Positions 1-55,769 of a stretch of 55,769 bases of DNA are shown piece after piece. This DNA is from a bacterium (lineage in GTDB: Bacteria; DUMJ01): positions 1-55,769 of the forward strand of contig JACIXS010000010.1 in assembly GCA_014360335.1 (NCBI GenBank), read 5' to 3'. The notes under the pieces were generated by a model that saw only the letters and a program-made list of their open reading frames with translations, ran no database searches and was not told where the DNA came from. Made by a program: the position numbers and the translations under genes. The stretch's first letter is position 1; each line of letters starts with the position of its first letter.

Positions 1-483
1 TATGGCTATAGCAGCAGAACTCGCTAAAGCGGTAAGAAACTCTACTTCGCTCTTGGTAAAGGTATGTAGCTTTTCTGTGTATACCCTCATAACTCCTATT
101 ATTCTGTCTTTAAGTTGTAGTGGAACACAGAGAACGGACTTTATTCCTTCTTTTTTAGCCTCTTCTGGATATTGAAATCTTGGATCGGTTGTAGCATCCT
201 TAATCTTAACGATGTTACCTTTAAGAACTTCTGAATCAAGAGGACTCTTATCTATCTCTACCGGACCTTTCTTTAGGTAATCTTCACTCAATCCGTAGGC
301 TGAGACTATTCTCAACGTCTTCTTATCCTCATCTATGAGTCTTATAGAGCAAGCCTTAACGCCCATAGTCTTAGCGGTGTTTTCTGTTATTAATTTTAGA
401 ACCTCCTTTAGGTCTAGTGTAGATGTGATAGTCCTAGTTACCTGATATAATGTGTTGTAATACTGCACCTTACCCTTTCTCAT
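1..483 (-). CDS. GAF domain-containing protein, N-terminal 161 aa only (gene runs off the left edge)
   Basis: Own reverse-strand translation from ATG 483..481 (GGGGGTGAGGAG just upstream): MRKGKVQYYNTLYQVTRTITSTLDLKEVLKLITENTAKTMGVKACSIRLIDEDKKTLRIVSAYGLSEDY...SVLCVPLQLKDRIIGVMRVYT. Open to position 1. Pattern typical of GAF sensor domains. Absent from the ORF track because it has no stop in the window. Confidence 0.7.
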   Translation of the reverse strand, partial: MRKGKVQYYNTLYQVTRTITSTLDLKEVLKLITENTAKTMGVKACSIRLIDEDKKTLRIVSAYGLSEDYLKKGPVEIDKSPLDSEVLKGNIVKIKDATTDPRFQYPEEAKKEGIKSVLCVPLQLKDRIIGVMRVYTEKLHTFTKSEVEFLTALASSAAIAI

Positions 484-521
484 CTCCTCACCCCCTCTCT
501 AGGGAATTTTCAAATAATATA

Positions 522-2417
522 TCACAGACTTTGTATCAAGTCTATATATATCGTCCCTTGGTTCTTTCTCTCCTCCTTTAATTGTACTAGATAAATTTGG
601 AGTAGCTCTAGAGGGTATTCTAATCTAGTATTTCTGTCTCCAGTAAATACCTCTAAGCTAGAAAGGTCTAACTCTATATATCGCCATCCTTCCCAATCTA
701 TCCCCTTAGTGGCAGATGTAAAATTCCCAACCCATAACCTTCCACTACTATCTCTAAAGAGACCTCTCAACCAATGTCCACTATCATCGCCATATACATA
801 AAGACTTACTTTTTTACTATCTTTAGGTATTGGGATATTGAGGTTTATGTATATAAAACTAGGGCCAATTTTACTTAAGGAATAATCTAATCTTAGAGCT
901 TTCTTTCCACTTACACTTTGAGAATCTGAGATAGATACCTTTGTTAGGTTTAGGTCAAATCCACTCCCAGAGATAGAGAGTAAGAAGCTATTCTCGAAAT
1001 CTTCTAATACTTTGGAGACCTTTTGTGAAGGGATAATAATAACTTCAGATTCTGCCATTAGCCCATTAAGGGTGGCGGTTATCTTTCCACTACTACTAGT
1101 CTGGGCATAAAATATACCATCTTTTGAGATTGAACCAGTCAATCCTTCTAGCTTCCATATAACCTTTTCTTGGTCTATAGGGAATATGTTTCCGTATATA
1201 TCTTGTAAGAGTAAAGTAAAGTTGTAAGTTTCTCCCTCCTTTATAATTAACCTTTTTGGATGTAAGGAGAGTATCCTAGGTTCTCCTTTTGACATTATGG
1301 TTTTTACAATGATAGCATTGGGTATAGGCCTTTCACGTCCATCTGATGGATTGTTCATCGTTTTTTCATTAATTACTATTTGACTGGAGCCTCCTCCATC
1401 TAATGTTAAGGCATCTCTCATCCCAATGCTTTTTAAATAGTTAGCTAGCTCTACATATGTCATCCCTTCACTTTTTGGATTTCTACCATCAACCACTATA
1501 AGGTAGACCTTGCCACTATTATCTATAGCTATCGCTGTAAGTGGATTCTTTTTGTCCGTTACCTCTTTTGGTAAGGGTAATTCTCCTGTAGCATTAAAGA
1601 CTATATTGCCATCTTTTAATAGTATAGCTCCCCCACCTATCGCTTGAGATATATCAATAGATGGGGTTAATCTTGTTGCTATCTTTATCTCTTCTCCTTG
1701 TTTTAGATAGGGAAGATAAGAGAGCGCTCTTCCACCTAGAGATAGAATACCACCAGATTTAGGGATCGGAGAACTAGTAACCCCATAGTATATATTCCCT
1801 ATTTTAGCGGTGATCACCCCAGAGCTGGGTAAAACTTGAGAGAAGTCTAATAATTCTATGTCTATCCCTGCTAGAGCATTGGTAGATATTGAGGTGTTCT
1901 TACCGAACCTAGTTGTAAATAGTACTGCCTCGTTTGCTCCTCTTGGCATATTCAGATTATTTATAGGTATAATCCCATACTGTGTTTCTATACTGATACT
2001 AAGGTCAAACATAGAGATGATCGGCTGTCCGTTTTTTGTTATAGCAAATATACCCCTTGATATTGGTGGTTTAATAAGTTCTCCATTACTTACCATAAGA
2101 TTTATTATCATTCCCGTTGTTGGATCAAAGAAGTCTCCATTTATCGCTAATGTAGCTTTATTTTTCCTAGCTATAGAGCTTAATGTCTCTCTCTGCATAA
2201 GAGAATCGTTAGCCAAAACAGTTTCCAACTGTATAAATGGGCTTGTCAGGTCTAACTCTACAGTATGAATAGTTAAAGGTGGGGTATCCGTCCTGGTTAG
2301 TGAATAGTTTATCCCAGGAGCTATAAGAATCTGGTCAAATAAGCTCTGAGCATAAAGATTAGGTAATAAGAATAGTGTTAAAAGGGCTGTTACTATTCCT
2401 ACTCTATGAACTCTCAT
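522..2417 (-). CDS. Secreted phosphodiester glycosidase (NAGPA/DUF2233-like) with Ig-like (Big_2-like) and C-terminal carbohydrate-binding-like domains
   Basis: 631-aa ORF. N-terminal signal-like segment VGIVTALLTLFLLPNLYAQS. LTLDGGGSSQ motif typical of the DUF2233/NAGPA fold. Beta-rich C-terminal half. Confidence 0.6.
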   Translation of the reverse strand: MRVHRVGIVTALLTLFLLPNLYAQSLFDQILIAPGINYSLTRTDTPPLTIHTVELDLTSPFIQLETVLANDSLMQRETLSSIARKNKATLAINGDFFDPTTGMIINLMVSNGELIKPPISRGIFAITKNGQPIISMFDLSISIETQYGIIPINNLNMPRGANEAVLFTTRFGKNTSISTNALAGIDIELLDFSQVLPSSGVITAKIGNIYYGVTSSPIPKSGGILSLGGRALSYLPYLKQGEEIKIATRLTPSIDISQAIGGGAILLKDGNIVFNATGELPLPKEVTDKKNPLTAIAIDNSGKVYLIVVDGRNPKSEGMTYVELANYLKSIGMRDALTLDGGGSSQIVINEKTMNNPSDGRERPIPNAIIVKTIMSKGEPRILSLHPKRLIIKEGETYNFTLLLQDIYGNIFPIDQEKVIWKLEGLTGSISKDGIFYAQTSSSGKITATLNGLMAESEVIIIPSQKVSKVLEDFENSFLLSISGSGFDLNLTKVSISDSQSVSGKKALRLDYSLSKIGPSFIYINLNIPIPKDSKKVSLYVYGDDSGHWLRGLFRDSSGRLWVGNFTSATKGIDWEGWRYIELDLSSLEVFTGDRNTRLEYPLELLQIYLVQLKEERKNQGTIYIDLIQSL

Positions 2418-2424
2418 TATGTAT

Positions 2425-3666
2425 TTAGACTATCCCTATGTCTTTATAGAATAGAGGATAAGCCTCACATAAAGCCCTTACTCTATTCTTTAGAACCTCT
2501 TTATCCTCTTCTTTCCTTAGACATTTAGCTATTATATCTCCGATCTCTCTCATCTCTTCTTCTTTCATTCCCCTAGTTGTTACCGCTGGTGTTCCAAGTC
2601 TTATACCACTAGTAATTGTAGGTGGTTGAGGATCAAATGGTATAACGTTCTTATTTACGGTAATACCTATCTCCTCTAGTAATTTCTCTGCCTCTTTTCC
2701 TGTTAACCCAAAAGGCCTCACATCTACCAACATAAGGTGATTATCTGTCCCTCCTGAGACTAATCTCAAACCATTTGCTAGTAAGGTTTCCGCTAAGACT
2801 CTAGCATTTTTTACTATCTGGTTTTGATAGTTTCTAAATTCAGGAGACATTGCCTCTTTTAATGCTACTGCCTTCGCCGCTATGATATGCATAAGCGGAC
2901 CTCCCTGAGTCCCAGGGAATATTGCTCTGTCTATGTCTTTAGCATAATTAGCCTTACAGAGTATAAGTCCACTTCTTGGGCCTCTTAAGGTTTTGTGAGT
3001 AGTGGTTGTTACAAATTCTGCCCAGGGAACAGGACTCGGATGTATCTCTGCAGCTACTAAACCTGCTATATGTGCCATATCAACCATCAGTAGAGCGCCC
3101 ACCTCTTTAGCTATCTGTGAGAATTTCTCAAAGTCTATGACTCTAGGGTAGGCACTGGCTCCTGCTACTATCAATTTGGGCTTACTCTCCTTAGCTATAT
3201 CCCTGACCTGGTCATAGTCTATGGTCTCAGTCTCTGGATTTACGCCATAGGAAACAAATTTGAAGTATTTCCCAGATATGTTAACTGGGCTACCATGGGT
3301 GAGATGTCCACCATGGGATAAATTCATCCCCAGCACGGTATCACCAGGATTTAAAACCGCAAAGTATACAGCCATATTTGCCTGCGAACCTGAGTGAGGC
3401 TGAACGTTAGCGTGTTCAGCCTTGAAGAGAGCCTTAGCTCTATCTATTGCTAGTTGTTCTACTACATCAACCCATTGACAGCCTCCATAGTATCTCCTTT
3501 TTGGATAGCCTTCAGCATATTTATTTGTGAGTAAGGAGCCTTGGGCCTCTAATACCGCAAGACTGGTAAAATTCTCACTAGCGATTAACTCTAAGGTTGT
3601 CTCCTCTCTTATCCTCTCGCCCTTTATAGCATTGAATATCTCAGGGTCTACTACTTCTAAATACAT
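2425..3666 (-). CDS. glyA: Serine hydroxymethyltransferase
   Basis: 413 aa. [23 protein letters not shown] and [14 protein letters not shown] (PLP lysine) motifs. Confidence 0.97.
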
Positions 3667-4106
3667 TTCAATCCCTCCATTTCTCCTATCTTTTCTACTC
3701 TTCTCTGATGCCTTCCTCCTAAGAAAGGAGTCTCTAGGAAGATCCTAACCGCCTCCTTAGCAACCTCAACGCCAATGATTCTTGCCCCTAGAGTAAGAAT
3801 ATTGGCATCGTTATGCTCCCTAGAGAGCTTCACAGAGAGTAGCTCATTACCAACGGCCGCCCTTATCCCTTTAACCTTATTAGCTGATATACTCATCCCT
3901 ATTCCTGTTCCACATATAAGAATTCCTCTATCTACCTCTCCCTTTACTACACTTAAAGCAACCTCTTTAGCTATATCTGGATAATCCACGGATTCTTCTG
4001 AGTGGCATCCAAAATCCTTTACCTCTATGTTTAGAGACGCTATGTAAGTTTTCAATTCCTCTTTTAACTTAAAGCCTGCATGGTCACTCCCGATAGCTAC
4101 CTTCAT
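3657..4106 (-). CDS. rpiB: Ribose-5-phosphate isomerase B
   Basis: 149 aa. [16 protein letters not shown] start and [16 protein letters not shown] motif. Overlaps glyA start by 10 nt. Confidence 0.95.
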
Positions 4107-4741
4107 AATCCCTCCATATTTTTCCTAAGATTTAACTCACTTATTATATCCTCTAAAAGTTTTCTATCTACTGGTCCTTCTCTTATAATCTCTATATTAC
4201 CGCTAGAAATATTCACCACTGTAGAGGGTCTACCAAAGGTAACTGGACCCCAATCTAGTATTGCATCAATCTTATCTCCTAACATCCTTATTACATCTTC
4301 TGCACTCTTAGGTTCTTCGCTTCCTGATATATTTGCACTAGTGGCAACTACTGGAACTTTAGCTAATCTTAAGAGCTTTTGACAGATAGGTAGGGAAGGG
4401 AATCTTACACCTAATGTATCCCCCTTTCCTATCCATTCTGGGATATTACTTTTCTTCTTAGCTATTATATTTATCGGTCCAGGGAAAAACTGAAGTAATA
4501 ATCTTTTGGTAAGAAAGTCTAGTTCAACTATGTCCTCTAGGTTTTCTAGTGTGCCTATATGTAAGCTTAATGGCTTCTCCTCTTTTCTTCCCTTTACCTC
4601 GTAGATCTTATATACGCTTTCTTTCATAAATGCATTAGTTCCTAAACCATATACAGTTTCGGTAGGGAATGCTACAAGCTTTCCCTCTCTTAGAAGTTCC
4701 GCAAGGACTTCTATTCTATTTTCATCTTTTATAATAAGCAT
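4103..4741 (-). CDS. tsaC: L-threonylcarbamoyladenylate synthase (YwlC/Sua5 family)
   Basis: 212 aa. AFPTETVYGLG and VATSANISG motifs. ATGA overlap with rpiB. Confidence 0.9.
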   Translation of the reverse strand: MLIIKDENRIEVLAELLREGKLVAFPTETVYGLGTNAFMKESVYKIYEVKGRKEEKPLSLHIGTLENLEDIVELDFLTKRLLLQFFPGPINIIAKKKSNIPEWIGKGDTLGVRFPSLPICQKLLRLAKVPVVATSANISGSEEPKSAEDVIRMLGDKIDAILDWGPVTFGRPSTVVNISSGNIEIIREGPVDRKLLEDIISELNLRKNMEGL

Positions 4742-4742
4742 A

Positions 4743-5576
4743 CTATCGCTTTTTCCCCCATATTACTCTAGGTAAACCTGCTAGGTCTTCTCTTATATGT
4801 ATCTCTTTGATATTGTAACTTGAAAAGATTTCTTTTACCTTATTTACCTGTTCCTTTCCTCCTATCTCGACAGCAAATAATCCACCATCTACTAAATTCT
4901 TAGAGATAATCCTAGCTATCTCAGGATAAAAGATTAGACCATCTTCTCCGCCGAGGAGTGCTTCCTTTGGCTCCTGTCTTACCTCTGGGTCTAGGGAATC
5001 CCACATAGATGCAGGGAGATAAGGAGGGTTTGCAACTATAAGGTCAAAACTCTCCTCTAATAAAAGACCCTTGATATCTGCTTTTAAAAATCTACACCTT
5101 TCTAAAAGTTCTAGTCTCTTAGCGTTTATAGTTGCTACTTCTATGCTCTTGCTAGATATATCTATCCCTAAAAGTTTTTGGCAAGTTCCCTTATAAAGGA
5201 TAGTTAGTCCTATAACACCGCTCCCACAGAAAAGGTCAAGACCCTTTATAAAGGGACCTTCTTCTAAAACTATCTCTACTATGGTCTCAGTTTCGGGTCT
5301 AGGAATTAAGACTCCTTCCTCTATAAAGAAATTGATACCAAAGAATTCCTTCTCTTTCTTAAGGTATGCATACGGAATACCAGAGAGTCTCTTATCAACT
5401 AACTCTTTTATCCTTTCTATTTCCTCTTTGGATAATTCTAATTCCTGATGAGCTAAGATATACTCCTTGGGTTTATCTAAACCTAAGGAAAGGATAAGGA
5501 CAGCTTCAAGTTGACTATTAGGAAACTTATCTTTGAATAATTTGAAGACCTCTCTATAGACATTCCCTAGTGTCAT
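4743..5576 (-). CDS. prmC: Release factor glutamine N5-methyltransferase
   Basis: 277 aa. [13 protein letters not shown]-binding motif and IVANPPYLP (NPPY). Directly downstream of prfA with ATGA overlap. Confidence 0.92.
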
Positions 5577-6640
5577 TTAGCAAGTGAAAGATTCTTTAGT
5601 TGTTCTACTTGATGCTCTCTTATAAGGGCATCTATAATTTCATCTAGGTCTCCATCTAGTACATCCTGTAGATTGTAAAGTGTTAATCCTATTCTATGGT
5701 CTGTAACTCTATTTTGAGGGAAGTTGTAAGTTCTTATCTTTTCACTTCTTTCTCCAGAGCCAACCTGACTCCTTCTAAGTTCAGTCTCTTCTTTCTCTCT
5801 TTCCCTCTCCTTAATCTCTAAGAGATGAGCTCTCAATATCTTTAATGCCTTCTCTTTATTTTGATACTGAGACCTCTCATCCTGACAGGTAACAACTATA
5901 CCTGTCGGAATATGGGTAATCCTTACTGCGGTCTCCACCTTATTGACGTTTTGTCCACCGTGCCCACCTGCTCTAAATGTATCTATCTTTAGGTCTTCAG
6001 GCTTTATCTCTATTTCTATCTCTGTTGCCTCAGGTAGTATGGCTACAGTAGCGGTAGATGTATGTATCCTTCCGCTAGACTCCGTTATAGGGACCCTTTG
6101 AACCCTATGGACTCCGCTCTCAAACTTTAGTCTACTATATGCACCTTTCCCTTGGATAGAGACTATGACCTCTTTGTATCCACCTAAGTCGGTAGGGTTA
6201 CTACTCATTATCTCTGCTTTCCAGCCCTTACGTTCTACATACCTTAGATACATCCTAAGGAGGTCTCCGGCAAAAAGTGCAGCTTCTTCTCCCCCTGTTC
6301 CTGCCCTTATCTCCATAATGACATTTCTCTCATCTCTATAGTCCTTTGGTAGTAACTTAATCTTAAGTTCTTCTTCTAACCTTTCTCTCTTTTCTTCTAG
6401 CTTCTCTAATTCCTCCTCTGCCATAGGACCGAGGTCAGGGTCATCTAAAAGGGACTTTAGGTCATTTATCTCTTTCTCTACCTGTTTATATTCCCTATAG
6501 ATGCCAACAATCTCTCCAAGTTCACTATACGTCTTGGCAAGTTCTTGGAATAATTCTTGATTCACTATTACCTCTGGCTTAGCCAAAGATATCTCTAACT
6601 CTATGTATTTCTTTTCTATCTCTTCTAACTTATCCCACAT
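5573..6640 (-). CDS. prfA: Peptide chain release factor 1
   Basis: GGQ motif ([16 protein letters not shown]) and RF1-type PxT tripeptide ([10 protein letters not shown]). I place the start at ATG 6640 (MWDKLEE) because the GTG at 6649 used by the ORF track lies inside the SD AGAGGGTG. Confidence 0.95.
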
Positions 6641-7496
6641 CTGAAACACCCTCTAATGATAATACAGACTTCACCGCCTCAATAGCTACTTCAATCTGAT
6701 CGGGGGTTGGCTCCCTAGTAGTAAGATACTGAAGAGCTAGTCCAGGAGATACTATGAACTTTGCCAGCTTTGAATCCCTATACTTAGATGTTAGGCGAAT
6801 CATCTCGTAGGATATCCCTGCTACTAAAGGAATTAACGCTATCCTGGAAACTATTCTTAGTAATAGTGTCTGTTTTCCTAAGATAGAGAAGACTAAGATA
6901 CTGACAACCATAACTATTAGTAGGAAGCTAGTTCCACATCTAGGGTGTAATCTGCTGTTCTTTATAGCGTTATCTACGGTAAGAGGTTCTCCTTTCTCAT
7001 ATGTGAATATCACCTTGTGTTCTGCTCCATGATACTCAAAGACCCTTCTGATATCTTTTATAAAAGAGAAGGAGTATAGATATATGAGGAATACACCAAT
7101 CCTTACTAAGCCTTCTAGTATATTGACTAAAAATGCTGACTGTATACTATTCTGCAGTATCCTTGCTATAGAAGCCGGAAAGACAATAAATAATAGTATA
7201 CCTAATCCTATCCCCATGGCCATAGCAAAAAATATATCCTTATTAGAGAGTTTTATCTCTTCACCGCCATACTCTTCAGCTGAGATATTAAGTGCCTTTA
7301 TCCCTAAAACAAGACTATCTATCAGAGCCATAAATCCTCTTAAAATTGGGATTTTACCAATTTTACCATTCGTTATACTCTTGGTATTAAATTTGTGGAC
7401 CTTAACCCCATTTGATTGGGTTCTTACAGCTACACTAAAACTATTTGGTCCTCTCATCATCACACCTTCTATTACCGCTTGCCCACCTATCTGCAT
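6630..7496 (-). CDS. DUF1385 (YqhQ-like) membrane protein
   Basis: 288 aa. [16 protein letters not shown] start and YHGAEHK motif typical of DUF1385. Several TM segments. Confidence 0.8.
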
Positions 7497-7497
7497 C

Positions 7498-8067
7498 TTA
7501 CTTCCTCCTTCTTACTATGTGGTGCTCTCTGCATCTAGCCTCATATACATCTTCTGCTCCTATAAGTATAGTTGGATCGTCGTAATATGCTGGTTCACCA
7601 TTTATCAATCTCTGGGTTCTACTGGCAGGCTTACCACAAACCATACATATAGCTTGAAGTTTATCAATCTTCTCTGCGACTGCTAATAATTTGGGCATTG
7701 GACCAAATGGTTCTCCTCTGAAATCCTGGTCTAATCCTGCTACAATTACCCTCTTCCCATTATCGGCTAACATCTGGCACACATCAACTATCTCATCATC
7801 AAAGAATTGAGCTTCGTCTATAGCTACTACTTGAACATCTGGCAGTAAGAGCTCAAGTATCTCTCGAGCCTCTTTTACACTGTATGCAGAAACCTTATTG
7901 CCGTCATGGGAGACAACAGCCCTGTCTGCATATCTTGTATCTAAAGCTGGCTTAAATACTTGCACCTTCTGACGAGCTATCTCAGCCCTCTTTACCCTCC
8001 TTATTAGTTCCTCACTCTTTCCACTGAACATACTTCCACATATTACTTCTATCCATCCTGTACTCAT
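7498..8067 (-). CDS. tdk: Thymidine kinase
   Basis: P-loop [11 protein letters not shown] plus C-terminal Zn motifs CMVCGK...CREHH. Start placed at ATG 8067 (MSTGWIEVI), matching the usual Tdk N-terminus. The upstream ATG 8091 has no SD and would lie across the predicted -10 element. Confidence 0.9.
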
Positions 8068-8073
8068 AGATTT

Positions 8074-8082
8074 ATTATACCA
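8074..8082 (-). promoter_or_regulatory. Extended -10 element TGGTATAAT for tdk, 6 nt upstream of ATG 8067 (candidate leaderless mRNA)
   Basis: Reverse strand reads ATGGGCATATGGTATAATAAATCTATGAGT. No SD between the -10 and the ATG. Confidence 0.5.
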
Positions 8083-8113
8083 TATGCCCATTTAGTTTTT
8101 ACTTTGTAATAAT

Positions 8114-8238
8114 AGTGGTTTTCTGCAAAGCAAGCACTGAAAGGATATTAATGATTATCCTGTGGATAACTTTACTATTTTTCTACCACTAAAATAACTT
8201 GTGGAAAATTTAAAAATTTTCTTCCACCTAAAAATTTT
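8114..8238. promoter_or_regulatory. Cluster of DnaA-box-like sites and AT-rich direct repeats
   Basis: Perfect TGTGGATAA at 8161-8169, inside the palindrome TTATCC-TGT-GGATAA (8155-8169). TGTGGAAAA at 8200-8208 matches 8/9. Degenerate YCCAC sites at 8181-8189 (TTCTACCAC), 8219-8227 (TTCTTCCAC) and 8114-8122. Exact TAAAAATTTT repeats at 8211-8220 and 8229-8238. Confidence 0.5.
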
Positions 8239-8314
8239 TAGAATGTTTCCATATAGAATTATACAAGATTAATCAAGTCCCAGAGGTGTAGTGAAATATA
8301 AAACTTTATTCACC

Positions 8315-8323
8315 TGCTATAAT
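8315..8323 (+). promoter_or_regulatory. Extended -10 element TGCTATAAT for punA-pdp
   Basis: TGCTATAAT lies 7 nt upstream of the SD GGAGGA (8331-8336) and 17 nt upstream of ATG 8341. The -35 is weak. Confidence 0.5.
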
Positions 8324-8340
8324 TAGAAAAGGAGGATGAT

Positions 8341-9132
8341 ATGAGCAGTGTAGAAGAAGCAATAGAATATCTTACTAGTAAGTATAATTTTAGTCAAAAG
8401 GTAGGTATCATACTGGGTTCTGGACTTGATGTCTTTAATCAATCTATTTTGTTTTCTATAGACTATAGAGAAATTCCTAATATGCCGCTCTCAACGGTTC
8501 CAGGGCATAGAGGAAGGCTTGATGTGGTTAGGGTTGAGGATACTAGTGTTATCATTATGAGAGGAAGGTATCATCTCTATGAAGGATACTCATCTAAAGA
8601 TGTAGTGTTTCCTATAGAGGTTCTTAAGGGTCTAGGGGTAGACATTTTAGCTATAACAAATGCTAGCGGAGGAATAAACGAAGCTTACGTTCCAGGGGAT
8701 ATAATGCTTATAAAGGACCATATTAACCTTACAGGAGAGAATCCTCTTGTTGGGGGTCCTAATTTTGTAGATATGAAGAATGCCTATTCTCACAGATTAA
8801 GAGAACAGTTAAAAGAGATTGGAAAGGAAGTTGGTATAGAACTTAAAGAGGGGGTTTATGTTGGAGTAAAGGGACCGACTTATGAGACTCCAGCTGAGAT
8901 AAGATTCTTTAGGACTATTGGTGGAGATGCGGTTGGTATGTCTACAGTATTAGAGGTTATAAAGGCTAGGAGCTTAGGGATAGAGGTCGTTGGAATATCT
9001 AGCATAACAAATGTCCATAAAGACGAATTATCCTCAGTAACACATGAAGAGGTATTGGAGATGGGGAAGAAGATAAGTAAAAAACTAGAAATCTTGTTGA
9101 AAGAATGGATAAGAAGAGGTATAAGGAGATGA
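8341..9132 (+). CDS. punA: Purine nucleoside phosphorylase (trimeric PNP-I type)
   Basis: 263 aa. GIILGSGL, VPGHRGRL, ITNASGGIN and GDAVGMSTV motifs. Confidence 0.9.
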   Translation: MSSVEEAIEYLTSKYNFSQKVGIILGSGLDVFNQSILFSIDYREIPNMPLSTVPGHRGRLDVVRVEDTSVIIMRGRYHLYEGYSSKDVVFPIEVLKGLGVDILAITNASGGINEAYVPGDIMLIKDHINLTGENPLVGGPNFVDMKNAYSHRLREQLKEIGKEVGIELKEGVYVGVKGPTYETPAEIRFFRTIGGDAVGMSTVLEVIKARSLGIEVVGISSITNVHKDELSSVTHEEVLEMGKKISKKLEILLKEWIRRGIRR

Positions 9133-10373
9133 ATGCTATAGATATTATCATTAAAAAGAGAGATGGAAATACCTTAACGAAAGAAGAGATAGAGTTCTTT
9201 ATAGATAGGTTTTATAAGAAAGAGATAAAGGACTACCAGATGAGCGCATGGCTTATGGCATCCTTTATAAGGGGTTTATCAAAAGAGGAGACACAGCATC
9301 TCATCTCTGCTATATTAGCAACGGGAAAGATACTAGAATGGGATTTTCAGGTTATCGATAAGCATTCAACCGGTGGGGTAGGGGATAAATTAAGTCTAGT
9401 AGTAGTTCCTCTTTTAGCTTCTCTTGGTTTTAAGGTAGCTAAGCTTTCTGGTAGAGGGCTTGGACATACAGGAGGAACTATAGACAAGTTAGAGTCCATC
9501 CCTGGGTTTAGAACAAACATCAGCCTAGAGAAATTTAAAGAACTAGTAGAAAAGATAGGCTGTAGTATAATAAGTCAGACTGAAGATCTTGTCCCAGTTG
9601 AAAAAGAGATATACTCTTTGAGGGATGTTACAGGAACGGTAGATAGTATCCCCCTTATAACTAGTAGTATCCTCAGTAAGAAGATAGCTGGAGGGGCAAG
9701 GACAATAATATTTGATGTTAAGGTAGGTTCAGGTGCCTTTATGAAAGATATAAAGGATGCAGAGGAACTTACCTCTTGGTTGATAGAGATAGGGAAATCC
9801 TTTGGTAGAGATGTAAAGGCAGTTATATCGGATATGGACCAACCTCTTGGCTTTGCAGTTGGTAATCTTTTAGAGGTCATTGAGGCAATAGAGACTTTAA
9901 AATGTAACGGTCCTAGAGACCTTGAAGAGCTAGCTATAGAGATTGTAGGAACTGTAGCATCAAAAGATTTGGCAAGAGAGGTGTTAAGAAACGGCAGTGC
10001 TTTTAGGAAATTTAACGAGATGATAGAGGCACAAGGCGGAGATATTAGTAATCTGAGCCCGTCAGCTAAGATATATAACTTTTCTATCCAAGACTCTGGA
10101 TATGTAGAACGTCTAGATGCATATCTTATAGGAGAATCAGTTAGGGTTTTAGGTGCAGGAAGATATCGAAAGGAAGATACTATAGACCCGAACGTAGGAA
10201 TAGTGCTTAAGAAGAAGATAGGAGACTACGTAGAAAAGGGAGAAACCATCTTAGAGGTATACTATAACAGCGAGGATAAGTTAAAAGATAGTATAGAGCT
10301 TATAAAAGAGGCTATATCGATAAGTAAAGATGAAGTTAAAAGACGTCCTCTCATCTATTCTGTCTATTCCTGA
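9129..10373 (+). CDS. pdp: Pyrimidine-nucleoside (thymidine) phosphorylase
   Basis: KHSTGGVGDK motif and family-typical N-terminus MNAIDIIIKKRDG. Start at ATG 9129 (ATGA overlap with the punA stop, SD AGAGGT 8 nt upstream). The ORF track start at 9105 is in frame but less likely. Confidence 0.92.
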   Translation: MNAIDIIIKKRDGNTLTKEEIEFFIDRFYKKEIKDYQMSAWLMASFIRGLSKEETQHLISAILATGKILEWDFQVIDKHSTGGVGDKLSLVVVPLLASLGFKVAKLSGRGLGHTGGTIDKLESIPGFRTNISLEKFKELVEKIGCSIISQTEDLVPVEKEIYSLRDVTGTVDSIPLITSSILSKKIAGGARTIIFDVKVGSGAFMKDIKDAEELTSWLIEIGKSFGRDVKAVISDMDQPLGFAVGNLLEVIEAIETLKCNGPRDLEELAIEIVGTVASKDLAREVLRNGSAFRKFNEMIEAQGGDISNLSPSAKIYNFSIQDSGYVERLDAYLIGESVRVLGAGRYRKEDTIDPNVGIVLKKKIGDYVEKGETILEVYYNSEDKLKDSIELIKEAISISKDEVKRRPLIYSVYS

Positions 10374-11073
10374 TGTGGATATATGCTTGGAGAATGCTCA
10401 TAAAAGGAGTATCCCAATCTATGTTGTAGGTGGAACTCTTAGGGATATACTTCTTGGTTTTAGAGTAAAGGATGTGGACCTAGTAGTAGAGGCTTCTATA
10501 GATAAATTCTTAGAGTACATTGAAAGCCTTGACAAAAAAGGGAGATTACTTAAGAGATTCTATACGTTTAAGTTTACTGTAGACCATAATGACATAGAAC
10601 ATATTGATATAGCTATTGCAAGAAAAGAGGTTTATCCTAAGCCTGGGGCTTTACCATTAGTAGAACCAGGTACAATTAGAGAAGACCTCTATAGGAGAGA
10701 TTTTACTATAAATGCTTTAGCTATACCTATCTGTCCAGATGGAGAAATAGGAGAGATTCTAGACCCTTTGGGTGGGATAAAGGACCTAGAAGATAAGATC
10801 GTAAGGATTCTTCATGATAAAAGTTTTATAGATGACCCTACTCGTATCTTTAGAGCGGTAAGGTTTAGTGTAAGACTTGGCTTTACTATAGAACCCCATA
10901 CTTATAGTCTTATGGAATCAGCAATAAAGAATGGAACCTTAAGGACCGTCGGGATAGCTAGGATTAGAAAAGAGATTGATTTATGCAAGAAAGAAGAGAA
11001 ACGTGAAGAAATCTTTCAGGCCCTTAAGTCTCTTGGTATCCCGGTAGAGAATTTTATAGAACTTGGAAGTTGA
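10330..11073 (+). CDS. Short class II nucleotidyltransferase (CCA-adding / poly(A) polymerase head-neck domains only)
   Basis: 247 aa with VVGGTLRDILLG, DVDLVV, RRDFTINAL and FIDDPTRIFRAVRF motifs. No body or tail domains. Overlaps pdp by 44 nt and the convergent ORF by 20 nt. Confidence 0.75.
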   Translation: MKLKDVLSSILSIPDVDICLENAHKRSIPIYVVGGTLRDILLGFRVKDVDLVVEASIDKFLEYIESLDKKGRLLKRFYTFKFTVDHNDIEHIDIAIARKEVYPKPGALPLVEPGTIREDLYRRDFTINALAIPICPDGEIGEILDPLGGIKDLEDKIVRILHDKSFIDDPTRIFRAVRFSVRLGFTIEPHTYSLMESAIKNGTLRTVGIARIRKEIDLCKKEEKREEIFQALKSLGIPVENFIELGS

Positions 11074-11332
11074 ATCTCTTCTCTGTTCCTCTATTACCCT
11101 CATTATCTACTGGATATACTGAGACCATATAGACGCCCGGAGGTGCCCCATAAGGAACCTGCATAGAGAGTTTGAAAAGGTCTCCCTCTTTCTGGAACTG
11201 AATCATATAACCATACTCAGGGATTCTACCATAGACAGCTTTGGTATCTGGAGAAGCCTTGACAACAACCGTTACCATATCCCCCTGTCTTCCAGAGGTA
11301 GGATTTACATCTAAACTTAGTATCTCTGCCAT
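11054..11332 (-). CDS. Hypothetical small beta-rich (Ig-like?) protein, no signal peptide
   Basis: 92-aa ORF with SD GGGAGGAGG just upstream (reverse strand ...TTGGGAGGAGGTAATTATTATG). Last gene of the DegT operon. Confidence 0.55.
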   Translation of the reverse strand: MAEILSLDVNPTSGRQGDMVTVVVKASPDTKAVYGRIPEYGYMIQFQKEGDLFKLSMQVPYGAPPGVYMVSVYPVDNEGNRGTEKRFNFQVL

Positions 11333-11396
11333 AATAATTACCTCCTCCCAACTAGATATTTTCTAGGCTAGATGATACCATACCAAGTAAATTCTG

Positions 11397-11870
11397 TCAA
11401 CTAAATGACTGTTCAATCTGTATAGTAATGCTCTGGGAGATTATCTTTCCACTATGAAGGATAACTATAACTACATTATATATTCCGATACCTAAGGTTC
11501 CGGTGAGATTGTCGTAGTCTGCTACATATATATTATCTTCTCCCTCTAGAGGTTTCAAATAGATAGATATAGAAGAGGTAACATAAACTTTGCTTTCAGC
11601 TAACTCATTATCAGATAAAGGTTCCTGTGTTTTTATCTTTATTCTAAAGCTTGTATTTTTGGGAATTTTATAGGTTAAACCTACAGGAATAACCTGTTCC
11701 TCAAAAGACACATCATCCACATTATCTTCTGTATTTCTATCTATCCACACCTCGACCTTTTCTATAAACGGTTTACTACAGTTGCATCCGTCTGTACCTA
11801 TAATAGCAAACATAAAAAGAAATAAGAGTACAACTTTTACTACATTAAAAAATTTCCTACAATCCTTCAT
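11397..11870 (-). CDS. Hypothetical exported or lipoprotein-like protein
   Basis: 157 aa. N-terminal hydrophobic segment VVKVVLLFLFMFAIIGTDGC followed by a beta-rich domain. SD AAGGAGAGAA upstream. Confidence 0.55.
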   Translation of the reverse strand: MKDCRKFFNVVKVVLLFLFMFAIIGTDGCNCSKPFIEKVEVWIDRNTEDNVDDVSFEEQVIPVGLTYKIPKNTSFRIKIKTQEPLSDNELAESKVYVTSSISIYLKPLEGEDNIYVADYDNLTGTLGIGIYNVVIVILHSGKIISQSITIQIEQSFS

Positions 11871-11881
11871 TTTCTCTCCTT

Positions 11882-13063
11882 CTATCTAAGAGCTTCTTTG
11901 CATGCTCTTATTCTCTTTTCTATCTCTTCATCTGTCCAGTCAGGATTTATAGTTATAAAAACAGTTCTACTTAATATATCTAAAGTTCTAGGGCACATAT
12001 CTTTAGAATAATTTATTCTAAGACCCTTATTCTCAGGAAATTCAAACGGGTTCATTCTAGGATGATGCCCAACCCTATGTTCTAGGATAGGTTCCCAGTT
12101 AGAATACACGTGTTTTCCTGTATCTATTGGTAACCATCCTTTAACCCCTTCTCTTTGGGCAAATTCTCTAGCATCTTTTTCTGATTCGAATTGAAATCCT
12201 ACAACTACTCCACAATCACCTTCTGGGTCATTAACTGGGACGAACTTTACACCTGTAAGTTTTAGTTCTTCTATAAAGACCTTTTTTATACGTCTCAAGT
12301 CTGAAAGAATACTATCGAGTCTTCTAAGTTGTACTCTCAATATTGCTCCCATAATCTCATTAGCTCTTAGTTGTAGCCCTATAAATATCGGGATATTAAC
12401 CTCTTTAGGGGAAGGACTGAGAAAGACAAATCCACTATCGTGATAAACTAACACTCTTTCATAAACTAATCTGTCATTTGTAACTATACAGCCACCTTCG
12501 CCACAGCTTATTATCTTATAGTAGTTGAAACTGAATACTCCAACATCTCCTAAACTACCTAATCGATTTCCTTTATAGCTTCCACCAACAGCCTGACAGG
12601 CATCCTCAATAACTTTTATATTATATTTTTGAGCTATCTCAATGATTCTAGTCATATTGGCTGGTAGTCCTTGCATATGGACAGGTATAACCGCTTTGGT
12701 GTTTGGAGTAATCTTCCTCTCAAAGTCTACTGGATCTAGTGTTAGAGTCTCGTCAATCTCTGCTATAACAGGAATAGCCCCAGCATTTAAAACTGCAGAT
12801 GCTGTGGCGATAAATGTGTAGCCTGGAACAATGACCTCATCTCCTGGTCCTATACCAAGACCAATTAGACCGCTTGCTAAAGCAGAGGTTCCGCCACCAG
12901 CCATAAGTAAGGCATACTTTGTGCCTATCTTTTCTGCCCACTCCCTCTCAAATGTTACAACTTCTTGTAAATGCCCCTCTTTAGGGTCACCATATCTAGA
13001 TAACTGTTTACTTTCAAAAACCTTCCTTATCTCTTCTAACTCCTCTTTTCCTATCCTATACAA
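11882..13063 (-). CDS. DegT/DnrJ/EryC1/StrS-family PLP-dependent aminotransferase
   Basis: 393 aa. VIVPGYTFIATA, IEDACQAVG and FSFNYYKIIS (candidate PLP lysine). TTG start at 13063 with SD AGTGGAGGTG (13080-13071). Confidence 0.85.
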   Translation of the reverse strand: MYRIGKEELEEIRKVFESKQLSRYGDPKEGHLQEVVTFEREWAEKIGTKYALLMAGGGTSALASGLIGLGIGPGDEVIVPGYTFIATASAVLNAGAIPVIAEIDETLTLDPVDFERKITPNTKAVIPVHMQGLPANMTRIIEIAQKYNIKVIEDACQAVGGSYKGNRLGSLGDVGVFSFNYYKIISCGEGGCIVTNDRLVYERVLVYHDSGFVFLSPSPKEVNIPIFIGLQLRANEIMGAILRVQLRRLDSILSDLRRIKKVFIEELKLTGVKFVPVNDPEGDCGVVVGFQFESEKDAREFAQREGVKGWLPIDTGKHVYSNWEPILEHRVGHHPRMNPFEFPENKGLRINYSKDMCPRTLDILSRTVFITINPDWTDEEIEKRIRACKEALR

Positions 13064-13084
13064 AGGATATCACCTCCACTGAAT

Positions 13085-13114
13085 AGTATATCAGAAAGGT
13101 AAAGATAATGTTCA
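13085..13114 (-). promoter_or_regulatory. Candidate promoter for the DegT operon (TGAACA-N18-TGATATACT)
   Basis: Reverse strand: TGAACA (13114-13109), an 18-nt spacer ending in TGA, then TATACT (13090-13085). The predicted start site falls at the SD, giving a very short leader. Confidence 0.4.
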
Positions 13115-13124
13115 TTTTACGATC

Positions 13125-13298
13125 TCCCGTCGGGAAAGCCCACTCTTTCAAGGGTGGGATGAAAGGCGGTTCTATGGTATGATATTTTTGGCAATAAAGC
13201 CCTAGGGTTAGACCGGACCCGAGGTTAAGCCTCCGGAGGATGGAGCTACCCCTCAGTGAAGGAGAAAGCCCATCCTTTAAAAGGTGGGAGGAGGTTAC
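13125..13298. ncRNA. Unassigned GC-rich structured element with repeated AAAGCCC...GGG hairpin modules
   Basis: Hand count gives about 53-56% G+C (13121-13180 and 13201-13300) in an AT-rich genome. Two copies of about 34 nt: GGGAAAGCCCACTCTTTCAAGGGTGGGATGAAAGG (13132-13166) and GGAGAAAGCCCATCCTTTAAAAGGTGGGAGGAGG (13261-13294). A third AAAGCCCTAGGG lies at 13196-13207. No ORF on either strand. Confidence 0.35.
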
Positions 13299-13300
13299 TG

Positions 13301-13349
13301 AAAATAAAAACTCCCTCTTAAGAAGCTAAAATAATCTTAAGAGGGAGTT
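13301..13349 (-). terminator. Rho-independent terminator of the rubrerythrin operon
   Basis: Reverse strand: AACTCCCTCTTAAG-loop-CTTAAGAGGGAGTT followed by TTTTTATTTT. Confidence 0.85.
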
Positions 13350-13389
13350 AAGGAACTAACTGAGTAATAAGTTATAGCTATTTAATTGC

Positions 13390-13725
13390 TTAGCCCCACT
13401 TACCCTTGCTTATATGACCTTGAATCTCTGCCTTTATCTTTTGCTGGAATAAAAGAGCCTGTTCTTTTGCTTCGGTGAAGATCTTAACGCATGGTGGGTC
13501 TAGATTATCCTCTATACCTTTTTGAGCTAACTCGGCAATCTTTGTCATAAGGGTATACAGCTCTATATGAAGGCTGTTAGTAAATCTTGCCCTGTCTATA
13601 AGATTAGCTTGGTCTTCTGGTATCTGAGAGAATTTTTCTCTAGGCGCCCCACATTTTGGACATACTTCAGGTGGATTCTCTACATCCAAGACTATACCAC
13701 AAACTCCACATCTCCATTTACTCAT
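13390..13725 (-). CDS. Rubredoxin-like zinc-ribbon protein with helical C-terminal domain
   Basis: MSKWRCGVCG...CPKCGAP (CxxC...CxxC) followed by about 75 helical residues. ATG 13725 is preceded by SD GAGGTGA. The GTG 13734 of the ORF track lies within that SD. Confidence 0.7.
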   Translation of the reverse strand: MSKWRCGVCGIVLDVENPPEVCPKCGAPREKFSQIPEDQANLIDRARFTNSLHIELYTLMTKIAELAQKGIEDNLDPPCVKIFTEAKEQALLFQQKIKAEIQGHISKGKWG

Positions 13726-13739
13726 AAAGATCACCTCTT

Positions 13740-14246
13740 TTAGAATTTTTTAAACTTTTCCTTTGGTGCCCCACATATAGGACATCTGTCAGGAGCGTTT
13801 CCTTCTACCGTATGACCACATATCTGACATATAAATATGTCTCCTATCTCTATATCATCCTTACCACTATCCACAACCTGTTTAGCCTTCTGATACATAG
13901 CTGAATGTATCTTTTCAGCCTCAAGAGCAAATCTTATACTCCTTTTAGCCTCTGGTTCATTCTGTAATTCTGCTATGGCATTATATGCTGGGTACATCTC
14001 TTGGACCTCAAAGTTTTCTCCATCTATACAAACCTGTATATTACTAGAAGACTCTTTTACTCCAGATAGAGCCTTGAGATGATTTGTCGCATGAATTTTT
14101 TCTGCATCTGCTATAGCTCTAAATAGTCTTGCCAGATTAGGCCTACCTTCCTGTTCAGCGATTTCAGCAAAGATTATATACTTCATATGAGCTTGGCTCT
14201 CTCCTGCAAATGCAGACTTTAAGCTTTCTTCTGTCATCTTCCTCAT
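13740..14246 (-). CDS. rbr: Rubrerythrin
   Basis: 168 aa. Di-iron ExxH motifs (EKIHATNH, EAEKIHSAMY) and a C-terminal rubredoxin-like CQICGH...CPICGAP. Confidence 0.93.
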   Translation of the reverse strand: MRKMTEESLKSAFAGESQAHMKYIIFAEIAEQEGRPNLARLFRAIADAEKIHATNHLKALSGVKESSSNIQVCIDGENFEVQEMYPAYNAIAELQNEPEAKRSIRFALEAEKIHSAMYQKAKQVVDSGKDDIEIGDIFICQICGHTVEGNAPDRCPICGAPKEKFKKF

Positions 14247-14287
14247 AGTAATCAGCCTCCTCTTTTTGGAATTTTTATTATTTACTA

Positions 14288-14323
14288 CTTACTTAATATT
14301 ATCAAAGAATATTAGTAAGTCAA
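14288..14323 (-). promoter_or_regulatory. Rubrerythrin promoter (TTGACT-N16-TAATAT) overlapped by an imperfect inverted repeat
   Basis: -35 at 14323-14318 and -10 at 14301-14296 on the reverse strand. Inverted repeat CTTACTTAATATT / AATATTAGTAAG (14288-14300 and 14308-14319). Confidence 0.6.
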
Positions 14324-14368
14324 GTGAATTAAAAATCTTTAATTTTCTATAGTGTTAGTAGTATATTA

Positions 14369-15106
14369 TTATGGCAGTTTATTATATTCCTCATCTGATA
14401 CTGGCTCAAACCATTCAACTCCACCTGACTCTACTGTGATTGATACATGTGCAAACCAGCTGTCTTTTCCTGCACCATGCCAATGCTTTACATCACTAGG
14501 GATGTTAACTACATCTCCCGGATGTAACTCTTGTGCTGGTTTCCTCCACTCCTGATACCATCCACGTCCGTCTGTAACCAATAAGACCTGACCTTTTGGA
14601 TGAGAATGCCAATTATTACGACATCCAGGTTCGAAGGTTACGTTTGCTATCTGAAGGTTATGTTTTTTATCTGGTGGAGTCAACGTTCTTATATAGACTC
14701 TTCCAGAAAAATACTGACTTAATTCGGGTGAAATAGGTTCACCCTTTCCAAATAGGCTCTTTACTGGATTGGGAGAGTCTTCCTCAGCGAATACTTCTTT
14801 TAACAGAGAGAATGTGGCCCAAGCCTTAGGCCATCCAGCATAGAAAGCTAAATGGGTGACTACTTCAACCAGCTCCTCTCTTGTTACACCATTCTGTAAA
14901 GCCCTCTTCAGATGAGATTTTAGCGAGTTGTTAAAAATACCGCTTGAAATTAAGGCAGAAACTGTAATTAGGCTTCTATCCCTAGGAGAGAGTTGTGCTT
15001 CTCTAGCCCAGATTTGCCCGAATAATACATCGTCATTGAGCTCAGCAAATTTGGGTGCTATATCACCTAATAAATCTCTGCCAGTTGTCACTTTTTTCTT
15101 TTCCAT
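14369..15106 (-). CDS. Carboxymuconolactone decarboxylase (AhpD-like) - cupin fusion protein
   Basis: N-terminal half has LSPRDRSLITVSAL...THLAFYAGWP (CMD fold). C-terminal half has NWHSHPKGQVLLV...VKHWHGA (cupin). Start at ATG 15106 with SD GGGAGGGA. The ORF-track extension to 15181 overlaps the predicted promoter. Confidence 0.75.
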   Translation of the reverse strand: MEKKKVTTGRDLLGDIAPKFAELNDDVLFGQIWAREAQLSPRDRSLITVSALISSGIFNNSLKSHLKRALQNGVTREELVEVVTHLAFYAGWPKAWATFSLLKEVFAEEDSPNPVKSLFGKGEPISPELSQYFSGRVYIRTLTPPDKKHNLQIANVTFEPGCRNNWHSHPKGQVLLVTDGRGWYQEWRKPAQELHPGDVVNIPSDVKHWHGAGKDSWFAHVSITVESGGVEWFEPVSDEEYNKLP

Positions 15107-15157
15107 AATCAATCCCTCCCTGATTTTATCTAGAAATTTAAAGAATATGTTATAAAG

Positions 15158-15186
15158 TATATATACTGGAGTTAACTCCAAGTCAA
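15158..15186 (-). promoter_or_regulatory. Promoter TTGACT-N17-TATATA with a perfect 14-bp palindrome TGGAGTTAACTCCA in the spacer
   Basis: -35 at 15186-15181, palindrome at 15180-15167, -10 at 15163-15158 (reverse strand). Confidence 0.6.
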
Positions 15187-15188
15187 TC

Positions 15189-15824
15189 TCATTTCTCTAC
15201 CTTACCTTTTATAAGATACCAGACATATAGGTCTGTTTCACCAGGTAACTTGTTGAAGGCAAGAGAAAGTTCTTTAAATCTTTCTTCTATAGTTAGATAT
15301 CTTTTTTCTGACCAGCCTTTTGGTATTTTATCTATTAACTCTACATCTTTGAGCACTCTAAGGATATGTCTATCTAGAATAGCCAACTCTAATCTGCCGA
15401 CATTCCTTAAGAAATGGCTTGCCTCTTTCCATCCAATCCCTTTCGCTAACCTTATTAGCTCTCTTCTTGCCTCTCCTAGAGGTAAAGAAATGAGTTTTCT
15501 GAGACTTCCTATGAGATGTCTATTCTCTACTATAAATTCTGCCCTTTTATAAGGGAAACGATGTCCTAGACTAGAAAGAATCTTTGATAGTTCTTCCTGG
15601 GAATACGTAGTGAAACCTAATGCCCCTATTTTATCCTGCGCCCTTATCCCACCATTAGCGCTCCAATTGGCAGTAAGCACACAAAAACTTAGTTCAGAGA
15701 ATAATTCCTCTTCGGAGCCATACAAACCTAAAGCTTTGAATTGAGATATTCTTTCTTCTACAAGGGGCTTTGCCTTGTCTTCTATAGCTTTTAATTTTGA
15801 GATAAATTCATCTAATCTTCCCAT
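15189..15824 (-). CDS. 8-oxoguanine DNA glycosylase/AP lyase, Ogg2 (archaeal/Thermotoga/Clostridium) type
   Basis: 211 aa. HhH segment GIGWKEASHFLRNVG followed by ILDRH. Confidence 0.8.
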   Translation of the reverse strand: MGRLDEFISKLKAIEDKAKPLVEERISQFKALGLYGSEEELFSELSFCVLTANWSANGGIRAQDKIGALGFTTYSQEELSKILSSLGHRFPYKRAEFIVENRHLIGSLRKLISLPLGEARRELIRLAKGIGWKEASHFLRNVGRLELAILDRHILRVLKDVELIDKIPKGWSEKRYLTIEERFKELSLAFNKLPGETDLYVWYLIKGKVEK

Positions 15825-15913
15825 AGAAAGATTTTATCATACAGAGACATTATTTTGCAGAGGATGTGTTAAAATCTTACTAAAAAGTTTGAATCTAGAA
15901 AGGAGATTTAATT

Positions 15914-16855
15914 ATGGGAGCTAAAAATCCTATCATAAGTATAGGGATAAATGGGCACCCTTCTATGTGGGAAGGAGATTTAAATCGGCTAGAAGATTCA
16001 TTGAAATTTTTTGAATCTATTGGATTTGATCATGTAGAGATTCCTCCTCATGGTTTAGATGTTATCGCTGGGGGAAGGCTTATAGAAAAAAGATTAGAAG
16101 AGATAAAAAGAATTCTAGGGCAGTTTAGACTGAATTATACTGTTCATGCCCCAGATTTTCTTAACCTAATGGATGTCGAGAATGCTGATTTACATAAGTC
16201 AGTCTTTATCGCATCTTTAGAGTTTACTAGTAGTATCGGAGGAAGACTTTTAGTCTATCATGGGGGAAGGGTTCCTGTAGAGTATGCTAAAGATAAAAAT
16301 CGTATGGAAGAACTAAAAAGTGTAGAAAGGATGTTATTAAGAGAGTTTTCTGAATTAGCCTCCAAATCTAACATCCTTATAGGGGTTGAAAATTCAAATG
16401 TAGACCCTGCTGTTGCTTCTGGAAAAGTATACACCTATAGTGCTTTTATAGACCAATTAGTAGAGCAAATTATCAAGATAGAGAGACCTAACATCGGTAT
16501 TACCTTTGATTTTGGGCATGCTAGTGTAGCTTCTATTCATTTTGGATTTGACTACCTTTCATCTATAAAACAAGCGTCTCCCTATGTAAATAGTCTACAT
16601 GTTTATGATTCTTTTGGAAGACCAAATAATGTAGATAAAAATTTGCCTTATATGTTTCAGCTTATCTATGGGCTAAATGACCTTCACCTTCCTCTAGGAT
16701 GGGGGAATCTTCCTCTAGAAGAGGTATTTACAAATCTTGAGATACCTCAAGTCTTTATGACACTTGAGATTCATCCAAGGTTCAAGAGTGAATATGTAGA
16801 AAGCCTTAAGATAGCTAGGTACTTAGCTTCACTAGCAAGAGAAAGATGTATTTAG
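15914..16855 (+). CDS. Sugar phosphate isomerase/epimerase (xylose isomerase-like TIM barrel)
   Basis: 313 aa. FDHVEI, VYHGG, IGVEN and FDFGHA pattern typical of the AP-endonuclease-2/XI-like TIM barrel family. Confidence 0.7.
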   Translation: MGAKNPIISIGINGHPSMWEGDLNRLEDSLKFFESIGFDHVEIPPHGLDVIAGGRLIEKRLEEIKRILGQFRLNYTVHAPDFLNLMDVENADLHKSVFIASLEFTSSIGGRLLVYHGGRVPVEYAKDKNRMEELKSVERMLLREFSELASKSNILIGVENSNVDPAVASGKVYTYSAFIDQLVEQIIKIERPNIGITFDFGHASVASIHFGFDYLSSIKQASPYVNSLHVYDSFGRPNNVDKNLPYMFQLIYGLNDLHLPLGWGNLPLEEVFTNLEIPQVFMTLEIHPRFKSEYVESLKIARYLASLARERCI

Positions 16856-16865
16856 CAAAAACCCC

Positions 16866-16894
16866 TTGAAATTCTCTATCCTTTATGGTATAGT
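16866..16894 (+). promoter_or_regulatory. Promoter TTGAAA-N17-TATAGT for the tRNA-Met/tRNA-Val pair
   Basis: Near-consensus hexamers with a 17-nt spacer, about 22 nt upstream of the tRNA 5' end. Confidence 0.65.
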
Positions 16895-16915
16895 ATTTCT
16901 GTCACTGATGAACGA

Positions 16916-16990
16916 GGGCCCATAGCTCAACGGTAGAGCTGCCGGCTCATAACCGGTCGGTTCCTGGTTCGAATCCGGGTGGGCCCACCA
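16916..16990 (+). tRNA. tRNA with CAU anticodon (elongator Met, or Ile2 if lysidine-modified); CCA encoded
   Basis: Cloverleaf by hand: acceptor GGGCCCA/TGGGCCC, D arm GCTC-AACGGTA-GAGC, anticodon loop CTCATAA, T arm CCTGG-TTCGAAT-CCGGG. G1:C72 and no GGG/CCC anticodon stem, so not an initiator. Confidence 0.9.
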
Positions 16991-16991
16991 T

Positions 16992-17067
16992 GGGCGAATA
17001 GCTCAGTGGTTAGAGCGCCTGCCTTACAAGCAGGAGGCCACAGGTTCAAGTCCTGTTTCGCCCACCA
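16992..17067 (+). tRNA. tRNA-Val (UAC); CCA encoded
   Basis: Acceptor GGGCGAA/TTCGCCC, anticodon arm CCTGC-CTTACAA-GCAGG, T arm ACAGG-TTCAAGT-CCTGT. Confidence 0.93.
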
Positions 17068-17095
17068 TTTTTTATTCCTTTCAGGGGGATTATAG

Positions 17096-17800
17096 ATGTC
17101 TCTATCAGATGAACTTCAAAAACTCTGGGAAGTTCAGTTGTTAGATGTAGAGATTATGAGTCTTGAAGAGAAGTTTCAAAGCCTTGATAGGGGGGAAGAG
17201 TTAAAGAAAAGGATTGATTCTCTTACTAATCTCTATAATAAAAAGTCCGAAGATATAAAATCCAAAGAAGTCTTTCTTAAGGAATTGGAACTTGAATTAT
17301 CCAGTCTAGAAGAAAGAAAGAAAAAAGATGAGGAGCGCCTCTATAAAAATGTCACTACTCAGAAAGAGGTAGATAGGCTTACCCAAGAGATTCAATATAT
17401 CAACCAAGAGAAGAACAAGGTAGAGGATAAGATTCTAGAAATTATGGAATCTTTAGACTCCCTTAGAGAAGAAGCCCCTAGGATTAAAAGAGAGATAGAA
17501 GAGCTAGAGACTTCCCTTACTGAGATCCTTGAAAAAGCCAAAGTTCTAGAACAAGAGATCTTAGCAAGTCTTCAAGATTTAAAGACTAAAAGAACAGAGA
17601 AAATAAAAGAAGTAGATTCAAAATTACTCTCTAAATACGAAATGATAAGAAAAAATAGACGGGGTAGGGGAATGTCTAAGGTTATAGAAGGAAAATGTTC
17701 GGAATGTGGGGTTGAATTGTCTCTTTTCCTTGTGGAAAAGCTAAAGCAATTGGACGAGTTACTTGTCTGTGAACACTGTGGAAGAATACTCTTTGTCTAG
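17096..17800 (+). CDS. Coiled-coil protein with C-terminal C4 zinc ribbon (DUF164/COG1579-like)
   Basis: 234 aa. Long E/K/L-rich heptad region, then CSECG...CEHCG. Confidence 0.65.
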   Translation: MSLSDELQKLWEVQLLDVEIMSLEEKFQSLDRGEELKKRIDSLTNLYNKKSEDIKSKEVFLKELELELSSLEERKKKDEERLYKNVTTQKEVDRLTQEIQYINQEKNKVEDKILEIMESLDSLREEAPRIKREIEELETSLTEILEKAKVLEQEILASLQDLKTKRTEKIKEVDSKLLSKYEMIRKNRRGRGMSKVIEGKCSECGVELSLFLVEKLKQLDELLVCEHCGRILFV

Positions 17801-17811
17801 CTAACTGAAAT

Positions 17812-17856
17812 AAAAATAAGAAAGCGGGGGAGAATTCTCCCCGCTTTCTTATTTAT
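17812..17856. terminator. Bidirectional rho-independent terminator between convergent genes
   Basis: AAGAAAGCGGGGGAGAATTCTCCCCGCTTTCTT hairpin flanked by an A-run (left) and a T-rich run (right). Confidence 0.85.
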
Positions 17857-17862
17857 GAACCT

Positions 17863-20520
17863 TTACTTATCTCTAAATGCCTGTTTCTCTTTAAGTGCTG
17901 CGTGAGCTGCTGCCAAACGAGCTACAGGAACTCTAAATGGAGAACAACTTACATAGTTAAGTCCGATTTCATGGGCAAACATTATAGAATCAGGGTCTCC
18001 ACCATGTTCTCCGCATATACCTACTTCTAGGTCAGGTCTGGTAGCTCGTCCTTCTTTTACTGCCATTTCCATAAGTCTGCCAACGCCCTTTGTATCGAGT
18101 GTCTGGAATGGGTCGTTAGAGAGGATGCCTTTTTCTAGATAGACAAATAGGAATTTACCCTCAGCATCGTCTCTAGAGTAGCCAAATGTCATCTGGGTTA
18201 GGTCGTTAGTTCCAAAGCTGAAGAACTGCGCATACTCAGCAATCTCTCCAGCAGTAAGGGCAGCTCTTGGAACTTCGATCATTGTTCCAAACTTGTAGTC
18301 TACTGTAATTCCTTGCTCTTCCATAACCTTCTTAGCTACAGCTTCTAGCTGTTCTCTTACCACTTTAAGCTCATTTACATGCCCTACTAGAGGAATCATA
18401 ACCTCTGGCTTTGGATTATACCCTTCTTTCTTGAGTTCGCAAGCTGCCTCGAAGATAGCTCTTACCTGCATCTCATTGAACTCTGGTCTAGTAATACCAA
18501 GTCTGCATCCTCTTAGACCTAGCATTGGGTTAGCTTCTCTCATTTCCTCTACACGTCTTAGAAGTTCTTCCTTTTCCGCTAAGGCTTTCGGGTCTTTCCC
18601 TGTAACTCTAAGCTCTACCACTTCAGCTAGAAGCTCTTCGTGTCTTGGTAAGAATTCATGTAGAGGTGGATCAAGTAGTCTTATTATAACAGGTAGTCCA
18701 TCCATAACTTTCAGAATACCTTTGAAATCTTCCTTCTGTATAGGTAGGAGCTTATCTAATGCGGCTTTTCTCTCTTCTGGGGTTCTAGCTAATATTGCCT
18801 GTCTCACTATAGGTAATCTATCTGCTTCGAAGAACATATGCTCAGTTCTGCAGAGTCCAATACCCTGAGCTCCATACTCTTTAGCCTTTTGAGCGTCTCT
18901 TGGGTAGTCTGCATTAGCCCAGTTCTGAAGTTTCTTAAACTGGTCAGCCCAAGATAGTAACTTTTGAAGTTCTGGGGTGAGTTCTGGTTCTATTAGAGGA
19001 ACTTCACCTAAGATTACCTCTCCGGTTGTTCCGTTTATCGTTATAACGTCTCCCTCTTTTACTGTATAGCCGTCTACATTGAAGAGTCTCTTATCTAGGT
19101 CAATCTTTATAGATTCTGCTCCAACTACGCAAGGCTTTCCAATTCCTCTTGCTACGACTGCAGCATGGCTTGTTGCTCCACCACGAGCAGTAAGAATTCC
19201 CTCACTTACTATCATTCCTCCCACATCGTCTGGGTTTGTCTCTGGTCTTACAAGAATGACCTTCTCTCCATTCTGAGCCCATTCTTTAGCTCTCTCTGCA
19301 TCAAAAACAGCCTTACCAGTAGCTGCTCCTGGAGAAGCATTCAATCCTTTAGCTATAACGGTAACTTTGGCAGAGGGGTCTATCTGTCTGTGGAGTAGTT
19401 GATTAATCTGATTGGGCTCCACTCTTAAGACAGCCTCTTCCTTAGAGATGATACCTTCTTCAGCCATATCAACAGCTATCTTTACTGCAGCTTGAGCAGT
19501 TCTCTTACCAGACCTTGTCTGAAGCATCCATAGCTTTCCACGCTCTACAGTGAATTCTATATCCTGCATATCTCTGTAGTAGTTTTCTAATTTCTTCGCT
19601 ATCTCTACTAGTTGGTCGTATACAACCGGCATTTTCTCTTTCAGTTCATCTATCTTTAGAGGTGTACGGATACCAGCTACTACGTCTTCACCCTGAGCAT
19701 TGAATAAGAACTCGCCAAAGAACCTCTTCTCTCCTGTTGCTGGGTCTCTTGTAAATGCGACGCCTGTTCCGGAGTCAAAGCCCATATTACCAAATACCAT
19801 AGTAACTACATTTACTGCGGTACCAAGGTTGTGAGGTATCTTGTGGTAATTTCTATAGTCAATAGCTCTCTTATTGTTCCAAGAGTTGAATACTGCACCT
19901 ATGGCTAGCCTTAACTGTTCGAGAGGGTCCTGTGGGAAGTCTTTTCCTGTCTCTCTCTTAACGATGTCTTTGAAGATGGAGACTATCTCTTTTAGGTGCT
20001 CTGCTGTAAGGTCTGTATCATAGTGTGCCTCTACTTTCTCCTTATATTCTTCGAATGCCTTGTCGAATAGTTCACCGGGAACACCTAGAACTATTTTACC
20101 AAAGAGTTGTATGAAACGTCTGTATGCGTCATAGACAAATCTCTCATTTTGGGTAAGCTGTATAAGTCCCTTTGCAACCTCATCATTTAGTCCTAGATTT
20201 AGGACTGTATCCATCATTCCTGGCATAGAGAACTTTGCTCCTGACCTTACCGAGACCAAAAGAGGATTAGAGACATCTCCAAACTTCTTCCCTGTTCTCC
20301 TCTCCACTTCTTTAAGTGCTTCTAGCACCTGTTCCCACATACCTTCTGGGAACTTTTGGTTGTTCTCGTAGTAGGCATTGCAAGCCTCTGTGGTGATAGT
20401 AAATCCTGGAGGTACAGGAAGCCCTGCCTGGGTCATCTGTGCTAACCCAGCCCCTTTACCTCCTAAAAGCGCCCTATCATTAGGGTCGCCTTCATCAAAT
20501 AAGTAGACCCACTTCTTCAT
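17863..20520 (-). CDS. ppdK: Pyruvate, phosphate dikinase
   Basis: 885 aa. LLGGKGAGLAQM ATP-grasp start, phosphohistidine motif GGATSHAAVVARG, C-terminal PEP-utilizer domain (CGEHGGDP). Confidence 0.97.
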   Translation of the reverse strand: MKKWVYLFDEGDPNDRALLGGKGAGLAQMTQAGLPVPPGFTITTEACNAYYENNQKFPEGMWEQVLEALKEVERRTGKKFGDVSNPLLVSVRSGAKFSMPGMMDTVLNLGLNDEVAKGLIQLTQNERFVYDAYRRFIQLFGKIVLGVPGELFDKAFEEYKEKVEAHYDTDLTAEHLKEIVSIFKDIVKRETGKDFPQDPLEQLRLAIGAVFNSWNNKRAIDYRNYHKIPHNLGTAVNVVTMVFGNMGFDSGTGVAFTRDPATGEKRFFGEFLFNAQGEDVVAGIRTPLKIDELKEKMPVVYDQLVEIAKKLENYYRDMQDIEFTVERGKLWMLQTRSGKRTAQAAVKIAVDMAEEGIISKEEAVLRVEPNQINQLLHRQIDPSAKVTVIAKGLNASPGAATGKAVFDAERAKEWAQNGEKVILVRPETNPDDVGGMIVSEGILTARGGATSHAAVVARGIGKPCVVGAESIKIDLDKRLFNVDGYTVKEGDVITINGTTGEVILGEVPLIEPELTPELQKLLSWADQFKKLQNWANADYPRDAQKAKEYGAQGIGLCRTEHMFFEADRLPIVRQAILARTPEERKAALDKLLPIQKEDFKGILKVMDGLPVIIRLLDPPLHEFLPRHEELLAEVVELRVTGKDPKALAEKEELLRRVEEMREANPMLGLRGCRLGITRPEFNEMQVRAIFEAACELKKEGYNPKPEVMIPLVGHVNELKVVREQLEAVAKKVMEEQGITVDYKFGTMIEVPRAALTAGEIAEYAQFFSFGTNDLTQMTFGYSRDDAEGKFLFVYLEKGILSNDPFQTLDTKGVGRLMEMAVKEGRATRPDLEVGICGEHGGDPDSIMFAHEIGLNYVSCSPFRVPVARLAAAHAALKEKQAFRDK

Positions 20521-20763
20521 CTTTCACACTCCTTTTATTAAAGATTATTCTCTGCACTTTTAGTCAAGCTTTATCTATTATATCAGAAAACATATAAAAT
20601 ATTCAACTCACACCGACAAATCCTCGTCATTACAGGGATTCGAGATAGTTTTACTTATATACTATCATAATGAGTCTCACTTTCTTTTAGTTGTTTCTCT
20701 AGTTTTCATTAGTAGGACAAGCAGAATGCTATCTATCTGAAAAATTGAAAATTATACAAAGAA

Positions 20764-20791
20764 TTGACTTTTGATTAGATTACTTTAAAAT
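20764..20791 (+). promoter_or_regulatory. Promoter TTGACT-N16-TAAAAT for the VOC-family gene
   Basis: Hexamers at 20764-20769 and 20786-20791. SD AAGGAGGG at 20812-20819. Confidence 0.55.
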
Positions 20792-20823
20792 ATTACTCAT
20801 TAAGACTAAATAAGGAGGGTTGT

Positions 20824-21225
20824 ATGTTTGTAAAAGGATTGGACCATATATCTATAATAGTTAGCGATGTAGAGGAAAATTTAAGATTCTACAGAGATAT
20901 CCTTGGTTTTAATGTGCTAAAAGACTTCTATGATGAAAAAGAAAAGGCTAGGATAATATTTCTAAATGTCGGTAATAATATGCTTGAATTGATAGCTCCA
21001 GATGAAAAGCCTACTAAAGGGGAAAAGGTAAGTTGGGAAAAGAGGAGTAAAGGTGGAGTAGAGCATATCGCCTTTTTAGTAGATGATATGGATAGGACTT
21101 ATGAATATCTAAAATCGAGAGGGATAGAGTTTATCTTAGGTCCATTGGAATTCTCAGAAGGTAAATATGGTTACTTCTATGGTCCAGAAGGAGTGCTCTT
21201 AGAAGTAATTTGGTGGAAAACTTGA
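20824..21225 (+). CDS. VOC (glyoxalase/methylmalonyl-CoA epimerase-like) family protein
   Basis: 133 aa. GLDHISIIVSD...HIAFLVDD paired beta-alpha-beta-beta-beta modules. Confidence 0.75.
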   Translation: MFVKGLDHISIIVSDVEENLRFYRDILGFNVLKDFYDEKEKARIIFLNVGNNMLELIAPDEKPTKGEKVSWEKRSKGGVEHIAFLVDDMDRTYEYLKSRGIEFILGPLEFSEGKYGYFYGPEGVLLEVIWWKT

Positions 21226-21230
21226 CCCCC

Positions 21231-21258
21231 TTGACAGTTTGAAATAGTGGTATAAAAT
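21231..21258 (+). promoter_or_regulatory. Promoter for the tRNA-Gly/tRNA-Thr pair (TTGACA-N16-TAAAAT)
   Basis: Consensus -35 at 21231-21236. TGGTATAAAAT region at 21248-21258. tRNA starts at 21270. Confidence 0.6.
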
Positions 21259-21269
21259 ATAGTATAGGT

Positions 21270-21345
21270 GCGGGAATAGCTCAGGTGGTAGAGCATCAGC
21301 TTCCCAAGCTGAGGGCCGCGGGTTCGAGCCCCGTTTCCCGCTCCA
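21270..21345 (+). tRNA. tRNA-Gly (CCC); CCA encoded
   Basis: Acceptor GCGGGAA/TTCCCGC, anticodon arm TCAGC-TTCCCAA-GCTGA, discriminator U. Confidence 0.92.
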
Positions 21346-21356
21346 ATATTTTTTAT

Positions 21357-21431
21357 GCCGACGTAGCTCAGCGGTAGAGCAGCTGATTCGTAATCAGCGG
21401 GTCGTCCGTTCGAATCGGATCGTCGGCTCCA
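21357..21431 (+). tRNA. tRNA-Thr (CGU); CCA encoded
   Basis: Acceptor GCCGACG/CGTCGGC, anticodon arm GCTGA-TTCGTAA-TCAGC, T arm GTCCG-TTCGAAT-CGGAT. Confidence 0.92.
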
Positions 21432-21448
21432 TTTAGGAGGGATAATGT

Positions 21449-21814
21449 ATGAAGATAAAAATAACTTTTCCTGTAGGCTCTGTCGAAGGGGAGCTCAATG
21501 ATTCTGAGACTGCAAAGGCAATCTATAGTAATCTTCCTATAAAAGCCAGGGCAAACACTTGGGGTAAAGAGGTTTATTTTGGTATTCCCGTATATAAGGA
21601 TGAAGAAAATGCTGTTTCAACTGTTAATAAAGGAGATATTGGATACTGGCCTCCAGGGCATGCCTTGTGTCTCTTCTTTGGTCCTACACCAATATCTAAA
21701 GGAAACGAGATAAGACCTGCTAGCCCTGTTAACGTTGTAGGTAAGATTACCTCCAATTTGGAATTGCTAGAAAAGGTTAATGATGGGATGGATATCTTTA
21801 TCGAGAAGGCTTAG
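21449..21814 (+). CDS. Cyclophilin-like fold protein (TM1367/DUF3830-like)
   Basis: 121 aa. ELNDSETAKAIYSNLP...GDIGYWPPGHALCLFFG pattern recalled from the cyclophilin-like superfamily of unknown function. Confidence 0.5.
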   Translation: MKIKITFPVGSVEGELNDSETAKAIYSNLPIKARANTWGKEVYFGIPVYKDEENAVSTVNKGDIGYWPPGHALCLFFGPTPISKGNEIRPASPVNVVGKITSNLELLEKVNDGMDIFIEKA

Positions 21815-22504
21815 ATGAAAAAGGTTCCTATATGGCCTATTGTAAAAGGTGCTTTTATCGATGTTTATGATAATTTGGGGTGGGTGCTATTTATAAGTGC
21901 TGTATGGTTTGGTTTTGCGGTTCCTGTTGTATTTGCGGTTTTACCAGGGAACCTTCATATAATCTTTAGGATACTTCTAGGCACCTCTGTGATATTTCTT
22001 GGTCCAGCTACAGCAGGTGCCTATTATTTAGCTAACAAACTAATAAAAAGAGAGAGTATTGAGTGGAAAGATTATTTCTTTGCTTTTAAAAAATTTTTTT
22101 GGCGTTCGGAGGCTCTTATATTAATATACTTATTGGCTATTGCTATTGTAGTAGTTGACTTTATGTTTTACTCTCAGATTCAAAATATGATAGTTAGAGT
22201 CCTAAGTATCTTTTGGCTTTACATACTTCTTTTCCTTGGTATATTACAGACCTATATGTTTCCATTGTTAGTAGAACAGGATACTGGAATAAAAAAGGTG
22301 ATTATTAGGTCTTTTTTATTGAGTATAGATAATATTGGGGTATCATTTGTGATATTTATAGTGGTAATAGCCTTATGTGCAGTCTGTATACTTACTGGAG
22401 TAGGAGCGCTCTTACTCTTAATGGGAGTAAAGAGTTTCTTTGATACTAAAACTTTTCTTGCGGTTATGGAGAAGTATGAAGAACTGCCTAATCCTCAGAA
22501 GTGA
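21815..22504 (+). CDS. Polytopic membrane protein (DUF624/YesL-like?)
   Basis: 229 aa with about 5 hydrophobic segments. Start codon abuts the preceding stop. Confidence 0.45.
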   Translation: MKKVPIWPIVKGAFIDVYDNLGWVLFISAVWFGFAVPVVFAVLPGNLHIIFRILLGTSVIFLGPATAGAYYLANKLIKRESIEWKDYFFAFKKFFWRSEALILIYLLAIAIVVVDFMFYSQIQNMIVRVLSIFWLYILLFLGILQTYMFPLLVEQDTGIKKVIIRSFLLSIDNIGVSFVIFIVVIALCAVCILTGVGALLLLMGVKSFFDTKTFLAVMEKYEELPNPQK

Positions 22505-22519
22505 AAGGAGGGATGATGT

Positions 22520-23644
22520 ATGGATAGGCATTCAAAGTTTTATTTCTTCTTCTTAGCTATAGTTGTGGCTATTGTAGGGGTTATACTTGGGGGGACGGTA
22601 GCCCCACATTATGCCTTTAAGCCAACGATATCTCCTGAGGTGGTTTCTCCTCAGGTAGGTACTACCACAACTGAAACGCCTCAGCCTACAAAGATAGAAT
22701 CTAAGGTTGTAGAGACAGAAGAATCTGTATACATAAGGGTTGCAGAGGCAGTTGGTCCAAGTGTAGTTAATGTTAATACAAAAACCCGAATACAATTCTT
22801 CTTCCAAGCTATACCTCAAGAGGGAGCAGGTTCTGGAGTAATCATTACTGACAATGGATATATACTTACAAACAACCATGTAGTAGAAGGAGCCCAGCAG
22901 ATTACAGTTACCTTAGCTGATGGGAGAACATTTGATGCGAAAGTTGTAGGGAGAGACCCCTATACAGATATAGCGGTTATAAAGATAGATGCAACAGGAC
23001 TTCCAGCTGCAAAGCTTGGTGATTCTACCAATCTCAAGATAGGGCAGATAGCTATAGCGATAGGTAATCCTTTTGGACTAGGCAAGACGGTTACCGCTGG
23101 GATTATTAGCGCTCTTAATAGAACGATAACTACCGAAAGTGGTACTATAATTGAGGGACTTATCCAGACAGATGCTCCAATAAATCCTGGTAATAGTGGA
23201 GGAGCTTTAGTAAATAGTTCAGGTGAAGTGATTGGAATAAATACCGCTATATACCAAGGTGCTCAAGGAATTGGTTTTGCTATACCTATACATCTAGCTA
23301 AATCCATTGCTGACCAGATAATTAGCAAAGGTTATGCATCTCACCCCTGGATGGGGGTCTATCTCGATACTGTAGATACTCAAATCTCTGCCTACTATAG
23401 GCTTCCAGTTGACTATGGAGCTATAATTATGGATGTAGTCAGAAATGGTCCTGCAGATAAAGCTGGTATTAAGAGAGGAGACATAATAGTAGAATTCAAC
23501 GGAGAAAAGATAGAAACTGCGGATGACCTAGTAGTCAGAGTAATGAGATGTAAGGTTGGAGATAGGGTAAGGTTAGGTGTGGTAAGAGGAGATCAGAGAC
23601 TAACAATAGAGGTAACGTTAGAGGAAAGACCAAGAGGAGAGTGA
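22520..23644 (+). CDS. HtrA/DegP-family serine protease with one PDZ domain
   Basis: N-terminal TM anchor. Catalytic motifs TNNHVV, DIAVIK, GNSGGAL. C-terminal PDZ ([13 protein letters not shown]). Confidence 0.9.
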
Positions 23645-23650
23645 TAAGAT

Positions 23651-23872
23651 TTGCCTTTATACGAATATAAATGTCTTGACTGTAATAGCAAATTTGAGGT
23701 GCTCTTAAGAGACCTTTCAGAAGATGTTGTTTGTGAGAAGTGCGGTTCTAAAAATACTAGGAGATTGATATCTGCATTTAGTTTTGCTAGTTCTGGAGAT
23801 ACAGGGATAAAAGTAAGCTCAGGTTGTAGCACATGTAATTCTAAGAGCTGTAGTACCTGTAGATCAAGTTGA
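23651..23872 (+). CDS. FmdB-family zinc-ribbon protein (CxxC_CxxC_SSSS)
   Basis: 73 aa. (M)PLYEYKCLDCNSKFEV...CEKCGS. TTG start. Confidence 0.75.
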   Translation: MPLYEYKCLDCNSKFEVLLRDLSEDVVCEKCGSKNTRRLISAFSFASSGDTGIKVSSGCSTCNSKSCSTCRSS

Positions 23873-24789
23873 TATCTGCAATATTAACGATTCTCCTTCT
23901 CCTCGGCATTGGTTATATTGCTCGCATCCTGGGGTTATTCAAACCTCAGGATGTTTCTCTTTTAAATAAGCTTGTCTTATACATATTTATGCCTGCTACT
24001 GTCTTCTATGGTATTTACAATCTAGAGGTGGATGTTTCTCTTCTAAAACTACCCTTAGTTGGTATAGTCGAAGTTTTTCTTTTATTACCATTATTGATAT
24101 TGATTACTAGAAGATTAGAGGGTAATTTGAGAGGTGCATATATATTGACTGCCCTTTTTGGTAATACTGCCTTTATCGGTTATCCTGTCTCCCTATTAAC
24201 TTATGGTAATGAAGGACTTGCTAGGGCTATTATCTATGACCAGATTGGATTCACAATATCCCTTACCACTATTGGAGTATGGACAGCTAAGCATTTTGGA
24301 CGTAATAGTGATGGATTTTCATTAAAAGAATCATTAATTGGCATTATAACATATCCTCCATTCCCACTTCTCCTATTAGCCTTTATATTAAGAATATTAA
24401 GAGTACAGTTACCCGACTTTTCTCTAAGGGCTCTTTCATATCTAAGTAATGCTACAGTCCCCGTTATTATGATAGGTATAGGTGGACTCTTACAGCTAGA
24501 ATTCAATATAAGATACATAAAGCTTGCATTAGGAACAGTATTCTTTAAGATGATACTATTCCCTACAATAGGAGTAATATTAGGACTTCTCTTTAGATTA
24601 GACCAGCTTTCCTTGAAGGTTTTAATAATCGAATCTGGGGTTCCCGTTATGATGTCTTCTGTGGTTTTAGGTAGCGAATATGGGCTCGACGTAGAATTTA
24701 TCCTGACGGTCATTCTGATAACTACTGTTCTAGTTCTTGGAACTCTTCCTTTGATGAATTCTATATTAGGTATATTCCTACCTAGTTGA
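23869..24789 (+). CDS. AEC (auxin efflux carrier) family permease
   Basis: 306 aa, about 10 TM segments, family-like N-terminus. 4-nt overlap with the preceding gene. Confidence 0.7.
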   Translation: MISAILTILLLLGIGYIARILGLFKPQDVSLLNKLVLYIFMPATVFYGIYNLEVDVSLLKLPLVGIVEVFLLLPLLILITRRLEGNLRGAYILTALFGNTAFIGYPVSLLTYGNEGLARAIIYDQIGFTISLTTIGVWTAKHFGRNSDGFSLKESLIGIITYPPFPLLLLAFILRILRVQLPDFSLRALSYLSNATVPVIMIGIGGLLQLEFNIRYIKLALGTVFFKMILFPTIGVILGLLFRLDQLSLKVLIIESGVPVMMSSVVLGSEYGLDVEFILTVILITTVLVLGTLPLMNSILGIFLPS

Positions 24790-24815
24790 CAGCTAATGCT
24801 GTTTTATGGTATAGT
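24786..24815 (+). promoter_or_regulatory. Promoter TTGACA-N18-(TGG)TATAGT for infC-rpmI-rplT
   Basis: -35 at 24786-24791 overlaps the stop of the AEC gene. Extended -10 TGGTATAGT at 24807-24815. Confidence 0.65.
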
Positions 24816-24858
24816 CTAGCAAGTGAGAAGTAATATTTTGGTAAGGAGGGATTGGTAA

Positions 24859-25446
24859 ATAAGTAACGAATTAAGAGTTAACAACCAGATTCAGGCAGCC
24901 CAGATTAGGCTTATAGATGCCAAGGGAAGGCATATAGGTGTAGTGCCATTAAAGGAAGGATTGAGATTAGCGAGAGAAGCGGGTTTAGATTTAGTAGAGG
25001 TAAATCCTGGTGCTAACCCACCGGTATGTAAGATACTAGACTACGGAAAGTTTCAATACGAAAAGAATAAGAAGGATAAAGAGGCTAAGAAGAAGCAGAA
25101 GATTATAGAGGTAAAGGAGATAAGACTTAGACCTGAGATTGGCTTACATGATTTAGAGACTAAGATCAGAGGAGCTAAGGAGTTTTTAGCTGAAGGTAAC
25201 AAAGTGAAATTTACAATAAGACTTAGAGGAAGGCAATTCCTGCATACGGATAGAAGTGCATCTTTAGCTAATCAGATAGCAGAACTTTTGAAGGATGTAG
25301 CAGAGATTGAATCGGAGAAACCAATCTCCGATGAGAACAGAGAGTATATAATAGTATTCTCACCTAAGAAACGGGAGGAGAAAAAGGATGGGAAAAGGAC
25401 TAAAGACACACAGAGGAGCGGCGAAGAGGTTCAAAGTAACAGGTAG
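24859..25446 (+). CDS. infC: Translation initiation factor IF-3, non-canonical ATA start
   Basis: Reading upstream of the ORF-track GTG (24943) the frame stays open to TAA 24856-24858 and encodes ISNELRVNNQIQAAQIRLIDAKGRHIGVV, the conserved IF-3 N-terminus. SD AAGGAGGG (24843-24850) lies 8 nt before ATA 24859. No ATG/GTG/TTG is available there. Confidence 0.85.
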   Translation: MSNELRVNNQIQAAQIRLIDAKGRHIGVVPLKEGLRLAREAGLDLVEVNPGANPPVCKILDYGKFQYEKNKKDKEAKKKQKIIEVKEIRLRPEIGLHDLETKIRGAKEFLAEGNKVKFTIRLRGRQFLHTDRSASLANQIAELLKDVAEIESEKPISDENREYIIVFSPKKREEKKDGKRTKDTQRSGEEVQSNR

Positions 25447-25591
25447 CGGAAAGATAATGAGGGCTCATGCATACAGTGGGCACCACTTTATGAAGAAGAG
25501 TAAGTCTGCACTTAGGGTCCTTAAGAGTCTTACTGAAGTTGATAAGACCAATCTTAAAGCAGTTAAAAGATTAATACCTCATAGTTTATAA
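25388..25591 (+). CDS. rpmI: 50S ribosomal protein L35
   Basis: 67 aa. KTHRGAAKRFKVTGSGK motif. SD GGGAGGAG 7 nt upstream. Overlaps the infC 3' end by 59 nt. Confidence 0.93.
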   Translation: MGKGLKTHRGAAKRFKVTGSGKIMRAHAYSGHHFMKKSKSALRVLKSLTEVDKTNLKAVKRLIPHSL

Positions 25592-25600
25592 GGTGGAGAT

Positions 25601-25960
25601 ATGGCTAGAGTAAAAGGTGGAATTGTTACAAGAAGAAGACATAAGAAGATATTAAAGCTTGCGAAGGGGTATAGAGGTGCAAGAAGTAGAAGGTTCAGAT
25701 CCGCTAATGAGGCTTTACTAAAGGCTCTTAGTTATGCTTATAGGGATAGGAAAGCTAGGAAGAGAGAGTTTAGAAGATTATGGATAGCCAGGATAAACGC
25801 CGGAGTTAGAGAGCTTGGTATGACCTATTCTCAGTTTATGCATGGGTTAAAGCTTGCAGGTATCTCTCTAAATAGAAAGGTCCTAGCCGATCTAGCAGTC
25901 TCTGATAGAGAAGAGTTTAGAAGAATAGTCGAGCTATCTAAATCCGCTCTAAAGGCATAG
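25601..25960 (+). CDS. rplT: 50S ribosomal protein L20
   Basis: 119 aa. [26 protein letters not shown]. Confidence 0.97.
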
Positions 25961-25968
25961 AGGCTTAT

Positions 25969-26928
25969 ATGAAAGGACTAATCTATCTAGGCATATTAGT
26001 CCTTAGTATTTTAAGCACCTATTATTCTACCCCTATCTTTAGAAGGTTTTCTGTAAAGATAGGGCTGTTGGATAAGCCTAATCCACGCAAGATACACTTA
26101 GAACCGATCCCCCTAGCTGGGGGATTTAGTTTTTTATTTACCTTTATTGTTCTTTCATTAATCTTTCTCCCTGTAGACAAAAAGTTAATGAGTATTATTG
26201 GAGGAGCATCTCTTATATTTCTTACTCACTTAGTTGATGACTATTTTAAAGCAAATGCTAAAGATTTTCCTGCTCTTCCAAAGTTCTTAGGACAAGTTGC
26301 TAGTGCCTTAATAGTAATTGCAGGTGGAATAAGCATATCTTCTATTAGAAATCCCTTTACTGGAGCTTATATGATTTTCTCACCTCTATTTTCTACTATA
26401 CTTACAGTAGTGTGGATAGTTGGAGTAAGTAATCTTATAAACTTTGCAGATGGATTAGACGGTCTAGCTTCAGGTGTAACAGCTATTGCAAGTAGCACCC
26501 TGGCAATAGTCAGTAGTCTCCTGAATAGAGGTTATGCTACTACTATGGCTGTAATCCTTCTTGGTATCTCTTTGGGTTTCTTAAGGCATAATATGAGTCA
26601 GACTAACAAGGTATTTATGGGGGATAGCGGGGCTTATCTACTTGGGTTTATACTAGGGACTATAGCTGTGGAAGGAACGATGAAAGGGACTACCGCAATT
26701 GCTGTCCTTGTTCCTTTTATAGTTCTTGGTCAGCCGATAATAGATACTGGGATAAATGTTATAAGAAGAACGCTCAAGGGTGAACCTTTTTATAAGGCTG
26801 ATAGGGAACATTTACATCATAAACTCTTAGACTGGGGGTTAAATACTACACAGGCTCTTCTCTTTATATACCTTATCAATATTTGTTTCTCTTTAATGGC
26901 TCTTTTAGTTATATTTGCCAGAAAGTAG
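25969..26928 (+). CDS. Polyprenyl-phosphate sugar-1-phosphate transferase (MraY/WecA/TagO family, Glycos_transf_4)
   Basis: 319 aa, multi-TM. NLINFADGLDGLA and MGDSGAYLLGF motifs. Confidence 0.85.
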   Translation: MKGLIYLGILVLSILSTYYSTPIFRRFSVKIGLLDKPNPRKIHLEPIPLAGGFSFLFTFIVLSLIFLPVDKKLMSIIGGASLIFLTHLVDDYFKANAKDFPALPKFLGQVASALIVIAGGISISSIRNPFTGAYMIFSPLFSTILTVVWIVGVSNLINFADGLDGLASGVTAIASSTLAIVSSLLNRGYATTMAVILLGISLGFLRHNMSQTNKVFMGDSGAYLLGFILGTIAVEGTMKGTTAIAVLVPFIVLGQPIIDTGINVIRRTLKGEPFYKADREHLHHKLLDWGLNTTQALLFIYLINICFSLMALLVIFARK

Positions 26929-26949
26929 GTGACACTAATCTTAGATTAG

Positions 26950-28152
26950 ATGTCTGCCTTACTGAAGATTGTTATAGCATTCATAGTAATTGTCTTTCTC
27001 CTACTTCGTAAGGTAAAGCTTGGTTATTGTCTCTTACTTGGCTCATTAGCTCTTGGTATCTTATTCGATATTCAGTTTGCAGATTATCTTAGATTTACTC
27101 TTTTGGCATTTAAGGACCCTGCTAATCAGAGGCTAATAGTAACACTTGTTACTATCTTAATACTTGCCAATGTAATGGGTGAGACCAAGCAGTTAGAAAG
27201 GATAGTCTCCTTGGCTAGAAATGTAATAAGAAACCCGAAGGTTATTATAACCGCTATGCCTGCCTTGATAGGTTTTCTTCCTATTCCTGGTGGAGCTCTC
27301 TTCTCTGCACCTTTAGTTGAGAAAACGGATGTCGAGTCGGAGATTGACCCTTCTATGCGTTCATTCATAAATTACTGGTTTAGACACGTATGGGAATACT
27401 TCTTTCCACTTTATCCCGAAGTAGTATTGGCTACCGCCTTAACTGGTATAGAGATGTCTAGGTTTATATTTATACAGATACCCCTTTCTGTTACTGCCAT
27501 TATAGTTGGTTTTCTGGCTATAAGTAGATTAAAACTCAATGTTAAAGTAGAAGAGGACCCCGATGGTAGCGAGTGGAAGATCCTAGTTCTCTATGTTCTA
27601 CCTATACTTGTCCCTATAGTACTTATACTTATAGGAGTAACATCTTGGATAAGTATACTTATAGGTGTTATCATCTCTTTACTTATCAATAAAAAAGATA
27701 CGATAGGGATAATAGCAAAGGTCCTAAGGAAATTCCCTTGGGATGTAATTTTAAATGTTGTGGGCGTAGTCGTCTTTAAGAGTTTTGTAGAAAATACAGG
27801 TGGCATTCCTCAGATGGTCCAGTTTTTTACACAGCATAATTTCCCCTTGATACTTATAACTACTATCGCTCCTTTCCTTGTAGGATTATTCAGTGGAATG
27901 GGTATCGTTCCCATAGGAATCACATTTCCTTTGATACTACCTTTAACCAATAAGAGTAATTTTCACCCTACTGTAATGTTGGCTTTTGCCTGTGGGTTTA
28001 TGGGGGTAATGCTATCCCCAGCACATCTCTGTCTTGTAGTTAGTAATCAATATTTTGATGCGGATATACGAGAAGTCTATAGACTACTTATAATTCCAGT
28101 TTTATCGATTATACTTGTCGCCTTGATCTTGTACTTTTTGAAAGGAGGTTAA
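26950..28152 (+). CDS. Polytopic membrane protein, DUF401-like putative transporter
   Basis: 400 aa, 10 or more hydrophobic segments. Family assignment is from memory only. Confidence 0.45.
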   Translation: MSALLKIVIAFIVIVFLLLRKVKLGYCLLLGSLALGILFDIQFADYLRFTLLAFKDPANQRLIVTLVTILILANVMGETKQLERIVSLARNVIRNPKVIITAMPALIGFLPIPGGALFSAPLVEKTDVESEIDPSMRSFINYWFRHVWEYFFPLYPEVVLATALTGIEMSRFIFIQIPLSVTAIIVGFLAISRLKLNVKVEEDPDGSEWKILVLYVLPILVPIVLILIGVTSWISILIGVIISLLINKKDTIGIIAKVLRKFPWDVILNVVGVVVFKSFVENTGGIPQMVQFFTQHNFPLILITTIAPFLVGLFSGMGIVPIGITFPLILPLTNKSNFHPTVMLAFACGFMGVMLSPAHLCLVVSNQYFDADIREVYRLLIIPVLSIILVALILYFLKGG

Positions 28153-28159
28153 AGTAAGG

Positions 28160-31100
28160 ATGGAAAAGTTAGAACATGCGGTGCAGAGATTAGGATTAAG
28201 ACTAGGAGAACTTAACACATTTAAGTTGGTAAAGAGATTTAATTTAGATGGATGGCTTTTTAGCACAGACAAAGAGAACTGGCAGGAGTTACATATAGGT
28301 GATAGATGGCCCCTCCAAGCCTTCCCATGCTATTTCACAAAAGAGTTCACTATTCCAGAGGAATTTAAAGGTTTACCTGTAAGATTGCAGGTCTGGGTAG
28401 AAGGGGAAGGGATTGTATATATCAATGGAAAGCCAATAGGTGGATTAGACCCAAATCATAGAGAGTTTAAACTCCTTGATTCTGCTAACGGAGGAGAGAA
28501 ATTTACCGTTCTAATCGAGGCTGTTCCTAGAGGACCATTTGGGAGTTATGTAGCGGATCCGCATCTAGCTCAGGCAAGATTAGTTAGTATTGATGATGCT
28601 GTAGAATCTGCCCTATTTGACTTGTATGCAGTTTTAGATGCAGTTAAGAATCTATCTGACGATAACGAATTGAAAGAATTCTTGATAAATGCTCTAGATT
28701 CTGCTCTAAGTTTGGTAAAGTTCCCATCTCACACAGGAGAATATCTAGTGAATATCTCGGAGAATCCATTTGGTAGTAGGATGGTCCTTGGTGTATGGAA
28801 TCCTCCAGTCCCAAAGGGAGAATTTGTAAGTCCTGAAGAGACTAGAAATAGTATTGTAGAAGCTGGTAAAAAAGTCAAAGAGATATTAGAGAAGATAAAG
28901 GCTCAATATCCACCTGTAGGGAATATTACTCTAACTGGGCATTCTCATATAGACTTGGCGTGGCTTTGGCCTATGGCTGAAACGAGAAGGAAGATTAGAA
29001 GGACTACATCTACGATGGTCTCTCTAATGGATAGATATAAGGACTTTAAGTTTAATCAGAGTAGCGCACAGATCTATGCCTTCCTAAAGGAAGATGAGCC
29101 TGAGCTTTATGAGAGGGTTAAAGAGAAGGTAAAGACTGGACAGTGGGAACCTATAGGTGGTATGTGGGTTGAAAGTGACTGTAACCTTACTTCAGGTGAA
29201 TCTCTTGTTAGACAGATGCTATATGCACAGAGATTCTTTGAAAGAGAGTTTGGTAAGAGATGTAAGGTTGCTTGGCTTCCTGACGCCTTTGGTTTTACCT
29301 GGACACTACCACAGCTATTCAAGAAGGCTGGTATAGATTACTTCTTTACTACTAAGATTAATTGGAATGAAACCAATAAATTCCCATATGACTTGTTTTA
29401 TTGGCAAGGTTTAGATGGAACAAAGATAATAGCACATTCTTTCTTAAATCCCGGACAGGGCTACAATGGTAATATTCAGGCTCTAGACATACTTGGCACT
29501 TGGAGAAACTATAGACAGAAGACTATATATCCTGATACGCTACTATCCTTTGGTCACGGGGATGGTGGAGGTGGACCAACCAGAGAGATGCTAGAGATGT
29601 ATGAGAGGTTTAAAGAATTCCCCGGATTCCCAAGGTTAAAGATGGGATACGTAGAGGAATACTTTGAAAAGGCACCTAGGGAAGGGCTTCCAGTTTGGGA
29701 TGGAGAGCTCTACTTAGAGCTTCACCGTGGAACATATACAACTCAATCTAAGATGAAAAAAGCTAACAGAAAGGTAGAACATCTTCTCTACACCGCAGAG
29801 GTGGTTGCTAGTATTGGATATATCCTAACTGGTAGATATCCACAGGATGAACTAACTATAGGGTGGTATAAGCTACTTAGAAACCAGTTCCATGATATAC
29901 TTCCAGGTTCATCTATTAAAGAGGTTTATGAAGATGCCCTTAGAGAATTAAAAGAGGTTGAGGATTCTACTAGTAAGATTATAGAAGAGTCTTTAAAGAC
30001 TATAGCTGGAAGACTGAAGTTAGATAGAGAAGCCATAATAGTCTTTAATCCGACTTCTTTCCCTAGAGATTTAGTATATATTAGTAAGAATATACCGGCT
30101 GGAAACTTCGAAGTTTCAGACGGAAGCTCTGTCTATGTTCAGGATTTGCCAGATGAAACAAAGCTACTATATAGTCCAGAGGTCAAAGTCCCTCCAATGG
30201 GATATGTAGTACTTTATAAATCTCAAGCGATACCTCAAGCTAGTAAGATTTCAGTCTCAGAAGATACTTTAGAAAACGACTTGGTTAGGATTAAGATAGG
30301 AAAGGATGGGACTATTGTCTCTTACTACGATAAGGTAAATGATAGAGAGATCTTTTCTGACAGATGTAATCAATTGTGGGCTTACTCAGATAGACCAAGA
30401 AACTGGGATGCCTGGGATATAGCTACAGACTATGAGAATTATGGGGAAGAGATTAACGATGTTGAGTATATAAAGGTTGTAGAGAATGGGCCTGCAAGGG
30501 TTTCTATAGAGGTGAAGAAGAGATACCGTAATTCCTCTATAGTCCAGAGGTATGTACTTTATAGCGGAAGTTCTAGATTAGATATAGAGACTAAGGTAGA
30601 TTGGCATGATAGAAGGATACTAGTTAAGGCTCTATTCCCATTTGATATAAGAAGCTCCTATGCAACATACGAGATAGCCTATGGACACATACAGAGGCCT
30701 ACACATAAGAATACCAGTTGGGATTCAGCAAAATTTGAAGTGCCAGGTCATCGATGGGTCGATATCTCAGAGGGTAACTATGGGGTAAGCATCCTGAATG
30801 ATGCAAAATACGGCTATAGCGCTAATGGAAATATAATCGGTCTTTCTCTATTAAGAGCTCCAATATATCCTGACTATTTTGCTGATGAAGGTGAGCAGTC
30901 TTTCATTTATAGTATATTACCTCATAAGGGTGACTGGAGAACCAATACTGTGCAGAATGGTATAGCTCTTAATACACCACTATTAGGCATTACTCTAACA
31001 ACAACAGAAGGTGGAGCCGAACTATCCAGGTCATTTGTTGAAGTAGATGCGGATAATGTAATAGTAGGAGCTTTTAAGAAGGCAGAGGATGATAATGCGG

Positions 31101-31288
31101 TAATCTTAAGGCTGTACGAGGCTTACGGTTATAGGGGCAAGGTAAGGATAAGATTTGGATTTGATGTAAAGAAGGTAGTAGAGACTAATCTTCTAGAGGA
31201 TAATCTTACTCCAATAGATTTGAAATCTAACGAAATAGAAGTCATATTTAAGCCTTATGAGGTAAAGACTATAAAGCTATTTATATAA
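28160..31288 (+). CDS. Glycoside hydrolase family 38 alpha-mannosidase
   Basis: 1042 aa. GHSHIDLAWLW metal-binding motif, WLPDAFG, LELHRGTYTT. Confidence 0.92.
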   Translation: MEKLEHAVQRLGLRLGELNTFKLVKRFNLDGWLFSTDKENWQELHIGDRWPLQAFPCYFTKEFTIPEEFKGLPVRLQVWVEGEGIVYINGKPIGGLDPNHREFKLLDSANGGEKFTVLIEAVPRGPFGSYVADPHLAQARLVSIDDAVESALFDLYAVLDAVKNLSDDNELKEFLINALDSALSLVKFPSHTGEYLVNISENPFGSRMVLGVWNPPVPKGEFVSPEETRNSIVEAGKKVKEILEKIKAQYPPVGNITLTGHSHIDLAWLWPMAETRRKIRRTTSTMVSLMDRYKDFKFNQSSAQIYAFLKEDEPELYERVKEKVKTGQWEPIGGMWVESDCNLTSGESLVRQMLYAQRFFEREFGKRCKVAWLPDAFGFTWTLPQLFKKAGIDYFFTTKINWNETNKFPYDLFYWQGLDGTKIIAHSFLNPGQGYNGNIQALDILGTWRNYRQKTIYPDTLLSFGHGDGGGGPTREMLEMYERFKEFPGFPRLKMGYVEEYFEKAPREGLPVWDGELYLELHRGTYTTQSKMKKANRKVEHLLYTAEVVASIGYILTGRYPQDELTIGWYKLLRNQFHDILPGSSIKEVYEDALRELKEVEDSTSKIIEESLKTIAGRLKLDREAIIVFNPTSFPRDLVYISKNIPAGNFEVSDGSSVYVQDLPDETKLLYSPEVKVPPMGYVVLYKSQAIPQASKISVSEDTLENDLVRIKIGKDGTIVSYYDKVNDREIFSDRCNQLWAYSDRPRNWDAWDIATDYENYGEEINDVEYIKVVENGPARVSIEVKKRYRNSSIVQRYVLYSGSSRLDIETKVDWHDRRILVKALFPFDIRSSYATYEIAYGHIQRPTHKNTSWDSAKFEVPGHRWVDISEGNYGVSILNDAKYGYSANGNIIGLSLLRAPIYPDYFADEGEQSFIYSILPHKGDWRTNTVQNGIALNTPLLGITLTTTEGGAELSRSFVEVDADNVIVGAFKKAEDDNAVILRLYEAYGYRGKVRIRFGFDVKKVVETNLLEDNLTPIDLKSNEIEVIFKPYEVKTIKLFI

Positions 31289-31300
31289 AAGGGAAAAACT

Positions 31301-32380
31301 ATGAGTTTTAGCTCTATTATAAAGATATTACCTACAAGGGTATACAGGGTATATAAGGGGGGTGCCCTCCTTGACCTATTTAGAGGGGAGAAAGAGCCAA
31401 AGGATACAAATTATCCTGAAGATTGGATATGCTCTACGGTAAGGGCATTACAACCTTACGGGGTATCAGACGAGAGTATCTCTAAGATAGAACCTATAAA
31501 AGAGAGAAAAAATATAGAAGAACTGATTAATCTCTATCCTACAGAGATACTTGGTGAAAGACATATAGATATATATGGAAATAAACTAAACATCCTAGTT
31601 AAACTACTTGACTCTGCTATAAGGCTTCCACTACAGTGTCACCCTGAAAAATCATTCTCAAAAAAGTATCTAAGTGCCAACTTTGGTAAAGCTGAGGCGT
31701 GGTTTATAGTTGGAACCAGGAAGGTTTCATCTGAGGACCCATATATCTTACTAGGATTTAAAGAGAAGGTAGATAAAAAGAGATTAATGTCTCTTATAGA
31801 GAAGGACGATTCGGATGCCCTTGTCTCTCTTATGAATAAGATAAGGGTATCCCCCTATGATACATATTTTATTGCCCCCGGATTACCACATGCCATTGGT
31901 GAAGGGGTATTTATGGTTGAAACTCAGGAACCCTCAGACTTTACATTCTCTCTAGAGCGTAGATGCGGAGATATTATATCTACCGACCAGAAGTGCACAT
32001 TAAATTTAGGATGGGATTTATCTTTGGATGCTTATGACTATACCCCATACTCAGAGTCAGATATAAGAGAGAAGTTTGGGATGAAAAAGGAGCTAATATC
32101 TGGGACAGATAAGGGTAAGATTTATAACCTGAATGGTGGTAGCTATATGAGGTCATGCTTTGAAATACTCTTCCTAGAAGGCATAAAAGATGTTCCTCTC
32201 TCTTTTAAGAGTTTTGCCTCTGTAGTAGTATTGAATGGAAGAGGTTATGTGATTAGGGAAGAGAAGGAATATCCAATAAAGAAGGGAGAGACTTATCTAC
32301 TACCATTTAACTTTGGCGAGCATCGGTATGTAGGTGAAGAACCACTTGATATAGTTATATCCCTGCCACCGAGTATATAA
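31301..32380 (+). CDS. manA: Class I mannose-6-phosphate isomerase (cupin)
   Basis: 359 aa. LPLQCHPEK and AEAWFIV metal-site motifs, PGLPHAIGEG. Confidence 0.8.
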   Translation: MSFSSIIKILPTRVYRVYKGGALLDLFRGEKEPKDTNYPEDWICSTVRALQPYGVSDESISKIEPIKERKNIEELINLYPTEILGERHIDIYGNKLNILVKLLDSAIRLPLQCHPEKSFSKKYLSANFGKAEAWFIVGTRKVSSEDPYILLGFKEKVDKKRLMSLIEKDDSDALVSLMNKIRVSPYDTYFIAPGLPHAIGEGVFMVETQEPSDFTFSLERRCGDIISTDQKCTLNLGWDLSLDAYDYTPYSESDIREKFGMKKELISGTDKGKIYNLNGGSYMRSCFEILFLEGIKDVPLSFKSFASVVVLNGRGYVIREEKEYPIKKGETYLLPFNFGEHRYVGEEPLDIVISLPPSI

Positions 32381-33742
32381 CTACCAGCCGTACCTCTCTG
32401 GACCCCAAGACTTCTTTATGTACTCCTGCTTTGCTAGTACAAGTATATTGGATGGCACGTCCTCGTAGGCTATAACACCTGGTCCTACTAGGCTGTAACA
32501 GCCTACCTTTACTCCAGGCATTATTATGGCATTTACCCCAGTCCTAGAGAAGTTACCTATGTATGTGGCATTGGCTCCTTCTTTTGGAAATTCAGGACGA
32601 CCCTTTATCCTATGAATAGTGGACCTATCGTCAAACCTTAATGTTCCGCATACTGTAGCAGCACCTATATCTACAGAGTGTCCAAAGACTCCGTACAGTT
32701 CAGAGTAATGGACTACGTATACATTATCAAAGAAGACCCCTTCTATCTCTGCACAATGTCCTATATGACACCTATTCCCTATAGATGTATAAGCTCCTAT
32801 CTGCGGATAGTTATAGATAAAGCAGTTATTCCCCACAACGCAAGGCCCAGTAAATATAGCTCCATTAGTTACAGTAGTATTGTCTCCGACTATGATATTA
32901 TCCATAATTACAACCCTTGGACCTATATGAGAATTCTTTCCTAAGACTATTTTGCCCTTTATGTGGGCATCTTGAGATATAGTGGAACCTTCTGGAATTA
33001 TATCTTCCTCTATAGATTTACACAGAAAGTCTATATATCTTCTATTTGCTTCGAGGATATGCCAAGGTTTATCTATATCAACAAAGAAACCTTCAGTTTC
33101 TATAGCATAAACATCTAACCCTTCCTCTATCATTACCTGAAAACTTTGGCTTAATTCAATCTCTTGTGGGGGCATACCTCCAACAGGGACATTCCTCATA
33201 AAGTTTGGTGTCTTCTCTAAGTATTGCAAATACTCTTTCCCTATAAAATAAACCCCACACATCCTGTAAGAACCAGCTCTCGGATGCCCTTCTATAGAGG
33301 TCACCTTACCATCACTAATACGTGGACAAATCCAGTCCTGAGGTTCTTCCTTATCTAGAGGAGATATAAGACAGGCAAGTCTAAAGCCTTCAGATTTTTC
33401 TATAAATCTCTCTAGGTCTTTCGGATGAATAACTATGTCTCCATACAACACTAGGATATCATCCTGAGGTATAACCTTTAGGGAGTCTATTAATGACTTG
33501 GCTGTTCCTAATTGCCTTTCTATCTCGATGTAGTTTATATTAGAAAAATCTCTTAAGGCATACTTTATATCCTCTTTTAGATAGCCAACTACCACATATA
33601 TATCGAGATTGTACTTCTCCAGTTCTTCTACTAAGAGTTTTACTACCGGTTTATTGGCAACCGGGATAGTAGCCTTAGGCATCGTTTCACTGTAGGGCCA
33701 TAATTTTGTCCCGAGTCCTCCAGCTAAGATTACCGCTTTCAT
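32381..33742 (-). CDS. Bifunctional-type sugar-1-phosphate nucleotidyltransferase with C-terminal left-handed beta-helix (GlmU/ST0452-like)
   Basis: 453 aa. MKAVILAGGLGTKLWP NTP-transferase start. Hexapeptide-repeat C-terminal half. Confidence 0.8.
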   Translation of the reverse strand: MKAVILAGGLGTKLWPYSETMPKATIPVANKPVVKLLVEELEKYNLDIYVVVGYLKEDIKYALRDFSNINYIEIERQLGTAKSLIDSLKVIPQDDILVLYGDIVIHPKDLERFIEKSEGFRLACLISPLDKEEPQDWICPRISDGKVTSIEGHPRAGSYRMCGVYFIGKEYLQYLEKTPNFMRNVPVGGMPPQEIELSQSFQVMIEEGLDVYAIETEGFFVDIDKPWHILEANRRYIDFLCKSIEEDIIPEGSTISQDAHIKGKIVLGKNSHIGPRVVIMDNIIVGDNTTVTNGAIFTGPCVVGNNCFIYNYPQIGAYTSIGNRCHIGHCAEIEGVFFDNVYVVHYSELYGVFGHSVDIGAATVCGTLRFDDRSTIHRIKGRPEFPKEGANATYIGNFSRTGVNAIIMPGVKVGCYSLVGPGVIAYEDVPSNILVLAKQEYIKKSWGPERYGW

Positions 33743-34746
33743 AATCTCTCCTCCCTATTTATCTTCAGATTCTCAAAGACTGTGGATTCTACATTACTAT
33801 AGACCTTAGGAATTATCTCTCCAAAGCAATAGTCAAAAGATAAGAGTAAAGCACCCACTACGGGTTCATACCTTGGTAGGACTATATCTGCATTTGGATT
33901 AAAAGAGTGTAATTCTGCCTTTATAAAATCTGTTAGTAGTGGACCCTTGGCTTTAAAGATGCTTCCTCCTAAGACAACTTTGACCTTTTCCCTCTGTAAT
34001 GAAAGTCTTTTCATAATAGCGTATGCAGATAAAGCAGTCTCTCTTGCTATCATCTTTACTATCTCTACAGAGACCCTATCACCCTGATAGGCACATTCAA
34101 ATAGTATCGGAGTTAAGAGTAAAACCTTACTCCTATCTATCTTACCATAGTAAAGTTTTTTGGCTAGAGAGACAAAATCGTTCTCTTGGAAAAACTCTAA
34201 GACCTTTTCGGCGAGTATTGTCTCTTCCCCTCTGCCATCATAAGCTCTAAAGACCCTGTGAAGTATCTCTCTTGAAATATCTCCTGAACCTCCCCAGTCT
34301 CCAAACATATATCCTTCTCCAAAGAGTCTTGCTTCTTCTCCAGATTTTCCAATCCCTACCGCATTAGTTCCCGTTCCCATTATCACTGCAATACCGTAAG
34401 ACTCTTCTATTATCCCTGCCTTAAGGGCTGCTAATGTATCATTCTTTATTATTACCTTGCCTACTTTCTGTAACTTATTCACAGCTTCTTCTAACATTTC
34501 GAAATCTTCTGGAAAGTCCGCACCGGCGAGACAGAAACATCCTACATCTGCCCTTTCAATCCCTGCCATACTAAATGCCTCTGAGATTGCCTTATCAATC
34601 TCTTTCATAGCAGACTCTAAACCAAAAACCTCATAATTACCAGTTCCCCCTGAGCCAAACCCCAATACTCTTCCTTCTTCATTGGCAACGAGACAGTGAG
34701 TCTTAGATGCCCCTGCATCAACACCAAGTAGATACATACTCATCAT
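33739..34746 (-). CDS. BadF/BadG/BcrA/BcrD-type ATPase, N-acetylglucosamine-kinase-like sugar kinase
   Basis: 335 aa. YLLGVDAGASKTH and IMGTGTNAVG ASKHA motifs. ATGA overlap with the GH4 stop. ATG 34737 is an alternative start. Confidence 0.75.
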   Translation of the reverse strand: MMSMYLLGVDAGASKTHCLVANEEGRVLGFGSGGTGNYEVFGLESAMKEIDKAISEAFSMAGIERADVGCFCLAGADFPEDFEMLEEAVNKLQKVGKVIIKNDTLAALKAGIIEESYGIAVIMGTGTNAVGIGKSGEEARLFGEGYMFGDWGGSGDISREILHRVFRAYDGRGEETILAEKVLEFFQENDFVSLAKKLYYGKIDRSKVLLLTPILFECAYQGDRVSVEIVKMIARETALSAYAIMKRLSLQREKVKVVLGGSIFKAKGPLLTDFIKAELHSFNPNADIVLPRYEPVVGALLLSFDYCFGEIIPKVYSNVESTVFENLKINREERL

Positions 34747-36011
34747 CTCCTAAAGAATTGGGGGAGAAATTCTCTATTCTCCTCCAGAATCCTTTCTAAA
34801 AGACCATCAGCTACCGCCTTTGCTCCTACTAAAGGATGAACTAGAAGTGCCTGCTTTGCCTTTGTTATATTGCCCTCTACTGCTGATTCTACTGTTAGCT
34901 GTTCATAATACTTTACTGTCTGGGTTAACCCTCTTATGTAAGGTTCCAATCTTCCCATACTAATGGGCATAGCTCCATTACTACCTATAACACAAGGGAC
35001 CTCGACAACTCCATTATCGGGAAGGTCTGTAATTGAGCCATTATTTAATACATTTACTATTTGTATATCTTTTCTATCTAAATAGATAGACTTCATAAGT
35101 TCTACCGCTGCATCTGAGTAGTGAGCTCCACCCCTCTGACTCAATTCTGGAGGCTTTTCTTTTAAAGATTCATCTTTATACTTCTCTAGAAGCTTCTCCT
35201 CTACCTCTAACACTATCTCCCCTCTTGTTTTCTCAGAATTCTTTTGGGTTTCTAAGACTTCATCCCTAAAATAATAGTAATGTAAGTAACTATTTGGTAT
35301 CATATCTATCAGTTCTACTATTTCTCTCTCCTTCTGGGGAAGATTACCTTTTATCTTCTCTATGACCTCCTTAGTAACATCATTTCCCTTATGATATACC
35401 TTTCTCACCCAACTTAGATGATTTAAGCCAACGTAATCTAAATAGATATCCTTTATATCTATACCTAGAATACTGGCGAATCTATAGAAGAAGTTTATAG
35501 GAACATTGCACAGCCCTATAGTTTTTACTTTAGAATATCTCAACAGTGCCTCAGTAACTATTCCAGAAGGATTTGTAAAGTTTATAAGCCATGCATTATT
35601 GGTTAATTCTTCAATGTCTTTTGCTATATCTAACATAACAGGGATTGTCCTTAATGCATTGGCAAAACCTCCAGCACCTGTTGTCTCCTGCCCTATAATT
35701 CCAAACTCAAGAGGGATTTTTTCATCTCTTATCCTTGCTTTAACTCCTCCAACCCTTATCTGTGATATGACAAAGTCTGTCCCCTCTAAGGCTACCTTTC
35801 TCTCTTTAGTAAGTATTAATTTAATAGGGGCATTTGAACTCTCAATCATTCTCCTTACTAGACCACCAACAATATTGAGTTTCTCATCATCTATATCTAT
35901 TAGCCGTAGCTCTTTTACTGGGAATACATCAGTATTCTTAATAACTCCTTCAACTAGCTCGGGGGTATATGTGCTTCCCCCACCTATTACAGTAAGTATT
36001 AATTGTCTCAT
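34743..36011 (-). CDS. Glycoside hydrolase family 4 (NAD/Mn-dependent, 6-phospho-glycosidase-like)
   Basis: 422 aa. TVIGGGSTYTPELV Rossmann start, CNVPI, family-typical length. Confidence 0.85.
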   Translation of the reverse strand: MRQLILTVIGGGSTYTPELVEGVIKNTDVFPVKELRLIDIDDEKLNIVGGLVRRMIESSNAPIKLILTKERKVALEGTDFVISQIRVGGVKARIRDEKIPLEFGIIGQETTGAGGFANALRTIPVMLDIAKDIEELTNNAWLINFTNPSGIVTEALLRYSKVKTIGLCNVPINFFYRFASILGIDIKDIYLDYVGLNHLSWVRKVYHKGNDVTKEVIEKIKGNLPQKEREIVELIDMIPNSYLHYYYFRDEVLETQKNSEKTRGEIVLEVEEKLLEKYKDESLKEKPPELSQRGGAHYSDAAVELMKSIYLDRKDIQIVNVLNNGSITDLPDNGVVEVPCVIGSNGAMPISMGRLEPYIRGLTQTVKYYEQLTVESAVEGNITKAKQALLVHPLVGAKAVADGLLERILEENREFLPQFFRR

Positions 36012-36019
36012 AGCACCTC

Positions 36020-37366
36020 CTATTCTTCAAGGGTTGGGATGATAATCCCTATACGCTTTCCTATTCTACTTTCTCTACCTGCAGGATCTATAGCCTTACA
36101 GGTAACAAGATTTCTAGAAAAGGCTGGGACATTCTTTATATAGAAGAATCCGTCAGCCTTAGAATAACATTCTCCTCTTATAGAATCATTTACTATTACC
36201 TGAATCTTTACACCCGGGTCTGCGGTTCCTACAATCTCCAAAGTCTTATCTGTAATATTCATCTTTATAGAGGTAATTGTAGGTGGATTTACTGTCTCTT
36301 TTGGAGGGACGATTTCTAACTGTGGAAGGATGATCTTGAACTCTTTCATATCCGCAAGGGCAGTATTATTTAAGCCTTTTATGACTGGAAGTTTCATCCA
36401 TACATTACTATCGCCAAATTTACCTTCTACTGTATATCCTGGTCTAATGAGTCCTCTAAAGAGTGGGAAAGCCCCCTCTAAGAAATTCTCATTTATAGGT
36501 GCAAGTATCATCCACTGTGTTGCTGTCCAAACCCCTTTAAGTTCAGGCGTATTTGCGTGTCTATTCGGTATGATTTGAAATCCTCCAGCCTCCTCTAGAG
36601 TAGCATCAATATACTCTCCAGTAAAGACCCCAGATGTAGAGATATCTATCACTCCGGGGTGATTAGCCCTTACCGAACTGGGACAGGCAAATAGAGTTCC
36701 TCCAAATCTTCCAGTTCCTTTTACAGCCCTCAATACCTTAGCTACTACTTCTTTTTCTGTGTCAGAGTAGCAGATATAGACATTACCATCTACCCTGTTT
36801 TCAAAGAGAATCTCTTTAGGCATTATTAAAGGTGCGGAAACTATTATTATAAGTTTATCCCCTATACTCGGGGTATAATTATCTGGAATTGGGGAAAGCT
36901 CTCCATCCCTTTCTAAGAATACCTTATTACCCACAAATGGAGCCCATTCCCTAAAGATAAGTGTTCCCCCCTCTATATTCGTTAGGATTCTGCTGTTTTG
37001 CTCAATAGAGGTATCAGTTACTCTAGGTATGACACTTATAGTTCTTCCAGATTTTTCAGGGGTATTTATTGGGTCTATTTCACTCTTTCCAACCGTTATA
37101 TGTATAGCATTCACCGCACTAGCAGAAACTACCCCATTCTCTATGTATCCACTAGCCCTAAATGCATCAGGATTATAAGATAGAGCAGGTCTATCCACTT
37201 TGCCGAGAGCTATCCATCTATTTCCTTTATCTATACTAACCTCTATTACTCCTGAGTAGTCATTAGTTATCCTTAGTCTAAATAGCTCTATTTCTTCGTT
37301 TGCATAAGAGATAGAAGCAGAGAATAGTATGATTAAAGTTAGCAAAAAAGAGATTATATACTTCAA
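36020..37366 (-). CDS. Secreted protein of unknown function with C-terminal Ig-like domain
   Basis: 448 aa. Signal peptide MKYIISFLLTLIILFSASISYA. No motif I recognise. First gene of the GH4 operon. Confidence 0.6.
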   Translation of the reverse strand: MKYIISFLLTLIILFSASISYANEEIELFRLRITNDYSGVIEVSIDKGNRWIALGKVDRPALSYNPDAFRASGYIENGVVSASAVNAIHITVGKSEIDPINTPEKSGRTISVIPRVTDTSIEQNSRILTNIEGGTLIFREWAPFVGNKVFLERDGELSPIPDNYTPSIGDKLIIIVSAPLIMPKEILFENRVDGNVYICYSDTEKEVVAKVLRAVKGTGRFGGTLFACPSSVRANHPGVIDISTSGVFTGEYIDATLEEAGGFQIIPNRHANTPELKGVWTATQWMILAPINENFLEGAFPLFRGLIRPGYTVEGKFGDSNVWMKLPVIKGLNNTALADMKEFKIILPQLEIVPPKETVNPPTITSIKMNITDKTLEIVGTADPGVKIQVIVNDSIRGECYSKADGFFYIKNVPAFSRNLVTCKAIDPAGRESRIGKRIGIIIPTLEE

Positions 37367-37446
37367 GTTTTTTGCCTCCTTCCAAAAATGTTGTATACTA
37401 ATTATATACTAAAGCATACAGAAAGTTCAAAAAGGAGGGGAAACTT

Positions 37447-37962
37447 ATGGATGTCTATGAGGCTATCAGGACAAGAAGAAGTGTAAGAGCCTACCAGAGC
37501 ACCCCTGTTCCCGAAGATGCCCTAAATAGAATCCTAGAATCTGCAAGGCTAGCTCCATCTGCAGGAAATAGACAGGAGTGGAAGTTTATAGTTGTCAAAA
37601 ATCCAGATACTATAAAGAAGATAGCGGAGGCAGCAAATAATCAACAGTTTATATCTCAGGCACCAGTAGTTATAGTGGCAGTTAGCCTTAATCCGGATAG
37701 GGTTATGAGTTGTGAAGTTCCCGCATATGCTGTTGATCTAGCAATAGCGGTTGACCACATTACCCTTTCTGCAACTGCAGAGGGGCTCGGAACCTGTTGG
37801 ATAGGAGCATTCTCTCAGAGTAAAATGAAAGAAATTCTGGGAGTCCCTGACAAATATAAGATTGTAACACTTACACCACTTGGTTATCCTGCAGATTCTC
37901 CAAGACCAAAGATGAGGAAATCTCTTGAAGAGATAGTCTGCTACGAGAAATTTACCGAGTAA
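37447..37962 (+). CDS. Nitroreductase family protein
   Basis: 171 aa. IRTRRSVRAY...APSAGNRQEWKFIVV. Confidence 0.88.
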   Translation: MDVYEAIRTRRSVRAYQSTPVPEDALNRILESARLAPSAGNRQEWKFIVVKNPDTIKKIAEAANNQQFISQAPVVIVAVSLNPDRVMSCEVPAYAVDLAIAVDHITLSATAEGLGTCWIGAFSQSKMKEILGVPDKYKIVTLTPLGYPADSPRPKMRKSLEEIVCYEKFTE

Positions 37963-37966
37963 AAGT

Positions 37967-37985
37967 GGGAGCCTTCACGGCTCCC
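37967..37985. terminator. GC hairpin GGGAGCC-TTCAC-GGCTCCC between convergent genes (weak U-tracts both sides)
   Basis: Perfect 7-bp stem. Followed by TAACTTTCTCTT on plus and preceded by AAAAGT. Confidence 0.5.
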
Positions 37986-37996
37986 TAACTTTCTCT

Positions 37997-39043
37997 TCAC
38001 CCCCACGGCTTTAGTATTACCTTTAGTGCTTCTCCAGTTTCTACTAAATTTAATCCTTTATTAATCTCATCTAGTGGAAGTATATGGGTTATAAGTTTTC
38101 CTACTTGGACCTGTCCGCTGGCTATAAGCTTTAGTGCTATAGCGTTATCCTTTGGAGAAGAGCCGTGACTTCCATGAACAAAGACCTCTTTATAGTGAAT
38201 TCTATTTGTATTTATAGGTATCTCCTTTGTGTTTGGTGGAAGTCCACCAAAGAAGTTTACAGTTCCTAGATTCCTAGCCATATAGATAGCTTGAGCCTGG
38301 GCATCTCCAGAAGGGGCAGCAACTATAACTACATCGGCACCAAGCCCATCTGTCTCTCTAAGAACTATTTCAACAGGATCTTCCCTTTTTGCATCTATCA
38401 AAACATCTATATTGAAGTTTTTAGCTATCTCTAATCTTTTCTCTGATATCTCAGAAACAATAACCTTTGTTGCTCCTTTTGCCCTAGCTAGCATTACATG
38501 CATTAGTCCGATAGGTCCTGCCCCTATTACAACTACCGTGTCTCCAGCTTGTATCTTGGATAGATCTTGCCCATTTACTACACAGGCTAATGGTTCGGTC
38601 AAACAAGCTTCATCAAAAGAGAGATGCTCTGGTAATCTCTGAACTATCTTGGCATTTATAGCGTCCCTTGGGACAGCCATAAATTGAGCAAAACCACCTT
38701 GAAGTTGATAACCAAATGCTATAGCTCTTACACAGTTATTCTGATGTCCTCTCAGACAGTAGAAGCACTTACCACAGGGGACATCTGCACCAAGAACTAC
38801 CCGTTCTCCTTCCTTAAATTCAGTAGTTTCTCTTCCTACTCTATAAACTATACCTGCTACCTCATGTCCAATAATCTGAGGAGGTTTTACATTTACGTGC
38901 CCTCTGTGAAATATCCTTACGTCGGAACCACAGATGGCAACGCTCTCAACTTTTAGTATAAGACCATCTTCGGGTAGTTCCGGATTTGGAAAATCCTCTT
39001 TTACTACCATATTATCTAAAGATTCAAATATTACTGCTTTCAT
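37997..39043 (-). CDS. Zinc-dependent medium-chain dehydrogenase (sorbitol/threonine dehydrogenase-like)
   Basis: 348 aa. CGSDVRIF, GHEVAG, CGKCFYC structural-Zn motif, VIGAGPIG. Confidence 0.85.
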   Translation of the reverse strand: MKAVIFESLDNMVVKEDFPNPELPEDGLILKVESVAICGSDVRIFHRGHVNVKPPQIIGHEVAGIVYRVGRETTEFKEGERVVLGADVPCGKCFYCLRGHQNNCVRAIAFGYQLQGGFAQFMAVPRDAINAKIVQRLPEHLSFDEACLTEPLACVVNGQDLSKIQAGDTVVVIGAGPIGLMHVMLARAKGATKVIVSEISEKRLEIAKNFNIDVLIDAKREDPVEIVLRETDGLGADVVIVAAPSGDAQAQAIYMARNLGTVNFFGGLPPNTKEIPINTNRIHYKEVFVHGSHGSSPKDNAIALKLIASGQVQVGKLITHILPLDEINKGLNLVETGEALKVILKPWG

Positions 39044-39061
39044 TACATCCTCTCCCTTCTA

Positions 39062-39727
39062 TTAAATTTTATCCAATGCATCTTTTAGTTTTTTCAAATT
39101 CTCTTCTATTGTTCCAGTACTCATAAATATTCCTGAAGTCCCCCCTATAAAAATTTCAGCTCCTACTTCTCTTAGCCTTTTACCGGTATCTATACTAATT
39201 GCCCCATCAACTCCAATCCTAACCGAAGGATTTTCTTTGTCTATAAGCTTTTTAAGCCTTTCTACTTTCTTTATAGTTTGCTCTATGAATCCTTGTCCTG
39301 CAAAACCTGGTTCGACGGTCATAACAAGAACCTCGTCTACCTCATGCAATAGAAAGGCAAGTGATTCAGGAGTAGTAATAGGATTTATCGCTACTGAGAC
39401 CATTTTCTCTAGATTTTTTATATTCCTAGCAAGTCTGATAGGAGCTCTAGTAGCCTCTAAATGGAATATGATTATATCTGCAGATAAGAATCTATCTATA
39501 AACCTTTCAGGAACTTCAATCATAAGATGGGCTTCAAATGGAAGTTTAGAGACAGGTCTTAGACTATTTATTATATCGTGTCCTAGTGTGATATTCGGGA
39601 CAAAGTGCCCATCCATAATATCGAAGTGGAATCTATCCGCACCAGCGGATTCTAATCTTCTAAAGTCCTCTTCTAGATTCCTAAAGTTCATACACATTAC
39701 CGAAGGGCTTATCTCTACTTTCCTCAT
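39062..39727 (-). CDS. Ribulose-phosphate 3-epimerase family (Rpe/AlsE-like)
   Basis: ISPSVMC...HFDIMDGHFVPN...MTVEPGFAGQ motifs. Start at ATG 39727 (MRKVEISPS) or ATG 39736. The latter overlaps the predicted -10. Confidence 0.85.
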   Translation of the reverse strand: MRKVEISPSVMCMNFRNLEEDFRRLESAGADRFHFDIMDGHFVPNITLGHDIINSLRPVSKLPFEAHLMIEVPERFIDRFLSADIIIFHLEATRAPIRLARNIKNLEKMVSVAINPITTPESLAFLLHEVDEVLVMTVEPGFAGQGFIEQTIKKVERLKKLIDKENPSVRIGVDGAISIDTGKRLREVGAEIFIGGTSGIFMSTGTIEENLKKLKDALDKI

Positions 39728-39734
39728 ACTCACC

Positions 39735-39762
39735 ATTTTAGATGACTTTGAATAGTTGTCAA
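39735..39762 (-). promoter_or_regulatory. Promoter TTGACA-N16-TAAAAT abutting the epimerase start (candidate leaderless mRNA)
   Basis: Reverse strand: TTGACA (39762-39757), 16 nt, TAAAAT (39740-39735), then GGTGAGT, then ATG 39727. Confidence 0.55.
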
Positions 39763-39850
39763 GGCAATGATATACTATAGATTAGTGCAATTAGAATTGT
39801 TTTGTGTTAAAATTAACTTGTAGAACTTTATTAAAGGGGGCTGAGAATTA

Positions 39851-41014
39851 ATGATTAAGGGAAAAGAGGGTATAGCCCTTATATTGGCAATAGTTTTTAT
39901 GTTGGCAATAACTATACTTTTAACGGCAGTTCTACTCTTATCTACTCAAGAGATAAATGCTACTCAGCTTTATTTAGATAGTAATAAGGCTTTCTACTAC
40001 GCAGAGGCTGGGGTAGAGTATGCCCAGGCAAGGATACTAAAGGCTGATCAGGAAGGAAACTTGGATGATAACTTTCTAAGTGAATTAAGTAGTATTAATA
40101 CAGATAGTTATCTAAAATCTAGCTTTAACGATGTCAACATTAAAAGTGTCAACCTTACTGTGGTTCGTGGAGATTCTGCTCATAAATACAGAATGAGTTG
40201 TGAAGTTAAATATAATAAGGCTACAAGAAAAATTACTAAAGAGATAAGGATATTGTATCCTGGTTTATGGGATAAGGCAATGGCAAGCAATGGAGATATT
40301 AAGCTTGATGTAAATAATGCTCAAGGAGGAATTTTAGTAATTAATGGAAACATACACTCTAATAGTAATATTACTAGCAAAGATCCTATAACTATTAATG
40401 GGAATGTCTCTGCTACTGGAACTATAGATAATCAGATTAGTGTTAGTGATGGAAAGAGTAAGACCCCTAATGTACCATCCCTTTCTTTCCCAGATATAAA
40501 TTTTGACGAATATAGAGCAAAATCAACTTATATTTATAACAATGAGACCGACTTTGTCAATGCCCTTAGGAGTGGGCTAATTCAGACTAGCCCTAATGAA
40601 GTTATCTACGTTTTTATAGATGGGGATTTTCACTTAAGAAACATAGAAGGATTGAATGTTTCTGGCCTTTGTATAACTGTAAACGGAGATATACATGTAA
40701 ATAATACTACTAACATGAAGATAGACGGTGGTTCTAAAATGGTTACTTTTATATCAAAGAATCTAAAATATAACAATGATGCTAAGATTACTTTTGAAAA
40801 CTGTATAATTTATACAGAGTACAATACAGATTTCACAAATATGAAAGCTGATGTTACTATACAGAATGGTGCAGTATATGCTAAAAATGGATATATAGGA
40901 TTGGAGAATATAAAAAAGACATTTACAATAACTCATGGAAACTGGGGTTATCCTCAAGTTTCTCATCTATTTGATCAATACCAAGTTGAACTTTGGTCGG
41001 ATGCTAGCATATAA
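39851..41014 (+). CDS. PilX-N-like membrane-anchored protein with beta-helix-like repeat C-terminal region
   Basis: 387 aa. N-terminus GIALILAIVFMLAITILLTAVLLLSTQEINATQLYLDSNKAFYYAEAGVEYA resembles the minor-pilin PilX N-domain. C-terminus rich in N/I/T repeats (INGNIHSNSNITS, INGNVSATGTI, VNGDIHVNNTTN). Very AT-rich: hand counts give 22-27% G+C in two 60-nt samples. Confidence 0.55.
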   Translation: MIKGKEGIALILAIVFMLAITILLTAVLLLSTQEINATQLYLDSNKAFYYAEAGVEYAQARILKADQEGNLDDNFLSELSSINTDSYLKSSFNDVNIKSVNLTVVRGDSAHKYRMSCEVKYNKATRKITKEIRILYPGLWDKAMASNGDIKLDVNNAQGGILVINGNIHSNSNITSKDPITINGNVSATGTIDNQISVSDGKSKTPNVPSLSFPDINFDEYRAKSTYIYNNETDFVNALRSGLIQTSPNEVIYVFIDGDFHLRNIEGLNVSGLCITVNGDIHVNNTTNMKIDGGSKMVTFISKNLKYNNDAKITFENCIIYTEYNTDFTNMKADVTIQNGAVYAKNGYIGLENIKKTFTITHGNWGYPQVSHLFDQYQVELWSDASI

Positions 41015-41041
41015 CTCTATCATATTTTGGAGGGATGATAT

Positions 41042-43582
41042 TTGGAGGAGTTGCTCAAAGATTTAGACCTGTCTGTAGGTTTGAGTAGTGAGGAGGCAAA
41101 CAAAAGATTAAAGATTTATGGCTATAATGAATTACCCGAGCCACCTAAGCCTACACTTCTAGCTCAGTTCTTAGACCAATTTAAAAGTATGCTTGTTTTG
41201 ATTCTTATTGTTGCTGCTATTATCTCAGCATTCTTTGGCGAACTGATAGATACACTAGTTATAATTGGTATAACCATCTTAAATGCCACCTTGGGAGTAG
41301 TTCAACAGCGCAGAGCTGAATCTGCGTTAGAGGCGGTCAAAAAACTTGCTAACCCTACAAGTAAAGTCTTAAGAGATGGAAAGGTTCAAACTATTCCTTC
41401 TAGAGAGGTAGTTCCTGGAGATATCCTTATTTTAGAGGCTGGCGATAAGGTAAGTTGTGATGGGGTATTAGTTGAGGTTTATAGTTTTATGGTTGATGAG
41501 TCTACACTTACAGGGGAATCTATCTCTGTTGCCAAGACCTCTATAGCTAGTGGTGAATCTCCTAGTGAAGAAAGTATGGTCTTTATGGGAACCGCAGTTA
41601 CAAAGGGAAGGGCTAAGGCTTTGGTAACAAGTACTGGCGTTAATACAAAGCTGGGTCAGATAGCATCTAAGATTAAAGAAGTTAAGAAGGATAAGACTCC
41701 TCTAGAAGTTCAGCTAGATGTATTAGGGAAAATTCTTGGTTTAACTTTTGTTGTTGTCTGTGCAGTGATACTTATTATGGGTATTATAAGAGGAATACCC
41801 TTCCAGGAGATGTTCCTTACCAGTATCAGCTTAGCGGTTGCTGCTATCCCAGAGGGTTTACCTGCAGTAGTAACTATAGTCCTAGCTCTAGGTGTAGCAG
41901 AGATGGCTAGAAGGAAGGCAGTAGTAAGGAACTTGCCAGCAGTAGAGACTTTAGGTTCTGTAACCGTTATATGCACAGATAAGACTGGAACACTTACTCA
42001 GAATCGTATGACACTTGTTGAGATATACACAGATGCAGTTCATCTTTCAGAGGAAAATCTCGATACATCTAGTGTCCCTTATGAAATCCAAAGGGCAATG
42101 GTTTTGTGTAATGACGCGACTAGAGATTCCGGTGATCCTACAGAGATTGCCCTTATATCTTGGCTACCAGACAAGATGATAAACGATTTAAGGTCTGCAT
42201 ATCCTAGAGTATATGAAGTTCCTTTTACATCCGAGAGAAAGAGGATGAGCACTGTTCATAAATTTAATAATGAGTATCTCATAGTTAGTAAAGGTGCAGT
42301 AGAAATGATACTTGACATATGTAATTACGAGTTAGTGAAAGAGAATAGAATTGTTCCTCTGATGGATACGAGAAAATCTGCCATTCTCTCTGTTGCAGAG
42401 GGTTTGGCATCTCAAGGCTTAAGGATATTGGCTATTGCAGAAGGGAAAAGTAAGAAAGTCCCTCGAACCGATGAGGAGGTAGAAAGTGGTCTAACATTTC
42501 TAGGACTTCTCTGTCTTAAGGACCCTCTTAGGCCTGAGGTAAAAGAAGCGGTAGAGAACTGTAGAAAAGCAGGTATAAGGCCAGTAATGATTACTGGAGA
42601 CCATCAGGTTACCGCATATTCAATAGCTAAAGAATTGGATTTTCCTGAGGGAAGAGTCCTTACAAGTAATGACCTTGCCAAATTCTCAGATGAAGAGTTG
42701 GCAGAACATATAGAAGAGGTAAGTGTATTTGCCCGTATAAATCCATTAGATAAATTGAGAATAGTTGAGGCTTTTCAGAAGAAGCAGGAAGTAGTGGCAA
42801 TGACTGGTGATGGTGTAAACGATGCACCTGCATTAAAAAAATCAGATATAGGCGTAGCAATGGGGCAGACAGGGACAGAGGTTGCTAAAGAGGCTAGCGA
42901 TATGGTTCTTCTTGATGATAACTTTGCAACACTAGTCTCTGCTGTATTTCAGGGAAGAACTATATATGAGAATATAAGAAAGTTTGTAGTGTATCTACTC
43001 TCCTGTAATATAGGAGAGGTACTTATTATGTTTACTGCTATCATCTTAGGTTATCCAGCCCCTTTGTTGCCTCTTCAACTCTTATGGTTGAACTTAGTTA
43101 CCGATAGCTTTCCTGCACTTGCTCTAGGTATGGAACCAGGGGAAGAGGAGATAATGTTCAGACCTCCTAGAGGCAAGAAGGAGCCTTTACTTACAAGTTA
43201 TCATATGGGAATAATAATAACTCAGAGTATAGCGATAGCATTTGCCACACTTTTAAGTTTTATTTTAGTATATAATGGTAGTAATCTAAATGAGGCTAGG
43301 ACCGTTGCCTATATGACGCTTGTTATCTCAGAGCTTATTAGGGTATTCTCTGCCCGATCTTTTGAGACTCCAGTTTATAGGATAAATCTATTCACCAATA
43401 AATTCCTATTCTATTCTATTCTTGGAGCATTAGGGTTACTTTTCGTTTCAGTATACCTCTCTCCCCTTGCCAAGATATTTAACAATGTAATCCCTACTAT
43501 TAGAGATTTGGATATAATTATTCTCTGTGCATTTATACCGTTTATCATCTCAGAAATAGCAAAGTTTATTAGGAGACCATAA
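41042..43582 (+). CDS. P-type ATPase, type IIA Ca2+-transporting-like
   Basis: 846 aa. TGES, PEGLP, DKTGTLT, TGDGVNDAPALKK. TTG start with SD GGAGGGA. Confidence 0.9.
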   Translation: MEELLKDLDLSVGLSSEEANKRLKIYGYNELPEPPKPTLLAQFLDQFKSMLVLILIVAAIISAFFGELIDTLVIIGITILNATLGVVQQRRAESALEAVKKLANPTSKVLRDGKVQTIPSREVVPGDILILEAGDKVSCDGVLVEVYSFMVDESTLTGESISVAKTSIASGESPSEESMVFMGTAVTKGRAKALVTSTGVNTKLGQIASKIKEVKKDKTPLEVQLDVLGKILGLTFVVVCAVILIMGIIRGIPFQEMFLTSISLAVAAIPEGLPAVVTIVLALGVAEMARRKAVVRNLPAVETLGSVTVICTDKTGTLTQNRMTLVEIYTDAVHLSEENLDTSSVPYEIQRAMVLCNDATRDSGDPTEIALISWLPDKMINDLRSAYPRVYEVPFTSERKRMSTVHKFNNEYLIVSKGAVEMILDICNYELVKENRIVPLMDTRKSAILSVAEGLASQGLRILAIAEGKSKKVPRTDEEVESGLTFLGLLCLKDPLRPEVKEAVENCRKAGIRPVMITGDHQVTAYSIAKELDFPEGRVLTSNDLAKFSDEELAEHIEEVSVFARINPLDKLRIVEAFQKKQEVVAMTGDGVNDAPALKKSDIGVAMGQTGTEVAKEASDMVLLDDNFATLVSAVFQGRTIYENIRKFVVYLLSCNIGEVLIMFTAIILGYPAPLLPLQLLWLNLVTDSFPALALGMEPGEEEIMFRPPRGKKEPLLTSYHMGIIITQSIAIAFATLLSFILVYNGSNLNEARTVAYMTLVISELIRVFSARSFETPVYRINLFTNKFLFYSILGALGLLFVSVYLSPLAKIFNNVIPTIRDLDIIILCAFIPFIISEIAKFIRRP

Positions 43583-43585
43583 CTT

Positions 43586-44539
43586 ATGCAGAGTTTTTCC
43601 ACTAGAGAAATAGCTGAAGCTGGACTTATGACCGCCATTATGGTCATACTTGCACTAGGTGCGTCTTATATACCTCTTATAGGGACATTGATAAGCTTCT
43701 TGTTCCCTGTCCCTTTAGTAATACTGTCACTTCATCATTCCTTAAAAACAGGGATAATGGCTCTTATAGTCTCGGGGATTATACTTATCCTTTTTACAGA
43801 ACCTCTTTATGGGATAGGATTTTCTGCCAGCTTTGGATCTATTGGACTTGTTTTTGGCTATATGTTAAAGAATGGTAAAGGGGCAAATAGCACTGTGCTT
43901 TGGGGGGCATTGGCATTCTTATGTGGTGTAGTACTTGTTGCATTCCTCTCTTTCATAATTATGGGTATAAATACCTTTGAACTCTACTTTAAGATGTATG
44001 AGGAAACCTTTCCGACAGTTATAGGTATATATAAAAAACTTGGTCTACCTACCGACCAACTAGATGCGATGAGTAAAAATTGGCAGGAGATTATGAAGTT
44101 TATAAAGCAGGCCCTACCGAGTATGCTTCTAGTTGGAGGAGTTATAATCTCTGCTATTAACTATTGGATTGCCCATCATATTCTAAAGAGGATCAAGATA
44201 GAGATACCTCCAATCTCTTTTTCTAACCTAAGACTTCCTCCGATAACGATATTTTGTTTTCTTCTTGCATTTATCCTTACCGCTATTGGAATCAAAGACC
44301 CCAAGAGCCTAATATATAATATTGGCATAAATCTTCAGGTCATCTTTAGTGTCCTTTTCCTTTTAAATGGACTTTTGGTTGTAAATTTTTGGTTTTCTAA
44401 ATGGGGCTTAACTAAGGCAATTAAGATAGTAATCTTTATCTTTATCATCTTTCAGCCTATCTTTTCTCAAATAGTAACCTGGATAGGGATGCTTGACACT
44501 ATCTTCAAATTCAGAAAGACAGAAGAAAATACCTTATAA
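43586..44539 (+). CDS. YybS/DUF2232-like polytopic membrane protein
   Basis: 317 aa, multiple TM segments. Family assigned from N-terminal pattern only. Confidence 0.5.
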   Translation: MQSFSTREIAEAGLMTAIMVILALGASYIPLIGTLISFLFPVPLVILSLHHSLKTGIMALIVSGIILILFTEPLYGIGFSASFGSIGLVFGYMLKNGKGANSTVLWGALAFLCGVVLVAFLSFIIMGINTFELYFKMYEETFPTVIGIYKKLGLPTDQLDAMSKNWQEIMKFIKQALPSMLLVGGVIISAINYWIAHHILKRIKIEIPPISFSNLRLPPITIFCFLLAFILTAIGIKDPKSLIYNIGINLQVIFSVLFLLNGLLVVNFWFSKWGLTKAIKIVIFIFIIFQPIFSQIVTWIGMLDTIFKFRKTEENTL

Positions 44540-44557
44540 AGAAAAGGAGCGTATTCT

Positions 44558-45505
44558 ATGAAGTACAGCTCACTAAAAGATAAAAAGATTACTGTTGTTT
44601 GTGGCTGGATATCGAGAGAAAGAGAAGTATCTCTAAGGTCTGGGAAAAAGATATATGAGGCTTTATTAAGGAAGGGGTACAATGCTATCTTGGTTGACCC
44701 TAAAGAAGATGGTTGGGAACCAGTATTAAAAGGAGATGTAGTCTTTATCGCTCTACATGGAAAACCCGGAGAGGATGGAACTGTTCAGGGTTTTCTAGAG
44801 ACCTTTAACATACCATATACAGGTTCTGGGGTTTTGGCTTCGTCCCTTGCTATGGATAAGGTTGCAAGTAAAAAGATATTTATCGCTTCGAGGATTCCTA
44901 CTCCGAGGTATTTAAGTCTGGAAGATTTTAGAAGTATAGAAGAGTTTATTCTAAAATCTCTTGAACAGATAGGATTGCCTCTAGTAGTGAAACCTGTCTC
45001 TGAAGGTTCTAGTATAGGTGTAAGTATAGTAAAAGATGAGAAGGATTTAGATGGTGTAGTGAGAGATACTATAGATAAGTTTGACAACATCTTTATAGAG
45101 GAGTATATAGAGGGAAGGGAGATAACAGTAGGTGTTCTAGATATAGATGGAAAACTTACCGCTCTACCAATTTTAGAACTTGTTCCTAAAAATGAATTCT
45201 ATGATTATACTGCTAAGTATACGGCAGGAATGACTGAGTTTGTGATTCCTGCAAGGATGAATGAAGAGAAGTATAAACTAGCTCAAGAGATTGCTTTAAG
45301 AGCTCATAAAGTCTTAGGTTGTGTTGGCTTTTCTAGGGTAGACCTTGTTACAGATAGAGATGATAATCCGTATGTCCTTGAGGTAAATACAATTCCTGGT
45401 ATGACAGACTTAAGTGACCTGCCTGCAATGGCTAAAGCCTATGGGATAGAGTATGAAGACTTAGTAGAGATTATGTTATACTCTGCATTAAAGGATAAAA
45501 AGTAA
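44558..45505 (+). CDS. ddl: D-alanine--D-alanine ligase
   Basis: 315 aa. REVSLRSG, FIALHGKPGEDGTVQG, ATP-grasp core, EVNTIPGMT. Confidence 0.93.
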   Translation: MKYSSLKDKKITVVCGWISREREVSLRSGKKIYEALLRKGYNAILVDPKEDGWEPVLKGDVVFIALHGKPGEDGTVQGFLETFNIPYTGSGVLASSLAMDKVASKKIFIASRIPTPRYLSLEDFRSIEEFILKSLEQIGLPLVVKPVSEGSSIGVSIVKDEKDLDGVVRDTIDKFDNIFIEEYIEGREITVGVLDIDGKLTALPILELVPKNEFYDYTAKYTAGMTEFVIPARMNEEKYKLAQEIALRAHKVLGCVGFSRVDLVTDRDDNPYVLEVNTIPGMTDLSDLPAMAKAYGIEYEDLVEIMLYSALKDKK

Positions 45506-45517
45506 GAGGTGATGGGT

Positions 45518-46198
45518 ATGAAGCGTTCTGAGATAAATAGAATCTTAAAAGAGTCTATCTCTTTTATAGAGAGAATGAACTTTCATCTTCCTCCATTTGC
45601 TTATTGGACACCTGAAGACTGGGAAGACAAGGGGGAAGAGTATGATGAGATAAGGGATAATATGTTAGGTTGGGATATAACTGATTTTGGTAAGGGAGAT
45701 TTCTATAGAGAAGGCTTAGTCCTTTTTACTATAAGAAATGGAAATCTGAATATAAAGAAATACATAAAGCCATACGCAGAGAAGATTCTTATAGTTAGAG
45801 AAGAGCAGATAACGCCTTTTCACTTCCACTGGAGCAAGATGGAAGACATTATAAATCGTGGTGGAGGAAACGTATTGATACAGCTCTATAATTCAACCGA
45901 GGATGGTAATCTTGCAGATACACCTGTTCATGTCTCAATGGATGGGAGGAACTATACCGCCCCTGCAGGAACGATTGTAAGGTTAACCCCTGGAGAAAGC
46001 ATTACACTATTCCCTAAAGTCTATCATAAATTCTGGGGAGAGAGAGGAACCGGTTTTACCCTCTTAGGAGAGGTATCTTCTGTAAACGATGATAATACCG
46101 ATAATAGATTCTTAGAACCAATTGGCAGATTCCCAACAATAGAAGAAGACGAACCACCATTTAGACTATTAGTTATAGACTACAAGAAGGGAGTTTAA
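45518..46198 (+). CDS. D-lyxose/D-mannose ketol-isomerase (cupin)
   Basis: MKRSEINRILKE...PPFAYWTPEDW...FHFHWSKMEDIINRGGG, typical of the D-lyxose isomerase family. ATG 45518 follows SD AGAGGTGA. Confidence 0.8.
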   Translation: MKRSEINRILKESISFIERMNFHLPPFAYWTPEDWEDKGEEYDEIRDNMLGWDITDFGKGDFYREGLVLFTIRNGNLNIKKYIKPYAEKILIVREEQITPFHFHWSKMEDIINRGGGNVLIQLYNSTEDGNLADTPVHVSMDGRNYTAPAGTIVRLTPGESITLFPKVYHKFWGERGTGFTLLGEVSSVNDDNTDNRFLEPIGRFPTIEEDEPPFRLLVIDYKKGV

Positions 46199-46200
46199 AT

Positions 46201-47106
46201 ATGAAAGAATTAAACGAAATAATGTATAAGGCATGGAAACTTGGGATACTTATCCCTGCGTTTAATTCCGCTTACCTTCCTATGGTAAAGACTATAGTTG
46301 ATACTCTAAAAGAAGAGAGAACATTCGGTCTTGTTGAAGCATCCCGTCCTGATGTGGAAAAGTTTGGAGCTAGAAGTTTTGCCAGTGTAGCAGAGGAGTT
46401 CTATAAATATGCGGACCTTTACTATACAAGGCTTCACCTTGACCATGTCCCTGTCATAGATGAGGACGGAAACCTAGTCGATTGGGAGAAACTTATAAAA
46501 GAAGGTTTAGAGTTGGGATATCACTCTGTTATGATTGATGGTTCTAGGCTACCATTAGAGGAGAATATATCCTGTACGAAAAGGGTTGTGGAGATAGCTC
46601 ATTCTAGAGGTATTCCAGTAGAGGCTGAGCTTGGAGCAGTCTTTGGGCATGAAAAGGGCCCATTACCTCCATATGAGGAGCTCTTTAACTCCAAAAAGGG
46701 ATTTACATCTATAGAATCCGCAGAAGTCTTTGTGAAAGAAACCAATGTCGACTGGCTTTCTGTAGCTATTGGAAATATCCATGGGGCGATATCTGGTGTA
46801 GCAAAGGACCAAAAGAAAATCTCAGCGAAGCTTGATATAGAGCATCTAAGGAGATTAAAAGAAGTCACTCAGAGACCTTTGGTTCTTCATGGAGGCTCTG
46901 GTATAAGGATAGAATACCTTAAGTCTGCTATAGAGAATGGGATAACAAAGATTAATATAGGCACAGAGATAAGGCAGGCTTACGAGAATGGATTAAGAGA
47001 GAGTAATAATGATATATCTTTTGCCTGCGCTAAGGTGGCAGACAAGATAAGAGAACTTATAGCATTATACGGGATAAGGGGGAGTGTAGATAGGCTATAC
47101 TCTTAA
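46201..47106 (+). CDS. Class II ketose-bisphosphate aldolase family (FBA/tagatose-bisP aldolase-like)
   Basis: 301 aa. IPAFN, LHLDH, VMIDGS, EAELG, HGGSG motifs. Confidence 0.8.
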   Translation: MKELNEIMYKAWKLGILIPAFNSAYLPMVKTIVDTLKEERTFGLVEASRPDVEKFGARSFASVAEEFYKYADLYYTRLHLDHVPVIDEDGNLVDWEKLIKEGLELGYHSVMIDGSRLPLEENISCTKRVVEIAHSRGIPVEAELGAVFGHEKGPLPPYEELFNSKKGFTSIESAEVFVKETNVDWLSVAIGNIHGAISGVAKDQKKISAKLDIEHLRRLKEVTQRPLVLHGGSGIRIEYLKSAIENGITKINIGTEIRQAYENGLRESNNDISFACAKVADKIRELIALYGIRGSVDRLYS

Positions 47107-48108
47107 GACTACTTTCAATATTCCGCTATCTTTCTTAGCTAATTCTTCAAATGCCTCTGGTCCCTCTTCAAGAGGGACTACTTTACTTAACATTTCTTCT
47201 ATATTTATCCTCTCTAGAAGGCTTACTGAATCTTTAAACTCTTCTATTGTAAAGGTATAAGTTCCAAGTATCCTTAACTCTCTAGTTACTATATTCTGCA
47301 TATCTATTATAATATTCTTCATAGAATTTCCAACAAATACACAAGTTCCCCTATTTTTAAGAATATTTAGAGCTTGGTTTACCGTCACCTCTAACCCGAC
47401 CGCCTCAAATGCTACACTTATACCATCTGGGATAGCTTGAGATATCAATGCTTTTATATCTTCTCTATCTGGATTCAAAGCAATATCTCCTCCAAGTCTT
47501 TTAGCTATCTCGAGGCGTCTATCGTTTATATCTGAAACTATAATGTTTCTTGCACCACCAAGTTTTACTATCTGAAGAATCAATAGCCCAATAGTTCCAG
47601 CTCCAACTATCAAAACATTCTGATTTAAAATATTCCCAGCTGTCTTTACTGCTCTATAAGCTACCGAGAGTGGCTCTAGGAATGTTCCTTTAATAAAGTC
47701 TACACTATCTGGTAGTTTCAGTATGTTCTCTTTAGGAACAGCCACATATTCAGCCATAGCACCATTTACGTTCATTACCCCAAAGACAGTTCTATTAGAG
47801 CAAAGATTCGTTAACCCAACCTTACAGAATTCACATCTGCCACAGAATCTTGCAGGATAGACAACTACTCTATCACCTATAGAGATATTCTCTACCTCTT
47901 CCCCTAAGGACTCGACTATACCAGTAAACTCGTGCCCCATAACCATTGGAGGGATTCTTCTACCAGTTATACCAAGGTATCCGTGGACATCAGAACCACA
48001 TATGCCACAGGCTTCTACTTTAACAAGGACTTCATTTCTACCAATCCTTGGTTTCTCTATGTTGGATACTCTTATATCCTTTGGACCATAATACACTAAT
48101 GCCTTCAT
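47095..48108 (-). CDS. Zinc-dependent medium-chain polyol dehydrogenase (sorbitol/L-iditol dehydrogenase-like)
   Basis: 337 aa. CGICGSDVH, GHEFTG, CGRCEFC, VGAGTIG. 12-nt convergent overlap with the aldolase gene. Confidence 0.85.
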   Translation of the reverse strand: MKALVYYGPKDIRVSNIEKPRIGRNEVLVKVEACGICGSDVHGYLGITGRRIPPMVMGHEFTGIVESLGEEVENISIGDRVVVYPARFCGRCEFCKVGLTNLCSNRTVFGVMNVNGAMAEYVAVPKENILKLPDSVDFIKGTFLEPLSVAYRAVKTAGNILNQNVLIVGAGTIGLLILQIVKLGGARNIIVSDINDRRLEIAKRLGGDIALNPDREDIKALISQAIPDGISVAFEAVGLEVTVNQALNILKNRGTCVFVGNSMKNIIIDMQNIVTRELRILGTYTFTIEEFKDSVSLLERINIEEMLSKVVPLEEGPEAFEELAKKDSGILKVVLRV

Positions 48109-48243
48109 TATTCTCCACCTACCTTATTCTTGATTAGTTCTCTAACATTTTAGCACAGCCTTTATCTATCTTACCACTAAAAGCTTATCGAGCGACTCTT
48201 TAATTTTTGCATCAGATGGGTAGCCGTATAATAAGGGAATTTT

Positions 48244-48272
48244 TTGACAAATTAAGTAAGAGATAATATAGT
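48244..48272 (+). promoter_or_regulatory. Promoter TTGACA-N17-TATAGT upstream of the UroD-like pair
   Basis: Consensus -35, 17-nt spacer, TATAGT. SD GGAGGA at 48297-48302. Confidence 0.7.
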
Positions 48273-48305
48273 TAAAACTAGTATGATTATATATCGGAGG
48301 ACTTT

Positions 48306-49391
48306 ATGACTTCTAGGGAAAGGTTTTTAAATCTCCTAGAATATAAGCCGGTAGATAGATGTATCTATGGGGTAGGAATGGGTGCTTGGCCCGAAACTAT
48401 CGAACGATGGAAGAGTGAGGGCTATGACCCTTCTAAAGAGCCTCTTTTTGATACTGATCGTTGGGTGTGGATAGGTCACTGGTTCTTCCCTAATCCACCA
48501 TTTGAAAAGAAGATAATTGCTGAGGATGATAGAACTGTTCTCTATATAAATCATGAAGGAATACTTATGAGAGAAAGAAAAGACAATCCAATGTCATCAA
48601 TGCCTCAATTTATTAGATTCCCTGTTGAGACTAGAGAAGACTTTCTTAAATTTATGAAGGAAAGGATGCAACCTGACCTCGCAAGCAGAATAGGAAGGGA
48701 TTATGTTGAAAAGTTACAAGGCTATAGAGATAGGGATTATCCATTAATAATTATTTCTGATAGGTGGGGAGGATTCTTTGGTCCATTGAGAAACCTAACT
48801 GGCATAGAAAGACTCTGTATGCTATTCTATGATGACCCTGCCTTTGTAGAAGAGATGATGGATGCTATAGCAGACTTTATAATAGCGATGATGGATCAGA
48901 TACTGAATTACACTGATATAGATATGTATGGTTTCTGGGAGGATATGGGTTATAAGACAGGACCATTAATCAGTCCAGATTTTGTTAGGAGGTATATGTT
49001 TCCTAGGTATAGAAGGGTGGTAGATTTCTTACATTCCCGTGGAGTAAAGTGGATCTCTCTAGATAGTGATGGAAATATAACATCCCTGATTCCTATATGG
49101 CTAGATGCAGGTATAAACTTTATATACCCATTTGAAGTTCAGGCAGGAATGGATGTAGTAAAAGTTAGGAAGACATTTGGAAAAGAGTTAAGGATGATGG
49201 GAGGAATAGATAAGAGAGCTATAGCTGAGGGACCAGAAGCGATAGAAAGAGAGCTTAGAAGAGTAGCTCCACTAGTAGAAGAAGGAGGATACATTCCCGC
49301 CCCAGACCATAGCCTTCCTCCCGATGTATCATTCAGTAACTATTGTTACTATATGAATAGATTAAAAGACTTAGTGGAAGGGAGAATATGA
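48306..49391 (+). CDS. Uroporphyrinogen decarboxylase (URO-D)/MtaA-CmuA-family protein, paralog 1
   Basis: 361 aa. TIM-barrel family pattern (FWEDMGYKTGPLISP..., LDSDGN, AGMD, GGID). Confidence 0.75.
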   Translation: MTSRERFLNLLEYKPVDRCIYGVGMGAWPETIERWKSEGYDPSKEPLFDTDRWVWIGHWFFPNPPFEKKIIAEDDRTVLYINHEGILMRERKDNPMSSMPQFIRFPVETREDFLKFMKERMQPDLASRIGRDYVEKLQGYRDRDYPLIIISDRWGGFFGPLRNLTGIERLCMLFYDDPAFVEEMMDAIADFIIAMMDQILNYTDIDMYGFWEDMGYKTGPLISPDFVRRYMFPRYRRVVDFLHSRGVKWISLDSDGNITSLIPIWLDAGINFIYPFEVQAGMDVVKVRKTFGKELRMMGGIDKRAIAEGPEAIERELRRVAPLVEEGGYIPAPDHSLPPDVSFSNYCYYMNRLKDLVEGRI

Positions 49392-49392
49392 G

Positions 49393-50442
49393 ATGACTAA
49401 GAGAGAAAGAGTAGAGAGGACTCTGGATCTACAGGAGACGGATAGGGTACCTGTTTATGACTTACTCTATAATGATGCAGTAATACAGTACTTTACAGGG
49501 AAAGTCCCGCCACTTGGTGAGGAAGGACTAAAAATAACCTGTGAAGCTATATCTAAGATGTTAGATATGACAAGAAGTGTTACTGGACCTTCAGAGCCTG
49601 GAATTTATAAAAGAGAAGATGGTTGCATTATTAGACGCGAAAGATGGACATCTTGGATAGAAGAGAGACCTTTCAAGGATGAAGAAGGGGCAAAGAAGTG
49701 GGTGATTGAGAGTATAGAGAGATTAAAAAAGACAGATATTGAAGAGATGGCAAAGAGGTATCTAGAATATTTCAAAAAAGTATTAAGCTATATAGGGGAC
49801 ACGGTAGTTTTACATGCACAAACAGGTACAGGACTTGATGAGTTAAGACATAGCTTGGGGATAGAATTATTTTCGTATCTTTCGGCTGATGAACCTGAGC
49901 TTATCTCTGAATACCTTGATGCATATACTGATCTACAGGTCAAATTTATACATAGGATAGCTAATAGAGAACTATCTCCTTGTGCCCTTACCTATGGAGA
50001 TATTGCATATAAGGAAAGGTTGTTACATTCTCCAGATTGGCTTAGAAGAGAGTTCTTTCCTAGACTAAAGAGACTAAATGATGCCTGGCATGAGCACGGG
50101 ATAAAATGTCTGTTTCATTCGGATGGATATATAATGGATGTAATACCAGACCTTATAGATACAGGAATTGATGGTCTAAACCCAATAGAGGCAGTGGCTG
50201 GAATGGACCTAAAAGAGGTAAAAAGACTCTATGGAGACAGACTTTTTATAGCTGGTGGAATAGATGTAAGTCAACTCCTCTCTAATGGAACACCAGAAGA
50301 GGTTAGAGAAGTCTGCGAAGAGGCGATTAAGATAGGATATCCAGGATATTTTATAGGTTCCACAACAGAGTTAGATAATGGTGCAAAGTTAGAAAATGTT
50401 TTGGCTATGGTGGAGACTGCCTGGAATATTACATTCGAGTAG
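49393..50442 (+). CDS. URO-D/MtaA-CmuA-family protein, paralog 2
   Basis: 349 aa. Same family pattern (FHSDGY, GLNPIEAVAGMD, GGID). Starts 1 nt after the paralog 1 stop. Confidence 0.75.
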   Translation: MTKRERVERTLDLQETDRVPVYDLLYNDAVIQYFTGKVPPLGEEGLKITCEAISKMLDMTRSVTGPSEPGIYKREDGCIIRRERWTSWIEERPFKDEEGAKKWVIESIERLKKTDIEEMAKRYLEYFKKVLSYIGDTVVLHAQTGTGLDELRHSLGIELFSYLSADEPELISEYLDAYTDLQVKFIHRIANRELSPCALTYGDIAYKERLLHSPDWLRREFFPRLKRLNDAWHEHGIKCLFHSDGYIMDVIPDLIDTGIDGLNPIEAVAGMDLKEVKRLYGDRLFIAGGIDVSQLLSNGTPEEVREVCEEAIKIGYPGYFIGSTTELDNGAKLENVLAMVETAWNITFE

Positions 50443-50472
50443 TTTTTATTCTTTAATTTACTGAAAAGAGTG

Positions 50473-50500
50473 TTGCATTACTTCAAATTGTTTATATAAT
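50473..50500 (+). promoter_or_regulatory. Internal promoter TTGCAT-N16-TATAAT upstream of the corrinoid protein gene
   Basis: Hexamers at 50473-50478 and 50495-50500. SD GGAGGTG at 50529-50535. Confidence 0.6.
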
Positions 50501-50540
50501 ATGATAGAATAGGTTAAAATACTTTTTGGAGGTGTAATAG

Positions 50541-51179
50541 ATGGTAAATTTACAAGAAATTTCGGAAGCTCTAATTGTTGGCAATGCCAAAAAAGTTAGA
50601 GAGCTTGTTGAGCAGGCGCTGAAGGAGGGAGTATCACCTAAGGAGATTCTAGATAAGGCATTAGTCCCTGGAATGAATGTGGTCGGTGAGAAGTTTAAGA
50701 ATAACGAATACTACGTCCCAGAAGTCCTTATAGCAGCAAGGGCTATGCATGCAGGTATGGACCTTATAAAGCCACTTTTAACCCAGACAGGTGCTTCTTA
50801 TGTTGGTAAGGTTGTTATAGGAACGGTAAGAGGAGACCTCCATGATATTGGTAAGAACCTGGTAGCTATGATGTTAGAGGGAGCTGGTTTTCAGATAATA
50901 GACCTTGGAGTGGATGTGCCTCCAGAGAAGTTTGTAGAAGTTGCCAAGAATGAAAATGTTGACATAGTAGCGATGTCTGCTCTATTAACTACCACAATGC
51001 TTGCTATGAGAGATACGATAAATGCCCTTAAAGAGGCAGGGATAAGAGATAAAGTTAAGGTTATGATAGGAGGAGCTCCAGTAACCCAGAGATATGCCGA
51101 TGAGATAGGTGCAGATGGATATGCACCAGATGCGGCTACTGCGGTAGAAAAAGCAAGAGAACTATTAGGCTTGAATTAA
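50541..51179 (+). CDS. Corrinoid (cobalamin-binding) methyl-carrier protein, MtaC/MtbC-like
   Basis: 212 aa. N-terminal helical cap, then GDLHDIGKNLV (DxHxxG), MSALLTTT (SxL), MIGGAPV (GG). Confidence 0.88.
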   Translation: MVNLQEISEALIVGNAKKVRELVEQALKEGVSPKEILDKALVPGMNVVGEKFKNNEYYVPEVLIAARAMHAGMDLIKPLLTQTGASYVGKVVIGTVRGDLHDIGKNLVAMMLEGAGFQIIDLGVDVPPEKFVEVAKNENVDIVAMSALLTTTMLAMRDTINALKEAGIRDKVKVMIGGAPVTQRYADEIGADGYAPDAATAVEKARELLGLN

Positions 51180-51197
51180 TGATTGATTTGATATTGT

Positions 51198-51240
51198 GAG
51201 TAGGGGAGTTTATATGGATTCCCCTACTCATTATTTTTTT
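51198..51240 (+). terminator. Rho-independent terminator after the corrinoid protein gene
   Basis: GAGTAGGGGA-loop-TCCCCTACTC followed by ATTATTTTTTT. Confidence 0.85.
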
Positions 51241-52736
51241 CATAGAGAAAATCTTGTCATTTCATGCATAAGTTCTTTTAGCTGTGCATAGGTTCTCTTA
51301 TACTTATCAAAGTAGAAATCGTAAATAGGCTTATTCCTTAGATTAGGTTCTACTATACTTTTTATCTTTACCATCTGACTTGCCCCTTCTTTTAGATCTT
51401 TGAAGTACCCTGCTCCAACCGCACCAGCTATAGCAGAACCAAGACATCCAGCCTCTTCGACCTCAGGTATATAGATAGGCACTCCACAGACATCAGCATT
51501 TATCTGAAGCCATAATTTACTTCTAGTTCCTCCACCACAAGCATAAATCTCTCCAATATTTACACCTTTCGAGGTGATAGCTTCTATAATATTTCTTGTT
51601 CCATAAGCGGTTCCTTCATATATAGCTCTGTGTATATGATAGGGGGTATGTTTTAGGCTTAAGCCCCAGATGATTCCTCTAGCTAGAGGGTCTCTAACGG
51701 GACTTCTATATCCTTGCCAGTATTCTAAGAGAACAAGTCCTTCAGATCCAGGAGGAATCTCACTAGCTTTACTGTCTAGTTCTTCATAAGATGCACTTGT
51801 AAACTGGTCAGTGAACCATTTAACGACAGAACCAGTAGATGTCTGACCTCCCTCGAGGACCCACTTACCCTTTATAAGAGCATCTGGATATGGACCCCAG
51901 ACTCCGGTGCCAAATACTGCATTATCAGTAATAACCATATGACAAGTAGAGGAACCCATAATCATACCCATCTTATTAGGGCTAGTGATATTTATCCCAA
52001 CCATTGCTAAGTACGCATCTATTCCTCCTTCTGCTACAGGAATATTAGGGGGCAAACCCAACTCTTCTGCTACAGAAGGCAAGAGATAGTCTGAGACTTC
52101 TCCAATGCTTAATATATCTTTGGGCCATTTCTCTAAAAGTTCTTCCATATCCAATTTTTTAAGTAGATTTCTAGGAAAGCCACCCAATACAGATACGTAG
52201 TTCCACTTACATGTGGCGTTACATAGTGAGATTGTCCATCTTCCCGTGAGCCTATACATAAGATAATCCGTTGATTCTACTATATACCTAGCTCTATTAT
52301 AGATTTCTGGTTCATTCCTCTTTAGCCACATAGCCTTTGGGATCATCCATTCGGCTGATTCATCATCTCCAGCGTATCTTAGAACCTCATCTTTTGTCAC
52401 TGTCACCTCTTGAGCTTCTTTGAATGCCCTTACATCCATCCATAGAAGGGCTTTTCTTAAGGGGTTGCCATTTTCATCTAGAGGGACTACAGTACAAGCA
52501 GTAGCATCCAAACTTATTCCTTTGACCAATTTAGAATCTACTCCTGAATCTTGTAGGACTTTTTTCACTGTAAATTTCAATGCACTCCACCAATCGTTAG
52601 GGTCTTGTTCTGCCCAACCAGATGAAGGATAATAGATTGGATAATCCTTTGTAGCAAAGGCTAATGGCTTTCCCGTTTCATCAAATATACCTGTTCTTAA
52701 ACTCTGAGTTCCACAGTCGATGCCTATAAAATACAT
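51240..52736 (-). CDS. FGGY-family carbohydrate kinase (pentulose/ribulokinase-like)
   Basis: 498 aa. FIGIDCGTQSLR, WAEQDPNDWW, GGGTRSKLWLQINADV motifs. Confidence 0.88.
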   Translation of the reverse strand: MYFIGIDCGTQSLRTGIFDETGKPLAFATKDYPIYYPSSGWAEQDPNDWWSALKFTVKKVLQDSGVDSKLVKGISLDATACTVVPLDENGNPLRKALLWMDVRAFKEAQEVTVTKDEVLRYAGDDESAEWMIPKAMWLKRNEPEIYNRARYIVESTDYLMYRLTGRWTISLCNATCKWNYVSVLGGFPRNLLKKLDMEELLEKWPKDILSIGEVSDYLLPSVAEELGLPPNIPVAEGGIDAYLAMVGINITSPNKMGMIMGSSTCHMVITDNAVFGTGVWGPYPDALIKGKWVLEGGQTSTGSVVKWFTDQFTSASYEELDSKASEIPPGSEGLVLLEYWQGYRSPVRDPLARGIIWGLSLKHTPYHIHRAIYEGTAYGTRNIIEAITSKGVNIGEIYACGGGTRSKLWLQINADVCGVPIYIPEVEEAGCLGSAIAGAVGAGYFKDLKEGASQMVKIKSIVEPNLRNKPIYDFYFDKYKRTYAQLKELMHEMTRFSL

Positions 52737-52773
52737 AGGAACCTCCTCCTAAAAGAGTTTTAATTTATAATGA

Positions 52774-52802
52774 ATTATAACACAACTTATATCTATTAAC
52801 AA
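52774..52802 (-). promoter_or_regulatory. Promoter TTGTTA-N17-(TGT)TATAAT for the FGGY kinase gene
   Basis: Reverse strand: -35 at 52802-52797, -10 at 52779-52774. Overlaps the palindrome TTATAAT-GA-ATTATAA (52765-52780). Confidence 0.55.
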
Positions 52803-52809
52803 AGACCTC

Positions 52810-52838
52810 TTGACATTTTCTAATTTTCAATGTAAAAT
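52810..52838 (+). promoter_or_regulatory. Promoter TTGACA-N17-TAAAAT for the LacI-family regulator gene
   Basis: Hexamers at 52810-52815 and 52833-52838. Confidence 0.6.
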
Positions 52839-52880
52839 TTGGATAGTTACATAGAAAATAATGCGATAAGGGGTAAATAG

Positions 52881-53885
52881 ATGACCGTTACCATAAAAGA
52901 GATAGCAGAAAGGTTAGGTGTTTCAACCGCTACTGTATCTAGGGCATTAAATAATACTGGTTATGTCAGCGAAGAGACGCGAAAGAAGATAATAGAAATT
53001 GCTGATGCACTAGGATATGAGAGATATAAAGAGAAAGAGGCTAGTAGGGTAAAGACCAATCTGGTAGGGGTAATCGTCTCTGACATAACAAATCCATTCT
53101 TTACCCAGATTGTTAGAGGTATTGAAGATGTCTTAAGCTCTTCTGGTTATAGTCTTTTGCTCTGTAATGCAGATGAGAATATAGATAAAGAGATTCATTA
53201 TCTTAAGGTGCTTCAGGATAAAAATGTTGATGGAATCATTCTTGTCCCGGCAGGTGGAGACCATAAAGGTATCAAGGATATAGTGAACAGAGGTATCCCA
53301 CTAGTACTAGTAGACAGATTGATAAACGGTTTGGATGTAGATGCAGTAATTATTGATAATGTAAGTGGTGCATATGAAGGTGTTTCGCATCTTATCTCTG
53401 AAGGTTACAGAAAAATTGGCATAATCATTGGTCCCCTAGAAGTAATGACAGCAAAGGAGAGACTTGAAGGATATAAAAAAGCACTTCAGGATAATGGGAT
53501 AGAGTTTAATGAAGACCTTGTGGAGTTTGGAGAGTATACCCAGGATGGTGGATATAGAGCTGCTAAAACCCTTATCAAAAAGGAAAAACCAGATGCCATA
53601 TTTGTGACGAACAATGTGATGACTACAGGGGCACTTCTTGCTATTAAAGAGCTTGGAATTAAAATCCCCAATGAGATAGGTATTGTTGGATTTGATGATT
53701 TAGAATGGGCTCCACTTATGAACCCTCCATTAACTACTATCTCTCAGCCCATATACTCAATTGGTTCAACATCTGCCCAGCTACTCTTACGAAGACTTGG
53801 GAGGAGTTCAAAGCTAAGAAAGGAGGTGGTAATCCTAAAGCCAAAGCTTATAATAAGAGAATCGAGTAAAAGGGGGAAGGGATGA
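52881..53885 (+). CDS. LacI-family transcriptional regulator
   Basis: 334 aa. HTH TIKEIAERLGVSTATVSRALNN plus a periplasmic-binding-protein-like sugar-binding core. Confidence 0.93.
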   Translation: MTVTIKEIAERLGVSTATVSRALNNTGYVSEETRKKIIEIADALGYERYKEKEASRVKTNLVGVIVSDITNPFFTQIVRGIEDVLSSSGYSLLLCNADENIDKEIHYLKVLQDKNVDGIILVPAGGDHKGIKDIVNRGIPLVLVDRLINGLDVDAVIIDNVSGAYEGVSHLISEGYRKIGIIIGPLEVMTAKERLEGYKKALQDNGIEFNEDLVEFGEYTQDGGYRAAKTLIKKEKPDAIFVTNNVMTTGALLAIKELGIKIPNEIGIVGFDDLEWAPLMNPPLTTISQPIYSIGSTSAQLLLRRLGRSSKLRKEVVILKPKLIIRESSKRGKG

Positions 53886-53948
53886 GGAAGAAGGAAGTTT
53901 AGAATTCCTTACTTAAGAATAAAAAACATTTTGAGGAGGTACCTTGTA

Positions 53949-55532
53949 ATGTTTACTAAGAATAAAAGATTTATATGTATTTTTGTGATTTTCTTGTTGT
54001 TAATGTTATTGATGAACGTTTCTTCTATTGCAGCTACTAAAAAATGGCAAGCATTACTCGATCCTAAGAAGCCAATCAGGCTTAAAGCAGCAATAATGTA
54101 TACTAATCTTCGTCCCAATATGGATACTTCGGATATTTGGAAGTACGTTAAAGAGAAGACTGGTATAGAATTTGAAGTTACTATTTTAAAGAATCAAGAT
54201 CAGGTCAATTTGATGTTTGCTAGTAGAGATTTTCCTGATGTAGCATTTAACATTGGAGCTCCTGTTAACCTTCTGATTGAAGCTGCTAAAGCTGGTGATC
54301 TGTTCTGTTTGGATGAGCTCTTACCTATTTATGCTCCAACATGGTATAACTTCTTCAGAGCTAAGGAAAACAATCTAGCTAACAAAGTTTCTTTAATTAA
54401 TGGGAAACGATATACTTTACCTTTTATAGACTTTGCTCCTTATGATAGAGATCTCCGCGATCAGTGGTTTATTAACAATACTTGGATAAAGGAATTAGGA
54501 CTTAAAATTCCTAAGACGACTAAAGAATTTAAAGAAGTATTACGTATATTTAAAAATAATGCTGGTAGAGGAAGTATTCCTAGAAACGTCCTTCCTTTCT
54601 ATTTTATATTTGATAATTGGGTAGGAGGACAATTTGATATATATGGTACTTTTGGTGTAATAGTAACCACAGGTGAGTATCTGGCTGTAGAAAAGGGTAA
54701 GGTAAGATATCAAGCTGTTAATCCGTCTATAAAAGAACCATTAAAATATCTTAGGGATCTATATGCTGAAGGGTTAATACTACCCGAAATCTTTACCGAT
54801 GATTTTAGTACCTATTTAGCAAAGACAAATGCTAATCCTCCTATGGTAGGTTCATATTTTTCTTATGAGAATCGTAATTTATCAGCTTTTGTAGCTATAC
54901 CACCCTTAATGTCCCCTACAGGCAGGAAGCCATTTATGAGGCGTCAGACGTATATACCCAATCCGCCTCATGCCTTTATGATATTCTCTAAGAATCCTTA
55001 TCCTGAAGCTACATTAGCTTTTGCTGAATGGGTAATCTCAGATTTAGAAAATATGATGACATTTTCACGTGGAATTAAGGGTATAGTCTGGGACTTTACT
55101 AAAGATGGTAAGGTAATAGATATCTTTTGGGAAGAGTCGCCTGATAAGATGGCTAAATATTCTAAGCAGTTAGGATTATGGAATAGTGCCTTTGCTCTAA
55201 GAGATAGGAGATTTCATTCGAAGCTATATTACAATAAGTTTAAGGAAATAGAAGGAACTCGTGCTTGGAATTTTGAACGTATTTATAAGAATAATGTATT
55301 CCCTAGAGAGTTTAGTTATGTTGGAGGAATTTTATCAAAAGAAGAAACAGAACTTATGAATCAGATAGGTACAGATCTTACTAACTTACGTAAAGTTACA
55401 TTTGCAAAGTGGATCTCTGGTAAAGGAGATATAGATAAGGAATGGGATGATTTTGTAGCTAATTGTAAGAAGTTAGGTTTGGATAAGTGGCTTGAATTAA
55501 AGCAAAAAGCTTATGATATGGTAATGAAATAA
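53949..55532 (+). CDS. Extracellular solute-binding protein of a carbohydrate ABC importer (large LipO/YtcQ-like type)
   Basis: Start at ATG 53949 after SD GAGGAGGT. Signal-anchor FICIFVIFLLLMLLMNVSSIAA. About 525 aa, typical of large family-1 SBPs. Confidence 0.8.
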   Translation: MFTKNKRFICIFVIFLLLMLLMNVSSIAATKKWQALLDPKKPIRLKAAIMYTNLRPNMDTSDIWKYVKEKTGIEFEVTILKNQDQVNLMFASRDFPDVAFNIGAPVNLLIEAAKAGDLFCLDELLPIYAPTWYNFFRAKENNLANKVSLINGKRYTLPFIDFAPYDRDLRDQWFINNTWIKELGLKIPKTTKEFKEVLRIFKNNAGRGSIPRNVLPFYFIFDNWVGGQFDIYGTFGVIVTTGEYLAVEKGKVRYQAVNPSIKEPLKYLRDLYAEGLILPEIFTDDFSTYLAKTNANPPMVGSYFSYENRNLSAFVAIPPLMSPTGRKPFMRRQTYIPNPPHAFMIFSKNPYPEATLAFAEWVISDLENMMTFSRGIKGIVWDFTKDGKVIDIFWEESPDKMAKYSKQLGLWNSAFALRDRRFHSKLYYNKFKEIEGTRAWNFERIYKNNVFPREFSYVGGILSKEETELMNQIGTDLTNLRKVTFAKWISGKGDIDKEWDDFVANCKKLGLDKWLELKQKAYDMVMK

Positions 55533-55542
55533 TAAATTTCTT

Positions 55543-55607
55543 TAAGATAAAAGGGGTATTAGGAGTAAGAAAAGTCTTTTTATCTTACTCTTGGTACCCT
55601 TATCTTA
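55543..55607 (+). other. Nested hairpin in the SBP-permease intergenic region (no U-tract)
   Basis: Outer arms TAAGATAAAAGGGGTA / TACCCTTATCTTA. Inner arms GAGTAAGA / TCTTACTC. Confidence 0.5.
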
Positions 55608-55629
55608 TAAAAGATGAAGGGAGCATGGT

Positions 55630-55769
55630 ATGCAAAGAAATTTAAGTATTAAGTCTTATAAAAAAACGTATATAACACGAATTGTGGAAAACTATGAATT
55701 ATATTTATTTCTACTACCAGCTATTCTGTATCTTTTGATTTTTAATTATCTCCCTATGGCTGGTATTAT
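55630..55769 (+). CDS. Sugar ABC transporter permease (LplB/YtcP-like), N-terminal 46 aa only, runs off the right edge
   Basis: Own translation: MQRNLSIKSYKKTYITRIVENYELYLFLLPAILYLLIFNYLPMAGI. SD GAAGGGAG upstream. Confidence 0.7.
   Translation, partial: MQRNLSIKSYKKTYITRIVENYELYLFLLPAILYLLIFNYLPMAGI

Follow-up and report, generated by a model that had tools for sequence, protein, structure and literature searches.

In MtaA, a methylcobamide:coenzyme M methyltransferase like MtbA and MtsA, the zinc ligands follow the pattern His-x-Cys...Cys and serve thiol activation, and in MtaB zinc acts as a Lewis acid in methanol activation. MetE belongs to the superfamily too but needs no B12 for its methyl transfer, so a shared fold is not in itself a sign of B12 dependence. 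In the three-component systems of anaerobes (the O-demethylases Odm/Vdm/Mtv/Mto and, for chloromethane, CdmBCA), one operon encodes a TIM barrel of the UroD superfamily together with a small corrinoid protein of the MtaC type, typically with an activase and a pterin-binding second methyltransferase, in a context of acetogenesis. The substrate methyltransferases of these systems can do without zinc, as found for CdmB, and the characterised UroD-superfamily O-demethylases all act on methoxylated aromatics (PMC13222342). One core corrinoid protein can also serve several methyltransferases: in the MtgBCD system of Ruegeria pomeroyi, whose substrate enzyme belongs to the MTTB family, it works in both demethylation and methionine synthesis (PMC12478193).

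The locus reported here lies in a stretch of 55,769 nucleotides of bacterial DNA (contig JACIXS010000010.1 of assembly GCA_014360335.1; 'the window'). It consists of two UroD-superfamily genes, P1 and P2, and a gene for a corrinoid protein, CP (Table 1). As in the three-component systems, a UroD-type barrel is encoded in one operon with an MtaC-type protein, and their full set of components (the activase RACo plus a pterin or homocysteine methyltransferase) occurs in a clade related to P1. However, the window encodes two UroD-like proteins instead of one, neither is detectably close to CdmB, most members of their families have no corrinoid protein nearby, and the hosts are associated with glycan catabolism instead of acetogenesis. 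Our tentative reading, to which we give slightly less than an even chance, is that P1, P2 and CP together make up a methyl-transfer module that depends on a corrinoid (B12) and is assembled from non-canonical UroD-superfamily parts. This reading builds on the operon structure, the family placement of the proteins, independent links of their relatives to corrinoid machinery, and the precedents above.

Table 1. Features of the P1-P2-CP locus and its surroundings (positions in the window)
Feature	Position	Strand	Remarks
Left flank: D-lyxose/mannose isomerase, class II aldolase, Zn-dependent dehydrogenase	45509-48108	+, +, -	D-lyxose isomerase family match, 346 bits
Sigma-70-like promoter	48244-48272	+	TTGACA-17-TATAGT, 5' of P1; 11/12 matches in scan
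P1, UroD superfamily, 'DxD...DH' clade	48306-49391	+	361 aa; D253-S-D255, D334-H335
P2, UroD superfamily, 'HSD...TTE' clade	49393-50442	+	349 aa; H242-S-D244, T325-E326; MtaA-like fold
Weak promoter-like element	50473-50500	+	TTGCAT-16-TATAAT, in P2-CP spacer; read from the sequence
CP, MtaC/MtbC-type corrinoid protein	50541-51179	+	212 aa; four-helix cap and Rossmann B12 domain; DxHxxG, SxL, GG
Intrinsic terminator	51196-51240	+	16-pair stem (51196-51231), then T run; common to the convergent CP and FGGY genes
FGGY-family sugar kinase	51240-52736	-	pentulose/xylulose-kinase-like; scores under every equivalog cut-off; same flank in L011 and L012
LacI-family regulator	52881-53885	+	candidate operator: inverted repeat 52823-52859
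SBP_bac_1 solute-binding protein of ABC importer	53931-55532	+	large; kept in L011
CUT1-type ABC permease, start	55630-55769	+	frame 1 translation; cut by window end

The three genes likely form a single transcription unit, since one strong promoter, likely that of the operon, lies upstream of P1, P1 and P2 show the marks of translational coupling, no terminator precedes CP and a strong one follows it. Only 1 nt separates the stop codon of P1 from the start codon of P2, and the ribosome-binding site of P2 (GGAAGGGAG) sits within the 3' end of P1. CP has a GGAGG ribosome-binding site of its own and is separated from P2 by a 98-nt spacer, in which the terminator scan found nothing. A preliminary description of this DNA had correctly noted the terminator after CP, but had also assigned CP a promoter-like element of its own in the spacer. 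The latter claim is not borne out: the -10 hexamer is perfect, but the -35 hexamer matches at 3/6 positions, the element is absent from the promoter scan list, and promoter-like matches are frequent in this AT-rich stretch (20 observed, against 14.9 +/- 3.4 in shuffles). As the match count barely exceeds that of the shuffles, the element cannot be told from a chance occurrence and is no evidence for a promoter.

The identity of CP as a corrinoid protein, also proposed previously from its cobalamin-binding signature, is well founded. The base-off/His-on motif is complete in the translation (DLHDIG for DxHxxG, SALLTTT for SxL, IGGAPV for GG), both Pfam domains are matched (B12-binding_2, PF02607, 86.6 bits; B12-binding, PF02310, 109.9 bits), and the protein passes the NCBIfam model TIGR02370, 'methyltransferase cognate corrinoid protein' (223.7 bits; cut-off 215.3). 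The best specific NCBIfam matches are to glycine-betaine and dimethylamine corrinoid proteins, both under their cut-offs. Among the nearest relatives of CP (62-66% identity) are the corrinoid proteins encoded at the loci of a P1-like clade described below. In the two nearest other species (L011 and L012), in which the P1-P2-CP trio is intact, CP is 98.6% identical while P1 and P2 are 87-92% identical, which suggests that CP is under strong constraint.

Both UroD-family reading frames of the preliminary description were recovered, with scores of 53.4 bits (P1) and 47.3 bits (P2) against Pfam URO-D (PF01208; gathering score 23.9 bits). AlphaFold models (pLDDT 88.9 for P1 and 95.4 for P2) predict a UroD/MtaA-type (beta/alpha)8 fold for the two proteins, and the top Foldseek matches of the models are HemE and MtaA (E 1e-9 to 1e-14). 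In structure, P2 comes closest to MtaA (4ay7, TM 0.70-0.72), a corrinoid methyltransferase. The description of the pair as tandem paralogs is right in that they are distantly related, but at 29% identity over 228 aa they do not look like a tandem duplication; judged by sequence, they are members of two old subfamilies, with no recent or tandem duplication. Each falls into its own large uncharacterised clade of the UroD superfamily, spread over many phyla. Searches for these two families and for a third, P1-like family each returned ~1,700 to 2,400 database clusters. Their members are labelled only 'uroporphyrinogen decarboxylase family protein' and come from Armatimonadota, Planctomycetota, Chloroflexota, Latescibacterota, Poribacteria, Omnitrophota, Verrucomicrobiota and Clostridia.

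The Pfam matches and the structural similarity to HemE, with which P1 and P2 share fold and family, could suggest that one or both are true HemE enzymes of haem or sirohaem synthesis. We consider this extremely improbable, and the identity is effectively refuted: at E <= 0.01 neither protein matches a HemE equivalog of NCBIfam, the two are just 12-16% identical to HemE structures, the window contains no haem, sirohaem or other tetrapyrrole genes, and homologues stand in catabolic loci, where the families form multi-copy arrays. The only NCBIfam matches of P1 and P2 are of the MtaA/CmuA type, and these too are far under the curated cut-off of TIGR01463 (33.8 and 59.6 bits, respectively; cut-off 235.4 bits). 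Of the checks that the preliminary description had called for, the profile searches place both proteins outside HemE, and also short of the canonical MtaA/CmuA family.

P2 resembles MtaA, MtbA and MtsA in its structure, the only family-level NCBIfam matches of both proteins are of this kind, and an N-terminal DRxP motif is shared, but in addition to the low scores there is a marked difference in the active site. When P1 and P2 were aligned with HICG-type MtaA-like proteins from CP loci, the zinc-ligand columns were found to contain Asp-x-Asp...Asp-His in P1 and His-x-Asp...Thr-Glu in P2. These motifs are invariant in 21 P1-clade sequences and in 79 of 81 P2-clade sequences, respectively. The replacement of the zinc ligands in both proteins makes a thiol acceptor such as coenzyme M unlikely, and it means that a canonical second methyltransferase is missing. 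Their position, and the analogy with the P1-like clade described below, make P1 and P2 candidates for a substrate:corrinoid methyltransferase; of the two, P1 is the one tentatively given this role, and P2 is a putative second methyltransferase component.

The gene neighbourhoods of relatives bear on whether B12 is involved at all. CP lies within 10 kb in 2 of 80 P2 loci and is adjacent in 2 of ~16 independent P1 loci; all of these are nearest relatives of the window, and no CP was found near P1 loci outside its own lineage. Two sister species (L010 and L013, 86-91% identity) have ABC transporter genes, P1 and P2 without CP. We count this rarity against a methyl-transfer module, as we do the lack of an activase, a canonical second methyltransferase and a cobalamin riboswitch in the window. 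As the preliminary description had stated, searches of the window (phmmer, with the RACo protein of locus L110 as query for the activase, and Pfam) found no RACo/RamA-type activase and no pterin-binding methyltransferase; homocysteine and MTTB methyltransferases were likewise not found. On the other hand, a P1-like clade with 37% identity to P1 and the same DxD...DH motif is found in UroD-RACo-CP operons, and corrinoid machinery is present in 6/6 of its loci, four of which were retrieved via the UroD protein and not via CP. One of these operons (L172) additionally encodes a homocysteine S-methyltransferase and thereby resembles MtgBCD, although the window itself has no methionine-synthase parts and its UroD-family proteins differ from the MTTB-family enzyme of that system; another locus (L173) has CP and a pterin-binding methyltransferase without RACo. 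P1-like proteins 55-57% identical to this CP-linked clade have no CP nearby. Genes for MTTB-family corrinoid methyltransferases directly follow P2 homologues in several phyla (L087, L089, L019) and lie near them in two further loci (L044, L048). The RACo-CP operons of the P1-like clade and the MTTB genes downstream of P2 homologues make B12-dependent methyl transfer credible for this branch of the superfamily.

The same data can be read differently. P1 and P2 could be B12-independent carbohydrate enzymes, for instance a TIM-barrel isomerase, epimerase or hydrolase that relies on a metal, or a direct alkyl transferase of the MetE kind, with CP an unrelated, lineage-specific neighbour, for example part of a split methionine synthase. 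This would explain the absence of any corrinoid gene within 10 kb at ~97% of P2 loci and at every P1 locus outside the window's lineage. It also fits the common neighbours of these families (ABC importers, GH78, GH140, sulfatases, GFO/IDH oxidoreductases, xylose-isomerase-like barrels, FGGY kinases and ADP-ribosylglycohydrolases), the resemblance of the Asp/His/Glu triads to hard-metal sites in sugar enzymes, the relatives of CP at 56-62% identity, most of which stand beside homocysteine or pterin methyltransferases, and the spacer with its perfect -10 hexamer upstream of CP. However, P2 and CP are not separated by a terminator, the trio stays together in three species, CP has no other partner in the window, and the family-level affinities of P1 and P2 in sequence and fold are to UroD and MtaA only, with none to sugar isomerases. 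Together with the corrinoid links of the P1-like clade and of P2 homologues, this leads us to regard the B12-independent alternative as a serious but somewhat unlikely one.

The MTTB genes raise the further question of whether the methyl group comes from nitrogen or sulfur. A quaternary amine, methylated amino sugar or methylthio-sugar could be the donor, with P2 acting downstream of an MTTB-type enzyme encoded elsewhere; the glycine-betaine and dimethylamine type of the best specific CP matches fits this proposal, as do SBP_bac_5 (peptide/opine-type) transporters, which are found upstream of P1-P2 in L013 and beside P1/P2-type genes in L014 and L060. However, no MTTB gene is present in the window, L011 or L012, or in most P2 loci, and P2 lacks the thiol-binding zinc site of MtbA and MtaA, so we judge such a donor improbable.

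With respect to the sugar context, all flanking genes named in the preliminary description are present, but their association with P1 and P2 is uneven. The FGGY-LacI-SBP arrangement is common only to the two nearest species, in one of which (L011) an SBP_bac_1 protein and two permeases are encoded directly upstream of P1. The isomerase-aldolase-dehydrogenase flank is beside P1-P2 in none of the related loci retrieved, and differs in the two nearest species. Upstream of P1 there is no copy of the candidate LacI operator, and no shared operator was found. The earlier proposal of a demethylation module feeding the neighbouring sugar pathway is supported in part, as a B12 methyl-transfer module; an O-methyl sugar passed on to the adjacent isomerase, aldolase and kinase finds no support in these comparisons. 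A looser association extends across phyla, as genes for sugar-type ABC importers, glycoside hydrolases, sulfatases, GFO/IDH oxidoreductases and FGGY kinases are repeatedly met close to these families, and it keeps the sugar idea plausible but circumstantial.

GH78-type rhamnosidases deglycosylate flavonoid rhamnosides, and such enzymes adjoin P1/P2 genes in two loci (L001, L005). An aryl methyl ether O-demethylase whose substrates are plant aromatics with methoxy groups, delivered as glycosides (methoxy-flavonoid rutinosides or lignans, for example), would agree with this, with the many invariant aromatic residues of P1, and with the aromatic substrates of all characterised UroD-superfamily O-demethylases. 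Nevertheless, a comparison with CdmB (9rui), as the one member of the MtvB/OdmB/VdmB/MtoB/CdmB group covered, showed no close relationship: P1 has no match at E <= 1 among PDB sequences, and P2 matches CdmB over ~70 residues, with E 0.1 for the single sequence and E 0.3 for a profile. Unlike in typical O-demethylase operons, a pterin-binding second methyltransferase and activase are not adjacent, and the hosts are glycan degraders of many phyla, not acetogens. We therefore hold the chances of an aryl substrate to be low.

If P1, P2 and CP form a methyl-transfer module, a small methylated compound would be imported by a sugar-type ABC transporter and bound by P1. There, a divalent metal on Asp253, Asp255 and His335, which occupy the positions of the MtaA zinc ligands, could polarise the C-O (or C-X) bond, and cob(I)alamin on CP would attack the methyl group, yielding methyl-Co(III)-CP and the demethylated product. 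In the weakest step of the scheme, P2 (His242, Asp244 and Glu326 at the same site) would hand the methyl group on to an acceptor other than a thiol, or else use a second substrate to methylate CP. Genes in other parts of the genome would have to provide for reductive reactivation and for the last methyl sink (tetrahydrofolate or homocysteine). What the data show directly is the order of the genes, the signals of the operon, the domains of the proteins, the exchanged motif residues and the association of related clades with corrinoid machinery; the reaction scheme built on them is hypothetical. The leading candidate for the donor, a plausible but circumstantial guess from context, is an O-methylated sugar or glycoside.

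Sugar methyl ethers block glycoside hydrolases and downstream catabolism. A bolder extension, which we consider unlikely yet worth stating, is that P1-type and P2-type proteins form the catalytic core of a corrinoid-dependent demethylase that removes alkyl methyl ethers from sugars without oxygen, most of them using a corrinoid protein and activase encoded elsewhere. Candidate substrates include 2-O-methyl-xylose or -fucose, 3-O-methyl-mannose, 4-O-methyl-glucuronate and 6-O-methyl-galactose. The hard-ligand metal site would take the Lewis-acid role of zinc in MtaB, and each family counts thousands of members, spread over many glycan-degrading phyla. Our literature search found no paper on a corrinoid-dependent sugar O-demethylase and no account of anaerobic removal of sugar methyl groups. 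The sole characterised sugar O-demethylase it returned is the P450 6-O-methyl-D-galactose demethylase of marine bacteria (PMC6292453), which likewise belongs to glycan-utilisation loci but is an oxygen-dependent haem monooxygenase of unrelated fold and chemistry.

If the P1 and P2 families are indeed B12-dependent demethylases, they would add a new substrate class to the corrinoid methyltransferases, link glycan turnover to the supply of B12, and correct a widespread misannotation. If they are instead B12-independent sugar enzymes, they would still be families of considerable size, uncharacterised and marked by a distinctive metal motif. In either case, the operon in the window and the UroD-RACo-CP operons are good entry points for biochemistry.

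The three adjacent genes for which a corrinoid-dependent sugar O-demethylation module had been proposed encode two UroD-superfamily proteins (P1 and P2) and a corrinoid protein (CP), with positions from ORF calling and URO-D and B12-binding domains from Pfam. P1 and P2 match the Pfam URO-D model with 53.4 and 47.3 bits (gathering score 23.9). CP matches both B12-binding domains, scores above the cut-off of the NCBIfam methyltransferase cognate corrinoid protein model (223.7 versus 215.3), and has the DxHxxG, SxL and GG motifs visible in its translation. The flanking genes are also as the preliminary description gave them (Pfam, NCBIfam), and a CUT1-type permease begins near 55630 and continues past the window end. 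The observation is therefore confirmed, and its interpretation is partly supported.

Because a promoter precedes P1, P1 and P2 are closely spaced (a 1-nt gap from stop to start, with the P2 ribosome-binding site inside P1), and the lone strong terminator follows CP, the trio can be read as one predicted transcription unit. The 98-nt spacer between P2 and CP contains TTGCAT-16-TATAAT, which had been taken as a promoter-like element of CP's own. Its -35 element matches at 3/6 positions, and this AT-rich DNA yields barely more promoter-like matches than its shuffles do (20 versus 14.9 +/- 3.4), so that such a promoter is not separable from background. An internal transcription start before CP is possible.

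Features of the window and of loci in other genomes that carry homologues of P1, P2 or CP
Feature	Position	Strand	Remarks
Window, promoter	48244-48272		upstream of P1-P2-CP; 11/12 match, promoter scan
Window, P1	48306-49391	+	361 aa, ORF calling
Window, P2	49393-50442	+	349 aa, ORF calling
Window, CP	50541-51179	+	212 aa, ORF calling
Window, terminator	51196-51240		just 3' of CP; sole strong terminator of region
Window, candidate LacI operator	52823-52859		inverted repeat ATTTTCAATGTAA / TTACATAGAAAAT, 11 nt apart; overlaps lacI promoter
L170			UroD-RACo-CP
L171			UroD-RACo, CP cut by contig end
L172	6001-10780		UroD-RACo-CP-homocysteine S-methyltransferase
L173 (Armatimonadota)	6001-8999		UroD-CP-pterin-binding methyltransferase, without RACo
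L087, MTTB-family gene	10810-12510		directly downstream of P2 homologue
L089, MTTB-family gene	11159-12646		directly downstream of P2 homologue
L019, MTTB-family gene	10810-11172		directly downstream of P2 homologue

P1 and P2 share merely 29% identity over 228 residues, and are thus members of two old subfamilies. With P1 as query, 2,139 clusters were retrieved at E <= 1e-5, and matches in Armatimonadota, Clostridia (Mahella australiensis among them) and unclassified bacteria are 65-93% identical. The P2 search gave 1,678 clusters, and a scan in which each species is represented by one genome places P2 in Armatimonadota, Planctomycetota, Poribacteria, Latescibacterota, Omnitrophota, Chloroflexota, Verrucomicrobiota, Christensenella and Oscillospiraceae. 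One P2 homologue is divided between two ORFs (L060, 4774-5418 and 5450-5806), by frameshift or assembly error or as a pseudogene.

The sole NCBIfam matches of P1 and P2 are of the MtaA/CmuA type, at 34 and 60 bits against a cut-off of 235. The AlphaFold models are confident (pLDDT 88.9 for P1, 95.4 for P2). The best PDB structural match of P2 is the corrinoid methyltransferase 4ay7 (TM 0.70-0.72), and P1 matches HemE and MtaA equally (Foldseek, TM about 0.6), so that HemE-like and MtaA-like are not separable. By sequence, P1 has no match in the PDB and P2 matches only MtaA (1e-4) and CdmB (0.1-0.3), too weakly for placement. True HemE was rejected, as no HemE model of NCBIfam matches either protein, identity to HemE structures is 12-16%, and the tetrapyrrole context is absent. 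Canonical MtaA/CmuA is excluded by score and by the zinc motif. The Mlp clusters (PMC10418091) concern closer MtaA homologues, which share >25% identity with coenzyme M methyltransferases, and the chemistry of methyl-sulfur or methyl-selenium compounds, rather than these clades. P1 and P2 are two large uncharacterised UroD-superfamily clades.

We aligned both proteins with zinc-type 'HICG' MtaA-like proteins drawn from corrinoid loci, whose zinc-ligand columns are His, Cys and Cys. In P1 these columns hold Asp253, Asp255 and His335, with Asp334 just before the last (invariant in 21/21 P1-clade sequences), and in P2 they hold His242, Asp244 and Thr325, with Glu326 just after (79/81 P2-clade sequences). 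Each protein thus keeps a candidate metal site with oxygen/nitrogen ligands in place of thiolates, a replacement that speaks against thiols such as coenzyme M as acceptor. By inference, such a site would fit a Lewis-acid role in activating an oxygen leaving group. Zinc can be absent from UroD-superfamily substrate methyltransferases (CdmB, PMC13222342).

The link of P1 and P2 to a corrinoid protein is mostly not conserved. The expected co-occurrence of UroD-like, corrinoid and LacI/ABC/FGGY genes holds in the two closest species (L011 and L012), which have CP and share the FGGY-LacI-SBP (solute-binding protein) right flank with the window, but the other 78 of 80 P2 loci lack a CP homologue. 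An SBP_bac_1 transporter gene lies immediately upstream of the trio in L011, on the same strand. Two sister species (L010 and L013, 86-91% identity) have SBP_bac_5, two permeases, P1 and P2 without CP, and L005 has a CUT1 transporter, P1, a third UroD-like gene, P2 and a GH78 rhamnosidase. No B12-binding gene lies within 10 kb at six P1 contexts of other lineages. Conversely, the 80 closest metagenomic CP relatives (56-70% identity) adjoin reductive activases (RACo), homocysteine S-methyltransferases, pterin-binding methyltransferases and zinc-type MtaA-like proteins, and no P1 or P2 orthologue was found beside them. Protein and Pfam searches found no activase, MTTB (a corrinoid methyltransferase family), or pterin or homocysteine methyltransferase within the window, and Rfam gave no cobalamin riboswitch there, only four tRNAs (adjacent pairs at 16916-17064 and 21270-21428). 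A serious rival explanation, if a somewhat unlikely one, is that P1 and P2 are B12-independent carbohydrate enzymes beside which CP is incidental.

The gene neighbourhoods bear on the sugar hypothesis. All-against-all ORF clustering of 86 loci found no conserved P2 partner beyond UroD paralogs; no non-UroD family occurs in more than about 9 of the 86, the top 'cluster 1' is a shadow ORF on the strand opposite P2, and a conserved P2 neighbourhood was dismissed. Those neighbours that recur are nonetheless of a carbohydrate-related kind: CUT1 and SBP_bac_5 importers, GH78, GH140 apiosidase, GH20, heparinase-II/III-like proteins, DUF4838, sulfatases, GFO/IDH oxidoreductases, xylose-isomerase-like barrels, FGGY kinases and ADP-ribosylglycohydrolases (the last beside P1-like genes or P2 in L002 6632-8719, L041 6730-8958, L060 7080-10522 and L175 802-1608). 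In Mahella australiensis (L001; CP002360, 1252107-1273198), P1 and a P1-like gene lie amid a GH78 rhamnosidase, a GH140-type apiosidase, two sulfatases, GFO/IDH oxidoreductases and SBP_bac_5 genes, a combination that would fit a complex glycan from plants or algae bearing rare, possibly methylated, sugars.

The proposed pathway link to the lyxose isomerase, aldolase and dehydrogenase does not extend beyond the window, this flank being missing from every related locus retrieved. A LacI operator shared by the trio and the FGGY/LacI/SBP unit was also rejected: the only good repeat is confined to the lacI/FGGY intergenic region and does not recur ahead of P1 or CP, and its half-sites occur in the window at chance frequency. 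A second carbohydrate cluster (28160-37366) encodes a GH38 alpha-mannosidase, a cupin mannose-6-phosphate-isomerase-like protein, a nucleotidyl transferase, a BadF/BcrA-type ATPase, GH4 and a 448-aa ORF without Pfam match (36020-37366); with the D-lyxose/mannose isomerase, it gives the window a mannose theme. The remaining window is ordinary chromosome (SHMT, RF-1, PPDK, IF-3, GH38, GH4 and others), with uncharacterised ORFs of 157 aa (11397-11870, no Pfam match) and 387 aa (39851-41014, hydrophobic N-terminus). NAGPA (phosphodiester glycosidase) domain proteins are encoded at 522-2417 and near a P1-like gene (L174, 3757-4701), which may be coincidence. No description of corrinoid-dependent sugar demethylation or of UroD-like genes in glycan loci was found in the literature searched, where the sole sugar demethylase is a P450 system (PMC6292453). 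That the substrate is an O-methyl sugar is a fair conjecture, albeit an improbable one.

Operons of the P1-like clade (DxD...DH relatives of P1) and MTTB neighbours rescue the B12 reading. In two CP loci (L106 and L110), a P1-like protein with the motif D-C-D...D-H (254 bits and 37% identity versus P1) adjoins RACo and CP. Searching with this protein gave four further homologues (L170-L173, 63-79% identity); as these loci were ascertained via the UroD protein, the UroD-CP linkage in them is free of circularity. At 62-66% identity, the CPs encoded there rank in the closest tier of relatives of the window CP. The linkage is again patchy, since CP is missing near two more distant homologues (55-57%). 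In these six operons, an uncharacterised methyl donor seems to supply a split system resembling methionine synthase. P2 homologues from different phyla are immediately followed by MTTB-family genes (see table), whose products are corrinoid-dependent methyltransferases of the trimethylamine/quaternary-amine type; no corrinoid protein is encoded nearby. P2 is paired with a DxD...DH-type paralog in 22/79 loci from several phyla, directly adjacent in 13. Several methyltransferases, including for methionine synthesis, can draw on one shared core corrinoid protein (PMC12478193).

We thus tentatively favour a B12-dependent methyl-transfer role as the best reading of the trio. The known corrinoid methyltransferase scheme would appear here in altered form, with two large uncharacterised UroD-superfamily clades as its parts.
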